64,000 nt of DNA, taken from assembly GCA_964187785.1 (NCBI GenBank), contig OZ076421.1, forward strand, positions 37,262,001 through 37,326,000, read 5' to 3'. The position numbers were made by a program, and so were the translations under genes. The stretch comes from Amphiscolops sp. MND2022 (lineage: Eukaryota). Numbering within the stretch: the first letter of the stretch is position 1; every line of letters begins with the position of its first letter. The notes beneath the pieces were generated by a model. That model saw only the letters and a list, made by a program, of their open reading frames with translations, had not been told where the DNA came from and searched no databases. Of the stretch, positions 1-64,000 are shown piece after piece.

Positions 1-746
1 AAACAATTTAATGAAGTGACCCTGGCAAATGGCACTATTAGAGCGGAATGCAAAGAATGCAAGGCAAGCATCGTGGGACTTGTGTCACGACTGAAAACCC
101 ATTTCGAAGCATGTTCTAAGAAGAGAGCTGCACCACAAAACACAACAGATGATGAACCCACGCCAAAACAGACAAAATAATCGACATTGCCATTTCTCAC
201 TTCCGGGACGAAGCAGCATGAAATACATCTTCAAATTGCGAGGTGCATCATTGCAACAGGAAGTGCTTTTCGAAGCGTTGAAAACAAGCAATTCAAAAAT
301 ATGGTACAATTACTTCGCCCTGGAACTGTTTTGCCCACGCGTCAACTTGTTTCCGGCACCTTGCTGGATGAAATATATGACATCGATACATAAATTGACA
401 TCAATAGAAATGACCGCTGCATTCGATTACATTAAGAACTATTCCCCAGGAGCGTTTCCTCAAGTTATGATTTACATGGCAAAAGAAGCGCCATTTTCAA
501 GCAATCTTTTCGGAAAGGACTACGAAAATATATCAGCTACATCTTGGTTGAAAACGGGTAGACGATTGTGACTTCCAGATGATCTCGTAAATGTTGAATT
601 GCCACTTGTAGCTGCCGCTTCCAGTTCAGCTGGACTGGAGAGGCAATTTTCGAATCTGGGGTTGACGTATGGAACTCTGACTGCTCAACTTGGTGTTGGA
701 AAAACTGGGAAAATTGCCTTCCTGTATCGCGAACTAAACAAATAAA
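1..746 (+). pseudogene. Decayed, internally deleted hAT-superfamily transposase
   Basis: Frame 1 from base 1 reads AECKECKASIVGLVSRLKTHFEAC (BED-type Zn finger), then after a stop IARCIIATGSAFRSVENKQFKNMVQLLRPGTVLPTRQLVSGTLLDEIY (hAT N-terminal helical region). A second frame gives LVAAASSSAGLERQFSNLGLTYGTLTAQLGVGKTGKIAFLYRELNK* (hAT C-terminal dimerisation motif). The catalytic core is missing and there are in-frame stops. Confidence 0.8.
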
Positions 747-1054
747 TTGCTCCTCCAATTGAATTTTTGGAACATTTGTTTTACTGTAACGTTTGTTGTA
801 TTATGTTGTATTTTTTATTATTACAAAAAAAACAATAAAATACAAAAAAACAGTATAATTCAGAAAAAAACATGTTTTAAACAATTTAAGGAAAAAAAAC
901 TGTTGAATATAACAACGATGAAAAAAAACAGAAAGGCCTTTTGGTGGAATGACAAAAATTTGAACAAAAGTTGCGCAAGGTTGTACTGAGAACAAAACCA
1001 AAGTAGATCTTTTCCTTTGAACGGTTTGTAATTTGGGTAAACGTGAAATAATCT

Positions 1055-1320
1055 AGCAAGACGCTCGCTAAAAACCGGGATATTTTCCGCTAAAAATGTA
1101 ACGTATCAGTCCAGGTTCGACCCCACGACCTTGTGTCTGCCAGACAGACGCACTGCCAACTATGTCATTTACTAAGTAACTAGAATAGTCAAGTAGCTGA
1201 ATTGTCAAGTAACTCTAAATGAGGTTGATGGTGAAACTGGGAGAAGATTTTGCAGAATTTGGAAAAAACGCAACACAGATTATGATTTTCCTTCCCCATT
1301 ACATGCAAGCGGAAAATAAA
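1055..1320 (-). mobile_element. HINE/DINE-1-like non-autonomous element, family B (contains a tRNA-like segment at about 1095-1155)
   Basis: Terminus AGCAAGACGCTCGCT resembles the family end AACAAGACGCCCGCT. Subterminal inverted repeats TATTTTCCGC (about 1080) and GCGGAAAATA (about 1309). Internal GTCAAGTAACT repeats. Confidence 0.65.
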
Positions 1321-1580
1321 AAGAAACCCTTGGCATCTTTGTGTAACCTACTTTCGAAACGAAAATGCATGGCAGTACCAATTACAAACGGCTCTTTCTA
1401 ATCGAAGCGAAGCCTATCTTCATTTGATTTTCACATGCAAATTATACTTTTTCTGTGAAAAAAAGTGTGACATTGACCAACCTTTTCAACTTTGAGCCTT
1501 CATTTCTCGTCCTCTATGGTAGACTAACGTTTCGTTTTTTCAACAAAAACACGACACGACTCTGGAATACTTTTCAGTAG

Positions 1581-1990
1581 AAACGAAACGCCCGCTAAGC
1601 ACCAGGATATGTTCCGCCTTCTTCGCCTTCACCAACTGAGCCACAGGTTTTTTGGGTGAGTTATTTTGGGGAATAGAATTCAAAGTATAACATCTAAACT
1701 TTAGTGATTTTAGATCTTATTTTTTTTAGATACTATTCCCGTCCTGAAATTTTAGATCTTATTCGCTTTAGATCTTATTCACATTTTTTCATTTTTGACT
1801 TTAGATATTATTCCCCCCTCTAAGCAGTTTTATTCACTTGACTGTTTTGTAAAATAGTCAAGTAACTAAAAAACTAGTCAAGTAACTAAGTGAAGTGAGA
1901 AAGTGTAGAAAAAAGAGAAGTGAAGAGTGGAGTTATGGCAGATTTTGGAACAAAAAACTCAACACAGATCATGATTTTCCTCCTCCTATA
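1581..1990 (-). mobile_element. HINE-like family B copy with internal TAGATCTTATTC tandem repeats
   Basis: ACGCCCGCTAAGCACCAGGATATGTTCCGCC end and the ...ACACAGATCATGATTTTCCTCC block are shared with the copies at 19194, 35624, 44218 and 54403. Confidence 0.65.
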
Positions 1991-3509
1991 TCTTCGGGAG
2001 TATTTGTGATGCAGCGAATTTTTTTCTCTGAAAGATGTTCAAAGCTGTGGATGCAATGGTGTAATCCAGAGCAGAGCAGACTCTTCATCTACAGCTTAGT
2101 TGTACGATCAAAACATAAATTGAAACATTTAGCAGATTTTAGGTAGAAGAAAAAAGCGACGCGGAAAGCAGTCAGACTTTTGTGACTATGACCACTTCAC
2201 TCTCGAAGTTTTAGCTTTAGGTTCTTTCAAACACATTCCATTTGCTTTCTATAGAATGGAAATACGCGAAAAGAAGCTGACTTGGACAACTGAACTCCAC
2301 TCCCTCGAAAAGTCATTTATATTCGTACAGCATATTGTGTCCTCCATTAGGGCATGGTTCTGAAAACAATATAAATAAAATCTATTTCCCTGGTGTGAAT
2401 ACCGTTTTATCCTAGAAAAAACCTCACTGGAGTGGAAACAAAAAAAACTTGAAAAAAAACAAGCATTTTTATATCAACGCAAACCACTTTTGCTCTAATA
2501 AATTATGAAAAGGCTTCCGAAATTCAACACCGTTGCTTCAGGAAATAGAAAATACAAAATTTAAGGAAAAGGGAAGAAAATTTAAGAAGACTACCAACTT
2601 GGTTCAAACCGTTATTCAATTCATCCCTTCTTCGTGAACCGCTTTTAAGTAAACAAAAAATTGGTAAACAGTGGGCGGTTTCTGGGACAAAACTATCGTG
2701 TTACCTCACCCATGTTTGAATAACCTTTTTCCAAGAAAGACCCATTTTCACACAAATATTTATTTTATTTTCAAAAAGCAAACAGATTCTACAGCGTTCA
2801 TTGACCCTTCTCAATATCTCTTTAAAATTCTTTTTAAAGGGGGTAATTCTTTAAAACTGTCAGTTCTAGTATTTTCGTTTTTATTGCCCATCAATAACAA
2901 AAACTAAAAAAAGAATAGGTACTTCCATTTATAAAAAACAACCTCACTTTTATTACTTTTTTGCCTCAATTTCTGCTTCTTTGTTTTCCTCTCATAATGT
3001 TTGAGTTTTACGGTGTTGTTAAAATGTATGTGCTGCAGATCAACTTCAAAAAAGACCTTTTGCGGCTAATAATGTCCTTTTCTTAAAATTTGGCTAAACT
3101 AATTTTTGTTTAACCAACATCATTAAAGCGAATTCTTCGAGGAACAGAGAGAAAGCTTCAGTTTCACGAACGTCTTGAAAACTGAGAACTTCCTTATTCT
3201 TCTTCTAATGAAGTCAAATCCCGTCAAATCATCCTTTTGTTTTGCGAAAGAAAATAATGATGTTGCATTTGCTGGCCATTAGCGAAATCTATTACTTTTT
3301 GCAAAATGCCGTTTTCGCCATAACTGGTTTCCTCAATAAATGGTAAGTGTTTAAGCAATTCCCACTTTTTAGTCGACTTCAATCTTTCAATATCTTTTTT
3401 CCGTGGTTAAAAAAGTTTGAGTATTCATTTGTTGTTTCATTTTGACAGTGAACTTTTTGCCTTTTTGCAAGAGCTTGAACCCCATAACTGTATAAACTGT
3501 ATACTGGAG

Positions 3510-3750
3510 AACATAACAACGTAACGGCAATCAGTTATCGGCCGCTTAGCGCTTTACACGAGGTGGAGGGATCTGCAAAACGGGAGTATCGCTCAGGACT
3601 GACACTCATCGCAACAAGTCCATTTTGCATCCAGGGTGAAATACGCAACCCCCCCCCCCCGTTGGGCCGTGGGGAGGTCGCCCTCTAGTTGAATACTTAC
3701 TAACCGGTCCTAGTGTGTGACTGCTATGAGTTTAGCACCTGTAAAAGAAG
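3510..3750 (-). mobile_element. Possible SINE (weak 5S rRNA-like head, L2-like tail)
   Basis: GC-rich island. The - strand has GCTAA...GGTTAGTA...GAGGGGCGACC, loosely like the 5S internal promoter, then TGTAAAGCGCT and a GTTACGTTGTTATGTT tail. Only one copy in the window. Confidence 0.25.
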
Positions 3751-4242
3751 TGCTTTACAGTTTTTCTCCTTTCTCTGCTTCTGTCAGGTTCTCTCGATCT
3801 CGGTCTGCGTTATACATACAAAATGGCGGAAACAGCGAAAACAGCAATCACGTGCCCAATACCAATACCACGTCAAACGTTGGATAAGAATTTTTCACAA
3901 AATTTCTGCAGCGTGTTTCAATCGCATATTAGAGGGTGACGTTACGAGGTCGTCTAGCGATCCGTGAAAACTTGGCTGCAAAGCAACTCATTTTACGAAA
4001 CTTTTTAATCAGGAAAATTCACGGTTTTGACGAAGAAAGTAATAAAACAGCTGATTTGATAATCGAAATTGGGCACCGAAATGCACATTTAGGCTTATAT
4101 GTTTTGCACGTTTTGCTTATTATTTCTATGTGGAATTATTTGTTCTAATCTATATAACGAAAGCTGAAACTATAAACGTTCAGGTTTTCCTCAACGGATT
4201 TCCAAATAGCATTTCCATGTGAACTAATTTCTTCCTTGAATC

Positions 4243-4278
<36 letters not shown>
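4243..4278. repeat. (CT)n microsatellite
   Basis: Direct reading: tcctctctcctctctctctctctctctctctctc. Confidence 0.95.
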
Positions 4279-4282
<4 letters not shown>

Positions 4283-6229
4283 CTTGCTCTGTTGTTGAAC
4301 CCTCTGGGCGACACAATCAAAACAAGTTATATACATTACACGTAATAATGGATATATCAGTTCATTTTTCATTGATAACACGACCCCACTAGATATATAT
4401 GCAGGTATATTGAATTGTCCATTGACAATTCCCCCCCCACCCAAAAAATCTCTTCCGTGGATATACCAAATTTTTACAGCCATGAATGAGACTTTGTTTC
4501 AAATTACATCAAATTATGCTGATAGTCCTGACTTTCAATCCTTATTCCCAATCATACCTCTATTTTTTGACAGACAAATTTCATTTTTTTACAGACAAAC
4601 AGAAGAATCCAAAAAGAAGAAGCAATATTCTACACTAAGGCACGTGCCAAGAAAGCTAAGGACACTCGATTTCGCTAACGGTATGTTTCAAAACGCAACA
4701 AGTTTTTAATGATGTGCATACAAGTTACTAAATATGTCAAGAGATGTAATTTTTGTTTTTTTTTAGATTTTGAAGCACCACTCTAAATCGATGAAAATTT
4801 GAGAGAATTTCTCTCGTGAGATTTTTTTTACCTCAAGTTGGCCTTAAAGGAGTAACAAAACCGTTCAACTACTTTTTTTATCGAAGCATTCATTCTTTTG
4901 TCACATCCATATCCCTTTTAACGGACATTGATTGGTTCTCCACATAAGGTCAAGAATGAACAAATTGGCATCACAATGGTAATTTTGAACTGCTAATGTT
5001 TCTGACAGAAATTAGATTATTGGTTGTATAATAGATAATAAATTGATTAACACAGGCGTTAAAAGATTATTTTATGTTAATTCATTAATGAAATGCAATG
5101 TATGGACCCAAGTGTCCCATAAAAGGACCATAGTATGGTGATTCTGAGATTTAGATAATTTTGCATTTGTATGGTCAATGTATGATTAAATTGACGTCAT
5201 GCTTTTTTTTAATCTAAATGCTTCTGTACGAAGGTCAACCCGGCAAGCTCATTCTTATCAGTTAAAGATTCTGAGATCATGCATTATGAAGTTTGAAAAA
5301 TCCAAACTCCTGAAAAAACACAATAAAACTTTTGAAGAATTTCATTCATTTTGATCTCAAATCAATTAACACATTTGTAATGCTGATCAAAATCAGCTAT
5401 TTTCATCCTAGAGATATTTTGTCAAATGTATGTTAAAAGAAACTTTGCGCTTTCAAATTTTCCGCCTGTGATGTTAGCTGTCTTTTTGGTATCATAGTGA
5501 AACGCCTTTCAACTTGGTTAATTTCAAAGCATTTGCGATAAACAATTCCCCAAATGGTCTTTTATTTCTGTTTGTAAGCTTTTAGACATCTATCGAGGTA
5601 CGGAGTTTCTGAGAGACTTGAAGTTATTATTTAGTTTAGCTTGAACTCTTTGAGAAAACATCAAAAACATTGCCGTTTTGTTAGACATTGCAAACATCAA
5701 TAAGTTTCAAACGAAGTTTCAGTAGTTGAGTTGATTTTGAAATTTTAACCGTAAACGGATAAAAAACTTCTTGAGGGAGGCATCGATGGTTTTATTAATC
5801 ACTTTTCTACCGATCAGCTCGAATAAAAACAGTGGAATGAAACTTTAAATCAAATGCCCGCAGTATTCGCCAAAAACATCCAAAGTAACTTTTTTGGTAA
5901 TCTCAAGTAATCACATTTTTATACTTTTGCACACAGATCGGACACTTTCCGCATAAATCTACCTATTATGGATGATCGTACTCAAAATATATTCCCTCTG
6001 TAATCTCCCGAGGTCTCAAGTTAGAATAACCGATCCGATTTTTATGACAATTCAAAATCCGTAAAAAGGGTGTTTTGGGCATTTCAATATTGTTGACACG
6101 GTAAGATTGGATGATTTTGATCCTTTTCAGGCTATTTCCCGGCATTCGTAATTTATCATGCATTTTCGGAATTAGCAACTACCTCGTTGATTAACAGCAA
6201 TGGAAACGTTTTCTCGTCAATTGTGAGTA

Positions 6230-7250
6230 CCAGATTCAAACGCTATTTAGATTTAACAAACAATACTGGTCAGGAACAGGCTGGCTTTAGAAAAAGAAGG
6301 ATACAGTTGTGGGGACCATACGTTCTCTTTGACTAAAACCTATCTCGGTATTTGACAATTGACCTTGGAGTGTACCCTTTCTTGCCTTTAAAAAGCATTC
6401 GATTTAGTTGATTGACCTATTTTTTGAACACCTTACAGGATAGTAATATCAATTGGGAAATTTTCAAAGTCATACGTGGTTTGAACTAAGAAACAAAAGC
6501 AGGTTTCAAAGTGGGCATGTGAGTATGGTGTTGGGTAGGGTGGCAATTTATCAACGCAATTGTTCTTTTGGTCAACTTGTTCAAAACGTACTTGGAACAT
6601 CATTGTAACAGATTGAGTTTTCTACCGAAGTTACTTGAGTGCAAGCAGAAAATCAAATAGGGGGAAATCTTTGCATTTCTGAATGCATACGATACCATTA
6701 TTTTGACAGAAAACGATCAGTGCTTGCAAGAAGTGATGTTTGTATGCGACATTCCGATAGAAACACTTGATAGCCTCTGCATTTCAGGAACAAAATTCAA
6801 GTACAATGTCACGTTGACAAAAGCAACGTTGACAAAGCAACGAAGGCGTTATTCAAAGTGAGAGCCAATAAATGGTTATGAACTGGCAAAACAGACAAAA
6901 TTACTTTTGGTCGACTCAATAACTTTATTCGATTGTTACCTATTGCTGTGAAATTGGGGGAAATGAACGTTTTGAACATTTTGAAAATTTTCATCACAAT
7001 TTTCTGCGTACGCTTTTGATTGTTTCTAACAGGTAGGAAAAATCAACACATTTGGCTGTGAGTTTAGGGTTTCTGGAGAAGGTTAAGCGACGACAGAATC
7101 AAACATTCATTCCTATCAAACACGTATCCACGAAAAAACCGCTCATTGATGTTTGTCATGTGTTCATACAGTATTGCTAGAAGTCTGAATTCCCGGTTCC
7201 TAACTTTTTATCAAAAATGTTAATGATTCTCACCTTAAAGAATAACTCAA
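6230..7250 (+). pseudogene. Decayed non-LTR (LINE) reverse transcriptase fragment
   Basis: Broken frames give GQEQAGFRK, CGDHTFSL, KKAFDLVD and FAFLNAYDTIILTENDQCLQE (degenerate YADD region), typical LINE RT motifs. Confidence 0.6.
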
Positions 7251-10200
7251 GCAAAAGCAACAAGACGTGTCAAAACAACAGCGGTAACTCACTCTGCAGA
7301 GTGTATGCTTCATCTAAGTATAAATATCGCGAAGAGCCATATGTTTTTTTCCTTGAAAACAAAAGATAGAACTGAGTAGATTTCGACATGCTGCACTGAT
7401 TACAACAGAGGCCAGGAAAAGTATACAGATGTAAAACAAACGTATTGTCCAATCTGTAATCATTAGGCCAATGCCAATGAGTACCTCTTTTACTGATCTA
7501 TGCTGAGCAACAAAACCTACGTGCAAAATACCTGAACAACTGCTATCAACAAAACCCACAGTCCGCTGAAATTTTTATAATTTGAGCTTTGCACACCCTG
7601 CAATGTAAAAACGAAAAAAATCAAAATTCATTGAGCAGTTTTGATGTGGGTTTTGACATCGCTGGTTTTTCTTGGTAATCGCTAAATCGCTAGTTCGAAA
7701 ATTGCTAATTCGATTGGAAACCGCTTCTTCAAACTATTGAATAATTTATTTCAAGTGTATTCTGAAACCAAAGGATAGCTCTATTCAGTTTTTCACAAGA
7801 AAAAATTATTACATTATCCACTAGATTCATCGAGTTTTCTCAGTACTTTTTCAAGGCAAGTTTTCGCCCATGTCCAGCCATGGATTCGTGATTGAACATG
7901 TGAAAATGAAAAACCGGGCAATCTTCCGAGCATGCTTCCCGTTTGTTCCACGAAGTAGTTTTGCAGCTTCTAGGGTCTTCTTTGCACCGTATTTTTTGAT
8001 ACGCTAGCAACCCTTTCAACAATGAAGCTCGCAGAACACAACACAGGCTGAATTGATCGATGTACCGTTGAAATTTAACAAAAACGAAATCGATTGAAAG
8101 TGCTCTCAGAAGTGGCTACAAATGGTTTTTAAAAGTTGACCTCAGACCTTGTGCCATCGCCGAGTAGAGCCTAATAAATTTTTACATAATGAGAGTTTGT
8201 TAAAACAACGTTTCCGGGAGCAATTATTTGAAAGAAGACTCACTCTAGCTGCGAAACTACCCTCTGAAACTGGTTGCTCTTAAAATACCGATAAATTGCA
8301 TCGTTTCTTCTCATTTAATTCTCAACAGGTAGCCTTCATTGAACTCAGAAAACTCACTAACTCGTTTCTGCCATGGAATCGGCTTGAAGAGCCGAGAAAG
8401 CTCATCTCATGTCCAAACAGAAGTTTTATACTATTCACTTAAATAAACTTTCTTTTTATTTCCTTCCCTATTCCGTGATGAGTTTATTATTGGCAAAAAG
8501 TTAAATTTCAATGTTATTTTATTATCATTATTACTATCTAGTATTTATCGGAAAATAATCATTATATTGGGGTTTGGTCGGAAAACAACCAAGTCGGTTG
8601 AGTTTCTTTAAAATCACTAATCCAAACGTGCTAATGTATGAATTCAGTATGAATAATGCCCGCACATGCATGGATAATGCATGTACCGGCATGTAATATA
8701 AAGTGTTTTCGTCATCATGCGTGGAATCACATGATTCTCAGCCCCATAATTTCGTCATACTTCCTCAATGTCACCATATTTTGTCCAGCTGACACTAAGA
8801 ACAGTGAAAATTGTCAAAACCTCTCCATGATGAATCGATGCGACCTCTGCTGAGCTCTGTTGCCATGATTTCAAAAATGCGAAATTTAAAAGAGGAATGT
8901 TGGAAATTTCCCTTACGTAATTTCCCACAATGCTCCGGTTGGTTCAGGTGTCATTTGCTTTTTTGCTGGCATCTCATTCATTTTCGACAGACATTGATCC
9001 AAATGAAATGGCCTAATACACATTTACTGAAACCAGACCTTTCTGGGTAAGTTTGATTCAAAGTTTTAACGCGAAAACGTATCACTCGAAGTTGTTGAGT
9101 GACTTGCATAATAAGGATCTAGATAAATGTAGATTAGCAAAATCTAGTGCGAACGTGCTGTTTACGTGGAAGCGTGTATCCTTTGATACTTCAAAAGAAA
9201 ATGCACAGTTGCGCGAAGTTATAACCTAGGTTATAAATTATGAGCGGCTGAACTTATAACAGAGCCAAGGTACAAAGAGTTAGATTTGCCGGCCATTATA
9301 ACCGACGTGAGGCGGAAAAATTGGCAACAGGTAAAGTTTGGAAGCAAATGCGACACACTCTTTTTCCCAACTTAAAATGTGTCTTGTCTAGATTATCTCG
9401 GGACTGCCGGTAAAGTTTATATTTTCCAATACTTTTCCCAACAATTTTGCGCTACCATTACACCTCAAGTGCTTTCGGGGGCCGGCTAAGCAACGAGACG
9501 ATTTGGAATTGGGGTGTACTAAGGATAGACACCAAAGGGGGCTCCTAAACATAGACGCCTAAGGGTATGAGGGTATGGTTCTTATTATAACCCCCAACGG
9601 GGCATTTCAAGTGTGAGCACCAAGGAGGGGGGGGGAGTTTATAGGTACCAGTCTGTACGGGTGTCACCTAGAGAAGTAAAGGGATGGGTCGGTTTCGTGT
9701 TTCGTGGGCGGCCTTCTTTGAATGTAGAGGTAAGAAGGGGGCTTTAAGGGGCGGGCGGGGGAGGTTGTCGAAACTGGTATTCGTAAGATAGTTGGTATTT
9801 GGGGCGGAAGAGACTTTAGCGCGGGAAAGTGACTTGTTGTTGGCTAACAGGGAGAGAGGGAAAGAGATATACTATATTATGCAATCACAAGTTGTGTGTG
9901 GTTCAGTGTCCGGTTGCAATGATTGGCTCAATATTGTGCTAGTATGTGCAGTATAATATTGCGCAATAATATTCAAGCCGCCAGCAATGTCTTATATTTT
10001 CGAAAGAAATATTGCGAAATAAACTTCTTCCCAACAGCGGCAAATGTTTATGAACCGTTCAGCTAGACAATTTCTTGATACCTCAAATAACCAGCACAGT
10101 TTATAAACTTTGAGTTTATAAATAATATAATCGCTCTTTGTCGCTGCTGCTTTTGATGACGTAGCTTTTCCCTAAGTACGTTTTCTCACCAAAATGCGTG

Positions 10201-11011
10201 TAAATTGATAATTTTTCTCAAGGTTCCTTCGCTTTAGATCCCAAGACTTCCTCGAATGTTTTTCAAATTTAATTTATGAATTTCAGCGAATGAAAATTTC
10301 AGCCCAAACAACGCCATACTTTTTGTTCACCATTCAAATGCGAACAAGAACCAGCAACATATTTAACAGTGGTATACTTTAATTTTATTGGATACTGGTA
10401 GAACCATTTTACGCACCGCCGCTCCATGGAATAAATTAGTGGAAATTTTGTCAATTTTCAATCACAACCAACAATTATCCGCTTTCTTTTCCAGTCTTAC
10501 ATTCGAGAGGGGAACTTTCGCTTATCGGGGCGATCCCTTTTCTCTATCCCAAAATTTCTTTGTCTTTGCTTAATCTTATCAGTTGGTAATGCCTACCTTT
10601 ACCAAATATCATTATTGGAAGTAATTTTGTCTCCGCCAAGCCGGCAACTTGGCAAAAATTTGGCGATATTTTAATCTGGCTCAGAAATTAAGTTAGCTTC
10701 AAAGGGTCTTTACTCAATTTTCCTTTGTTATCTTTCCTCGAATTATTCACTTCTAAGTTAATCTCTCTTAGCGAAAAATATCAAGTACTTTTTATCACAA
10801 TTCCTTCATTTCAGCTCGGCGCGGATAAGGAGAAATTTTGGAAGGAATCTACAACAAGCATATCTGCGTAACTGATTCCATATTTCAACGCTGGTCCTAA
10901 AAGCGCCGGAATTAACTCGATTTATTTTGACGTCACTTCAAAGCGGCCAAATTTGCATCTGCGATGTTGTTGTTATTATAAATTATTATAACTTATGCAC
11001 ACCTTCGGACA

Positions 11012-11305
11012 ATGGAGCACATCTTTACCAGCTCAATATTATTAACTTATCACAGCGTATTTCCTCATAGTAATTGGATTACTACAACTGTGATAACTTT
11101 TTCGTTATTACTAGTTTATATCTTGCCTCACAATTGCCTCGCTTCCTTGGATTTGGGCGAGGCTTTTGAGAATGAAGAGACGAATATTGGGGCCGACATT
11201 TTGTTCACGACCAAAGAATTTCTCAAGAAAAAGAACACCCTTCCTCCTTTAGAGCCCCCTCACCCGCGAACGCCCGATGATGACTCAAGGACATACCCCA
11301 TACAG
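11012..11305 (+). CDS. Cys-loop ligand-gated anion channel, exon 1 (signal peptide and N-terminus)
   Basis: ATG at 11012; hydrophobic ITTTVITFSLLLVYILPHNCLA signal-like stretch. Ends ...RTYPIQ at CAG|GTTAGA donor (11305/11306), 294 nt, phase 0, and joins VGIELHVES of exon 2. Confidence 0.75.
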
Positions 11306-11697
11306 GTTAGAGACACCCAGAAAATTTCAGATAAAATATGATTGCGACATTTATTGCAATTGAATTTTAAAAAAGGAAAAATAAAAATGCCGACAAGATC
11401 TTTCGGTTTTCTTGAAAATTGACAATTTTTAAGGTCTGCCCTGGTTGACAGTATATGTATATATATTAGTAAGATCTTGGCAAGATCTTGGAACAATCTT
11501 GGCTAAGATCTAGGCAAGATCTTGCCAGTATGCGCATTTTGTCATGATAAGACCTTATTCAGGACAGTCATGTTTCCTCCAAAGAAAATCTCATTAGAAA
11601 GCCGAAAATGGCAAAAAAACCTTGTCAAGAACTGCGTGATAGCGAGAAAAACAGCATCAGAAAAACTTAATTGAAAATTACGAACTATGGTAATTTG

Positions 11698-12336
11698 AAC
11701 AAGCCGGGACCGGCCCAAGTCGGGGCCATATCCAAGGCTCAAAAATAGCAAAAAGACTTCCAAGTGTCAAGTATTCTCTTTTACAGTACTCGAAAATCAA
11801 AAATTTTCAAAAAAAAAATTTCGAAAAAATTACATACTCAAAAAAATGGGCCGACTGGCGCGCTAAAGTCTCACAATGCCGAAAAACTGAAAGGGGGACC
11901 CTTTGGGATTTTTCAACATCCATTCTGTCGCAAAACATGAAAAAATTGAAGAAAACAAAAATTTTTATTTTCGGGAAAAAATCTTACAATGCCGAAAAAC
12001 TGAAAGGGGGAACCCTTTGGGATTTTTCAACATCCATTCTGTCGCAAAACATCAAAAAAATGCAGGGGGGACCCTTTAGGGAAAAAAATTTTTCGAAAAA
12101 AAGTCTCGCAGTGCCGAAAAAAATGAAAGGGGGACCCTTTGGTCTCGCCCGGTATGGTATGTTACGCGGAAAAACAGGAAAAACCTTTTTGGTTCAGTTC
12201 GCTAGGCCAAATGGTGCAATTTGGCGCAATAATATTTTGTAGAACTTTTAAGAACTATTTTGGTCAGTTCGTGTGGATAGAAAAGAAAGAGTCACTATAA
12301 TAGTCGCGTTGCACTTCATGAAGGGCCGACTAAAAA
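11698..12336 (-). mobile_element. HINE/DINE-1-like family A copy in intron 1
   Basis: One end AACAAGCCGGGACCGGCCCAAGTCGG (reverse complement: hairpin plus CTTGTT), other end TAGTCG...CCGACTAAAAA stem-loop. Internal AAAACTGAAAGGGGGACCC tandem units. Confidence 0.75.
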
Positions 12337-14190
12337 CACTCTAAAACCCACTGAAAACTTCAAAATTACTCAAATAAGATAATCTTTACAACCAATTGAG
12401 AAACAGATCTAAAACATTTTGGAATAAGATCTAAAATCATTGGAATATCATTGGAATTATATAACATCTAAATATCCTAGTTTGACGGTGGAACGGGTTT
12501 TTTCCTTTGGATTTTAGATCTCAATGTTCATTAACAAATTCGGCGCTAGGTTGTCCCATAAAAAGTGTTCAAATAAACAATTCAGACTCGTTATCTTATA
12601 TTGCAAAAACGATCTGAACCTCATTTGATTGGTTTTTTGAGGTTATTAGGAAAACATCTGCTTGGTCGTTATATTATCTAAGCTACCAGGTAAAAGTAGT
12701 TAGGTCTACAAATGAATTGGAAAAGATTTCTGTCTTCACTTTTCAAGGCATGGGTCAGTCAGCTAGTAGAATGGAAACCGTATTACCGCTAATTTACAGT
12801 CCAAATAGATATATGATCTCGATCTACCTGAAGGTCTAGTTTGAGTGAAAAAGTTGCAATGTGTATGAATACTTTCACGATAATAGAGCCTCTGTTCTAT
12901 AATAGAGAATTCTGTTCAAAACTTCAGAACGGTCTTTGTATCAGGGCGAAAATGTTTCAAAAATCGAATCACTCGTCCTATTACTAACCTTCGAAGCCTT
13001 CCGTGCGGTATAAACGCTTTTTTGTTGAACGGTTTCGTTGAAGTTTTAAAATGCCTGAACAAAAAATTCGAGAAGGATCTGGAATATTGTACCACATTGG
13101 TATAATCACGAAGTGAAACCTGCTTGGATTATTGAAGAAACTCTTTTCACAACTTTTCTCGACATTGAAAAACACGAATATTTGACATCTTAACTGTTTA
13201 GTAAAAAAAATGTATGCCAAAGCATGTTGAACATTTTCGGTACAATTCGTAGACATTTTTACAGTTTTTCTTGGTGTCATGTTCTGACTGGAGATCAAGC
13301 ATTTGGTAAAGCTATCTTTTCCGTCCGAAGTTTGGTGAATTATTCTGAGGAAAGTCTTCGTGAAAAGGCTGGTCATTGTGATTGGTCCACGTCACTTCTA
13401 GGAGTGCATGTCATCGAATTTTTGAATCAAGATGTAGATTATGACACCTTGCAACTATTATGTTGTTGTTTCCACATATGGACTGCCATCAAGCAAGATT
13501 GTTCTTTCTATTGTCGCTACGTGACACTTTATGATTTCATGGTTACAAAACTGCGGTTTTTACGAGTTTAAATTCTAAGAAAATTGAGGCCGCAAAACTC
13601 GGCTACAAAATTATTGAGCGGGATCGAACTCGTAGCCGCACTTCAGGTTCAAAGAGTGCAACCTCTTATATATCTTTAAAAGGCTGTTTTTATTGAAAGT
13701 CTCACAGTGCCGAAAGTGTCAAGAAAGGAAGCTTTTAGTCGCGTACAGCTTTTTAATTCAAATAAAAACGATGGGAACCTCTAAGGTTGAAAAACGTTTT
13801 TTTTTTGGAAGTTGAAGATGACGGAAAAAACAAGTCCCTGTAACAATCAGGCACATTTTCTTTAAAAAATAAGCACTGTTGGTACATTCTGCTACATACA
13901 TGTTTCATAGGGTGTCACCAACTCGAGAATACTAATTGCAATGAGAGCGCTCATCAATTTTTACACCCCCACACTTGAGTAAAAACTGGGGGGTCAGATT
14001 TAAGAGAATTCTCTCCAAATAGTCCTTATCATCCCAATTCAACCCACACTGTGATAATTTCGTTAGTCTTCTGTCTATTGAAACCCCTATATATCCCTGA
14101 GTGGGGGTGCATGTACAATATACACACAATGTGTTTGCAATATGTTTGCAATATATTTACAATATAAATATTTAATACAATTGTATTTAG

Positions 14191-14326
14191 GTGGGCATTG
14201 AGTTGCACGTGGAGAGTATCAGAGACATAGCGGGAGACGCGACCATGGATCTCTACATGATAGAGACCTGGACCGACTGGCGGGAGGCTGGCAAGTACAA
14301 CCACACCATCAAAATGTCTGGAAAAG
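14191..14326 (+). CDS. Cys-loop ligand-gated anion channel, exon 2
   Basis: Acceptor TTGTATTTAG|GTG. Reads VGIELHVESIRDIAGDATMDLYMIETWTDWREAGKYNHTIKMSGK (beta1-beta2, W-x-D-x-R motif). Donor AAAG|GTCAG, phase 1, matches exon 3. Confidence 0.9.
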
Positions 14327-14350
14327 GTCAGGTCACATGTTCCTAGTTGA

Positions 14351-14833
14351 AACAAGCCGGGACCGGCCCAAGTCGGCGCCATATCTAAGGCTCAAAATTA
14401 GCAAAAAGACTTCAAAGTGTCAAAGTATTTTCTTCTACAGCACTCGAAAAAAATTTGTTGAAAAAAGGCTCACAATGTCGAAAACAACTGAAAGGGGGAA
14501 CCCTTTGGGATTTTTCAACATCTATTGTGTCGCAAAACTCCAAAAAATTGAAGGGGGACCCTTTGGAGAATTTTTTCCCGAAAAAAAACGTCTCGCAATG
14601 CCAAAAAAAACTGAAAGGGGGACCCTTTGGTCTCGTCCGGTATTGTACGTTACGCGGGGAAACTTTTTTAGTTCAGTTCTTTGGGCCAACGGGTACAATT
14701 TGGCGTCTTCTTAAAATTTTGTAGAACTTTTGGTAAAACTATTGTGGTCACTTCAGGTGGTCTTTTAAAAAAACACTGACGAAAAGCCATGACTATAGTC
14801 GACTCTTTTCTTAAGAAAAGCGCCGACCAAAAA
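14351..14833 (-). mobile_element. HINE-like family A copy in intron 2
   Basis: AACAAGCCGGGACCGGCCCAAGTCGGCGCC...GCGCCGACCAAAA; subterminal inverted repeat GTCGGCGC/GCGCCGAC. Confidence 0.75.
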
Positions 14834-15979
14834 TGCACATCTTTTGCAAAATTTTTCACAAAACCTCTTTGCAAAAGACAAAGAAAATGCAATATCTGAC
14901 ACTCCCTTTTACAAGATTCTTGTAAAGTTTACGAATTTCAGCTAAAAATGGTACAAAATATAAAAAATTTTACAAACCTTTTACAAAATTTGCATCATTT
15001 GACTTGAGAAAATATTGAAAAAAAGTAGATGCTAACCTATTAATCAGAAAAAATCATGGGAGGGATAAATGACACCATACTATTAACTTTAGCTTTGGCA
15101 ACAAAAGGATCCTATGTCTATCATAAGTGACCTCGATCAAACCTTTCTAAAACAGCTGAGAAAAAGAGAAAAAAAATACAATTAAAAAACCAAATAAAAT
15201 CATGCAATTTCCCATGACCCCACGACTGACCCTCGGGGATTTGAAACATACCATGAGTCATTTACTAATGTTCATGATAAAAAAGTATTCAACAACATCA
15301 AAATTGTTTTTTTAATACAAAAAGACAATCAACGCTGTTCTTGTTTCTCTTAAAAAGGGGTGTTTAAACCAGCAAGTTTTGATTGCAGAGCAAAAAAGTT
15401 CTTTTTTGTGGATATATTCCTGAAAAGTTTTGTGGCTGAAAAGTAAAGAAAAAATTGTGAAAACGTTTTGGATACTTTCAATTTTGTTGAAAAAGATAAA
15501 AGAAGTAAAAGAACGTTAAAAAGAGTGTGCATTTTTTATTTTAGTCCAATTTGAATCAACATATTGAAGAAAAAATGAAATCTGAATTCGGAGAAATTCA
15601 AAAGTTGAAGATCGAAAATCTTTTAGAGCTAAAGTGATCATTCAATCGTGGGCTACTCTTTTTACTTCAATCTTACTAGCTTTCGTGAAGTAACCCTTTA
15701 GTGGCATAATTATTACGTCAATTTGAAAGGTACGGCGACAACTCATACCAAGTGACAACTCATATCAAACAAAATTCATATCAGAAAATTGAATTCTAAA
15801 TCAGAAAAAGTCTGTTTAATGAATTTATTCCAAATCATCTGTTTAATATTTACAAAAATTTATTCACTTGAGGAGATTATGGTAAATATCAGTGCCTTCG
15901 ATAATTTTTTCATTATCATAACTTGATTTAAAAGTTTGCAGGGAAATTAATTAAATAATTAATCAATTAATTTTTCCAG

Positions 15980-16932
15980 GCACTGTCAACTTCTGCTGGA
16001 TTCCAGACACTTACTTCATTCTAGCCAGATCTATCTACTACAGCCCATCATCACAAAGTCTAACTGTCCAGAAAGACGGAAAAGTGTTTCTGGATCGCAA
16101 AATCCGGCTTGTGACCCCTTGCACGCCAGAAGTCTGGTTCTTCCCATTCGACGTCACAACTTGCAAAATTCTCATATCCAGTTACGGCTACGAGGAAGAC
16201 GAAATGGACCTGTATTGGCAGGAAACCGGGATTGATTTTCCCTTCGAGTACGAACCCTTGTCGGAAATGGGTTTCAAAATGATTGGAATGAAAACCAAAA
16301 AGTTCGCGGCCCCCTATGGTACGTCAAACTTCACAATTTTGGAAGGCCAGATAGAACTGAAGCGATTATACTCAGTTTACATCTATCAAATTTACATCCC
16401 CGCCGCACTGCTGGTCCTGCTATCTTGGGTCTCGTTTTTCATCAACCGAAACGCGACTCCGGCTCGAGCCAGCGTGGGTGTGACCACAGTTCTTACCATG
16501 CTAACTCTGGCTACCCAGAGCCAGCAGAACATGGAGAAGCACATAACTCTGGAAACAAGTTTGCTCGATGTGTACATTTGGGTCAGTTTTAGTTTCGTCA
16601 TTGCCGCAATGATGGAGTTTGCGGTTTCGGACTATTTCAATGACCGGAAAACCCGCGCTAAAAACAAACCCCGTCCGGCTGTGAAACCCCAGATCTACGA
16701 GAATCATAACAACAACAATCTGAACCCCATTCACAATAACATAGGAGGGGGGCCTCACCCCTCCATACCCCTAATCCGCAATTCCGACTCCGGCGCCCAA
16801 CCACCTGTCGAAAAAAATTCCATTTCCATCGACGGAGCTGCCCGTATATTTTTTCCTCTCACTTTTTTCATTTTCAACACAAGCTATTGGATCTACGTTT
16901 TTATCCACAGTCAAAAAAGTGACGACACATGA
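15980..16932 (+). CDS. Cys-loop ligand-gated anion channel (GABA-A/GlyR/GluCl superfamily), exon 3 with the rest of the ECD and M1-M4
   Basis: Acceptor TTTTTCCAG|GC, phase 1. Contains WIPDTYF (loop A), C-x13-C Cys-loop CTPEVWFFPFDVTTC, SSYGY (loop B), M2 with PAR anion-selectivity motif (TPARASVGVTTVLTMLTL), M3 and M4 (IDGAARIFFPLTFFIFNTSYW). Spliced CDS is 294+136+953=1383 nt = 460 aa plus stop. Confidence 0.95.
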
Positions 16933-17699
16933 CGAAATATGACGTGACCACAAACACAACACAATGATGTAATATACATTACGCAATCATATGACGTCAG
17001 AAATTACATCACAGCCATGACAATCCTGGAGAAATTCAGGTCGCCGTATTGACCTAATGTAGATTTTTTGGGTTGGAATCAACAATGCAATAAAAACATT
17101 AAATTTCAATAGTTTTGCCTAATCACAACTAAAAACAAGAACCCGGAAAATCGGAAAAGATTTTTTCACTCGATCAAAATTTTCTGCCTAAATTTTTTGA
17201 GATATTTCATTTGTTTGAAAGATTTTTTGACACTTATTTAGTTATGAGTTATTTAGTTATTTAGAAAAAAAAAACATTTTAAAAACAACTTTAAAACCAA
17301 CGCATAAACCGAAACTCTAGAAAATGGTGTGTGATGCAAAACAAGCGCTTGAAACAAATTTTCGGACAAATTTTTGTTGAGAAGCTTCAAATCGGTTGTG
17401 ATTGGGCCCAATTTGACTGAAATCACAAGCAGAGCCCATGATGAAACAGGGAAAACAATCAGAAACCGCGTAGAAAGTTCAAAGGAATTGAATAGTATTT
17501 TCAATAATAAATTTGATATAATAAATTATAAAATGGTATAGTTTGAGAAATAAATTATCTTTTAATTAGACTCATGATTACAAGCGGAAGATTTCTCGCT
17601 TCTTTTTCACTTGATAAACGTTTCTGAAGTAGCAAATAGAGAAAAGTTATCCAATAGAAAATTTGCTTTAAACACTTTTATTTTCCCTTGGATGCTGTA

Positions 17700-18020
17700 C
17701 TTTTTGATCGATAGTTCTTTCGGATGCTACCTCTCCATAGCAAGTTATGATACCATATTTGCAGCAAATGGTCAAACAATGGTCAGCTTGAAACTGTGGT
17801 ATCAAAGTGCTGTGCTCAAGTTCACAAAGGTCTGACTGCTCGCCGTTGCTCTTTTTTTGTTTTGCTTTTCTCCGCTGAGTGTTATTTTTTGTCATTGACC
17901 ATCCACTAAGCTCGAAATGAAGGACTTGCTTAAGGAACAACAATGGTGAGTTGAGAGAGATTCGAACCTGAGACCGCCCCAGTACAGGCCGAATCCTCTA
18001 ACCACTACACCATGCTCCCC
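17700..18020 (-). mobile_element. tRNA-derived SINE
   Basis: The - strand head GGGGAGCATGGTGTAGTGGTTAGAG...CTGTACT...GGTTCGAATC has Pol III A and B boxes but its stems do not pair as a functional tRNA. The downstream body (CCATTGTT..CCTTAAGCAAG..CACAGTTTCAAG..GACCATTG) is homologous to 54744-55050. Confidence 0.7.
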
Positions 18021-18699
18021 AAGTTAACATGAACTTTCATGTTATGTGTCGAAGATTGAAATATTTCTGCAAGAAACATTGCTTCGGAAATGTAGGGTGG
18101 AGTTTTGCTACATCAGGCCAGTTTGAATCAAATAAACCCGATGATGGAAAAATGCCAAAAACCAAACTTGAGTGAAAGTTCCCAAAACTTGTGGTTCCTC
18201 TTGAAGGAACTGAAAGTTAGGGAATCTGAAAGTTTTTGGAGGATCCTTCCCTTCAAACTAATCATCGGAAATTGAAATGGTTGGGCTCGTTGGCGTCCAA
18301 GCTCGACCCTAGTTGAAACTGCTGGAGAGTTTTTCATGCTTCCATAATCCTTTCATTCATGCAAGACTCATTTTTTGTACTAAACGGAAACTTCCGGGAA
18401 ACCTTTGGAAACAATTAGTAGGATTAATACTGAAAATATTTCCACTTCTTTACTTTCTTCAAAGATCACTTTGTTTAACGCTTAAGTTTCTAAGCTGACT
18501 AACTTATGTAATGACCATTTTCCAAATTGCTCACCAAATATGACGCTACTTTGAAATCCATAAAGTGACTGAAGTTGATTTGCATTAAATTGGTGATAAA
18601 ATTAACGTCAGTACAGTGCAAATCCAGAATTACCATTTTGCTGGGTCTTTTTCAGCGTATAGAAAAATCAAAATCTCTGGACTAAGATTGGAGCAATCA

Positions 18700-19100
18700 T
18701 TGTCGTGCTCGAAAATGTCAGATCATATTCCAGTGGTTCGGGTTCACCTTCCAGTGGTTTTAGATCTTATTCCAGTGAAACGAGAAGCGAAGCAGAAAAT
18801 TTTTCTCGGACGTTTCCCAGGGATTCAAAGAATTATATTCAGGAAGATTAGAGCTTATTATCAGAGAAAAGAGAAAAGTTAGTTTTTCCAGATGTCATAA
18901 ACAATACTTTATAATAAACAGAAGGCAAAAACATGAACATCCGAAACGGACAAGGAATGAGCGTAATCGCTCTTCAAGTCCTCGCCCTCATTATAGAGAC
19001 CTTCAGATCGTATTCGAGTTATCTTTAGATATTATTCCAGTGGTTTTCGATCTTACTCTAGTGCATTTAGATAACCATCCAGTGGTTTTGTATGTTATTG
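18700..19100. repeat. Degenerate tandem array of AGATCTTATTCCAGTG-like units
   Basis: Repeated (T)AGATC(T/A)TATTCCAGTGGTTTT units, related to internal repeats of HINE family B. Similar units occur near 12330-12480. Confidence 0.6.
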
Positions 19101-19193
19101 CCAGGGACCGGATTAATAGGATTCAACCAAAATCCATCTATTTCACCTAATTTCCGTTTGTCACAATCAGTCGGTCGTAAAATTTGATTGGCA

Positions 19194-19580
19194 GACAAGA
19201 CGCCCGCTAAGCACCGGGATAATTTCCGCCCTTTTTCGCCTTCACCAACTAAGCCATAGCTATTTTGGGAGGGGGAATAGGATCTAAAGATTAAGATCTA
19301 AAATTTAGCGATTTAAGATCTTAATCGCTTTAGATCATATTCCCGTCCTGAAATTTTAGATCTTATTCCCGTTAGATCTTATTCCCTTTTCCGACTTTAG
19401 ATCTTATTCCCCACTCTAAGATATTTAGTTTTTGACTATTTTAGCCACTAAAATAGTTAAGTAACTAAAAATAGTCAAGTAACTGTGAGGTCGGGAGGAG
19501 ATTTGGCAGAATTTGAAAAAAAACGCATCACAGATCATGATTTTCCCTCCCCCAAATTTATTTGTGGTGTCGGAAAATAA
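19194..19580 (-). mobile_element. HINE-like family B copy
   Basis: GACAAGACGCCCGCTAAGCACCGGGATAATTTCCGCC...GATTTTCCCTCCCCC...GTCGGAAAATAA. Confidence 0.7.
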
Positions 19581-19749
19581 TAAATGAAAAAAAGCAAAGA
19601 AAACCTTATATCAGGCAAACAAACACGCTTAAGCTACCGCTCAATTCTAAAATCACCGCAAATTCACTGAAATAACCTGATTATGCCACCTGTACAGTCA
19701 CTAGCATCACTATTTTGCAGTTATTGCGCAAAAAAGATGTCCTTATCTG

Positions 19750-20640
19750 TTAAAGATGTTGAAACGCTTGATGTTACGAAGCACCTGCAAACTCAAAAAC
19801 AATATAAAAATGAAAAACTGGAAAAACGAAAAACAAAACTCTTGTTTGTGTTTCCCAATTGACTCTCGTCTATGTAATGTACGAATGTACGTCAGAAAAT
19901 GTACGATAGCAATATCGTAAGCAAATACACCATTTTCAAGATTAGACGATCAAGATTATAGAAACGTTTTGGAAGGAGAAGTGGGTTTATTTTTGCCATT
20001 GGAAAGTTCATTGCGAAAAAGTCTTGGATGTGTTAGTTGAAAAAAAAGTTGGAAAAGAAGAATCTACTGAACGCGAAAAAGTGGTATGCAATGTTCGACG
20101 AAACAAATAAACAGAATGAGGGAAATTTAGTCGCCGTTTTGATTGGGACATTGGACTCACCAGCAGAACTTTTTTTAACACTATTTATGACTGACCGTGC
20201 CGCATATTGCTTGAAAGTCGGAAATTTTGTCATCAATATTTCCTAATGTTACATATGTTACCCGTGAAAGTCATGCGATTCAGTTATCTCTTGAAGTTGT
20301 TAGAAGAACCAACGAAAAGGCAATTAACTCAATATCAGCCCTAGAACTTGCACTTCCGGGTGCATAAAAATTCTTTCCGGGACAGTGACGCACAAATGCA
20401 ATTTTCATCATTGTTGTCTATGGAAAAATCTATTGCAATTCGAGAATCTTTGCATTCTCACGGTCAAGTCTTTGATGATGTTGAATCTATACGAACATGC
20501 TCTTTTGGCACCGAGGCGGAATTGAAATTCAAAACAGTTTTGTAAAAAAAAATATCAGGTTTAGAAATTTTGCGAAGGTCAGCCAAATATCTTGATGCAC
20601 CCATCACAACAACCGAAGCTAAGCGACTTGTCAAAACTTA
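19750..20640 (+). pseudogene. Decayed hAT-like (CGGBP1-related type) transposase
   Basis: Frameshifted segments ANTPFSRLDDQDYRNVLEGEVGLFLPLESSLRK, WYAMFDET, VAVLIGTLD, FMTDRAAYCLKVG, FPNVTYVTRESHAIQLSLEVVR and GTEAELKFKTVL. These follow the order of hAT motifs (first D, second D in TD-x-A, CxxH-like region). Confidence 0.6.
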
Positions 20641-20830
20641 AGACATGAACGCAGCCAACATTTTGATTGAATCCATGCAAAAACTGTTTTTACGTTTGAT
20701 TTATTTCACCTGTTTTCACCTATTTTGGTTTTTAATATCACCTATTTTAACGATCGATAGCACCTTTTTCACATATTCTAGGAACTGTTATCACCTAAAA
20801 ATCTGGTCACTGATTATTTTGCAATTTTAA

Positions 20831-21101
20831 ATATACCCCCTTTCAATATTTTTCAGCATTTTTCGAAAAATATATATTCCCCAAAGGTACCCACTTCAAT
20901 TTTTTTGATGTTTTGCAACAGAAATGTTGAAATACCTGAAAGAGTCCCTCTTTTAGCGCGCCAGGAGCCTGTTTTGTGCCCGGCGCGCCAATTCTGTCCA
21001 ACGTTTGGGTTTTTTTGTGTACTGTAAAAGATACTTGACACTTTGAAGTACTTTTGCTATTTTCGAGCCTTAGATATGGCACCGACTTCTCTAATAGCGT
21101 T
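20831..21101 (+). mobile_element. HINE-like family A, partial copy
   Basis: ...ACTTGACACTTTGAAGTACTTTTGCTATTTTCGAGCCTTAGATATGGCACCGACTT matches the reverse complement of the 14351 end. Confidence 0.65.
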
Positions 21102-22098
21102 AATCGCTCACTGCTTCCTCTTGTCAGCATAGAGCACGGCTTTTATTTGTTTTTCTGTTGTAATTCTAAATTGGAAACACATCAAACTCATTTTAAAATA
21201 GAAGAGAAATCGAGGCGAAGTTCAGTGATATGTTTTTCCCCAACAATTTAGCGTCAATCTGAAATTAATTCACATTGATGCGAATAATGGAGCCAAGCAT
21301 CTTACTGTAACACTCGTGTCTTCAACTGTTGTATTGTACAAAATTGTACAAATTGTACACTGAATTGTACAAAATTGCCTATTTATTTGATCAAATGTTT
21401 GATCAAAAATGTTCTCCAAATTCCAGATGAAACCGTGTATCTCGAAACTCAAGTTTCTGATGTTTTTATGGGGATTAAACCTATAAGAAGCTGAATTGAC
21501 CCGTTTTTTGTTTACTGGAAAACAATAGAATTTTTCAGCAGATTTGCTTTTGGTCTAATTTGAATATTTTTGGGTTCTTTGAAAATTTATCTGGCACAGA
21601 TTCAGGCCGATGCCCACGTTTTTCAAAGCAAAGGAATGAAATGAAAACCGTATTGGACATTTTATTTAGACGTGTCATTCTAAGCATCATCATCAAGTAT
21701 GTCTCAAAGAATTATGCAGACTCTAAAATAATTTTTGACATATTAGAGTTTTAGTTTTTACTTCATAAATTTAGAGTTTTCTAGAAACTTCATTTTCACC
21801 CATTATATGCATCAAATTGGGTTTCATCCTGAAACTTGAATATCGTTCTAAAATGTTTGTCGTCCATCCTGTTGCCTTACTCTGTTCTTAGCTTCCTGTT
21901 AGACTTGTATATATTGTCGATGAAGAAGCGATGAAAGAGGCAGCAAGCGTATGTAAGATGGTTTTTAAATTGAGGCCTTTTGGCCATATTTCGTTGCTTT
22001 TAGTGATGCTTGTTGCTTTTGACATCACAGCTTCCGCGAATTAGATATGATCAAGTCAGTTTTCGTAGATTTGAGTCCATTTATGAGCCCTTATTTAA

Positions 22099-22877
22099 TT
22101 TAACAACCGTGACTAGATGTTAAATCTATGACTAGAGTTCCTTTTTGTTTCCTATTTCAATCGGATGCGAGGACGGTTGTTTTAAATAGTTTTAAGCTAG
22201 CTTGCTTTTCTGTTGTCGTTCTAGGATTGCTCGAGTTAAAACTTTCTTCTGCTTTTTAGGAAAGAATTCAAATTTAAGTTTAATACGTACAAGTTAACAA
22301 CTTACATTATTTTATCAATCTGCACAACTGGAGTTGAAGATAGCTGGTGGGGTTTAGAAGCAAGGTTGGAGTTGGGGTGATGAAGTTGAGACAAAAGTCA
22401 GAACTGCTTTCTTCTTCGGAGTTAATTTATTGAATGATCAAGATTAAATTTTTGTGTTTTTCGAAAGGTTCGAACAAGTTTTTTTCATGAATTTTATCAA
22501 GGGGTAAATAATTGAGCACAGTAATTAAGATTAAATCCAAGCATGCAAGTTGACAAGTTGATACGAAGAATACGAAGAATAATTCCGAGCAAGATGTAAC
22601 AGTGGTTGAGTATTCAATACGTTTTAACAACATCAGTATTTAGAGGGTACAAGTTATAACAAAGTAAATGTGAGTTATGGTTTTAATTCTTGTTGAGAGT
22701 ACAAGTTATAACAATGCGAAGTTAAGTTATGAAGCAACAAGTTTTAACAAATGATTGTTCAAGAGGGGCTCTTTGCAAAGCGAGTTTTAAATTCTTGTCT
22801 GTTTTGTTTGTTTAATAAGGTACTTGAGTTTTCTTGTTGCTGTTTTGTTTTATCTTGTTCTGTCGAGGCTCGTTATA
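22099..22877 (-). repeat. 3' LTR of element 1
   Basis: Colinear with 34008-34786 at offset 11909; about 9 substitutions and no indels by manual comparison (about 1.2%). AATAAA on the - strand near 22425. Confidence 0.95.
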
Positions 22878-22880
22878 ACA

Positions 22881-22890
22881 GGCTCCTCCT
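22881..22890 (-). promoter_or_regulatory. Polypurine tract of element 1
   Basis: The - strand reads AGGAGGAGCC just upstream of TGT-TATAAC at the start of the 3' LTR. Confidence 0.7.
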
Positions 22891-23047
22891 GTGCAGAATT
22901 GTGTCCTTACAATTATACTAGCTGGTCCATTCAGGAATTGAATAGCAGGTATAATTGAGGATATTCTATTCGGCCTTGTTTAGCAGGGCGTCCATCGGAA
23001 GTATTGGGCAGGCATTCGGGGCAGAACAGGCGGCGGGAAAGAAGATC

Positions 23048-24151
23048 TTAAAGGCCTGTAAGACCACAGTGGTCATAGACTACGCGAAGGGGAGGATGCA
23101 TGAGAACCCGCTTGATGTTGGTAATGAGGGGCACGAGTCGCGCCGCATCATGTGCCAGGGGCCCAGTGAGGGTATTTTTGTCGGGGTGTATGAGGCGGAG
23201 TAAAGCGTTCGCCTGCGAAGATAAGAATGTAGTATCCGCATCAGATTTGCAACATAGGAAGTGATAGAGAGTGTCATCGGGTGTCGTTTCAGCTTCGAAA
23301 TCCGTCGGTAGCGAGGTTAAATGACTGAGGAGAAGTTGAATGGCGGCGTCGGGGGAAGTATTAGTCTTGCGTTTAAGTTGTGATTTAAGTTCGTTGATTT
23401 CCTCAATTCGGTGGAGAGATTCTTGCAGCAATTGATTATGTGTGACGCGAAGTTCCTCAAGGGTTGCTTTTAAACGTTCAGACTCTAATTGAGCATTGGC
23501 CAGGGAGCTTCTTATTGCAACAGCTTCAGCGTTGGCTTTTTCATACAGGTCGAAGTAATTCATTGCTTCCTCGCGAGCTTCACAAAAGGCAGTGTTCAAA
23601 TGGTCTACGCAGGAGAAGTCCGTCATAATTGAGCACCAGTCATCGAGGGCTTTATCGGTAGTGAGTTCGCATTGAATAGCGATGTCATCAGTATCGGGGT
23701 GTACTTTTGGCGGTTCAGGGTCAGGACAAAGGCAGTTGTTGGTAGGAAGATCTACGGCACACGTAGAGTCTGAGGTTAACGGGGGTGCAAGGCAAATTTG
23801 ATGCCATGAACGACGGAAGGGGCGGTTGGTGGTGTTGATGCGCTGTAAGCGCACGGCCTGCTGGTCGGGGAGGATCTGGGTGACACGATATTGCACATCT
23901 TCTACTAGGTATACATTGTCGCCAACACTGAGAGGGTGCACTCGTCCGGAACAAGTTTGCACAGGGAAGGGCGTGTTCTCCGGAACTCGGGTGTTGAAGA
24001 ACTGGAAGAAAGACCTAAACAAAAAAAAGTCATGACTAATTGTTTTTTTTTCATTTAGTATAACCCTATTATTAGATAAGACATACTGAGTAGTGTAACA
24101 TACGGAAACGTATGTAAGGCAGCTGAAACGTACGGGTACGTACGAGTGCAT
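23048..24151 (-). CDS. Retroelement accessory protein: SH3/Tudor-like barrel, coiled coil and C-terminal DnaJ J-domain (probably spliced, exon starting at 24014)
   Basis: Uninterrupted 367-codon ORF between env and the 3' LTR. The C-terminus TLYHFLCCKSDADTTFLSSQANALLRLIHPDKN...ITNIKRVLMHPPLRVVYDHCGLTGL follows the J-domain pattern (HPD at 23181-23189). Strong acceptor TTTTTTTTGTTTAG|G at 24015/24014. Confidence 0.85.
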   Translation of the reverse strand: MHSYVPVRFSCLTYVSVCYTTQYVLSNNRVILNEKKTISHDFFLFRSFFQFFNTRVPENTPFPVQTCSGRVHPLSVGDNVYLVEDVQYRVTQILPDQQAVRLQRINTTNRPFRRSWHQICLAPPLTSDSTCAVDLPTNNCLCPDPEPPKVHPDTDDIAIQCELTTDKALDDWCSIMTDFSCVDHLNTAFCEAREEAMNYFDLYEKANAEAVAIRSSLANAQLESERLKATLEELRVTHNQLLQESLHRIEEINELKSQLKRKTNTSPDAAIQLLLSHLTSLPTDFEAETTPDDTLYHFLCCKSDADTTFLSSQANALLRLIHPDKNTLTGPLAHDAARLVPLITNIKRVLMHPPLRVVYDHCGLTGL

Positions 24152-24351
24152 GAATCATGAGAACGTTGGCAACTGTTGGAATGGCACGGATACATGCCAA
24201 AGGGGGAGGACTGGGCCTCTGTGTGAATCTAGCGAGAGTCTTGACAGTGTTTGATTTCAATTAATAAATATGTAATATTTAGTAGTGGGTGACGCGGGAA
24301 CACGTACAAAGGGGGCAGCAAGCTGTTATTGGAAATCGAGGAGTGTAAAAC

Positions 24352-26733
24352 TTAAGTAGAAGATTCAGAATATATAGGAGCGCCAACGGTTGGATAAATT
24401 CGGGGTGGTGTTTGAGGTTTGTTATGGATTGTAAGAGAGTTAGTGTTAGTATTAGTGTTAGTATTAGTGTTAACTGAGGCATAGTTAGTTTGTAAGGTCT
24501 GGAGAGGTTCTGATTGTGTAATAGTAGCATGTGCGAGTGATTGAAGTGCGGTAAATTCCTCAAGCGAAAGATAGAGAAACGTGGAATCGATGTCAGCAGG
24601 GTTGGGAACAGAGTCGACGATGTGGAGGAAACGACCAGAGTTTCCTCGGAAGAAACGTTGCGGATGTGCAAATAGTCGTCGCCATTGTCGTCGAAAGAGC
24701 GTAAAATTCACGCCGAAAGTAAGTAATGATAGGGTGATGGAGACCAGCGAGAAGCACACAGCCGTTCGAAGAGGCATATAAGAAGACAGAGCAGCAGATG
24801 TAGCTGGAGAAATCGATGAGTAGTACTGGGTTATTGGTCGGGTCAATTCTTCAAGCGTGTCTGATGACATGCGTTTAACATCCGGCAATTCAGCAAGTTC
24901 GAGTCTAACGCTGCTGAGTACCGATTGACGTGCTTCAGCGACTGAGTAGGCATGAAACTTATGAGCTATTTGTGGAACATGTTTGAACACATGAGCCAAA
25001 GAGGGGGTCAGTTCGATAGACGCCACGAGAGGCTCCGGTTTGCTTTCGCAGAAATCCATGTCCGGTGAAAGAACAAGATCACCTTGGTTGAATGATAGTG
25101 TGCTGGTACAACTAGGGCGAATTAGGCAAGCTTGGCAAGAAAGTGTTGATATCGAAAATCCAGCCAAGCGACTATCGTTTTTCATTTGAATGTTAGGATT
25201 TCTTGAGATTACATGATAAAGGCCATCAGCTAGATAGAACGCTTGAGGAGCGTCAGGAAGCAAAACAGATTCCACCTTACAGTTTCGGAGAGATGGAATG
25301 TCATAATTATAGAACAAGGAGGGCAGGCAAAGGAGAGTTTCGTCTGTGGTGGTGGAGAAACCTTTACGACAAAGCTTTATCCTATTATTGCCGGAGCATT
25401 GCTGCACTGTGGAGGCGCTGAGTTCCGCGAACTGGGTATTGTCTTCAGATATGGCTAGGAAGGGGTTAGTGAGTTGGTAGATTGAAGCGGTGTCACCATC
25501 GTCATTCGGTTGATGCAGTGCTGTGGCATGATACACATTGAAAGAAGAAGAGCGGGAATTCATGGGAATACCGAGTACATCCGATATGCCTCGGGAAAGA
25601 AGGGATACTTCCAAGACAAGTTGTATCTCGTAGTAAATGGCTTCTTGGCCAGGACGGATAGCGGGGGACAATTTGGTCCCTCTGAGGATCTCGTCGTTGG
25701 CGAGCTCGTTAACAATTTGAGACAGCTGTGCTGGAAGGAGAAACTGTGGTGTGACGTAACCAGCTGCTAGTGACGATATTGTTGAAAAGAGTGCAACTTT
25801 GTAAGCGTAAAACGACGCACGATAACTTTTCACATGGGTATATAAGGAGTCCAAATGATTTATGTAGCTACGTATTTCCTCAGAAAAATACATGTTTTGA
25901 ATAATGTGGAGATTGCATTGCCAGGTTCTCGCCAATACACCTTTAATCTTCAAGATGTCTGTCTGGAGTAAACTAAGGTTGGCACCGATAGCATCGTTGA
26001 TCTGCTGAACACTTTCCTGTGTTGCTTTTATTTCATGTCCCAGCATGAAAAAGTTTTCATCATTTTTTGTCTGTACACGTTGTAGAGTTTCCTGGAAACT
26101 TCTTTGCTGGTCCATAATGCGGTTGACATTATCTTCCAACACTCTATTGTCTGTGCAGAGGTTGAAAATCGAGAGCGCCGAACATGCAGCGTTCTTTACT
26201 GGGTCTCCGAGAACCAGTCCAGCCGCGCCAGCGGCTGCCATCAATATTCCTACCGCTCGGCGGTTTCTTGTTCCGGGATGTGTATCCGGGTCCACTCGTG
26301 GAGGTAAGAAGGACGATGCTATGTCAAGTAATCGAGATTCATCATTGCGGACACTTTGGATTTCTTTCTCCAATAACCTTAGTTTTTCTTCCAACTGATC
26401 GAATAGCAAGTGATAGAGTTCTGTCATTTTCTGAGACTCACACAATTTTACGGTGTCCATCCCTTCGATTGTATTAGAGTTGCCTTTCGTTCGCAAGATG
26501 GTATACACATCGGTTAGGTTTATAAAAGGCATGTTAGGGAACGGCGAGAAGACGCGAACTTTGCTTTCACTTTCCGACGTCACGGCTTGGTATTTGAACA
26601 CGAAAGCTGCACCTTTCTTGAAGATGGGTGTGTCCATTGTGTCACTTAGATGGGTGGCGAATTGAACGTCCGCGGAGCTAAGATGAAGGGTGAAGAGCCA
26701 ATAGAAAAGGAGAAAGACAGCCATTGTGCCCAT
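24352..26733 (-). CDS. env: Envelope / class I fusion glycoprotein (793 aa)
   Basis: Signal peptide MAVFLLFYWLFTLHLSSA; furin site RNRR followed by fusion peptide AVGILMAAAGAAGLVLG; heptad-repeat helix; Cys-rich region; TM AVCFSLVSITLSLLTFGVNFTLF; cytoplasmic tail. No stops or frameshifts. Confidence 0.92.
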   Translation of the reverse strand: MGTMAVFLLFYWLFTLHLSSADVQFATHLSDTMDTPIFKKGAAFVFKYQAVTSESESKVRVFSPFPNMPFINLTDVYTILRTKGNSNTIEGMDTVKLCESQKMTELYHLLFDQLEEKLRLLEKEIQSVRNDESRLLDIASSFLPPRVDPDTHPGTRNRRAVGILMAAAGAAGLVLGDPVKNAACSALSIFNLCTDNRVLEDNVNRIMDQQRSFQETLQRVQTKNDENFFMLGHEIKATQESVQQINDAIGANLSLLQTDILKIKGVLARTWQCNLHIIQNMYFSEEIRSYINHLDSLYTHVKSYRASFYAYKVALFSTISSLAAGYVTPQFLLPAQLSQIVNELANDEILRGTKLSPAIRPGQEAIYYEIQLVLEVSLLSRGISDVLGIPMNSRSSSFNVYHATALHQPNDDGDTASIYQLTNPFLAISEDNTQFAELSASTVQQCSGNNRIKLCRKGFSTTTDETLLCLPSLFYNYDIPSLRNCKVESVLLPDAPQAFYLADGLYHVISRNPNIQMKNDSRLAGFSISTLSCQACLIRPSCTSTLSFNQGDLVLSPDMDFCESKPEPLVASIELTPSLAHVFKHVPQIAHKFHAYSVAEARQSVLSSVRLELAELPDVKRMSSDTLEELTRPITQYYSSISPATSAALSSYMPLRTAVCFSLVSITLSLLTFGVNFTLFRRQWRRLFAHPQRFFRGNSGRFLHIVDSVPNPADIDSTFLYLSLEEFTALQSLAHATITQSEPLQTLQTNYASVNTNTNTNTNTNSLTIHNKPQTPPRIYPTVGAPIYSESST

Positions 26734-26745
26734 CGGGGTTTCTCT

Positions 26746-26820
26746 CCTGAAGTAAGGAAATCATTGATTTTCATGGGAAAGTGAAGAGTTATAAGAAAGA
26801 AGAAGGATCAGAGAGGTTAG
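26746..26820 (-). promoter_or_regulatory. env splice acceptor (branch point, polypyrimidine tract, AG)
   Basis: The - strand reads ACTAAC CTCTCTGATCCTTCTTCTTTCTT...TTTCCTTACTTCAG|GAGAGAAACCCCGATG. Confidence 0.7.
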
Positions 26821-26825
26821 TATGT

Positions 26826-29800
26826 TCATGACCCTGGGCCGTTTCTGGCAGCGTTCTTCTTCTTTTTCGGGGACAGGAAGTCGGTGAGATCACGTGGAAT
26901 TCGAGCTTTGTATAGAGGATTGGCTTTTCGTTGGTTCATGGTAGATTGTCGTAGACTTCGCGGTGGCATAGAAGTGCGCTGTACGAATTGCTGGGTCGCG
27001 CTGTCAATAATAGTTCCTAGAGGGGATCGCAGATTTTCGTGAACGCGCGTTGGTGTTGAGTGCTGGGGAGTAATGGTTCTGAAAGAAGAATCCGAGGGTT
27101 CTCTACTCTGAAAATTTGAGGTGTTGAAGCAGTCAGCGGTCTGGGTTGGGACGAATGGGGGAGCTGAAGCATTCAGGAGAGATTCTCGGTGCACGGGAGA
27201 CTGCGACTGCTGGGTCTCGGATTGCGAAGTGGACGTAACAAACGATTGTGAAAAAGAACAGTTTGTTGGAGGTTGCCCTCTCATGGGCAGGAAAGTTACA
27301 TCACAGTCGCTATGATCAAAGCCCTGTCGCTTTGAGGGTTTTGCGGCCGTAGTAAGTGGCGTCAAGCGCTCGGGTATGTTACTCGTGGAAGGGGGTTGAC
27401 CGAAGTAGGGTTTGATACGGTCATAGTGAACTACCAACTGTTTCTGGGTGCTCAATTCTTCGATTTTGTAATTGGCGTCATTAATACATTTCAGTATGCG
27501 GTAGGGTCCACGCCAAGGACTAGATAATTTAGGACTATTTCCTTTTGTAGTGACAGGATAATGGAGGAGAATGTAATCATTTTCGTTATACGAAGAACCA
27601 TGGACCTTTTTGTTGTATATGGCATTCCGTCGCAATTGTTGGGCATTAGTGCTGTAACGCACTAGTTCAAAGGCTTTATGAAAAAGAGCTTGCTTTTGTA
27701 GTACGAAGTTGTTGGGAGGCAAGGCAAGATTGGATTGAGGTCCTTTGTACATCAAATCAATGGGTAATGTCAGTTCGTGGCCGAACACTAAGAAATTCGG
27801 TGTGAAGCCTGTTGATTCATGAACAGAGGAACGATAGGCCAATAAGACGAAGGGAAGAAGTGAAGACCAATTTGATTGGTCATCGGCAATGCATTTGGAA
27901 AGCATATTGAGCAGTGTTCGGTTCATTCGCTCAATGACTGAATTCGATTGGGGATGGAAGGAGGTAGTTCTGGTTTTATCGATTTCAAGTCGGCGCATAA
28001 GGTGCTGAAAAAGATCAGACTCGAAATTTCGGTCTTGGTCTGTATGAATACTGTAAGGACACCCAAAACGACAAATCCAGTGTTGCAAGAACGCGTTAGC
28101 AGTGGTTGTAGCTTGCTGATCAGGGAGTGGTAACGCCTCGTACCATTTTGTGAAGTGATCTCCGATCAATAAAATGAATTGGTTGCCGTTAGATAGCGGC
28201 AATGGCCCTAAGAAATCCATCCCGATATGGTGGAACGGGTAACTGACTTTCCAATCGACCAAGGAATGACGGTGCGTTTTCGGTGGGTTGGAGCGTTTTT
28301 GACAAATATCACAACATCGGATAAAAAATTTAACATCCTCCTTGAAGCCTGGCCAATAGAAGCGTTGTCGCACCTTCTCAATGACCTTGTAAGTTCCTAA
28401 ATGGCCAGCCGTTGGAGAACTATGAAGCGACTCAAGGACTTCTGGAATTAAGACGTGAGGTACAATCTGTTGAAGGAAGGGGACGCTACCATCGTTAGGC
28501 TCGAATTTTCGACAGAGAATATCGTTATGAAGGTATAGGCTACCTAAATGGTTATACATTCGCCAGGCCAGTCTCGGTAGGCCTTGTAACTCACTAGTGG
28601 TAGGGGTTTTGCTGGCCCGGACCCAAGCGCGAACGTGGCGTAGGGCCTCGTCTGCCTCTTGTAGTTCTTGTAGTGTTTCGATTCCACTGAATTTTCCATT
28701 GTGGTTAGGCTGCGAGGATCGTGCAAACTCTTTCAGATACAGTGATTTGAACAGTTGATGTACGGAACGTTTCTCGGATGAGTTGACAGATTTTGTCTTC
28801 GTCCAAGCAATCCACACCACATCCAGCACAAGGTATGCTTATACTTTTCACTGTATTCTGTTCAGCATGTGCGCGCATACGCTCTAACGAGGCTCTGAGG
28901 GTACCGTATGTGGTTTTGTTGTTCTGCTTTTGTTTTGTAATCAAGTGGTAGATGTAGCGCTGGGAGTCAGGTAACCACTGAGGCCAAATAGAATGAAGGG
29001 TGTGATCGAGGTTTGTGGGGTAGGCAATGGGAAAGTTTCTTTTGATCTTGCGAGCTATGCCCGATGACATTTTGAAGTCGGCGGAGACACAATGAGCGAA
29101 GGAGTCATTAGTTGAGAGAAGGTCCGCGGAAACCTCACGGTACTGGCCGGTTGGTGAGAGATCAGGAATGACTGGAGTAGACACATTCAAGTCTCGGTTT
29201 GGCCATTCCTGGTCACAGTTGTTCGCGTCTACAACTGGCTCATCTTCACCGGGTCTGTAAGCAGGAGTTGATTGTTCAGTGATCACGTTGATGACGGAAG
29301 GAGATCGTGACAGGCCATCAGCATGACCAATCGACTTTCCGGGACGATGCCTGACTTCGTAATTGAATGGAGCCAGCTTTTCAAGCCAGCGCGCGGTTAT
29401 CCCATCGGGATCTTTGAAGTTATGGAGCCATTGAAGTGCTCGGTGATCAGTAACAATTGTGAACTTTTGCCCTAGGAGATAGTGACGAAAGTGTCGGGTG
29501 AAATTAACAATAGCGAGAAGCTCACGCCGCGTCGCAGAATATTTGCTTTGAGCCTTGGAGAAAGACTTCGACGCGTAACATATAGCTCGCTCAAGACCGT
29601 CATGCTCTTGTGCAAGGACGGCGCCCATTGCAAATTGGCTTGCATCGGTGTATAAGATGAAAGGTTTGGTTAATGAAGGAAAAGCTAAAACGGGCGTCGT
29701 GGTGAGTTTTATTTCAAGGATCTCGAAGGCTTCCTGAGCTTCAGAGGTCCATTGGAAAGCAGACGAAGTCTCACTTGCTTTGTGAAGGGGGCGTGCAATG

Positions 29801-31561
29801 GCGGCAAAGTTTTGGACGTATCGGCGATAGTAAGAGGCTAGCCCCAGGAACGACTTCACCTGGGTTTGGTTTTGAGGTTGCGGGAATTCGACCACTGCTT
29901 TGACTTTGTCTGGGTCAACCTGTAGTCCATGTTGACTGACCACATGGCCGAGGAAGTTAACTTTTGTGCGAAAGAAGTCACACTTTGATGGGTTGATCTT
30001 CAAGTTGGCGTCACTGAAACGCTGAAATATTTCCCGAAGACGAGAGATGTGCTCCTGCTGAGTTTTTGCGAAAATGATGCAATCATCCAAATAAGGAACA
30101 CAAGTTTTCCAAATCAGGCCCACTAGGACACTTTCCATTAGGCTCTGGAACGTGTTCGGGCTCCCAGTGAGACCCATTGGCATGCGAAGCCATTTGAAGG
30201 AGCCGAAGGGGGTGCTAAAGGCTGTAAAATCTTGACTTTTCTTCAGCCATTGGTACTTGGTAGAACCCAGCCGACATGTCAATGGTAGAAAAGTAGGAGC
30301 TGCCTTCTAGTGTGTCGAAAATTTCTTCAATCGAGGGGATTGGCCAACTCGACTTGACGGTAGTCAATGACAAGCCGAAGTTTTCCATTTTTCTTTGGAA
30401 CCAACATAGCCGGGGAGCTATATGGACTGTGACAGGGAGTGATAAGATCTTTATCGAGAAAAACATCGATTTTGTTTTGGAGGTCTTCTTTGTAGTGCAG
30501 TGGCATCCTCCTGTTGGGAATTTTGACCGGCCTTGACCCTGGGTAGACTTCAATCTTGTGACTAGTGACATCGCACTTACCCAAATCCCATTCGGATGAA
30601 GAGAACACGTGCTCGAATTCCTTCACTAGATCTTTAAATTGTTGTCGGTATTCCTCATCGATGTCTTCGTCAATGTTGCTGAATAGTGACTCTAAGTCGT
30701 ACTTCATACTCTTCTTGGTTTTGACTTGCGACTGGTTTGGTTTCTGAGACGGACGTGGGAGAGGCGATTGACTGACGTTATTCAAACTGTCTTCAGACAC
30801 AATCTCTGATGTCCACAGAGTTGTGTTTTTGTATATAGTTATTATCGGAGGAGGCTGTGTTATTGAACACTATTGGAATCGTTTCCTCAGAATAGTTGAA
30901 AAGAATATTCGGAGCGACCACCTCGCGAGTAGAGTTAAACTTTTCGAGAGGTTCAAAATAGCATTCAAGGGGATAGGTGGTTTCTTCCAGTCCGAAATAT
31001 GGGCTGGCAGAATTTTGGCATGGCCAGCTGGTACCATGGCTGTTTCGGTGGCAATGACTCGAAACACTGCATTACTGGTGAGCTCAAAGGTTTGTGGTAC
31101 ATGGGAACAGACTGAGTTGAGTCGAGTCTCAGTTTCATCTGCGAGAACAGTGGATCACACTTGTTTGTTTCTAGGAAATCCAGTCCCAGAAGGCAATCGG
31201 CTTCTGAATTTTCCAAGACACGGAATTCATGAACGTACTGCTTCGTACCTATTCGTACCGGAACCCGTATGACGCCTTTGACTGCTATAGGTAGTACATT
31301 AGCTGCTCTCAGGTTCCTAGTACACGCGTTCAAGGGAATGTCATTTCTTTTCTTCAGTTCATCATAGATTTTAGGGTTCAGACAAGACACACTTGCTCCA
31401 CAATCACGTACAGCTTCTACATCTATGTTCAAAATTGTGAGTTTAACGAAGACGCTACGGGGGTCAACCACTGAATTCATTGTTAGGACTGATTGTGGGC
31501 CATGGGGTGTATTCGTGTCTGCGCGGAGGCCCTCTGGCGTAGACGATTTCAGTTTTCCTGG
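26826..31561 (-). pseudogene. pol: pol (protease, RT, RNase H, macrodomain, integrase) with about 5 frameshifts; -1 frame relative to gag
   Basis: PR AVRDCGAS; RT SPYSSPAMLVPKKNG, MPMGL, YLDD; RH YTDAS, RELLAIV, VTDHRAL. IN has HHCC (H-x6-H...C-x2-C), GMDFLGP, HTDQDRNF, VIERMNRTL and GPY. Frame breaks near 31085, 30870, 30340, 30240 and 28740. Confidence 0.95.
28742..29146 (-). other. TARG1/OARD1-type macrodomain inside Pol, between RNase H and integrase
   Basis: SFAHCVSADFKMSSGIA, RYIYHLITKQ, KTTYGTLRASLERMRAH and ISIPCAGCGVDCL resemble the TARG1 motifs SLAHCISEDCRMGAGIA, RYIYYLITKK, KPTYENLQKSLEAMKSH and LSMPRIGCGLDRL as I recall them. Confidence 0.88.
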
Positions 31562-32828
31562 TTTGACCGGGAAGCTCTGCAGTCCCGTCTGAAGTGGCCT
31601 ACTCTATGACAATTGAAACATGCTTTGCACTCGTTCGAGGCATGATTGGTCCGCTTACAATGACGACATTCCTGTTTCTGGTTCGATTTACTGTTGGAGT
31701 TCTTGGAATAGTCGGAAGAGTTCTTTCCTTGGTTATTACGGTTCGGTGAATGCCTTTGATTGTTCCTGTTGTCATACTCTCTGTGTCCGTTCCTCTGAGT
31801 GTGGCGACGCTCGTTTCCATCCTCAAAGTGGACCGATCGGGATCGATCTCCCGAGGTACTTCTATCATCTCGGCGTCCTCGGCCTTGATTTCTGTCGTGG
31901 GAATTGTTCCTGTTGGTTCCTTGCTGGCTGCTCGAGTTATTACTGTGACGATTGTTGTCTCGCGAATCGGACCTGTTGCTATGTGAAGCCTTTAAGTTGG
32001 CAATCTCAGCGCGTAACGTTCTAACAAGCTCATCGACTGTGTCAGACCTTTGGGAGCCGGAGGCCACTTGATTAACAGCACTTGTAAACTCCGTACTTGC
32101 TTTGTTTTGTTGTTCTAAGGCAAGGAACGAGTCAAGCTCGATAGCCAATGTTAACGCTTCATCAGCTGTGGTAGGCTTGGTTTTTCTTAGTTCCCATCGC
32201 AGGGTCGAATTCTTTAGACCTTCGATGAAACTGGTCAAAACAATTTGTTCAATAAGATGAGGATGGTTCCGGTATGCGCTTCTTGCTAAAGTTCGAATAT
32301 CGCACAAAAAAGTAGCAATGTCCTGCGTTGGTTGTTGTTTAGCGGCTTTCAAGCGAGCTTTCAGTATATCAACATTTGTAGTGTAGTTCTGTCGGAACGC
32401 TTCGACGAGTTGAGCATAATCGCCTTGTTGTTCAGATGACAAGGTTGTATAGAAATGAAGTGCATTTTCTCGCAGACGTAGTGCAAAATATTGCGGGCGA
32501 TGGTCATGTTGATCAGAGCTCCATCCTGAGAGCGTGGCAGCCGTGTTGAACTGTTGTAGATAGTCCTCGAAATCTCCAGAACCATTGAAGATTTCAGGCA
32601 TCAAGCAAGATGGGAGTGACACGCTCATGGGTAGAAAGGGGGGCGGTATTGACCGTTGACTGCCGCAGTGGAGTTAAAGATTCGTGTGAAAGCATCCGTA
32701 GTGTAATTGTTCGAAAGTGGATCGGCGGGAGTCGAAGAAGAAGTTGCTGATTGGTTTTTAGGAGGGCCTTCGGCATGGGAAGTGCCCGTGGAGGCGTCCA
32801 GTTGCACACCATTTTCAGTATCACTCAT
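31549..32828 (-). CDS. gag: gag (one frame break at about 32628-32643)
   Basis: PEIFNGSGDFEDYLQQFNTAATLSGW capsid-type start and two CCHC knuckles, CRHCKRTNHASNEC and CFNCHRVGHFRRDC. The 67-aa upstream ORF (32828-32625) overlaps the 359-aa ORF at ATGA. Confidence 0.9.
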
Positions 32829-32968
32829 TTTGATTGCAGAAAGAAACCTTTTCGTTCTAGCACTAGATTTGCTGACTGTTCGATATGGTTTATTCGAATG
32901 TTAATGTAGGTTACCCGCCAGAAACTGTAGATTTTGCTAATGCAGGGCGTAATATCACTTTCACACAA

Positions 32969-33349
32969 TCAAATTTGTGAGATACCTCTGCGGAGAAAAG
33001 TTATGCGTAGATGAGCGTCAATAAGAAGTAGATTTTCGACCCACTGTCGCGTCAATTTGAAAAAGAACAAGGATTTCGGGTGCAATCGTGATAGTTGTTT
33101 TCGGGAAGTGCTTTTCCGTCTGACTTCTGCGCGGTTTATGTTAGATTGATGTTCTTTGTCGTGTATTAGCATTAAATTCAAGTAAAGTTGTGAAATTTCA
33201 GGCGAAAGGCCTTTAGCATGCTCTGGATATTTTTCCAAATGTTGAAAGAGTTCAAATCGTTCGACTTGGCAGAGGAAACACGGATATTTTTGTGGCGATT
33301 GATGAGGGGGCACAGAGTTTATTTCAGAGGTAAAAACAAAGTGATACAT
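32969..33349 (-). CDS. Leader ORF-B, 126 aa, possible Zn-binding accessory protein
   Basis: ATG-initiated, in element sense, non-overlapping, between ORF-A and gag. Contains C-x2-C-x9-H-x6-H (CFLCQVERFELFQHLEKYPEH) and a basic stretch RRKSTSRK. Confidence 0.5.
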   Translation of the reverse strand: MYHFVFTSEINSVPPHQSPQKYPCFLCQVERFELFQHLEKYPEHAKGLSPEISQLYLNLMLIHDKEHQSNINRAEVRRKSTSRKQLSRLHPKSLFFFKLTRQWVENLLLIDAHLRITFLRRGISQI

Positions 33350-33402
33350 GCGGTTTTTTGGAAAATTAACGGTCCAGTTTTACGCAAAGGATTTGGTACT
33401 GT

Positions 33403-33648
33403 TTACACTGAAGACTTCATGCAACTGGCCGTGACATACTCCAAACGTATCAGTATGAAAGCTTGTCCGACTATGACAGTGAGAAATAAAAGCAAGACAC
33501 AAATGACACTAACTGAAGTTAAACACAAAGATGCGGAGTCTAAACGGAGTCTTCTATCCACAGCTCGCGAATACCGGGGAGGAGGTTCAGCGGGATAATT
33601 ACGGTTCAAAACGTACCGGGGTAAATGATTAGTATGGTTATGATACAT
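33403..33648 (-). CDS. Leader ORF-A, 81 aa, PPxY motif plus single TM helix
   Basis: ATG-initiated. PAEPPPRYS, basic RAVDRRLR, then hydrophobic LCLTSVSVICVLLLFLTVIVGQAFILI. Confidence 0.55.
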   Translation of the reverse strand: MYHNHTNHLPRYVLNRNYPAEPPPRYSRAVDRRLRLDSASLCLTSVSVICVLLLFLTVIVGQAFILIRLEYVTASCMKSSV

Positions 33649-33988
33649 AATTAATATTAGTATAGGTTAAAATTAGCTAACATTGAGGGTTTTCAAGGTT
33701 TAAGATAAGAAAGAAAAAACTGTAATTTTTACTATCCAACACTTTACCGTCTCCTGAAACGAAGAATAATTAGCGATTTTCAAGTTTTTCAAAAGAATTC
33801 CTAATTGCCCGTGCTCTGGAATTTGCCTACTTATGGGCCCTATCTGCCGTCTACTGTAAATTTTCGCTAGCAGAGCAGCTAGCGTTAGGGCGGGACAAGT
33901 CCCGGAACGAGATCTTAAGGCAGTGTTTTGGAAACATGTGGTCACGCTAAATTACGATATTTTACACTTTTCTTCTATAACAAGAGCA

Positions 33989-34006
33989 ATCCCACTCCTG
34001 TCACCA
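33989..34006 (-). promoter_or_regulatory. Primer-binding site (tRNA-Leu type) of element 1
   Basis: The - strand TGGTGACAGGAGTGGGAT lies 1 nt from the LTR end and is complementary to a tRNA 3' end ATCCCACTCCTGTCACCA, which resembles metazoan tRNA-Leu(CAG) ...ATCCCACTCCTGACACCA. Confidence 0.85.
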
Positions 34007-34007
34007 A

Positions 34008-34786
34008 TTTAACAACCGTGACTAGATGTTAAATCTATGACTAGAGTTCCTTTTTGTTTCCTATTTCAATCGGATGCGAGGACGGTTGTTTTAAATAGTT
34101 TTAAGCTAGCTTGCGTTTCTGTTGTCGTTCTAGGATTGCTCAAGTTAAAACTTTCTTTTGCTTTTTAGGAAAGAATTTAAATTTAAGTTTAATACGTACA
34201 AGTTAACAACTTACATTATTTTATCAATCTGCACAACTGGAGTTGAAGATAGCTGGTGGGGTTTAGAAGCAAGGTTGGAGTTGGGGTGATGAAGTTGAGA
34301 CAAAAGTCAGAACTGCTTTCTTCTTCGGAGTTAATTTATTGAATGATCAAGATTAAATTTTTGTGTTTTTCGAAAGGTTCGAACAAGTTTTTTTCCTGAA
34401 TTTTATCAAGGGGTAACTAATTGAGCACAGTAATTAAGATTAAATCCAAGCATGCAAGTTGACAAGTTGATACGAAGAATACGAAGAATAATTACGAGCA
34501 AGATTTAACAGTGGTTGAGTATTCAATACGTTTTAACAACATCAGTATTTAGAGGGTACAGGTTATAACAAAGTAAATGTGAGTTATGGTTTTAATTCTT
34601 GTTGAGAGTACAAGTTATAACAATGCGAAGTTAAGTTATGAAGCAACAAGTTTTAACAAATGATTGTTCAAGAGGGGCTCTTTGCAAAGCGAGTTTTAAA
34701 TTCTTGTCTGTTTTGTTTGTTTAATAAGGTACTTGAGTTTTCTTGTTGCTGTTTTGTTTTATCTTGTTCTGTCGAGGCTCGTTATA
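34008..34786 (-). repeat. 5' LTR of element 1
   Basis: Near-identical to 22099-22877 and adjacent to the PBS. Confidence 0.95.
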
Positions 34787-35159
34787 TTAACGAAGAAATA
34801 TAGTACAAATGCAAGAAACTTAATTCATATTGAACGAAAATTTCTGATAACTATTTGTCTCGTTCAAATGACGTTTCTACATGTTTTTGTAGTTTGGTAG
34901 GTACACAAACCTGTACAGAAGATGAACAAGACGGAGCGTCTAAAATCGACGCTATAGCTAAGGCTCAAAACGCGCAGTTTTCAAAATATGCGTTGGACGT
35001 TTTCAAGAAAAACTCCTGTTTTCGAACCTCCGCCTCCTCCTTACTAAAACGCAATATAGTTCGGATATAACATCAAACGTTCGGATATAGCGCTTTACTC
35101 CGGATATTACCCGGAGGGATTTCCATTAATCGTACGGTTGACCATTTCGATACAAAAAC

Positions 35160-35425
35160 AAATTATGAAAAAGTCTCTCAGTGTCAACAGAAACTGATAG
35201 GACCCTTCAGGCTCGTCCGGTTTTGTATGTTACGTTTAAGAAATCAAAAATGAAAGGGGGTCCTTTGCAATAACTTAAATGCGTTTCCGAGGTAATCGTT
35301 CAGTTGAACAAATTGAACAGAAATTTCGTCGTATTCGAGACTGTCTCAAAGAAAAACAAATAAAAGAAAACCTACGAGTGACTGTAAGAGACGGGCTCTT
35401 TTACTATATAAAAGCGCGGACTAAA
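35160..35425 (-). mobile_element. HINE-like family A, partial copy
   Basis: GGGACCCTTCAGGCTCGTCCGG...TGAAAGGGGGTCC... and an AAAGCGCGGACTAAA end like other family A copies. Confidence 0.5.
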
Positions 35426-35623
35426 GAAATGTGAACACTCCAAAGCCCATGAAAAACAGGTCTTCAGCAGCAAAAAGCAAAAAGATGAAGAATTTGATTC
35501 CGAATATCAGTAAAAATCATTGTAATATGCCAGTCTCGTAATGTGTAGTATAACTCAAATACCGGTGTGGAATACAAAGGTCCTCCTACCAGACCAAACC
35601 AAAGAATCATAGACAGAGAGTTG

Positions 35624-36230
35624 TTATTTTCCGCCCCCACAATTTATTGTGTGGGGGGAGGAAAATCATGATCTGTATTGTGTTTTTTTACCAATTCTGC
35701 TAAATCTCCATTTTATACTTGATTCACTCACTCAGCCTCATTACTCAGACTTCTTAGTAGTTACTTACTCAGATGCATGTAGTTACTTACTCACATGTAG
35801 TTATTTACTCCCAATTATCCCAGCACTCTCTATGCAAACTTTTGATGTTATATCCGAAGTAAATTGCAATTTACTAAGGAGTAAGCGGAGGTTCGAAGTT
35901 ATTGGGCTATATCCGAATTTTTGACGTTGTATCCGAACTATGTTGAGTTTCACTAAGGAGGAGGCGGAAGTTCGAAAAAGTGCGCTCCCTTTTGTCCCAG
36001 CACGCTATATCCGAACTTTTGACGTTATACACGAAGTAAAATGTGTTTTACTAAAGAGGTGTTTTACTACTACTTACGCGAAGCTTAAAAGTTATTGCGC
36101 TATATCCGAATTTTGACGTTATATCCGAAGTAACTGCGTTTTGCCAAAAAGGAGGTAAAGGTTTGATTAAGCGTCTATAGTTAGCCAATTGAAAGCGGAA
36201 AATATTCCGGTGCATAGCGGGCGTCTTGTT
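35624..36230 (+). mobile_element. HINE-like family B copy with TATATCCGAA and AGTTACTTACTC internal repeats
   Basis: 5' TTATTTTCCGCCCCCAC...GTGGGGGGAGGAAAA stem-loop; 3' GCGGAAAATATTCCGGTGCATAGCGGGCGTCTTGTT. Confidence 0.75.
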
Positions 36231-37016
36231 TACCAACAAACTCTAGTTACCTAGACTGTCAATTCATGTTAGATATATCATTGTTCCGTATTGTTTTTTC
36301 CAGCAATAGAATTGAGTTGAAGATACTGAAGCTTACATCTCGTTTTAACCTAGAATTACAGATGTCAACAACGCGATCTTCAAATTCAATTTTATTCAAA
36401 ACTTCGAAATAGTTTGAATTGTTCAACACCAATGATTGGTTCACACAATTTATACCAATGTGCACAAACAGTATGCTTTCATGAATCAACCATTTGCATG
36501 GCTATGATATTTTCCTCATAAGACCGCATCGTCCTTATTCTGATTTTTATAAACTCAAAAAAAGTTGAATTTCAGAAGAAAGAAAAACCCCAGGCCCCTA
36601 CAACATCAAACCAATTTTTTCCCACTGCTTTAATCTAGGTAGTTGATCAGGCCAACTTTTGCGAGGTCGAACTGTACTTCAAAAAACTTGGAAGTAAAAG
36701 TCAATAAAAATGGAAAAATCTAAAACTACTGGAATTTGATCTGAACCCAACATATTGAAACTGCTGCAATGTTCCGCATGCTACAGGCTGAAACAGTAAG
36801 ATTCAGTGATTCTAGTCGAAAATCTCGCAGGGTACACTGCAATTTTCATGTTGCATTGATGCTGAAAAAATCCTGCTGCATTACAGACACGGTCACGTTG
36901 TTCTAACACTTTGATGTCTCAACTACTCGTCTGATGTAATCACTGATTTTTGATTAGCACGCTGAAGAGGACGCTAGTTTGCACTTCATCGTGCAACCGA
37001 AATTGATCCCGCAATT

Positions 37017-37060
37017 AACAAGCCGGGAACGACCCGATTCGGCGCTATATCTAAGGCTCA
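37017..37060 (-). mobile_element. HINE-like family A terminal stub
   Basis: AACAAGCCGGGAACGACCCGATTCGGCGCTATATCTAAGGCTCA. Confidence 0.55.
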
Positions 37061-38369
37061 CCCACTTGTAAAGATTGAAGAAAAAATCGATAATGCTATA
37101 CGAAAAATGAAATCATTACATTTGAACGTTGAAAACGTTACAAAAAGGAAAGGTACTTCGGCTCTTCGAAATTTTTTCATCATGCCCCACAACGCGCATA
37201 ATATATTTTTAAAAATGTCAAAATTAGCAAGAATTAGTAGCTCATTATGTTCAATTATATGTAGTCAATAAAAAGGATATATTTAAAAAAGTTTTGGGAA
37301 ATTTAAAGTGAATTTCATTCAAACGCATCAGGGAAAAATTTAGTTTTTTAAATGTGTGGAGAAAAATAAAAAAGAACCAAAGTTTATCAACTGTCGCCCA
37401 AGTTTGACAGACTTTCTACTCAAAATGAATGGCTTCATGATGAGAATTAGCGCGAACGAAAACTACATCTTGACCCTAAATTGTCGCATTACAGCAAAAG
37501 ACTTGGTTCAAATTTAGGTTTTTTGTATGTTAATTCGATATTTTCATAAAATTTTGGTAATGGGAAAACTACAGAGGCCATTGTGTCCTCAATTTCTGAA
37601 TTCAATTGCTGAAAACATTTTCATGTTTATCTGTCATTTATTGTGATAAAAGACTTTTCTGGTTTCCCCACCACTTGAAACTTCCTCGAAAACTTTATAC
37701 TTGCCTAATTAAAAGAAAAACGTTCTTTCATAACGGGAAGTTACCGTCTATTAGAAGTTTTTTGCGTCGATGCTAATACGTTAGAAACGCTGCACTGTAG
37801 TTTAGTACCCAAAATCTCATGAAATACTTGTTTGATGTTTGTTTGACGTTGCCTAACTGGGAAAGGTGATACTTATTTAGTTTTCGTAAATCATTTGGAG
37901 CCCTTAAATTAATTGACGCTGTCATCTCGACAAGTAAGATGATGATGATACGAATAATCGTTTGAGCACTTCTTAACTGTACAGGTGCTAATCTGAGCAT
38001 TTAACTAAACACCTGTTAATGTGAACTTGATATATTCTCTCTTAGCATCGATTAGTCCATTTTGGGGAAACATTCATAAGTTCTTCAAGTTGAAATTCAA
38101 AATCAGGCATTAGTTGTTCACGTCAGCGTTAGCTCCGTGTCAATTTTCCCGCGAACAAAAGCAGCAAACGGGGAAGTATTTCCGGTTTGAAAGACTGGAG
38201 TAAAAATCTACTTCCTGCTTGAAAGGAAATAAAAGGACGCCGGAGTGAAAAGATGTGATCATGTTTGATGACTAAAACTAGATTAAGATTTGCTTGAAAA
38301 TCGACAAAATGTCGACGCAAACTTGGGATCAGGATGAAGTTTTCTTCCAAAATACCGGAAATGACTATA

Positions 38370-39070
38370 TGTTCAATGAAAAATTAGGAAGATACTCGTG
38401 ATAAAATGATGCTAGGAGGGTATAAATACTTAGAAGTTTGTATACTAAGGGACTCAGTCTTTCTGCTTCTGAATACAAAAGTTGATTCGTAAACTTGCTA
38501 ACTAGCTTCCGCGTTGCCTTTAATACAAAACTTTGTAATCCGAAATATCAATTGAAAATCCCAAATCACGAATTTCTTCATCAAGGTGTCAATCAGGAGC
38601 CAAAAGAGAAGAAATATTCAACAGAAGAACACCGAAAATAGTGAAACAATAATTTCTCCAGTTTTGGTAGAAAACGTAGATTCGGATGATCAAGACGTTG
38701 TAATTGCGGGACCTTCCTCTGCCAAGTCCCCTACGATTGAAATTAACGTTCTAGAAGGGCTGCGCTTCACTGAAGGAAGAAAAACTACTGATATCAGAGG
38801 TCTCCTTGTTGAATCCCAAAGGATATGATTTGAAGTTTTTGACAGTTGAAACTGCTTAGAGAAACATGTTGTTAGGTTTATTACATTTCAAATGCACATA
38901 AACTAGTCACGTTATCGAGTGTATTGAAACTGTTGAAACCTAAAACAATTGAAAATGTTAGAGATCAGGATGAGCACACCATAGAAGGTGAGCCTAGAGA
39001 ATTTTATAAACCGACAAGACTTGTGAGGATTAGTTCTACTCTAAACGACGACAAGAACGCAAGTCGTAAC
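38370..39070 (+). mobile_element. Possible solo LTR-like unit containing a decayed ORF
   Basis: TGTT...TAACA ends, TATAAAT near 38422, and a frameshifted hydrophilic ORF MSIRSQKRRNIQQ...KLLKPKT...RISST...SRN. No target duplication found. Confidence 0.25.
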
Positions 39071-42000
39071 AGCAAGTCTTTTTGTTACAAGTTTTTCACT
39101 AATTTTCCAAAATCATTTTTGTGGTGGGTGGAGAACAGAAAAGAGCCTGATAAGTTTTTCATTATATTACATGTACTTCTGTACAGTGGTGTCGCAAATC
39201 CTCAAATTCTACAATACCAACTTCAAATCTTAGTCATCATTTCGTCATTTTTCTTTAAAACTACCATCATGCTAAATTTCCTGACCAAGTTGCCATCTGT
39301 TTTGTTGAATCAAGATGACATAGAAAGTCGCATTACTTGCATTCGTACTACTTCTGGTGCAACAGGGATGTCATTTTCATTCTCTAGGGGTTTTTTTTCC
39401 ACTGGACGATCCCTTTTGAATTTTCATATTTTTCTGGAAGACGGCGTTTCCCTGATTATTTCAAAAACAATTTTTTTTGATCCTTGACAGGGGAGTCAAC
39501 TTGAGTCCTTCACGGCTTGTTGCCTTAAGTATCCCGAGGTGGCACACCAGAGATTTCTTAGTCTGGGGCCACAGCTGTCCCCAGGTCTGACAGGGGAAAC
39601 CCATGAAAACATTTTGGTGCAAAATCGCTGGACCAGACCTGGACCCAAACTTCTAGTAACGTCTAGTAACTAGGTTTTTCAGAGATCACTTGAAATTCTC
39701 GGCTCTTTTATGTTCCCCCCACCGCCAATTTTTTTTGAAAAATTAGTGAAATTCTCATAACAAATGTTTCGAATACAAACCAGAAAGCTTCAATTTAACA
39801 TTTATTCTCAGTGTGACAATTTAGAATTCAGAAACAAACTTTGTTCACACTTTTTCAATATGTAGTCACGCATTTTGGATGAAGAAATCAACAGCTTCTT
39901 GTTTTGAGTCATCGAAAAACACTTAATACGAGCATAAATATAGTCAAAATGCGTGAACAATGTTTTGTTCAAGCAAAAAATGTCTAATAGACGTTAACTT
40001 CCCGTTATGAAAGAAGGTTTTATACTTTCAATTAGGCTAGTATAAAGTTTTTAAGGAAATTTACTTTTAAAAATTTTGGTAGTGGGGGAAAACAGAAAAG
40101 AGCCAAATTCTCCTTCGCTTACAAATCTAACAGCTGTAAAACCAATTAAAATCCGAGATAGAATCAATCAACTCCAAGGTTCCGCAGCTCAAACAGAAAA
40201 GTCCAAATCACCGGAGAATTTTTCATCACTGTAGAATGGTCTACACGAGACTTTATCAATTTCGTTATCCATTCCACTGGAAATTATCACAGGTTTATTT
40301 CAGTGATAGATGAACTTTGGGAGGCTCGTTTGCCACATGGACTTCATTTTGGCAGATGAATGTAGGCATGTGGTGACATTCTGTGAATGTAAAGAGAGAT
40401 GTTTTTGTAGTGTTTCGGATCATGGATTAATGGAGCAGTTTTCGTAATTGGCTGCCCAGGACATTTTACGACACTCTTCTTGTCGTTTCGTGACAACCAC
40501 GGCACCTCAAAAATTGGAGCTTCTTGGAAGAATAGGAAAACCGATTGTTTTAGCAGTGCTAATTTAATCCACTGTTGACTTTCTAATTTTAATCTATGAT
40601 GACAAAAGAAGAGAAGCATTTTTTGACAGCAAACCTTGAGGCGATAGATTTCAACGAACCTTTTTCCAATTCACCACACGCAAAGCAAAACGTGAAAAAA
40701 CGGCAAAAATAACAACATAAAATTAGAGTGAAGTAAATTGTGTAGGATTTTTCTGTAATTGTTAAAATGGATTGAAAATTGGATCAGGTAAAAAATGGAT
40801 GAAAGTGAACCAGAGACACTTTAACTTTGCAAACCATTATCACTTACACATACTTTTCATCGCTTTACCACTGAAAACTACGTAGCCAAAATGATCTGAA
40901 AATGTTAATACTTGTTTTACCAAGATCACTAATTTTGGTGAACAATACGCGAATCGTGTCCATTTTGGTGCCCCAGAAAACTTCGCGCCCTCCAAAAAAC
41001 TATCCGAGTTTTTGACAAGTCCTGGGAGCACCGTTCGTGAAGCATCCTGGTCCGCCAAGTGATTACCTGTTGGTGAACTGTAGGTATATCTATGCAAAGA
41101 TCTTGTAACAGAAACAAAAGGGACACAAATGGCCTTTATCAAGAGGGTGGCATTATACCGATGGCGTACGTCTCCAGGGGTCAACAACCGAGATTGAGAA
41201 GAATACTGTTATTCATTTACAGTAGTGTGCGCAGTGTGCACAGAAATAAGACATACAAAATATTACTAAAGTTGTTCAATTATCTAAAACGGTAATCCTT
41301 CCAATATTCTTGACCAAATTGGGGATTTTCAAATTCATTCACAACAAACTTTTCAGTAAAGAAACGTTTGGTTTTTTCTTTCATATAATCAATTGATTGT
41401 TTTTATTTTGTAGTGTTTGTGGTTGGGTGTTCCATAAAAGACTTGCTTTCTTGAAGAAACTTTTGCGGATAAAGTCACTCCGAAAATAAGAGTTATAGAC
41501 CAACTTATCTGTTCGCACTTGATGGTTAAAGTTTGCTGTGGTGATTTCATTATGTCGAAACGCAGGTAAAAGATTAGATTTCTTTTTTCAAAATAGTAAA
41601 TAGTTTTGTAATCCGGAAAAAGCCTGATAGACAAAAATTTGTGTCTGATTCTAAGATCGTGTGCTGATTCTAGTTTGTTTCGATGTACGCAAGCTTTTAA
41701 TGCCCAATTTATTTGTTTTTCCAATGTTGTCAAGAGATTCTGCGAGATACAAGTAAGAGGAACAGAAGACTATTGTAAATGGATAATTACGACAGAATTT
41801 AAATCCAAGAGTTTTTCGTTTCGATGCAGGAAACCTCGTAGGCAATAAACCGTTTTGATTCCACAGGCCATTTTTTGTTACATATTTTCCACATCTTGTT
41901 GATATGTCAGGTTTCGATCTATATGTATACCCAAGTATTTTACATATTCTTTTGGTTTTATCAAATGATTTCTTATTTTCAACCTGAGCTCTTCCAGTTC

Positions 42001-42921
42001 TTTCTTTTTTGATGGTTTAGAGAAAAGAACAAATTCTGTTTTGCTTATATTGATATTCGATGGATGTGCCTAGGAAAATCAACAAACTGTCAACATTTTC
42101 CTCTAATTACTTATTACATGTTTCAGCCTTACTGCATACTGTGTTAAATGAGTTGGTCGTTTGATCTCATGCTGTATGCTCTTCACATCAATATTGAACA
42201 ACAAAGGACCTAACACTGTTCTTTGTGGAACACCCTGATAAAACTCTATCCAATTTGACTGAGTTTTAGGTAATGTTACTCGTAGGGTCCGTCCAGTTTA
42301 AAAAATTTTTTATCATTGATACAGCTGTCGTATCAAAATTTAATGACTTGAGCTTCCCATTCAAGATCTCATGAGAAATGGAACCGAAAGCTTTTGAGAG
42401 GTCGAAAAATGCAGCCGTTACAACATTGCTATCGCCTTGTTAGTTCCTGATATTTTCAGTGGCATATATCAGTGCATCTGGTGTCGAGACATTTTTCCGG
42501 AATCAAACTTGCTTTGAACTGAAGACAGTGTTTTTCTATAGAGATTGTGTTATTTGACCTCTAATGGCCTTTTAGAAAATCATAGAAGGCGCTGCTGTAA
42601 TCGAAATTGGTATATAGTTATCTGGTTCATCCATGTCTCCTTTTTTGTAGATTGGGGTGATGAACGCTTGTTTCAGGTGATTGTAAAACCTTCCTCCCCG
42701 CAGAAAGGCTTTGATTAAAAAACAGAGAGGTTCAACTATATCATTTGCACAATCTTAAAAAGCCCAGGCCGGCAAGTTAGACGGACCCAAAAGTTTGTTG
42801 ATGTTAACTTCTTTCAAATTTTTTCTTCAAGTATACAAGCTAACAGGTTGATATTGGAATTGTCTTTTTCTTTTGTTTTTTTGTTTTGATGAAAGATTAA
42901 AGTTGGCTGGTTCCCTTCTAA

Positions 42922-43404
42922 TTTTTAGTCGGCGCTTTATCCTTTTAAGGAAAAATGCCCGACTATAGCAGTGACCTTTTTTTTCTTCAGCCTCACACTG
43001 ATCGGTCCAATTTTTAGAAACACTCTTGAAACCCAAGACGCCCAAGGCGCCCAGTCCGGCAAATAAGGCCAAGGCAAATTCAGTGCAAACCTCTTTCAAG
43101 GTAACCTACAAAATCGGACGGGACTGCAGTGTCCCCCCTTTCGATTTTTTCGATTTTTTTTTCGGCACTGTGCAACTTTTTTTCGAAAATTTTTTTGTCT
43201 CCAAAGGGTCCCCCCTTTCGTTTTGTACTTTTTTAACGTAATCTACAAAACCGTCCGAGGTCCCCCCTTTTGATTTTTTTCTGCACTGTGCGACATTTTC
43301 CTTAAAATTTTTTTTTCGAAAATTTCAAAATTTTTTCGAAAAAAAAGGTTTTGCGCTTTTTGAGCCTTAGATATAGCGCCGACTTTAGACGTTCTCGTCT
43401 TGTT
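42922..43404 (+). mobile_element. HINE-like family A copy inserted in the LINE
   Basis: 5' TTTTTAGTCGGCGCTTT...GCCCGACTATAG stem-loop; 3' GCGCCGACTTT, then the AGACG-TTCT-CGTCT hairpin and TGTT. Confidence 0.8.
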
Positions 43405-43524
43405 TGCCTAAACAATTACCAAGTTTCGAAAATCTGTAATTCAAAAGGTTTGCGATGCCTTTCTGGTCTGTTATGGAATCACCGAACAAATATCTCAATG
43501 ACGTGATTTCTGTTTTAGTGGCGC

Positions 43525-43710
43525 TCATAGAAGGCGCTGCTGTAATCGAAATTGGTATATAGTTATCTGGTTCATCCATGTCTCCTTTTTTGTAGATTGG
43601 GGTGATGAACGCTTGTTTCAGGTGATTGTAAAACCTTCCTCCCCGCAGAAAGGCTTTGATTAAAAAACAGAGAGGTTCAACTATATCATTTGCACAATCT
43701 TAAAAAGCCC
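43525..43710. repeat. 186-bp duplicate of 42580-42765 (LINE RT segment)
   Basis: The two segments read identically, from TCATAGAAGGCGCTG to TTAAAAAGCCC. Confidence 0.9.
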
Positions 43711-44217
43711 GTGATTGTGCAAATTGTGCAAAGGTGATTAGGCGTCTATAGTTAGCTAATTGAAGGTGGAAAATTTTACTGTTCCTTGCTTCGTTAATGA
43801 AGTTCCATTTGCCTCGACTCGTTTCAAGCTGTTGATATACTCACTTCGATACTCACTTTTTTGATAGTCACTTCGGTCTTTGTTTATATTGTGAGGTTCC
43901 ATTGCATCATCTGGTATCAAACACCATCATGTTTCCTCTTTTGGTTCATTATAGCGAACAGTCTGTTTGATTCTTTTTCAAGCCATGTTGTTGTATCGTC
44001 AGGCTGTTTTTATCATTTCGGATAAAAATTGGCTTGATCTTAACACATCTACGCAAAGCATTTTCAATTATGCTTGTGAATTCGGTAAACATTCTTTCAG
44101 CTCATTTTTGATTGTAAAATTTGAACCAATCGCTGTGTTGGACAATTTTAGAAAAAACTTAAAAACTGTAATTCTTTTTGTCAAACTATTTTCAATGAAG
44201 ATTCGCGCATAAGATTT

Positions 44218-44587
44218 TTATTTTCCGCCCACATAAATGGGGAGGAAATTTATGACCTGTGTTGCGTTTTTTTCCAAATTCTGCCAAATCTCCATTTTAT
44301 ACTTGCTCCATTTACTTACTCACATGTACTAACTCACATGTACTTACTCACATATTACTTTCTCACTTGTAGTTACTTACTCCCGTTTCTACCAGCACGC
44401 TATATGAGAAGTAAGTTGCGTTTTACCAGGGAGTAGGCAGAAGTTCGAAAATATTGCACAATGTCCGAATTTTGACCTTATATCCGAAGTAAACGCACTT
44501 TACCAAGGAGGAGTAATTTTTTGATTAGGCGTCTATAGTTAGCTAATTGAAGGTGGAAAATATCCCGGTGCATAGCGTGCGTCTTGT
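44218..44587 (+). mobile_element. HINE-like family B copy inserted in the LINE
   Basis: TTATTTTCCGCCCACATAAATGGGGAGGAAA...GGTGGAAAATATCCCGGTGCATAGCGTGCGTCTTGT. Confidence 0.75.
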
Positions 44588-46689
44588 ATCTCATAATTTG
44601 ATACTGCTGATGTTGCTTTGTGATCAAGGTCTTTGTTTTGATAGTTCGGAATGGGCTGTCGGAAATGCGTTTGTAAACACATACGTTTTGAATGTGTTTG
44701 CTTGAAGATGATTGCTAATGATGTAATGAATCTATTTTTTTGAGGTACCTTGTACTTTGGTGGGTTGTTTGGTGTTCAGTACCTGTAGACCGTATGGTAC
44801 CAATATTGATTCAAGGCAGTCTCTCTCATTTTTATTGAACTAGTTCAGATTGTAGTCGCCTCTGAACTTTAATGGTTTGATTTCAGGGAACCGCAAGGTC
44901 AATGCCCCTAGAGAGTTCTTCCAAAAACTGATTTTTCTGTTGTTTGAGTGGGTTATAGCTGATATTGATAAGTTGTTTTTTCTTCTCAAACGTTGAGTTA
45001 GGCAAACCGCATTCAAACCAGAGTCTCTCAAACATCTCACTAGGCATACAATTTAGATTGGGTCCAAATTTAGAATTTAAAGAAATTGTTAGGATTAACA
45101 TTACGCCGCCACTGCAATGTTTCTGGTTTTGTCGATCGCAACAGAAACACTAAGAATTTTCAATAAGTTCTCACATCTTCGTTCTACCTCTTTCGCTCAG
45201 CAGGTTTCTGTGATGCTATATATTGAAATATCTCCTAAATCGACGAAAACGTCTTTAATAGTGTTTTGTTTTTTCACAAGACTTTGACAGTTAATTTTGA
45301 AATGTTTCAATATCTGTTTTTCACGGTTGAATAAATGCGCAGGAGTTTATAAACCGTCTGCGGTTCTGGATTTAGCCATCACCAGCATGAAAACGTTTTT
45401 TGAAGACATAATGGTCCACTCGTCTCAAGAAAAGTATTTTCATCATGGAAAAAGTTTCAAACCTTTAGCGGCTTTGTTTTTGTAAAAGTTGGAAGGATTC
45501 GGAAGGTATGTAAAAGACGAAGGACAATTAATTTAAAGACAAGGAGCATTGTTAGTTTTGGGGGAGGACTTTAGACTTGGAATTTACTTGGAGCATCAAT
45601 ATCCATGTAAGTAGTTGTAGCATTTGCAGTTCTCATTGGGTTGTTCTCGGTGCCCTTGTTCGAAAAAATTGTGGTTTTGTTTGAACCATCCCGTTTGAAG
45701 TTTGAAGTATGTACATTAGTCGACAGTTTTTAAGGAAAGGCGACCATTGTTCGTAGTTGAAATGTAGTCATCGTAAAACAAGCTGTTGAATTTTCCCATA
45801 TTTTTCAAAATTTCATTAAGGCCAATACTTTAAAGGATTTTCCTTCAGAATTCAGGCGGAGCATTTGATTGAATTGATCAATTCTTTCGTTCCATCTTGG
45901 ATAACGCATGATTTCAATGTGACTGCTTGGTACTTAGATAATACTTCAATTTCTTCCAACGTTGTCGACCCTGAATATCCATGAACCTCGGTGTCTTTTG
46001 GAAGGGTTTTGTCAAAAGCCAGTTTTTTGACGACAGCGCTGCCCAGAATTAAATTGCAGGTACCTTCCCTGACCGGAAAAATTTGGAAAGATCTAACCTT
46101 CTGGTTGGGTACTTTTACCGTTCAATTTTCTTGAAGTTCCTTTGGAGCCATTGCTGTAGATAATTTCTGTAAATCCTCTGCCGCAATTGTTTTGAATTTG
46201 GTATTGATGCTGTCCTTTTCGTCAACTTCTGATAGAGATCTGCAGACAATTTGTAACTTCTGGTTTGGCAAGGCCCATGAAAGCAGTTTGTGATAACATT
46301 TTTCAATTTGGTTGTGTAGAGATTGATGCAGTAAAATTGATGCTAAAAGTTGTGCGAAACGTCCTTGATATTCTAGCTATGCAAAAAAAGTTCAGCAAAA
46401 GATGCCACTGTCTACCACCAATATCTCCAACATTTAGATTTGAGTTTCATGTTTCATTTTGCTTATACCTTGTAGTGAAGTTACATAATCATTGCCTCAT
46501 CGTTTCCAAGACGGCGAAACAATTTTTAGTCGGCACTTTTCGTAGAAAAACGCAGACCATAGTAGTGATTTTTTTTCTTTTTTTAAGACCAACGAAGTGA
46601 CAGATTTGATAAGTTTTATAAGCTGACTTGCATTAACACTAACTGCCACACTAGTTCTACTGGCACTTGAGATAGAGGTTAATTGACTT

Positions 46690-46898
46690 TTTTGAGGTCC
46701 TTTTTTTACATTTTTCGGCACTATGCGACTTACCGGAGACCAAAAAAATTGAAAAAAAATTTCGAAAAAAAATTTCGGATTTTTTAATCAATTTTTTCCT
46801 CATGCGGGTACTGTAGAAGAAAATACTTGACACTTTGAATGCTTTTGTCTTTTTTGAGCTTTAGATATGGCGCCGACTTGGGCAGTTCCCGGCTTGTT
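46690..46898 (+). mobile_element. HINE-like family A, short copy
   Basis: Ends GAGCTTTAGATATGGCGCCGACTTGGGCAGTTCCCGGCTTGTT. Confidence 0.7.
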
Positions 46899-48899
46899 TA
46901 ACTTGTTGCGAAACAATTGCACTATAATCAATTTTTTTATGATTGTCACACAATAAATGTCAAGATTGTCTATTTTTGAAGAGTTTTTCTAGTTAGTCAT
47001 GTCTTGATCTCACCTTAAAACAACACCATCACATAGAGCTATATATTAAACGAATACCCTATAAGTGCGAGAGACCTTTCTCCGTTTCGTCAGAGAGATT
47101 TTCATAAAACTGTTCCCTGAGACTTCGTGCTTAAGCTAGTTGAAATACTTCTAAAATAGAGTAGAAAAAAAGTAGTAAAAATACTTCATCTTAAACCTCA
47201 TAAATTCGTTGACTAAAGATATCAAATATAAAAATACTACCTCAGAACGAAAGATGTATTTCCCAAAAATGGCGATATCTCAAAACTTAGCGTTTATCAA
47301 CAATCATTTCACAGATAACTATTCTTGTCGATGACTACAGATGACTACGAATTCCGCAACGAATACGGTAAACCACGTAAAATACAGTTCATATCTTTCC
47401 AAATTTGGTCATTTTTTGCGCCTGCCGGAAATCTTTAACGAAAATTCCATCATTTTTCAAACTTCGACTCAAGTTTAGTCAAACTACAGAACATCCTCCA
47501 AATTATCTAGGAATCCATAAAACATTGACAACAACTGGCCTTATTGATTTTCGCGATTTATGTGACAGAGAAATTAAAGTTCAGAGTTTATCAAGAATTC
47601 ATGGCTGCATAAAGAAAAATAGTGTACAAGAAATTATACTCAGTCCTCAAGCAGTTGTCACCATGAATCGAAATTTAAAGTTTGAAATGATCGTGGTTTG
47701 AGGTTAACACCTTTTGTGTTTTTACTTTCAATACTTTTCTCAAAAATGGCTTTGAGGTACAAATTCATTGATTATAGAAGCAAAACTTGAAGAGAAATGC
47801 CTATTTTGCATAGAGGTTTGTTCTTCCTGGTGGTAAAATTAGCTAAATAACTTCAATCACAAAGACTTCAGGTATTTTCTGTCGTTCTCAGAGTTTGATT
47901 CCTTTAAAAATTCCTTCATCTCAAAAAATTCCTTCAAAAATTCCTTCATCTCATGATGCTGAAATTTGGTATTTTTTGAATCCTTTATCGATACACGTAA
48001 TAATGGTTTCATCCATCTCTGTGAAGTTTCCAGTCAAGATCTCGAGATCTGTGGTGAGAACAAATCAGTAAGAAGCCGACTTCGAGGATCGGGAACACAG
48101 TCTGGAAGATGAAGACTTCACTAAACGGTTCCTTTAGGATCAAAAATGTTTCGGCAATTGCGGAGAAGTGAACTTTTTCCTCTACAATTTCAATTTTCAG
48201 AAAGTGCTACAAAAACGTTTTTATTTCTCGGTTTGTTCACCTAATGCAATATCAACACTAGAGTATTTAAGTTCAATTTGCTCACGTGGCTGAGATGGAG
48301 CTTCACTTTAGTCAAAAAATGCAATCTGGATGAAATGACAAGTTTTAAAAAAAGAAAACACTGCACAATATATTCATGAAGGGCTGTGTAAAAAAAATTA
48401 CGAAAAAACTGAAAATAAGAAAACTTTTTATAGACCAAAGATTGAACAGTAGCTTTTGGCTATTTGAAACAAAAATCATTCCAACATTTCGGAATATATT
48501 GAGGTCTATCAATGTCATTGAAAAATTTTTCATCAACGTTTTCAACTCCACATTCACATTTTCATACGTCTTGTTTCTTAATATTAGTTTTTTTCATACA
48601 TACGTTCCACAAAGGTACTCCTCTCTTGAAGATGCTGTAGTTCAGCTGCTTCCAATTGGCAAAACCTTGACAGGTTAAATATAGTGATCTTTCATGTGTT
48701 GCAAGATTTGCAGTGGCGAACTGAAACGGTCAGAAAAAGAGCGGAAGATTGCTTTCCAATTTCCAGAAACAAGAAACAGCTTTCAATTCCAGCAGATGAC
48801 GAACCGACAAAACTCGACACTGCAACCTAAGATTGTGTCCTGCATCCACTTAATATCTATTGAAACATGTCTAGATTCCCCGATTTACTTGTTTCTACA

Positions 48900-51030
48900 G
48901 TTTCAAAAAGAGGCTCTGAGAAATGCCGCTCAAGAATTCAGAAGAGCAATTTAAGTGGCTGATAACAAGCGCAATTAGTAACAGTCTCTTAAGTTTTTTC
49001 GTTGGTAAGGAATCACGAACACAAAAAATTGTCGTGATACCGCAGTCAATTTTCCGTAGAATAGTTATTAATCGTGTTGATAGTTAAGGTACTCTCCTCA
49101 CTGTACACCATGTTAATTCTCACACTGTTTGTCTTTTAAATTGATGAGATCTTGTAACTCAAAATTCTTCACTTCAACGAACTGTTTTTTATGGTTCACA
49201 AAAGACAATAAAGTCTGACTTTTTAGTGTTTTTATGAGCTGATGTGATGAAAAGCCATCAATTAGTTTTTCTAAAATTTTTCTCTTTTCTCGAGACGCGC
49301 AATTTCAGTATTGAAACAATTCGCGGCATAACGACAAAAGTGTCATCATCAACTGCGCCAAAGTGGAGCTTCATGACATACTAATCTGCATACCATTGAC
49401 AAAAAGACTGGACAGCGACGGGCCCAAAACAGTACTTTGTGGAAACTTTGATATAGGATGTGTTTTGGAGAAGGATTTCATGGGAAATAGAACCGAAGGC
49501 TTCTGACAGATCTAAAACGCAGCTACAACAAAGTTATCGTTATCAACGTCAACTCTTATTTTTTTCTGTGGTGAAAACCAGTGAGTTCGTCGTGGACATG
49601 GACATGTTTGTTTCTGAAATCAAATTGAACTGGGGAAAACCGTTTGTTGGTATCGAGATTGTTGATGATTTGTTCACGAATGACTTTTTTGAAAATCTTT
49701 GCCAACACAGCTGTAATAGCAATCGGTCTTGGGTGGTTTGGATCTTCAGAGTCACCCGTTGTGAAAGTTGGTCCAAAAAGAGCTCGTTTAAGACCACTGT
49801 AGAAACTTACCTTGTTCCAAAAATGCGTTTTTGAGAAAGCGGAGTGGCTCAGCTATATTTTTTTGAACGAATAAGCTGGAATATTGGACGAACGCAAAGA
49901 ATTATTTGTAATTATTCTTATTGTAAACTGTTTTCCGAGAAAAAAAGTAATGGGTTGACATTTGGATAGCATATTCGTTTTGACTTTTCTCGCATTTTCT
50001 TCTTCAAAATTTTTTTACATCAATTCCATGTAGTCATCGAAGTTTGACGAGCGGTAGTTGAGTAACCTCGCATTTTTGACCGCGTATGATATCCCCGAAT
50101 GAAGTCTTCAACTGAATTCTCAAAGGAGTTTGTATCCGTTTTGCATATTTTTGATTTTCGGGTTTCATTTATGGAGACTCATTTTTGGGGATCTGACTGA
50201 AATTACTTGGGAACGTTGATTTTGTGATTGAGACTGTTTTCATTGAGTTTTTCGCAACACTTTTGTTGAAATAAAATATAAGAAAGGCCATCAGGATGCA
50301 TGAACGTTTTTGGCACATGTTTTGGTGTGGTTTTTGATCCAATTTTTCTGAATAGTGATTGAGCTTTAATCACTGCGTATGATCATTTTTCTCTTACTAA
50401 CCCACTTTTGAGAGTGTTTTCAAAGATAATACAATTTTACTTAACACTGAGAACATATCCGTTACATAGAGAACATATGACCCTATTTTGACCATAAATC
50501 ATGCCCCAGTCGCTAGATTCCAATACCCGGCTGGAAAGCACTTCCCTGTAATTCTTCCTACCGGAGGTTTCTTTAGCTTTAAGTGTTTTGTAGTAATTGT
50601 TTGTGAATAACTAAATGTGCTCTATGAACAATAGGTTGGTTTTGATATGTACGAAAAGGATTATCTGACACATAATTGTTAAACAATTCAAAATTCAGGT
50701 GATCCGTAATAACAAAGGTAATCAATGTTTTCGATGTTCCGACTACCCTGGAAGAGAGCTCTATCTTCAAGACAGAGACCACAAGACAACAAAATATTCT
50801 CCATGCATTCTCGTGTGTTTTTTTTGAAAGTTATAAATTGTAAATCTTCATTAAAACAAGGGTTTGTTTTAAGTGACAGCATTGCCGATGCTTGTTCAAA
50901 CTTTTTCCATAAACTGTCGATGTTAATACACACGCGTGTTATAGCTGATCTTATTCGTTGCGGAAGAATTAGTAGTTCTACATTCTACTCAGGTTTCCTC
51001 ATAGTGATCTACAGACTCGTCCGGTGAAAC
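48900..51030 (-). pseudogene. Second decayed CR1/L2-group LINE ORF2 (APE plus RT)
   Basis: APE segment KKNTRECMENILLSCGL...IDYL (about 50700-50900) is homologous to the 44.8-kb copy. RT RPIAITAVLAKIFKKVIREQI...LDLSEAFGSISHEILL...PQSTVLGP (about 49320-49860). Confidence 0.8.
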
Positions 51031-54000
51031 ATACAAGAATAAAAGTGAAACAAAAAGAATGCAGCACCAAGGATTGCCAACAAATCGATCTACTGTATTT
51101 CCAATTGAAGATCTCTTGGCGTGGAGATCCAATGGAAACCTAAACGAGAAGCTGGTCAATTATCAGATAACAAGTTAGGTATTTAGACCTGGCCCATACA
51201 TGTCCATGTAGTAGTATAAACTAGGTCTAATGCACTTGATTGTAAATGTCCTAATCACCCGCATCACCAATAAAACCAGTCACTAGCTTTCGAAAAAACC
51301 TTTTACCAGCTTACACTTACCCAATTCACTCGGGTGGAGATTAATCAACTTTTGTTCATGTTCATTTTACTGACAAAACGTGTCAATGAAGCTAATATTT
51401 TGTTTTCGGGAAGATAAAAAAGAGCTTGTCAAACATACTCAACAAATTTGCAATGTAGGGAAAACATCATCACAAAATTTCTCAACAACGCCTCCAATCG
51501 ACTAATTGCTACAAAAACATTCAAAACTCTTATTCACTCTATTCACTTGACCATTTCGCAAATTAAATTTCATGGAGGAGTTGACCTGGCCACAGAAATT
51601 TTTCATTCTTCCGTAAACGTCTCGTATGGTATTTGTTTCTCTAGTCATGTCAATTGCTACATCAAAAGTGTCACTGACGAGTTAAGTGAGCATGTAACGG
51701 ACTCCTGTTACCACGAAACCTTCCAACATCTGAAAACTTCGTTGAAGCTGATTGTGGCCTACGACCGAGCAAGTTGAAGTACCTGCCCGAAGTGTGAACG
51801 ATCACAAAAAACGAAACTTTCACAGGAACGAGCGAACGACAAAAAATTGTGAAAGTGCCAGAAAAAGAGTCAAAACGTGAAAGACAATAGTGCGCCCGCG
51901 CCTAACCAAATTTGGACACTTTTTCCTTTTCGTTACAATGGCGTCGGAACTCTAGAATACCATCTAAGTGAGCGTTGCCCCAGTGTCGAAAGTGAGCCCC
52001 TATTTTACGGTGATACCCGTGATTTATTGCATTTACAGTCTAGATTAAGGCTGAAAAGCGTCCTAAAAGACAGTGCTCAACCTCAGAACCCTTTAGAATA
52101 TTTATAGCTCTGATGACAACGAAAACATTTTTTTCCACGGGAAATATCACAACAACTGTGTAATGTGCCCTTTCCTGTTGTTTGAATTGCTTCTACGTCA
52201 ATCTCATTTCAAGTTATCAGTTAATCAATACAATTCGGTGTTACAATTGTTGATTCAAAAGTGACAACTTCGTTGGTGAATGCAGACACGGGACTTTCAA
52301 CGTTTTTGCACTGACCCTCATTTTTCAATATGTCTACTTTGTAATCACCAAAATTCAATTCTTGCGATAGTTTTAATTACATGTACATCTGGACAAATTT
52401 GTTTAGGTGTATTGTTTTGTTTCCGGCCTGTACAAACAAATATCACTAGCTTCATTTCCCTCGTTGAATTCAACCACTACAATTTGGCATTCCAGGTTTG
52501 ACTCAAAAACATTGATTCGGTAGAACTTCTTATTTGAGTATACCACCCCCACTTGACCTTCGTTCCTGATTCTTTCGATGTTTCCACTCGATGGGTTATT
52601 AGCCACTACGACTGTAGTCACTGGGACCATCATCCGCGGATGCTCACATTTCCGTGATCGCTAAGACATGAGGCTTAGCAATGAGCGTTTGAAGGAAAAA
52701 TAGGGAGACAATCTTGGTGCCTGCTTGGTTTGTTGCCAAGTTGGTATAAAATTTATTGGCTTCGGGTTTTTTTGAAGTCGTTGTCCTTTTTTGCAAGGCT
52801 TGTTCAGAAAGTTGCCAGAATGCTACGAGGCTGTTAACACTTTGTGAAAGTGTACCACTATTGACATGTTCAATGAACTTCTTGATCTGACCTTTTTGTT
52901 GTAGCTATAAGACCTCTTTCACTGCACCCTTTCATTATTTACAGATCATGGTAGTCTCTATCTATGTAACAAACAGTTTTCTTGGAAGGTTATGTTCAAA
53001 CCATTAGTGCCCAAATCTGCAATTGAAATAGTTTTGAAATGTTTTTCACAGGGGAGAACAGTATGAAAATATGCTGAAACATAAAACTTTCAACTTGTTA
53101 AGTTAGATATTTTTGCTTCTGGAAAAGAGGTGGAAGTTCCTGTTAACAGGGTGTAGTGGCTGGACAATGTATTTGTCATATTCGGTTCATTCCGGTTTGA
53201 CCTCTACCGAGTTTCGGTTTAAAGAACTTCACACTCTATTATGTGTCTAGCCTACCATGTCTATTTACAAACAGAACTTTTGCTACATACATAATTAGAT
53301 TTACCATTATATACGTTTTGGTACTTATGGTATAGTTGTGGAACTATGCATATAGAAAATATCTTAACCTTCTCTTTTAAATTAAAAGCTTAGTTGTTGA
53401 GAATAGAACAGTATTTTTGCGCCGTCGACTGCCTCTCGAGATGCATTGATTGATAAGACGGACCAATCCAATCAAGAAAGAGAAAAAAATTTCGAGGAGG
53501 CCTGAAGATCGGATTTACTCCCACAATTTGCTTTCAACTATAAAACTGATAATTAAAAGGAACTATTCATGTTTCCATAATTTATTGTCATAATCTTAAC
53601 AAAGATACTCGTATTCAACTCTTTGTTTTTTTTTCATTTTTCTGAGGCAAAGCATTTTAGCATCAAAAACGAATGAAAGACAAGAGTGAATTTTTATTCG
53701 AAAATTCACTACACTAAACTGAACAATTGTTTCCGCACAAGATCCCAGATAATATTTCGAGGAAATCTGAGAGCGGTCACTGCAGTAGGTCAGTCAAGAC
53801 TGGAATTAAGTTCTCACATTATCTTTAAAGTAGATTCCTCTGTGAAGGTAGCAAATGTGGTATTAATTGTCTTGCAACACTGCCACTAACTGGCGAGAAA
53901 AAACTAAACCACGTTTCACCGTATCCCAATCAGTCGGAAAAAGTAGAAGTGACGACACACACATTTACAGACAAGATTGACAACCATTGCAAAAAGTTTC

Positions 54001-54402
54001 GAGGGAAATTAATTTTGCCTTTTTTCTGTTACCTCCACTCGTCAATTTTTTGGAAATATAGTGTAAATATTTTGAACAATTTTGAATACAAACCAGATTC
54101 CTTCAATTTTGAATTTATTTCCGGGGTGACAGTTTGGAATTAATACAAACTTTGCTCACACTATTTTTGCCATTCAACTTACGCATTGTTGATTTAAAAA
54201 ATCAACGTTGATTTGAAAAATCAACAGAAAAGAGCTTTAATTTTGTTCTCAAATCGTCCAAAATAGCCCTCCGACTCGTTTCGTGTCGTAATTTTTTTCA
54301 CTGGCGTCTTTCCAGATATAAGCTGACACAAGTTTTGTCATCGAGTCCAGGCATCATTAAAATTTTCACAAACGTCGTTGAAATGCAAAAGAGAAAAGTG
54401 AA

Positions 54403-54710
54403 AACAAGACGCCCGCTATGCACCGGGATATATTCCGCCTTCAAATGGCTAACAATCGAAAATTTACCTCCTCCTTGGTACAACACAATTAACTTCGGAT
54501 ATAACGTCAAAAGTTCGGATATAGCGTGCTGTGATAAATGGGAGCGCTTGTTGTCCAATCTCTCCCTCCTCCTTAGTAAAACGAAATATTAAACAGAAAA
54601 CGGAGTAAAAAGTAAAAAAGATTTGGCAGAATGTGGAAAAAAAACGCAACACTGATAATAATTTTCCTCCCCCTACACAATAAAATGAATAAATTGTTTT
54701 GGCGGAAAAA
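54403..54710 (-). mobile_element. HINE-like family B copy
   Basis: AACAAGACGCCCGCTATGCACCGGGATATATTCCGCC...ATTTTCCTCCCCC...GGCGGAAAAA. Confidence 0.75.
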
Positions 54711-54743
54711 ACTAAAATGGAAACAATTCAAGAACAATAACAC

Positions 54744-55050
54744 GAGCATGATGTGGTGGTAACAGCGTTCTACTTGTACTTGGATGGTATCAGGTTCAAA
54801 TCATTCTCGACTAACCATTGTTGGGCCTTAAGCAAGCCCTTTATCACTAGCTTTGTGTATGGTTAATGGCAAAACAATAACGTATTTTGCTGAGAAAAGA
54901 AAAATGAAAGGATCCACGATGAGCACTCAGGCCTTAGTGACATTGACCGAGTCTCTTTGCAAGCACAGTTTCAAGACGACCATTGCTGGACAACTGGGCT
55001 GGAACTATGGTTTAATTACTTCTGTGCCAAACCCAGAACAATTTCAGATC
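54744..55050 (+). mobile_element. tRNA-derived SINE (second, diverged copy)
   Basis: GAGCATGATGTGGTGGTAACAG...TGTACTTGG...CAGGTTCAAATC...CCATTGTTGGGCCTTAAGCAAG, colinear with the reverse complement of 17700-18020. Confidence 0.65.
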
Positions 55051-56728
55051 AGTTTTTATTGTCTTTGTAGACTCGCCGATTGAGGAAAGTCAGTTGAAAA
55101 CGCTAGCAATAGCGACTTTTGTTAATGCCTATGCGGCAAAACCTGGTGACTACATAGTAGACATACTTCTCTACGTTTCGAATGTATGTCTGAATTGACA
55201 TCAGCGATGTAATTATTCGAAACATTCGAAGCTGAGATGATTTACTTTTAGAAGAAAATAAAAGATTGTACACCGGAAACACTACACTTTGGCCACGAGC
55301 TATTACCACCCGAATAAAGTAGGTTGATCCTCCAACAACCGTACCAGCAACGTTCAAAGATAGTCATAATGTATGAAAAATTGGAAACCCTGATACAATT
55401 TGGCCATATGCAAACATTTTTGGACCTCTGATTTGTAAATCTGCACCCGTCGATCCTACAATTGTGAAAAGTGTCCACGATACTCATATACCAATGCTAA
55501 ATACATGGAAGTTACATCAATTGCTCAATTGCGCGAAGAGCAGTGTTTATTCAAGGTACGCGAAATTGAAACGCGGTGTAGTATCTAAAAACGTGCTAAC
55601 GCGGTGGAAAAGAGACTTTTGACTTTGTCTTTTAATATCTCAAAAGGATCACGCGAATACAAAAAGTCGATTGCTACCGAGGGCTTTTATCTCATCTGGT
55701 GGTCACAGTCTTGAGCGAACAAACGGTCCACAAGTCAAGTAACTAAGAAACCACTATCACTAAGTCGCAATCAACCGCCATATTGGGCCGTTAGATGACA
55801 CGGAGAAGCGTCAAGGTCACAGGCGGGCAGGAAGGTCTTTCCAGGGGACGATAATTGATCTTATGAGAAACCCTGCATTGCAGCAAGAAATTCGAGCTCG
55901 TTTGCGTGATATATTCTGACGCGTTTGTAAACTGTTTACAAATGTGAACAATTTGACTCAACGTCTTTGACATCGCATCAAAATCGCAAATATCTTGAAA
56001 CGCAAATTATTATGGAATATGAATTTAAGACAAGGTATTGAGATATGTGTAACGTGTGGTAAACAAATCTCTAGTCGAAGTCTAACAACGTTCGGTGTAA
56101 TATCTAAAAACGTGCGAACTCAAAATGCCAAAACCAATATTGTAAATGTAGGGTATAATGGAATTCGAGCGTGAGATCATGCGCGGTAAACAGTAATACC
56201 TGATGAGGAATTGGAATCTACTTGAATGACCTGAACTCAGTTTAGGAGCTACGAACAACTTTATTCTCGTGCCGACAAGACACTCGTTCAGAATGAAACT
56301 TGGGGTCTCGCTAGCCAGAGTCTGAGACTGAAACTGAGAACTGTGACTGTTTTGCAGCATAGAGATTTGAAAGTGACTGAAATGATAAAGTAAGGTGAGG
56401 AGAAGGTTTCAAAGGTTAAATAAAAACTGATATAGCTTGACTAGGAAGCTTTCTCATAAGAGTATCATGTACGTATCAACTGTACTTTAGATATCAAATC
56501 GTATATATGTATTACAAATGCATGACTTCAAGAACAACGCTAGCACGTACTTAAATGTCAGTTCCGATGTTGGCATACCATCCTTTCTATGCCACATTCC
56601 CTCCTCTGTGGATTTTTAGGGGAACCAGTCCCGGGAGGACTCATTGTTCTTTATCCGGGGAAATGGAGTGATTGGGTACTTCTTCGGTATGGTGAAAGTG
56701 TATGTATTTCCTAATTGAACAATGATTA

Positions 56729-59700
56729 TTAGAAACACTCCACTCCACCGAGCTTTACTACCCTCTGTGCCGTTCTTATCCTTTCAGATCTACGTGGTTC
56801 TAAATTAGTTTTTGTTTTACTATTTTCGACCTCGGATTTTTGTTTTAACCCAGGCCCGTTTCTTGTTCGTCGGCATCGTTGGTAGAGTGTAGCTCGTGCT
56901 GGGTTCATTGTCTTCAATGTTGTTGTTTGGGTCTTGCCTGGCTGATTCGGTACGTAGATGTGTTTCGCAAAGCTCGCCGCTAAATTTCCCACATCTGCGG
57001 CATCGATTGGTGACTCTCTTCTGTTCGTCGTTCTTTTTTGATGTCTGAAACTCTAAAGGTTTGGATGCTAATTATTTGGGTATTATTCTCCCTTCGGAGT
57101 TGGTGATTGTGTGGTCTGTTTCTTTTACCGCTGTTAAAGTTTTGTTTGTTTTAAAGCCGCATTTCATTGCGTTTGGTTTGTTTTCCTTTTTGTAAAATTG
57201 ATACTTTTTAAAATCCCGGCATACCGAACGGCCTCTCTTTCTTGTTTCGTTCACGACCAGATAATCCGCCATTTCGCCATCTGAGTCGTTGATAGTAACG
57301 ACTTGGAGTCCTGTAGGTTGTGCTGAAATATAATTGGTTAATGTCCTTTTCCAATTCGATAGTAGACATTCTGATTTACCAATTAAGTTGGTCAGTGCGA
57401 TACGTGGCTTTCTACCTAAATGCATTTGGAAAGGTGTCATGTTTAATCTAATATGTGGCGTTTGTCTAATTTGTTTTTATTGCTAGCTGTACGCTATCTT
57501 CAAAGGCTATGCTATCCGCCATGTTTGCTCTAGTAAGTGATTTAATTGTCCGCATAGTCCGCTCGACTAAACCGGTACCGGTGTGTAAATTGGGAGTGCA
57601 TCTAATACGTGTGACGTTTTCACCGTTGCAAAACTACCTAAATTCGTTGCTTTTGAAACAACTACCGTTGTCGGTTCTGATACACCGTGGTATTCCGTTA
57701 TCCGCGAAGTATTTTGTTGAAAATTTTAAAACGTTCCGTACTTTTGCAAATTTGTGCGGTCGGCCATTTACTAAAACGGTTGATGGCTACCAAAATATAA
57801 ACATCGCCCCGCGTCTTCGATTTGATTGGACCAGTGAAGTCCAATTGAATTTCCTGATTCGGTTCGGTCAAAATTTCTAGAATGTTTTTTTTTCCGTTGA
57901 CGGGATTTGTGTAATAATGTTCTCACCTGCGGCCCTGCAATTCGGGCATGATTCCGCTTTTTCTTGTAATTCTCGGTGCATGCCAGGCCACCAGAAAGCT
58001 TCGGCTGATTGGTCCATTTTTGCAGCTGAGATGTGACCGTGATCCAGGCCATCAGGTCGGTAATTGTTGTGCGCATGTTTTCGGGAATAACTATTTTGTC
58101 ATTGGAAAACAGCAGCCCGATTCTGGTAGAAAGATGTAATCGATGAGGGCGGTACGGGTAAAAAATGCTGTCCAGTTGTTGTTTTTCAATTCCAGCTATT
58201 GCGTTTAGGATCTTTATGTCTCGAGCGGTCTCATCCACTAGTAGAGGGAGATCTAAGGCAAAGTGCTTCTCTGCCCTCTTGATGGTTTCTTCGGTGCTCT
58301 CATTCTGGTCTGGGTTGAGTAGGTCTTTTTTGGCCGTCTGTTTCAGAATTACTGTCTCGTGTTTTTTGAATCTTTTCAGAGCATTGGTCGGGCATTTGTC
58401 TTTTTTCGTTCTGCTGATCTCACTTTCTCCGTCTGGTTGATTGTTGTTCAGTCACGATTCGTTGTTATTTTGCTGAAACTCTAGTAGAGGCGTTGTTCCG
58501 AGCGTCTCGCAATAGTGAAAAAAACGGATGTAAATTTCAATGTTGAGTTCGACTATCCGTTTTCTGCCGGCTTGATTTGGTCTGTACTCCTCTATCCCTT
58601 CACTTTGTTTTCCTTTCCCCACAATACGGGTTTTATCCGGCTTTAATATGTGGCTTCGCTCAACCCAGAGACGTTTTGTTTCGGGGGAGTGGCCTCTCTT
58701 TTTATAGATGAAATCCATGTCGATGTCGTTGACGTTGTCAATTTTACGGTTCGAGTGTGGCGAGATTTTATTCAAAGAGTTGATACTGTTTGGTAGCGAT
58801 GAGGTTTTACACAAATGAGTGTTTGAATTTCGTTCACGTATGTTTTTGTCGCGCTGTGATTGGTCGAATTATTCTCTCGCGATCGCTTGTTCGATGAATT
58901 GTTTAAAACTTCCTCGTGCTCGGATGAATTCGAATAGGCCGTATATTTGGTTAACGACGAACTCGGATTCCGCTTCGTTTTGTCCGTCCGTTTTGTTCTC
59001 TGACTCGCTAATTTTGGTCGGTAAGATCGGGCGACACCTTGAATAATCCATTAGCGGAATGTTTTTACCGGCCGTGTATTGGACATTAACATCAAAATGG
59101 CTCATTCTGTCCAACCAACAAATCAGCCGTGCGCTGTATTGTTTATGTGCTCGGTTTCTTTTCAACAAAGGCTGTAACGCCTGATGATCAGTTAGTAAAT
59201 TCACCCTTTTACCATACACATAATACCTGAAGTATTCTAATCCCCAAAACGCTCCCAACAATTCCAATTCATTTATCGCGTATTTTTTTCACAGTCAGTT
59301 AAAAATCTACTTGCAAAAGCTACGGGTCTGAATATTTCACCTTCTTTCTGCCACAAAGTCGCACCCGATCCGGTGTTACAAGCGTCGGTAGTGATGTAGT
59401 TGCTTCTTTTTGGGTCAAAATGGGCTAAGCATGGGGCTTCCGTAATCTCCTTCTTCAGTTTCTCGAAGTCCTCATCTATTTCTGGTGTCCAGTCCCATTT
59501 AACATCTTTCTTTAATAATTTTCTCATTCGATCAGTTTTTTTCGACAAATTATTAATGAACTTCGACAGATGTTGTATGGAGCCCAGGAAGGATTTCAAC
59601 TCCGTTACGTTCTCCGGTGCGACAAGTTTGGTTATCGCTTCTGTTTTGTATTTAATTGGTTTGACGCCGTTCTGATTGATGAGATAGCCAAGCCAGGTTA

Positions 59701-61778
59701 GCTCCTTCTTGAATAATTCCGTCTTCTTTTCGCTAGCTCGGTATCCGGCGTTTTGCAGTTTTGTGAGGACCTCGCGTACTTCTTTTTCGTGGTCTTCAAT
59801 GCTACCGTTGGTCACGCAAATAATGTCATCAAGCCAAACTGGTGTTTTGAACTCTAGCACGGTGTCTATGTGTTCTTGTAACACCGTGGTAATGTCTGAT
59901 AGGCCGTAGAAACGCTTCTTGAAACGATAATGTCCGGTAAAGTCTCCGCCAATAATCGAAAACACACAGTGTTTGGCTGCTTCCTTGGATAGTTTCGCTT
60001 GGCATAGTCTAAATCGATCTTCGACATCCAAATCTCGCCTTCACCTTCCGTAATTTTGGCTGAAGTTTGTTGATTAGCTCTTCCATATTCGGCATTGCTG
60101 CTTTTCTTTTTATACATGCTTCGTTGAGTTTTTTTGAGTCCAAAGCAATTTTGACAGATTTGTCCTTTTTGATAGTGATAACAGCAGGGCAAATAAAGCA
60201 ATTTTTCGTGGTTTGGTCGGACTTCTCAAGATGCCCCGACTCAATTAGTTTTTCTAATTCTTCTCGGAAATTTTTTTGAAAATGGATGGGAACTGGTCGT
60301 CCTTTTTGTTGTATGGGCTTGACGTCTTTCTTCAGTTGGATGTCGATTGTGAGATCTTTGATAGTATGAATATTTTTGAATAAGTCTTAGTGTTCGTTAA
60401 TAATCTTCTTTCGTCTTTCGTCTTCTTCCACGTGACGCATGACATTTGTCTTCTTGCTGCCCTGTAACCCAATTTCCAGTTTGTCTAACCAATCTAGCCC
60501 CAGAAATGGCTGAGTGTTTTTATTTTCTGTTATAAGGATAGGCAGTATTTCTTTGCTTTTCTCCGTCTTCATTTCGACCATCGCTTCGCCTCTAAATTTT
60601 ATTGGGTTTTTGTTTACATCGACGAAAAATTTTGTTGTTTTCTCCTTCTCGGTTGGAGTAATAATTGGTGGTATAATCGTCACCGGTGAGCCGGTATCAA
60701 TGATGAATTTTATTGGCTGGCCGTGGACCAATAGGACTGTTTTATAGAAATCAACTCGGTTAACGCCGTTGACGGACTGGATATGGTCAATCTTCGACCA
60801 TGATTCGGTGTTGTTATCCGATGATGTTGCTTCCTTTATCCGACTGACGGGTTAGGATTTGCACACCTTGGCGAAGTGCCCCATCTTTTTACAATTGTTA
60901 CATTGGGCTTTCCGTCTCGGACAAATGTGTTCGATTGACCTGTTCGATTTTCCGCAAAAGCGGCAATTTCGGTTTGAAAACTTTTTTCACGTTGAAATTA
61001 GGTTTGCGTTTTCGTGATTTGTTTGTGTGGCCAATCAATTCGATGGATGTCGAGCTACTTGATGAGACTTTTCTGACTTTTTTGTTTTTCAGTTTTTGTC
61101 CCCGTACTTCCGGTTGTAGTTGTCAAGTTCTGTCGTGTCTAGGACCAATTGTATTTTCAGTGGACCTTTTAAGAACTTTTCACGGGCTCTTTTGTCCTTG
61201 ATGGTAGCCGCAAATTTGTATGTGATGATTTCTTCCGCTGTGATATTACCGAAATCGCATTTTCCCTCGGTGTCCAACAATCTTTTCCAATGTTCGTCCA
61301 GTGTTTCATTGTCTTCCTGTTTCATATTGAAAAATTGTGCTCTGCTGTGGAATACATTTCTCACCGGAAGAAAGGTCTTCTTGAACAGTGTCAGTAGTTC
61401 GGGTGAGTTGACATCTTTTAACTAGCGGCCCCACTGACCTCTCATCACTTCTTGTTTGGCTTTTGGGCCAAGTGCCCAAATTACATCGCCTTTTATGTGG
61501 TAGACTGTGTGTGGGTCCATGAATTGTGTACCTGCATCGGTGATTTCCTCCAGGTTGCGGTTGTACGTCAGATGGATATGTTCCGAAATCTGCTCCCACC
61601 ACATCTTGGGATTGATTTTGGTAACATTTGTTTCTCTATCCGATAAAATCGGGATTTTGTACTTACTTTTTTCGATCCGTTCTAACGTTGTCGTTTGATT
61701 GTTATTCGTTCTGGTTGATTGTTCCGATGTATTCGGTCCGCCATCCGTTGAGTTGGGGTCAGTGTTGTTGTTTTCCAT
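56729..61778 (-). pseudogene. gag-pol of element 2, many frameshifts and stops
   Basis: CCHC knuckle CNNCKKMGHFAKVC; PR IIDTGSP; RT VWLDDII; RH TDAC, ELLG, LTDHQAL; IN IQLDFTG, IRTDNGS, GLVERT. Confidence 0.9.
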
Positions 61779-61794
61779 GATATTTTGTTCAGGT

Positions 61795-61808
61795 TGCTGA
61801 CTGCGCCA
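61795..61808 (-). promoter_or_regulatory. Primer-binding site (tRNA-Ser type) of element 2
   Basis: The - strand TGGCGCAGTCAGCA directly abuts the 5' LTR. TGGCGCAGTC is the tRNA-Ser PBS type known from several gypsy-group elements. Confidence 0.75.
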
Positions 61809-64000
61809 TAAAGTAAGGTGAGGAAAAAGTTTCAAAGGTTAAATTAAAACTGATATAGCTTGACTAGGAAGCTTGCTCATAAGAGTATCATGTACGTATC
61901 AACTGTATTTTAGATATCAAATCGTATATATGTATTACAATTGCATGGCTTCAAGAATAACGCTAGCACGTACTTTAATGTCAGTTTCGATGTTGGCATA
62001 TCATCCTTTCAATGCCGTAAATGAGGACCTCAAGCGTGGTCCGAATGTTGCAGGTGTTTGATTTTTACAAAGGTTTCAAAGTTTGTGCGTTTTTTCTTCC
62101 CCAACCAATTGTTTTGAGCCGAAGAGCACTTTGGAGAGAAACTGATAGACCTAGTCAATTAGGCGAATTTTTAAATAAAAACAATGTTAGAGTTAGAGTC
62201 TTGATAAAAGCTCTCCGAACTTGCAACATGTTTGTACACTCTGCTCTTAGAGCATGTGTAGAGGACAGCCGAACTCATGTAGACTCCAGAAACTTATTAG
62301 TCTGCTTCCTTGTCTGTGTTTATTTACACTATTGGTATTTATAGATTAAATACCTGCCCCGCCACATAGGTGCAGATGAAACTTTGTAAGAACAGATAGA
62401 AAAAGGATAGTAACGGAACAGTTTGATTTTAACATTGACTTCTTTCTTATACGTCTATTTGAGATACAACAGCATGGTTCCTGCGCTCTTGCTCTTGCTC
62501 AAATGACTTGTGTACTTACATTTAAGAAGCCAAATTTGTTGAGATCACAACCTGCCCGAAATTGTTCGTTAGTCTGACAATTAAAATCTTGCAACAGGTG
62601 GACTACCAATATTTGGCGAACGAAAACTGGACCTATTTGACACTCCAGGGCAATCAACCAGTGGCCATTACAATACACATCACATTAACGAACTAGCAGG
62701 ATCCTGTTGGTTCGAGTTTTGTCCAATTGGAGTGCGAATGATTTTTGGAAGATTCATACTTACACCAGTTGATACAACTACGTCCAGTGAGAATTTCACT
62801 GTCGGCAATTAGAGTGAATGACTAGTTTACAACAGACATCGTCTCTGCACAATTTGACTACCGACACTCTGCATCTGATAATTACACAGATGAATTTATA
62901 ATTCAACACCTTGATTAGCCTACAGTGTAAACCAGTCAATCTTTTTACATAATTGTGAATCAGTCTTACTATATTGTTGGTGTAAATTGGGCAAACTTTG
63001 ACCACATTCCACTTGATGCAAATTGTGGAACCCATCTTACCAATCAATGTCTTACCTATATTCAAGTACTACTCATTACGAAGCGTTAGTCAACCAGAAC
63101 ACAATTGGGAAGAAAATGAGAAGTGTGAATTTGTAACGTCCACCAACGTGGTGTACAGCAAATAACCAAAAATCGATGAAAGGTACCGCAAAAACAATGG
63201 CGGAGCCGCTACAACTTTGAAGACGAAAAAGGTAGAACATCCCCGGTAGATACAAGACCCTGAAAACGCTCTGGAAACAAGACATTCACGATTCCTCAAA
63301 ATTGCGATATCAACAGAGGATACACCCAAAAATGCAGAAGTCACTCAATTTCGTCGAAAAACGTCACTCAATTTTGCATTAGATTTTTGCTGTCGAAATT
63401 GTACACAATCACGCGACATTAAATGTTCGTTCTCTTAAATCTTTTTTCACATAACAGCCAGTGTTTCTGCTTCATCTGATTGCCGCTTTTGGACCTCCGA
63501 AAAACGTAGGAAGTCCCAGGTACCCAAAAAATGCGTCTTTACGTGCTTGAGATGCGGACATGTCTAGACTTAGGAGTGCGCCGGCATGTCTCCCGGAGCT
63601 CTAATGATGAATCTCCTCCCGAAGACCATTTTTGGGTTAAAACTGGTCTTTATGTTTCTCTAAGACTGTAGTCTCCTGTCTAGGCAACCTAAGCATCGAT
63701 CCAGCTCTTGTATGTGTGTGCTCTTCTGACTGGACGTTACAATTTTGGGCTTCGAAATGGGACACATCTGAGGAACTGATCGACAGACGCCGAGTTAGCG
63801 TGCGGATCATCAACCTGTGACCCGGTGTATCACGCGCTTTTGTAAATCAGCGAGGTCCTATTTATTTTGTACGAGAATGTGATACTAATACCGTGTTTGT
63901 CGGTGCATTTTTTAAATGTGACCGACTATTACGCTGACTAATTTTTTAAGTTCAGATGTTTTGCCTGACATTTTACCTAAAGACTCCCTAAAGACATTTT

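Follow-up and report, generated by a model that had tools for sequence, protein, structure and literature searches.

The locus at 22099 to 34786 of the window (the whole 64,000-nucleotide stretch analyzed) raises the question of whether a Ty3/gypsy retroelement has gathered a set of accessory genes comparable to that of a complex retrovirus, and of what such genes might do for it. The presence of a complex Ty3/gypsy element with extra open reading frames (ORFs) on the minus strand was confirmed. The element spans 12.7 kb in the order ORF-A, ORF-B, gag, pol, env, and J-ORF, and all six coding units that the first-pass annotation had placed on one strand, within one pair of long terminal repeats (LTRs) and together with a primer-binding site (PBS), polypurine tract (PPT), and target site duplication (TSD), could be located, as follows.

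34787 to 34790 and 22095 to 22098, no strand: the two TSD copies, TTAA, flanking the element
34008 to 34786, minus strand: 5' LTR, 779 nt, termini TA...AA
34208 to 34216, minus strand: predicted splice donor AT/GTAAGT in the 5' LTR; the intron would start at 34214
33988 to 34006, minus strand: PBS for tRNA-Leu(CAG), 19-nt pairing
33403 to 33648, minus strand: ORF-A, 81 aa, with LPxY and PPxY followed by one transmembrane helix
32969 to 33349, minus strand: ORF-B, 126 aa, with CxxC...HxxxH
31549 to 32828, minus strand: gag, with two zinc knuckles and a frameshift near 32.6 kb, ending at a predicted -1 slippery site
about 26826 to 31570, minus strand: pol, PR-RT-RNase H-Macro-IN with a long C-terminal tail, broken into six or more pieces in the window copy
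28740 to 29120, minus strand: macrodomain of the TARG1/OARD1 class, between RNase H and integrase
24352 to 26746, minus strand: env, with a predicted acceptor at 26747 and an ATG at 26733
23048 to 24014, minus strand: J-ORF, with a predicted acceptor at 24015 and a premature stop in the window copy
22883 to 22890, minus strand: short PPT, AGGAGGAG
22099 to 22877, minus strand: 3' LTR, 779 nt

The two LTRs differ by 1.15% (9/781 aligned bases, gap-free, the 781 including 2 shared flank bases), in agreement with the recent insertion proposed earlier from a divergence of about 1.2%. Their termini are noncanonical (TA...AA rather than TG...CA), while 4-bp TSDs were found in all nine family copies that have both ends present. 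The PBS is complementary over 19 nt to the 3' end (plus CCA) of a host tRNA-Leu(CAG), and the PPT at 22890 to 22883 is short in the window's family. The window copy itself is defective, with gag frameshifted, pol fragmented, and the J-ORF prematurely stopped. We regard the locus, with a probability of roughly 70%, as a broken member of an env-bearing Ty3/gypsy clade that was mobile until recently and whose conserved extra genes are likely host-manipulating accessory factors.

Considering its LTRs, TSD, PBS, and PPT, the order of its Pol domains, and its reverse transcriptase (RT) similarity, the element is assignable to Ty3/gypsy (Metaviridae). The order PR-RT-RH-IN, with the macrodomain between RH and IN, was found in all six unbroken Pol proteins, and the slippery heptamer TTTAAAC lies directly 5' of the gag stop in four of the seven copies shown. 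Since a complex genome and predicted subgenomic mRNAs are also what a true member of Retroviridae would have, such membership was considered. However, RNase H is single and belongs with Ty3/gypsy Pfam families, and the RT is nearest to Ty3 (E=5e-50, followed by 1e-36 for the next match and 1e-29 for MLV, in a ranking by similarity rather than a tree with named references). The envelope likewise appears F-type, not retroviral, which leaves Retroviridae membership a next to negligible chance. The env ORF (26733-24352) encodes 793 aa with a furin site (RNRR, 156-159), a fusion peptide, a transmembrane segment near 657-675, and a YPxV tail, and from these features and its position after pol it is classed as a class I F-type envelope, which makes the element an errantivirus in the broad sense of an env-bearing Ty3/gypsy element. 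Baculo_F was detected in only 3 of 31 env homologues (best 3e-8; above the cut-off in both checked), and the window env itself had no Pfam match. As a single sequence it had no real match in the PDB. Its profile there gave only spurious coiled-coil matches and, at E=0.05, a "fusion protein" without a name, and a search of viral and metagenome contigs found no match to it.

Macro domains sometimes appear in automated annotations of retroelement Pol proteins. The macrodomain of the present element was found in none of 81 RT-related loci. It matches human OARD1/TARG1 at E=1e-21, and the equivalents of TARG1 Lys84 and Asp125, which form the catalytic dyad of that enzyme according to the accessible part of the source (PMC8120803), are kept in 11 of 12 macrodomains. 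Fold and dyad are thus shared with human TARG1/OARD1 (PDB 4j5q), from which the element's domain differs in sitting inside a retroelement Pol and in having lost the dyad in one family. On the basis of fold and dyad, the domain is TARG1-class and is predicted to erase ADP-ribose. In that one family (F2), both dyad residues are lost but the domain is still under selection, so its importance may lie in binding and not in catalysis. The macrodomain dN/dS is 0.17-0.26 in three pairs.

The J protein consists of a KOW/Tudor-like barrel, a coiled coil, a J-domain with HPD, and a C-terminal CxxC, before which the window J-ORF stops and which sister copies carry. Its profile matches DNAJC5 at E=2e-8, and its predicted model aligns with a J-domain (Z 8.7, rmsd 2.5, 73 aligned) and with the Spt5 KOW (Z 7.7, rmsd 2.1, 60 aligned). 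The H, P, and D of the J-domain are each retained in 90% or more of 25 rows, while the window protein alone scores 17.5 bits against Pfam DnaJ, below the 27.8-bit cut-off. Given the modeled four-helix fold with HPD, the product is likely a class C J-domain protein predicted to recruit Hsp70. Viral J-domain proteins are represented by the polyomavirus T antigen, and giant-virus DnaJ proteins and baculovirus Djbp similarly carry an HPD J-domain, although the barrel-coil-J-CxxC layout of the J-ORF differs from these viral proteins. Over its whole length this layout had no match in PDB, BFVD, or Atlas, the best Atlas score being 0.77 and offering no lead.

Splicing is predicted to join these downstream genes to the LTR. 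The AT-ending donor was recognized in 23 of 24 PBS-bearing copies, though their LTRs mostly do not align, and it arose by chance in 11-39 of 2000 shuffles per LTR. The donor ends in AT and the acceptor usually gives G, so that the splice itself would make an AUG; the G of the J acceptor is in frame in nearly all copies. The env of F7/F9 is without an ATG of its own, and in F3 the env, which does have one, lies behind an acceptor supplying A instead of G. A single AT-ending LTR donor is predicted to provide J with its start codon and, in one family, to do the same for env. In the Drosophila springer subclade, the env exon is spliced from an AU dinucleotide and its start codon is made by the splice (PMC12992720); AU-donor env splicing, as predicted for the present clade, is the point of likeness; the difference is that the LTR donor here would also be used for a second gene, that of the J-protein.

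Regarding the leader genes, PPxY occurs in 15 of 18 ORF-A proteins and LPxY/F in 17 of 18, ORF-A of one family (F5) is without a PY motif, and Cys42 is invariant. This composition makes ORF-A a likely adaptor of the NEDD4 family, comparable to the herpesviral NEDD4 adaptors UL56, UL42, and U24, described in the accessible part of PMC5849660 as small membrane proteins with a cytoplasmic PPxY; the likeness is one of layout only, sequence homology not being expected. ORF-B is predicted to be a zinc-binding helical protein of no known family: it had no match in Pfam, PDB, or a fold search (nothing above Z 3.7). A RAG1/Transib-type Zn C2H2 module reached an Atlas feature score of 0.90 with low recognition. 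Its profile had 37 matches among 1.84 billion proteins, about 35 of them resembling the window's family, and the 10 checked all carry no protein name. Drosophila MDG1/412 elements, as far as the available text of PMC11952523 goes, likewise carry a pair of small ORFs ahead of gag, one of them transmembrane, on an unspliced RNA. The leader could accordingly follow the MDG1 plan, with ORF-A a FAST-like fusion protein corresponding to sORF2 and ORF-B a counterpart of sORF1, rather than form a ubiquitin interface, and the invariant Cys42 makes a palmitoylated FAST variant conceivable. In MDG1, however, sORF2 is myristoylated and FAST-like, and Gly2, the myristoylation site that defines it, is present in 0 of 18 ORF-A proteins, 15 of which have PPxY instead. 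Furthermore, the transmembrane ORF, with its PY motifs, comes first here (the second having CxxC/HxxxH) but second in MDG1, which is without the env found here. The MDG1 plan is quite unlikely for these reasons, and the NEDD4 adaptor is preferred.

The accessory ORFs, whose absence from relatives had been set beforehand as the refuting test, were kept in sister copies and in four more families. The window's own family has 11 near-full-length leader matches; in the four further families, with RTs 73-75% identical where measured, gene order is unchanged. Overall, a J match lies within 3.5 kb downstream in 41 of 45 env loci. An alternative would be that the extra ORFs are passengers, either captured fragments or chance frames without a role, as might be suspected from the weak selection signal of ORF-A and of one ORF-B pair and from a relative from elsewhere (L065) that has neither macrodomain nor ORF-B. 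This is very unlikely, and for J and the macrodomain largely refuted, considering that the ORFs hold the same order in five families whose proteins share invariant motifs at 17-48% identity, the dedicated acceptor predicted for J, and the J dN/dS of 0.11-0.27 in nine diverged pairs versus 1.1-1.8 in the shifted frame. For ORF-B, dN/dS is 0.12-0.40 in six of seven pairs and 0.87 in the remaining one. In family F2, ORF-A gives 0.09 and 0.13 against control values of 0.70 and 1.04, and in F7 pairs it gives 0.25-0.61, which overlaps the shifted-frame control (0.37-0.62). These estimates left out near-identical pairs with few differences and pairs whose partner copy was without the region (F2_C7 for A, B, and gag; F3_C10 except for J; F6_C3), and those of ORF-A, RT, and macrodomain cover families other than the window's own. 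They show purifying selection on J and the macrodomain, mostly also on ORF-B, and on ORF-A clearly in one family only. L065 is organized as gag-pol-env-J, with no macrodomain, no AT donor, and no ORF-A/B profile match, indicating that none of these is needed for that plan; the 11 macrodomain-bearing rows fall on one side of the tree versus L065 with support of only 73/81, a value that does not discriminate between gain of the macrodomain after the split and its loss in L065. Two other candidate features of the clade, PPFY in gag and a PAM2-like motif in the integrase tail, are confined to the window's family and hence do not characterize the clade.

Env-bearing gypsy elements, AU-donor splicing, and small ORFs preceding gag all have known precedents. 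The earlier statement that ordinary env-bearing gypsy elements have only gag, pol, and env was overstated because, within the accessible parts of the sources, MDG1/412 carries small ORFs (PMC11952523) and bdelloid rotifer elements carry extra enzymes (PMC5408684). The latter are Metaviridae with captured enzymes and a paramyxovirus-like env, their cargo being different (dUTPase, GDSL esterase, and DEDDy exonuclease, usually as one extra ORF). As many invertebrates harbor Ty3/gypsy elements with an F-type env according to the available text of PMC13524379, a survey that may include the host, the architecture might be real but already catalogued with its cargo annotated, either in Repbase, Dfam, or GyDB or among the "ancient errantiviruses" of Chary and Hayashi. 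From what is accessible of that study, the latter share a Ty3/gypsy pol, gag-pol-env, a furin site, and a fusion peptide with the present element, are likewise multicopy and recent, and include tRNA-Leu among their reported PBSs. They differ in that the present element has two conserved ORFs before gag, J after env, and a TARG1-type macrodomain in the RNase H-IN bridge, none of which the accessible text mentions. Assignment to the "ancient" or "insect" errantivirus group would go by position in the Pol tree and by a mini or pseudo-RNase H bridge domain; the bridge here holds a macrodomain. The main text of PMC13524379 never mentions macro, DnaJ, accessory genes, or splicing, no macrodomain is among the bridge-domain classes in its accessible part, and in its supplements DnaJ is absent and the 4 of 10 occurrences of "macro" that were inspected are species names. 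Together with the 81 macrodomain-free RT-related loci, this renders an existing catalogue entry rather improbable. No published case of a J-domain gene or TARG1 domain in an LTR retroelement was found in a search of the literature, as distinct from Repbase and GyDB.

For the accessory-gene reading preferred here, the following scheme is proposed. The LTR would drive a full-length RNA yielding ORF-A, ORF-B, and Gag, with Gag-Pol made by -1 frameshifting, and the 5' LTR donor would be spliced to two acceptors to give J and env mRNAs, the spliced AUG starting J and also env in families whose env is without its own ATG; the 9 to 13 ATGs preceding gag were counted against this plan. ORF-A, as a PPxY membrane protein, would recruit NEDD4 ligases. 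The macrodomain, being inside Pol, would be packaged and, while reverse transcription and integration proceed, would remove ADP-ribose from nucleic-acid ends or viral proteins. In the J-protein, the barrel would bind a client, possibly the capsid or a host restriction complex, the coil would oligomerize, and Hsp70 would be delivered to remodel the client. Of the host interfaces proposed at first (ubiquitin/ESCRT, Hsp70, and ADP-ribosylation), the motifs fit (PPxY plus transmembrane helix, HPD, and TARG1 dyad), while for ORF-A ESCRT budding is one interpretation among others, and a role as NEDD4 adaptor suits it equally well.

A more far-reaching interpretation, which we advance tentatively and put well below even odds, is an undescribed lineage of complex invertebrate errantiviruses whose independently evolved set of accessory genes rivals in extent that of complex vertebrate retroviruses, and in which a packaged TARG1 eraser counters host ADP-ribosylation of reverse-transcription intermediates, accompanied by a NEDD4 adaptor, a zinc protein, and an Hsp70-recruiting barrel-coil-J protein, translated from a spliced mRNA of its own, that takes apart a host complex engaged in restriction or silencing. 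If true, this would imply a PARP-based defense against retroelements in the host animal. Accessory genes mark host barriers that a virus must overcome. Four such modules, all conserved within a single Metaviridae clade, suggest that the ubiquitin, Hsp70, and ADP-ribose systems put pressure on retroelements in an invertebrate. The natural variants, namely L065 without a macrodomain, F2 with its dyad lost, and F2 with a duplicated ORF-B, lend themselves to studying how a simple retrotransposon turns into a complex virus-like element.

The element belongs to a real clade of env-bearing Ty3/gypsy elements in which four cargo modules are conserved and one splicing scheme is predicted to serve two genes. 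Its copy in the window occupies the following interval.

34786 to 22099, minus strand, whole element

The LTRs of this copy aligned without gaps and differed at 9 of 781 bases, in agreement with the ∼1.2% divergence given by the first-pass annotation, and the six-unit, LTR-bounded plan on one strand proposed there was recovered with its LTRs, duplications, PBS, and coding units, namely ORF-A (81 aa), ORF-B (126 aa), gag, pol, env (793 aa), and the J-ORF. Host tRNA-Leu(CAG) pairs with the PBS, and 4-bp duplications, each different, together with the termini TA...AA were present in all nine family copies having both ends. The window copy is defective, with a gag frameshift near 32.6 kb, pol breaks near 31.1, 30.96, 30.85, 30.36, 30.24, and 28.74 kb, and an early J stop at 23048; homopolymer assembly errors may underlie some of these breaks. 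A coding stretch for a host ligand-gated ion channel (Pfam LBD, TM) was located at 15955 to 16932, ∼5 kb from the insertion, and an older second gypsy element of ∼5.6 kb (56385 to 62016) had 209-nt LTRs that were 94% identical and a decayed RT/RNase H.

A leader search of the host genome (an animal genome of 1.07 Gb) revealed nine loci at 97 to 100%, two others at 91% and 84%, and a partial one, and the J protein search yielded 145 matches among 128 scored candidates. Ten sister copies and 18 J-bearing regions from other families were collected, the latter comprising four more full-architecture families (F2, F3, F4/5, and F7-9) and one env+J remnant, with RT identities to the window of 73 to 75% in the three families measured. 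ORF-A, ORF-B, gag, macro-bearing pol, env, and J followed the same order in each family; the accessory ORFs, flagged earlier for a conservation check, were kept in sister copies and other families alike. When loci were selected by env regardless of J, J lay ≤3.5 kb downstream of env in 41 of 45 loci, the remaining four having J 16 to 29 kb away (two) or on the opposite strand (two). F2 encoded two ORF-B paralogues (L021:2429-3400, a region of this family), and one of its copies had an additional leader ORF of 100 aa. Because LTR pairs (81.6 to 100% identical over 22 copies, several at least 99.7%) reached complete identity and some copies of several families had unbroken frames, the clade moved recently, as had been anticipated from the window copy. 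Two database proteins, the J protein P0128 and the env protein P0046, matched the host genome at only ∼52% (best candidates only), and therefore other genomes likely carry the clade as well. Tandemly repeated J-ORF regions accompanied by LTR pieces, in which J was amplified locally but the remainder of the element was not, were observed on three host contigs (G000:C11:7307800-7320300, C1120, and C12:47298000-47303000; L055, L056, and L058), those on C11 being 76 to 80% identical to the window and mostly containing stops.

The order PR-RT-RNase H-Macro-IN was found in all six unbroken Pol proteins. The RT was nearest to Ty3. Gag ended in TTTAAAC in four of the seven copies listed, with pol in the -1 frame. 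The macrodomain matched human TARG1 (E=1e-21), and the Lys and Asp aligned with the TARG1 dyad (Lys84/Asp125) were retained in 11 of 12 macro sequences and absent in F2. TARG1 takes ADP-ribose off acidic residues and nucleic acid ends (PMC7050489, PMC8120803), and TARG1-like domains have been noted in viruses, with retrotransposons unmentioned in the portion of the source covered (PMC4245714). A "pseudo-RNase H" has been described at the same position, the RNase H-IN bridge, in insect errantiviruses (PMC13524379), and this could be a decayed macro fold.

Among 81 RT-related loci (one viral contig and the top 80 of 590 metagenome hits), none matched the macro profile, for which the positive control scored E=1e-74 or better, or the ORF-A and ORF-B profiles, and J and env occurred together in one, L065, which was also the nearest relative in this set (positions 1 to 6906; RT-RNase H, 67%). 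L065 contained a J fragment, a stretch resembling an LTR, the same tRNA-Leu PBS, gag, a macro-less pol, and an env start, and was interpreted as a gag-pol-env-J element in tandem or circularly permuted form; within its short leader, a 52-aa hydrophobic ORF was loosely like the ORF-A helix but gave no profile match. L065 and the macro-bearing rows grouped at 100/100 on a long stem, and its branching outside those rows was weakly supported (73/81).

The anatomy of the element and most of the selection are demonstrated, and functions of the cargo modules are suggested by motifs and folds. In the J-ORF model (mean pLDDT, 79), the N-terminal barrel resembled KOW domains of Spt5/NusG (Z, 7.7) and Tudor domains (Z, 7.0) to a similar degree and was accompanied by a helix of 80 residues, a J-domain (Z, 8 to 9), and an invariant CxxC; the J-ORF profile matched DNAJC5 (E=2e-8). 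ORF-A, present in 18 of 24 PBS-bearing copies, carried PPxY in 15 and LPxY/F in 17 of these 18 proteins and Gly2 in none, and may be analogous to a PPxY membrane adaptor (PMC5849660). ORF-B conserved CxxC, HxxxH, and one Trp, with a predicted fold (pLDDT, 76); nothing known matched its sequence or fold. Env featured RNRR and a fusion peptide together with a TM helix and a tail bearing YPxV, with Baculo_F matching 3 of 31 homologues; the YPx(V/I/L)-type tail motif (window 24352 to 24400), a possible sorting or ALIX-type signal, occurred in 11 of the 12 homologues listed.

Codon counts between natural copies, with a shifted frame as the control, gave dN/dS values of 0.11 to 0.27 for J in nine diverged pairs (shifted frame, 1.1 to 1.8), 0.17 to 0.26 for macro in three F2 pairs, and 0.12 to 0.40 for ORF-B in six of seven pairs (0.87 in the other). 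ORF-A values were 0.09 and 0.13 in F2 and, in four F7 pairs, 0.25 to 0.61 with no separation from the control.

No conserved ATG opens the J frames, which start at a polypyrimidine-AG, and in F7/F9 env has no ATG of its own. In 23 of 24 copies, a donor, AT|GT(A/T)AG, was present 194 to 244 nt upstream of the PBS; the LTRs bearing it are mostly unalignable between families, and it arose by chance in 11 to 39 of 2000 shuffles. In every family the J acceptor begins with an in-frame G, and so does the env acceptor of F1 (the family of the window) and F7/F9, the F3 env acceptor being an exception. Since the donor ends in AT, splicing would create an AUG, both where the LTR donor is joined to the J acceptor and where the same donor is joined to the env acceptor of F1 and F7/F9. 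In the Drosophila springer subclade, env splicing proceeds from an AU dinucleotide (PMC12992720); new here is the prediction that one AU-type donor serves two genes, J and env.

No gypsy element with a macro domain or DnaJ was found in the open-access literature searched. A demethylase domain has reportedly been seen in orchid Ty3/gypsy elements (PMC9289625). Rotifer elements carry extra enzymes (PMC5408684), and MDG1 is a precedent for two sORFs (PMC11952523), having two small ORFs before gag as the present clade does. Env-bearing Ty3/gypsy elements are widespread (PMC13524379), with macro, DnaJ, and accessory genes absent from the parts of that source examined, including supplement terms.

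In the host itself, mitochondrial COX1 (L064) followed the invertebrate code, with AGR read as Ser, ATA as Met, AAA translated as Lys, and TGA read as Trp, a pattern that speaks against a cnidarian, tunicate, or vertebrate host and, with less force, against an echinoderm or rhabditophoran flatworm. A tRNA-Leu 3'-end sequence formed a long array with a period of ∼296 nt (G000:C8:35.59-35.66 Mb), with 739 exact matches genome-wide.

Follow-up and report, generated by a model that had tools for sequence, protein, structure and literature searches.

An env-carrying retroelement of the Ty3/gypsy type ends, in front of its 3′ LTR, with a gene which probably encodes a class C J-domain co-chaperone; the protein would be translated from a spliced mRNA and would recruit the Hsp70 of the host. 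We give this reading a probability of about 0.7. The element lies in the window, by which we mean the complete stretch of 64,000 nucleotides of Amphiscolops sp. MND2022 DNA (contig OZ076421.1) that was analysed. J-domain proteins engage Hsp70 with their HPD loop and trigger the hydrolysis of ATP, whereupon Hsp70 closes on the client.

The element is read from the minus strand and is organized in the order 5′ LTR, small ORF, gag, pol (protease, reverse transcriptase, RNase H, macro domain, integrase), env, J-protein gene and 3′ LTR. Its parts are:

22097..34786, minus strand: whole LTR retroelement, Ty3/gypsy type with env, 12,690 bp (LTR pair, Pfam domains and collinearity with intact relatives)
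34006..34786, minus strand: 5′ LTR, 781 bp
32969..33349, minus strand: small conserved ORF upstream of gag, 126 aa (the ORF at the same position is 54% identical in relative L002 and 28% in L004)
31549..32673, minus strand: gag with CCHC zinc knuckle (zf-CCHC E 0.0012)
26844..31513, minus strand: pol with protease, reverse transcriptase, RNase H, macro domain and integrase, broken (Pfam domains)
24352..26733, minus strand: env, F-type (baculovirus F / errantivirus Env kind), 793 aa, open and of full length
22934..24151, minus strand: J-protein gene, from the ORF start to where the homology with relatives ends; broken by one premature stop
22097..22877, minus strand: 3′ LTR, 781 bp

The two LTRs are direct repeats with 98.85% identity (9 mismatches, no gaps), and the G+C content of the element region is 0.42-0.48 as compared with about 0.36 in its surroundings within the window. 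Between the LTRs the Pfam profiles detected on the minus strand the CCHC knuckle of gag, an aspartic protease, reverse transcriptase, RNase H and the zinc, core and C-terminal domains of an integrase. Two LTRs around gag and a pol with the order protease, reverse transcriptase, RNase H and integrase define the Ty3/gypsy type, and the window element is a Ty3/gypsy-type LTR retroelement. Reading of the flanks and of the LTR edges gave no clear target-site duplication, and the Rfam and tRNA scans of the window for non-coding RNA were empty. There were no Pfam matches for the small ORFs 5′ of gag, nor for the ORFs which are found downstream of the J gene in the relatives.

The element copy in the window is defective. 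Its gag aligns as one HSP in one frame and without stops over 84-89% of the intact gag proteins, the aligned part being unbroken, and env spans 97-100% of the intact relatives, again without stops. The pol gene has suffered four frameshifts and one in-frame stop (five HSPs in three frames), and these counts were identical in the comparison with all four intact pol proteins. At another place of the window, at 16084-16932 on the plus strand, there is an exon of a Cys-loop receptor whose nearest named relatives are those of two acoels, Convolutriloba macropyga (69% identity) and Symsagittifera roscoffensis. The host is accordingly an acoel, but neither of these two species.

The env protein carries a hydrophobic leader at its N-terminus and contains an RNRR site, behind which another hydrophobic stretch is located. 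The window env alone had no Pfam match and nothing was found for it among the PDB sequences. Two env homologues which are 49% identical to it exceed the cut-off of the Pfam family Baculo_F (33 and 29 bits vs 24.1), and these two homologues show that the env behind pol is of the baculovirus F kind, as expected for an errantivirus-like element. The F-type envelope is the kind of envelope found in the insect errantiviruses. Just upstream of the env start codon the sequence pattern suggests a splice site:

26747..26748, minus strand: candidate AG of a 3′ splice acceptor, immediately before the env ATG (sequence pattern in the window, L002 and L003)

In the window this putative acceptor consists of a branch-point-like (t/c)actaac, a pyrimidine tract and cag/g, and the same pattern with tag/g or cag/g is present in L002 and L003.

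The gene between env and the 3′ LTR was recognized as a mechanical ORF of 367 aa (23048-24151, minus strand), and its location between the env ORF (24352-26733) and the 3′ LTR (22097-22877), as given by the sequence-only reading of this DNA, is correct. The same reading had called the ORF intact, which has to be abandoned: in the comparison with four intact relatives the homology of the J gene continues in frame past the end of the ORF to position 22934, as one HSP in one frame with one internal stop. Thus the ORF of the window ends with the J-domain because a premature stop cuts off a conserved tail with a Cys motif. This tail, lost in the window copy, is kept in 11 of the 13 sister copies with an HPDK motif which belong to the window copy's own 90%-identity cluster. 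In the numbering of a full-length sister the tail has an invariant C377, with C380 and P382 conserved to at least 90%. As judged from these residues, the tail Cys together with an H/C-C pair at the end of helix IV could bind a metal.

In full-length sister copies a beta-barrel of the KOW/Tudor-like type is followed by a Pro/Cys-rich linker, a helix of about 100 residues, the J-domain and the short Cys tail. In the window the following parts were assigned:

23807..23968, minus strand: N-terminal small beta-barrel, KOW/Tudor-like, residues 62-115 (AlphaFold pLDDT about 80-89; Foldseek)
23363..23656, minus strand: long helix, predicted coiled coil, residues 166-263 (AlphaFold)
23051..23284, minus strand: J-domain, helices I-IV, residues about 290-367 (Pfam, profile, AlphaFold, Foldseek, conservation)
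23180..23188, minus strand: HPD motif, residues 322-324 (conservation across relatives)

The C-terminal domain is a true J-domain. The residue strings that had been quoted for it beforehand are present in the C-terminal residues of about 290-367, and the stretch of 33 residues to HPDKN, said to align without gaps, indeed gives an ungapped alignment to DNAJC5 which covers helices I-II and the HPD loop. Searches with the single sequence against PDB and Pfam were marginal, and the case for the J-domain was built through the relatives. The HMMER comparison that had been proposed showed that the window protein matches Pfam DnaJ (PF00226) from end to end (profile positions 2-63 of 63, E 0.0069), but with 16.9 bits at a cut-off of 27.8; the best match of the window protein alone among the PDB sequences was DNAJC5 with an E-value of 0.28.

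A search of a large protein collection returned 71 relatives with 38-50% identity. When 42 relatives were aligned, H322, P323, D324 and K325 were each at least 90% conserved, and so were the positions of the hydrophobic core in helices II-IV; for H, P, D and K the same holds in an alignment of 43 sequences. The profile of the 42 relatives matched DNAJC5 among the solved structures with an E-value of 0.003 and, with weaker E-values, DNAJA2, DNAJB8, DNAJC10, DNAJA1, DNAJC24 and dnj-12, and 12 of the 42 relatives match Pfam DnaJ at E < 0.01. An exhaustive search with the family profile through 1.84 billion representatives yielded 211 proteins at E up to 0.001, and among these there are distant full-length members with the same layout. 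Five distant full-length homologues exceed the Pfam DnaJ cut-off (59.0, 40.8, 38.8, 33.3 and 31.1 bits). Because its own score is below the cut-off, the membership of the window protein in Pfam DnaJ rests on transitive homology. Across 14 aligned sequences, the most distant with 23% identity, H322 and D324 never vary, and the conservation of P323 is at least 90%.

The AlphaFold calculations that had been suggested likewise gave the expected result. In the AlphaFold2 model of the window protein there are helices at 294-299, 307-321, 331-350 and 353-366 with pLDDT values of 70-90, and the HPD motif is located in the loop between helices II and III; in the model of the full-length sister P0241 the pLDDT of the J module is about 90-95. 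Both models thus predict the four-helix J fold with the II-III hairpin and with HPD in the II-III loop by which J-domains are recognized. In the Foldseek comparison with the PDB the J-domains rank first (target TM-scores 0.6-0.8, rmsd about 2 Å). The Foldseek E-values for the J-domain are only about 0.007-0.1, which are modest because the domain is short within a long query. Among viral models Foldseek found DnaJ proteins of giant viruses and phages. Helix II of the window protein contains only one K/R in the 14 residues before HPD (median of one in 39 relatives), as compared with three to four in several distant members and five in the same stretch of DNAJC5. With so few basic residues in helix II the contact to Hsp70 may be weak or atypical.

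The structural neighbours of the barrel in the Foldseek comparison are the KOW domains of Spt5/NusG, the ribosomal proteins uL24/eL26 and the Tudor domain of SGF29 (rmsd 1.6-2.4 Å over about 55 residues, E about 0.04-0.2). Residues 180-263 are modelled by AlphaFold as a single helix with pLDDT values of 95-98, and the matches to Pfam coiled-coil families are weak; from the model the helix is a probable coiled coil. Downstream of the splice acceptor described below no signal peptide or membrane segment was detected in the J-protein. For the combination of barrel, coiled coil, J-domain and Cys tail the 1.84 billion representatives gave only relatives of the family (211 matches at E up to 0.001). 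As regards a cellular source of the J-domain, the best 150 profile matches, as listed, were all family members with the exception of one multi-J-domain protein (E 2e-8).

The J gene is a stable and selected part of the element lineage. Eleven relatives were examined as loci, among them those named L001-L007 and L009-L012. The relatives were drawn from long-read "metagenome" assemblies which evidently contain the animal's own genome; the source of L011 is a Tara Oceans marine metagenome. In all 11 places with upstream sequence (window, L001-L007, L009, L010 and L012) the J gene follows env, so that the linkage to env which the sequence-only reading proposed to test is found in the other copies as well. 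Nine of these 11 (window, L001-L007 and L012) have gag-pol in front of env, and the lineages with the env-then-J order include such that are only 23-34% identical to the window protein. In L002, L005 and L006 gag (465-471 aa), pol (1549-1577 aa), env (769-784 aa) and J are all open, and L003 has an open pol (1606 aa), env (780 aa) and J with a gag region in pieces. Env directly precedes J also in L009 and L010. In L010, which comes from another sample, it is the C-terminal part of env that precedes J on a short contig, and in L009 env and J form an open pair for which a search for LTRs and pol found none. L009 has dispersed repeats in common with the window.

Clusters at 90% identity contain 15, 32 and 45 sequences, which lie on separate contigs. 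When subfamilies are compared with each other, pS is saturated (0.63-0.96) while pN is 0.25-0.40, and in most comparisons pN is lowest in the J part. One unsaturated pair, L004 vs L007, gave pN 0.09, pS 0.36 and an ω of 0.20 overall and of 0.30 in the J part; between the window copy and its near-twin L001 there are too few differences for an estimate of selection. These substitution patterns indicate that the J gene is under purifying selection, in line with the dN/dS below 1 that had been predicted. The outcomes which the sequence-only reading had named as speaking against it, namely no profile match, absence from sister copies or a dN/dS near 1, did not occur.

Upstream of the barrel of the J-protein, too, the sequence pattern suggests a splice site:

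24015..24016, minus strand: candidate 3′ splice acceptor AG of the J-protein mRNA (T-rich tract and YAG/GT, kept in 10 of 10 loci)

In each of the ten loci, also in the distant L009 and L012, the barrel is preceded at 40-61 nt by this acceptor, a T-rich tract followed by YAG/GT, with a spacing that invariably equals 1 mod 3. Six of the ten loci (L009 and L012 being tallied manually) lack an in-frame ATG between the preceding stop codon and the barrel, and the initial "M" of many database relatives corresponds to a GTG or TTG start picked by gene-calling software for prokaryotes. It is unlikely that translation natively begins at the ATG at 24151. The conserved acceptor and its phase, the six of ten loci without in-frame ATG and the acceptor in front of env therefore suggest that the J gene is most likely expressed from a spliced subgenomic mRNA whose first exon would supply the start codon. 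We searched for the corresponding splice donor in several ways: an alignment of the leader regions showed no conserved block, the leaders contained no strict GTRAGT-type motif, and when the internal sequence of five elements was examined with a nine-position donor score, no site at a conserved position emerged.

The pol gene contains a further module of host type:

28738..29151, minus strand: TARG1/OARD1-like macro domain between RNase H and integrase (Pfam Macro 27.1 bits vs cut-off 22)

A macro domain is found at the same position of pol in four relatives. The profile of the five copies matches residues 12-148 of the 149 residues of human OARD1 (E 1e-34). K127 and D162 do not vary among the five copies, and their columns, which we take to be those of the catalytic residues, are aligned to the ..KPTY and G.GLD motifs of OARD1. 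By the full-length profile match and the motif columns the domain is of the TARG1/OARD1 type.

As an element-encoded class C J-domain co-chaperone the J-protein would hold a client with its barrel and coiled coil; the HPD loop would dock on the host Hsp70, trigger the hydrolysis of ATP and in this way clamp Hsp70 onto the client. By analogy to J-proteins with a C-terminal J-domain, our best guess is that the client would be the element's own particle proteins, i.e., that the assembly or disassembly of Gag would be assisted. The roles proposed beforehand (capsid assembly or uncoating, Env folding, interference with Argonaute/PIWI) are guesses, and none of them is favoured over the others. A similarity to J-domains by mere chance, or a host fragment trapped once, is contradicted by the family-level profile, the fold and the genomic context, with J after env in 11 of 11 places across divergent lineages; the marginal single-sequence statistics would have suited such an explanation, to which we leave a negligible probability. 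Considerably more weight is due to the possibility that the J-protein is a factor for counter-defence or host manipulation which steers the Hsp70 of the host to one of the host's proteins, such as a component of a restriction or small-RNA pathway, and which acts alongside the macro domain of pol, itself potentially able to remove antiviral ADP-ribosylation. The same elements do carry this TARG1-like macro domain, a host-like module of the kind that viruses use against host defence, and the barrel resembles KOW/Tudor modules, which are readers of proteins or nucleic acids. None of our results points to a target, however, and the matches of the barrel are weak (E about 0.04-0.2), and we consider such a function unlikely.

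The need for a start codon from an upstream exon in most loci could also mean that the first exon encodes a signal sequence, in which case the J-protein would work in the ER lumen or at the ER membrane with a BiP-type Hsp70 and aid the folding of the F-type Env. The location of the J gene, always directly after env, and the open env and J pair that persists in L009 without gag-pol would go well with this role. On the other hand, the absence of a signal peptide or membrane segment downstream of the acceptor and of any donor found in or after the env start argues against a function in the ER, for which the many conserved Cys residues, being compatible with either compartment, do not speak either; we regard it as quite improbable. 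We are still more doubtful about a decayed J-like fold which has lost the stimulation of Hsp70 and is kept for structural reasons such as the packing of an oligomer. In the lineage of the window most basic residues of helix II have been lost and the Pfam score is low, as such a decay would predict, but down to 23% identity the HPD motif keeps its H and D without exception and its P almost always, and the J part has the lowest pN in most comparisons. The J-like proteins known to us that no longer act on Hsp70 have lost the HPD motif. If the possible clients are ranked, we place the element's own particle narrowly first and a host target, nearly as likely, second; then follows the folding of Env in the ER, and the decayed structural role is least likely because HPD is conserved.

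Accessory genes mark the divide between simple retrotransposons and complex retroviruses, and to our knowledge very few accessory genes are known outside the vertebrates. A J-domain in a retroelement was not reported in any paper found by a full-text literature search of incomplete coverage, which agrees with the earlier statement that the reader knew of no described LTR-retrotransposon accessory gene of this kind. More tentatively, there may be an acoel lineage of complex retrovirus-like elements which would have long kept host-derived modules, namely a spliced Hsp70-recruiting J-protein, a TARG1-like ADP-ribose hydrolase in Pol and small 5′ ORFs. Such a lineage would be to the invertebrates what the complex retroviruses are to the vertebrates, and its accessory gene would serve to hijack chaperones, a kind for which we found no description in reverse-transcribing elements. 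As the J gene is conserved and selected, the handle between J-domain and Hsp70 well understood and many copies open, there would be a direct route to the question why a retroelement needs a chaperone.

In comparison with known proteins, the J-protein shares with the cellular class C (type III) J-domain proteins the four-helix J fold, the HPD motif between helices II and III and the combination of the J-domain with unrelated client-binding parts. As in class C, neither a G/F region nor a DnaJ-type zinc-finger domain was detected in the J-protein. DNAJC5 is the best match by sequence, and DNAJB12, DNAJC24 and others are the best matches by fold. In contrast to the cellular class C proteins, to which the identity is 25-30% over about 75 residues, the J-protein has a helix II poor in basic residues and is encoded by a retroelement.

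J-domains are also encoded by parasites, as in the T antigens of the polyomaviruses, in giant viruses and in phages. A parasite-encoded J-domain as such is therefore already known; the function of the J-protein described here we infer from its sequence. Common to the DNA viruses and the window element is a mobile genetic parasite with a J-domain of its own, presumably for use of the host Hsp70, whereas the J-domain is C-terminal here and its carrier is a reverse-transcribing element. No T antigen was present among the PDB sequence matches listed or among the 50 matches listed for each Foldseek search, and a specific kinship to T antigens was not found.

With regard to the carrier, the errantivirus-type elements (gypsy and ZAM of Drosophila) have in common with the window element the LTRs, gag, a pol with protease, reverse transcriptase, RNase H and integrase, an env of the F-type downstream of pol and an env mRNA that is likely spliced. 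The window element differs from them by the additional conserved gene after env, the small ORFs before gag and the macro domain inside pol. Env-carrying gypsy-type elements have been described across the metazoans, with no mention of a J-domain or of acoels (PMC13524379). Captured extra ORFs are known from LTR elements of bdelloid rotifers (PMC5408684), and ORFs for a macro domain or a CNPase from epsilon-like ERVs of fish (PMC4977317), a J-domain being reported in neither of the two. The bdelloid elements and the fish ERVs share with the window element that extra ORFs of cellular origin are kept by a lineage of LTR elements; the macro domain is part of the Pol polyprotein in the window element whereas it forms a separate ORF in the fish ERVs. 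With the J gene and the macro domain of Pol, the env-carrying gypsy-type elements of an early-branching bilaterian have gathered host modules much as the large viruses do.

The env gene and the J gene, which is the last gene of the element and codes for a protein ending in a J-domain, are found together also at a locus where the rest of the element could not be recognized. At L009, a relative locus of the same host genome which has dispersed repeats in common with the window, an open env of 755 codons, 58% identical to that of the window, precedes an open J gene (L009:7192-11017), and the product of the latter, P0092, scores above the Pfam DnaJ cut-off. We looked for gag, pol and a pair of LTRs around these two genes and found none within 10 kb on either side. 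The L009 locus could be a deleted element or a retained env-J pair.

Both genes are preceded in the window by a candidate 3' splice acceptor:

24015-24016, minus strand: candidate acceptor upstream of the J gene; both its sequence and its phase are conserved at 10 loci
26747-26748, minus strand: candidate acceptor upstream of env, accompanied by a branch point resembling tactaac

A splice donor for these candidate acceptors was sought and not found, so that these sites could serve in either cis- or trans-splicing. The C-terminal end of env, in the cytoplasmic tail, carries a short simple repeat of alternating Asn and Thr codons (window 24352-24450, minus strand).

Between the 5' LTR and gag there is a small ORF of 126 aa (window 32969-33349, minus strand), which is 54% and 28% identical to the ORFs at the equivalent position of the relatives L002 and L004, respectively. 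The relatives L004-L007 share another small ORF, about 100 aa long, which was not found in the window leader. Neither ORF has a match in Pfam. At L004 a neighbouring ORF of 626 aa (L004:13671-15551) has a precomputed Pfam match to Monjiviricetes_fusion, suggesting another kind of viral fusion gene within the same host genome.

The window also contains a large exon of a host Cys-loop (GABA/glycine-type) receptor gene (16084-16932, plus strand), for which the closest matches among named proteins belong to the acoels Convolutriloba macropyga (69%) and Symsagittifera roscoffensis, and the remnant of a different LTR retroelement (about 58968-60341, minus strand), in which fragments of RT and RNase H, distributed over more than one frame, are about 26-34% identical to pol of the relatives.

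In Pol of the element the stretch that separates RNase H from integrase is a macro domain (window 28738-29151, minus strand), which is present at the equivalent position in four relatives (L002, L003, L005 and L006). Human OARD1/TARG1 is a close match in the profile comparison (E 1e-34, whole chain covered), and the columns matching its KPTY and G.GLD motifs do not vary among the five copies. In the literature searched we found no report of a macro domain within a gypsy-type Pol; a mention of macro ORFs exists for ERVs of fish (PMC4977317).

Follow-up and report, generated by a model that had tools for sequence, protein, structure and literature searches.

The 64,000-nucleotide stretch of DNA analysed here (the window) contains a 12.7-kb Ty3/gypsy element on the minus strand (22099-34786) that carries env and extra open reading frames. 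The env and J-ORF mRNAs of this element are best explained by one splice donor in the 5' LTR, where the first exon would end with AT and the first G of the acceptor would complete the ATG; from the comparison of related copies we regard this as likely. The original prediction had connected the same two acceptors to a donor within ORF-A, a small reading frame upstream of gag, and this choice of donor was probably wrong.

Structure of the element and its predicted products

The 5' LTR (34008-34786, minus strand, 779 bp) and the 3' LTR (22099-22877, minus strand) differ by 9 mismatches over 779 bp and have the termini TA...AA, not TG...CA. The primer-binding site (PBS; 33988-34006, minus strand), which we take to be tRNA-Leu-like, follows the 5' LTR, and a purine-rich tract (22878-22895, minus strand) adjoins the 3' LTR. 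The element is flanked by the 4-bp target-site duplication TTAA (34787-34790 and 22095-22098). Duplications of 4 bp were found in all six copies with both ends seen, the window copy and five others. The two LTRs, the PBS, the purine tract and the target-site duplication, together with the order protease-RT-RNase H-integrase in pol, are those of Ty3/gypsy elements (Metaviridae). The position of env after pol, with a signal-like N-terminus, a furin site and a transmembrane segment, is errantivirus-like as judged by hydropathy and motifs only.

All reading frames are on the minus strand. ORF-A (33403-33648) codes for 81 residues with a PPxY motif and one hydrophobic segment (49-67) and is conserved in all six families described below. 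ORF-B (32969-33349, 126 residues) has no family match and contains an invariant CxxC and HxxxH. They are followed by the gag region with a CCHC knuckle (31549-32828) and by pol with protease, RT, RNase H, Macro domain and integrase (26826-31603). The env exon from the acceptor at 26746 (24352-26746) has a hydrophobic N-terminus, a furin-type site RNRR/A and a C-terminal hydrophobic segment. The J-ORF exon from the acceptor at 24014 (23048-24014) is predicted to code for a KOW/Tudor-like barrel, a coiled coil and a J-domain with HPD. The window copy is defective. The N-terminal part and the capsid part of gag occupy different frames, pol is split over several frames, and the J-ORF stops 39 codons before the end seen in 4 of the 5 other copies read.

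In the 1.07-Gb animal assembly the leader was matched 12 times and the J protein 141 times, the latter down to about 25% identity. Leader and env/J stretches from 30 further elements were assigned by sequence similarity to six families, F1 (with the window copy) to F6. F2 is the sister closest to F1, with 47% identity in ORF-A and 45-49% in the J protein.

The env of the window had no Pfam hit and no PDB sequence hit, and two of four relatives scanned (P0090, P0095) passed the Baculo_F cut-off; env is F-type as judged by these relatives. In the J protein the HPD was invariant in 12/12 aligned sequences, and the profile matched the J-domain of DNAJC5 with an E of 8e-4. The Pfam DnaJ cut-off of 27.8 bits was missed by the window protein (17.4) and by the best relative (24.8), and at E<=0.05 seven of the 12 J sequences matched. 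The structural model (mean pLDDT 66, pTM 0.28) contains a small beta barrel, a long helix and a helical C-terminal domain; the J-domain helices are predicted there with a pLDDT of about 55-65. In a Foldseek search of the model the rows were KOW/Tudor barrels and J-domains, none of them at E<=0.001. An Atlas search with the J protein gave nothing usable (best 0.77), and neither did one with ORF-B, where recognition was low. Sequence and model together suggest that the J-ORF product is likely a chaperone-like J-domain protein.

The Macro domain in pol (28705-29000, minus strand) lies between RNase H and integrase and was recognised by Pfam with 27 bits at a cut-off of 22. The CxxC and HxxxH of ORF-B were invariant in the five families aligned, and its product is predicted to bind zinc. 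Family F2 (L112:2684-3859) has a second ORF-B paralog and a further ORF of 100 residues before gag, without a Pfam hit. ORF-A is sORF2/FAST-like in being short with one transmembrane segment, and the N-myristoylation motif (Gly2) was found in 0/6 aligned sequences.

Other sequences were noted on the way. Tandem arrays of the J-ORF with units of 1-3 kb, some with the end of env, occur at C11:7.31 Mb, on C1120, at C12:47.30 and 56.78 Mb and at C5:72.38 Mb. The window contains a second, decayed Ty3/gypsy element (56385-62016, minus strand) with 209-nt direct repeats (94%) and pieces of protease, RT and RNase H, as well as a host exon of a Cys-loop neurotransmitter-gated ion channel (15955-16932, plus strand). 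Many of the unrelated LTR elements that share the PBS (L189-L206) contain an ORF that begins within the LTR; in L202 a distant env-like ORF (23%) comes directly after the PBS.

Acceptors of env and the J-ORF

The env acceptor TTACTTCAG/G at 26746 (the slash marks the splice junction) is followed after one base by a frame of 797 codons, and the J acceptor TTTGTTTAG/G at 24014 by one of 321 codons. Ranked by a simple pyrimidine score among the 295 YAG sites of the element, they are 8th and 4th, respectively. The AG of the env acceptor was kept in 31/31 aligned sequences from 35 loci and that of the J acceptor in 32/33 from 37 loci, leaving out the loci that did not align (4/35 and 4/37). For both genes, reading from one base past the AG yields the homologous N-terminus, and phase 2 is common to the families. 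The original prediction had assigned phase 2 to both acceptors, and the sequence confirmed this.

The J-ORF exon of the window has its first Met only at residue 130, and 11 of the 13 env frames of F4-F6 have no Met in the first 30 codons. Therefore, a start codon from upstream is needed. With the phase-2 acceptors conserved and the J-ORF start-less, one shared phase-2 donor is a sound inference, and in this respect the original prediction was supported. The env of F1 carries, in addition, a Met of its own at codon 5 or 8 (10/10 aligned copies).

It is highly improbable that env and the J-ORF are made from unspliced RNA or internal promoters and that the splice-like motifs are incidental. The own Met of the F1 env would agree with this, as would a Met in the window J frame 46 codons before the acceptor. 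In five other copies, however, the upstream J frame is only 5, 11, 5, 14 and 5 codons long (5 to 47 codons across the six copies). In addition, for sister families as well as for relatives from the database the protein similarity starts at the acceptor, and the acceptor AG is kept in 63/64 aligned sites. A metagenome contig (L171:295) with a 45%-identical J-ORF has the same T-rich phase-2 AG/G acceptor.

Choice of the donor

The candidate donor D1, AT/GTAAGT (34209-34216, minus strand), is located within the 5' LTR with the AT at 34216-34215 and a predicted intron start at 34214; the 3' LTR holds a second copy at 22305. Donors were scored by their match to MAG/GTRAGT, which we take to be the consensus, and D1 was the best-scoring GT among the 573 in the element. 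All six families have the motif AT/GT(A/T)AGT at a distance of about 190-260 nt upstream of the PBS. AT/GT(A/T)AG was present in 24/28 LTR ends of F1-F5 and in 3/4 F6 LTRs, and it is nearly always the sole such hexamer in the last 520 nt of the F1-F5 LTR ends. D1 was lost or changed in 4/28 LTR ends and 8/29 leaders. When 29 leaders (L012, which has no PBS, and L005 were omitted) were scanned between -500 and +750 relative to the PBS for donors with a phase-2 start, D1 was found in 21 and the ORF-A donor in 6, all of F1. When the scan was relaxed and extended to +3000 for 10 leaders, no further site common to the families emerged.

The 98 nt upstream of D1 could not be aligned between families (z -1.6 to 1.7, 10 pairs); since this flank does not align, the D1 motif is conserved independently of its surroundings. 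Of 125 GT(A/T)AG in host DNA only 9 follow an AT. As a control, 20 loci with the same PBS were taken, from which L194, L201, L207 and L208 were dropped as clade members or carriers of a clade piece. None of the 16 unrelated elements had ATGT(A/T)AGT in the 500 nt before the PBS, and two had ATGT(A/T)AGA at other offsets. Host splice sites were called roughly from myosin exon ends (39 donors, 32 acceptors). Among their best-scoring GT sites GTTAGT occurred in 4/39 and GTAAGT in 2/39, and only 4/39 of these rough calls have a T at -1 as D1 does. F1 and F2 have a long ATG-free leader (234 and 213 nt), F5 a short one (56 nt). A T-rich shift after D1 was observed in F3-F5 and not in F1.

Since AT and the G of an acceptor form an in-frame ATG, the genes without a Met must open with G if D1 is used, and they do. 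G was found in 32/32 intact J acceptors and in 13/13 env acceptors of F4-F6. Eight env acceptors open with A, all of them in F2 and F3, and 7 of these 8 have a Met within 6 codons. Among the rough host myosin acceptors 12/32 open with G. The six families share ancestry, and the pattern of G and A is therefore not made of 12 independent events.

In the proposed mechanism, transcription would begin upstream of 34216, and D1 would be alternatively spliced to the acceptors at 26746 and 24014, so that the AT of the exon end joins the first G of the acceptor to give an in-frame ATG. The unspliced RNA would serve ORF-A, ORF-B, gag and pol. The F1 env could also begin at its own Met, 5-8 codons in. 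The spliced RNAs would be without the PBS, and the element would hence not reverse-transcribe them into DNA.

The donor of the original prediction, CCG/GTACGT (33611-33619, minus strand), is within the codons R-Y-V of ORF-A. Bases, coordinates and phases had been read correctly: ORF-A starts at 33648, reads MYHNHTNHLPR and has the donor at 33617/33616 in phase 2. Used as the main donor, it would provide a common leader of 10 residues to env and the J-ORF. A precedent exists in the ZAM/Beagle subclade of Drosophila ERVs, where env splicing from a short peptide exon upstream of gag is described (PMC12992720). With a score of 7/9, the ORF-A donor is second upstream of gag to the LTR site 34214 (8/9). 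Its frame match with env and the J-ORF counts as a single test, since the two acceptors are in the same phase. It is also weak evidence alone, because 21/97 GT sites upstream of gag, counted as a chance control, likewise have a phase-2 start codon.

The conservation of the GT among copies, which had been proposed as a check, gave a divided answer. The GT was kept in F1 (12/12, in copies down to 79% identity, one old copy reading GTAAGT) and in F4 (7/7), but it was missing in F2 (0/6), F3 (0/1), F5 (0/4) and F6 (0/1). Two of six families thus have the GT, though all six keep the phase-2 acceptors, and F2, the closest sister, is among those without it while its J-ORF still needs a start. Related hexamers (GTTCGT) do occur at host exon ends, but the -1 base in F4 is T or C, and the ATG or the frame of ORF-A is lost in L009 and L011, both of which may be decayed copies. 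ORF-A is a conserved transmembrane protein of 80-90 residues with six invariant residues downstream of the donor site. As it is conserved well past the site, the GTACGT hexamer can be a by-product of the R/L-Y-V codons. The ORF-A donor also makes no prediction of G or A, because CGN is always Arg, and leaves the pattern at the acceptors unpredicted. We consider it quite unlikely that this is the main donor. By the sequence comparison it cannot be the mechanism of the clade; it may be a minor donor in F1.

A further donor-like site, D2 (ACG/GTAAAG, intron start 33747), follows 6 nt after an acceptor-like site at 33753 (33742-33770, minus strand). Each of the six families has a D2-like donor between +232 and +314 relative to the PBS. 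Retroviral major donors sit just after the PBS, as D2 does. D2 could then be the real donor and D1 a promoter or start-site motif; env would start at its own Met where one is present, and the Met-less genes would rely on a non-AUG start or on one specific to the family. In F1-F3 env carries a Met of its own, TTAGT presumably resembles an initiator motif, and several families have polyA-like hexamers 20-60 nt past D1, which is consistent with a short R that begins at D1. A transcription start at D1 or beyond it would exclude D1 as the donor. D2, however, has no start codon common to the families: the only copies with a phase-2 ATG upstream of it are a decayed one of F6 and one of F2. The J-ORF of all families and the env of F4-F6 would therefore lack a start, and phase 2 and the +1 G at the acceptors would be a coincidence. 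We regard this explanation as unlikely.

D2 might bind U1 and guard the 5' LTR from polyadenylation. The acceptor at 33753, adjoining D2 by 6 nt, is the top-ranked one in the element, and a splice from D1 to this site would take the PBS out of the leader. A 6-nt microexon between 33753 and D2 was considered and rejected; the phase is kept in F1, and by eye a similar site is present only in F3 (11 nt). PolyA-like hexamers occur upstream of D1 and 20-60 nt downstream, and none is constant. An AATAAA 126 nt before D1 was changed in 10/17 F1 LTRs and was rejected as a conserved polyA signal. Because it is not conserved, the LTR anatomy could not be fixed.

Spliced DNA copies were looked for with the exon ends of both donors and with the acceptor regions. 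All 12 matches to the ORF-A exon end were ordinary copies, GTAAG follows in each of the 17 exact matches to the D1 exon end, and 0/26 matches to the J region begin at the acceptor. One env match begins at the acceptor; it adjoins an upstream piece and was set aside as a local deletion. The lack of spliced DNA copies is expected, and weak evidence, since the D1 products are without the PBS. The N-termini of 16 of the 41 J relatives in the database, and those of env relatives with the anchor motif, look like gene calls on genomic DNA, and the leader of neither donor was seen among them.

Relation to known elements and significance

In HIV and the foamy viruses one 5' donor is joined to several 3' acceptors, and the foamy virus donor is in the LTR. 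The T antigens of polyomaviruses contain a viral J-domain. All these viruses belong to lineages different from that of the element, and the likeness is a resemblance only.

The closest counterpart of the proposed mechanism is found in the springer subclade of Drosophila ERVs, in which env is described as spliced from an AU dinucleotide (PMC12992720). Both are Ty3/gypsy elements with an F-type env after pol and a start of env completed by splicing, which is predicted in the present case. At the level of sequence, the predicted exon ends with AU at the donor and the acceptor opens with G in frame. Possibly unlike that of the springer ERVs, the predicted donor here is within the LTR before the PBS and would serve two acceptors, env and the J-domain gene. 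ORF-A resembles the ZAM/Beagle case in its place upstream of gag and in its phase-2 GT. The difference is that the GT occurs in 2/6 families and that ORF-A, conserved beyond it, is a full transmembrane protein and not a short peptide exon. Both donors thus have a precedent, and the evidence favours the springer type.

Env-carrying Ty3/gypsy elements across metazoans have been described as 'Ancient errantiviruses' (PMC13524379). The element shares with them the order LTR-gag-pol-env (F-type), the multiple copies and the recent insertions. Compared with the main text of that paper, the clade here adds ORF-A, ORF-B, the Macro domain and the J-domain gene; the words 'DnaJ', 'macro', 'splic' and 'accessory' are absent from this main text, and its supplements may list these elements. 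MDG1-group elements have two small ORFs upstream of gag, sORF1 and sORF2, which are described as read from unspliced RNA, and one of the two has a transmembrane segment as here (PMC11952523). The MDG1 elements differ in having no env according to the same source; in the present element the transmembrane ORF comes first and lacks the Gly2 myristoylation motif. The resemblance of ORF-A to sORF2 is restricted to the size and the transmembrane segment (PMC11952523). Rotifer elements carry other captured ORFs, and the part of the article consulted does not mention DnaJ (PMC5408684). In the literature searched, which excluded Repbase and most subscription papers, no env retrotransposon with a J-domain or a Macro domain was found. 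The D1 mechanism would be a variant of a known one, and the gene set with the J-domain gene, ORF-A, ORF-B and the Macro domain did not turn up in the literature searched.

There is perhaps an even chance that these elements represent a 'complex' invertebrate ERV clade in Ty3/gypsy. A half start codon (AT/G) in the LTR would switch two late genes made by alternative splicing, env and a J-domain co-chaperone acquired by capture. Besides these two there would be a transmembrane protein with a PPxY motif, a zinc-binding protein and a Macro domain in pol, and the retrovirus-like plan would have evolved independently. The analysis provides exact, testable junctions for envelope expression in an env-carrying retrotransposon outside the insects. 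The predicted second spliced gene, that of the J-domain protein, would be mis-started by open-reading-frame annotation. If the proposal holds, the split start codon described in Drosophila occurs again in a distant clade, where it is placed within the LTR and controls two genes; this would bear on how often retrovirus-like complexity arose in Ty3/gypsy.
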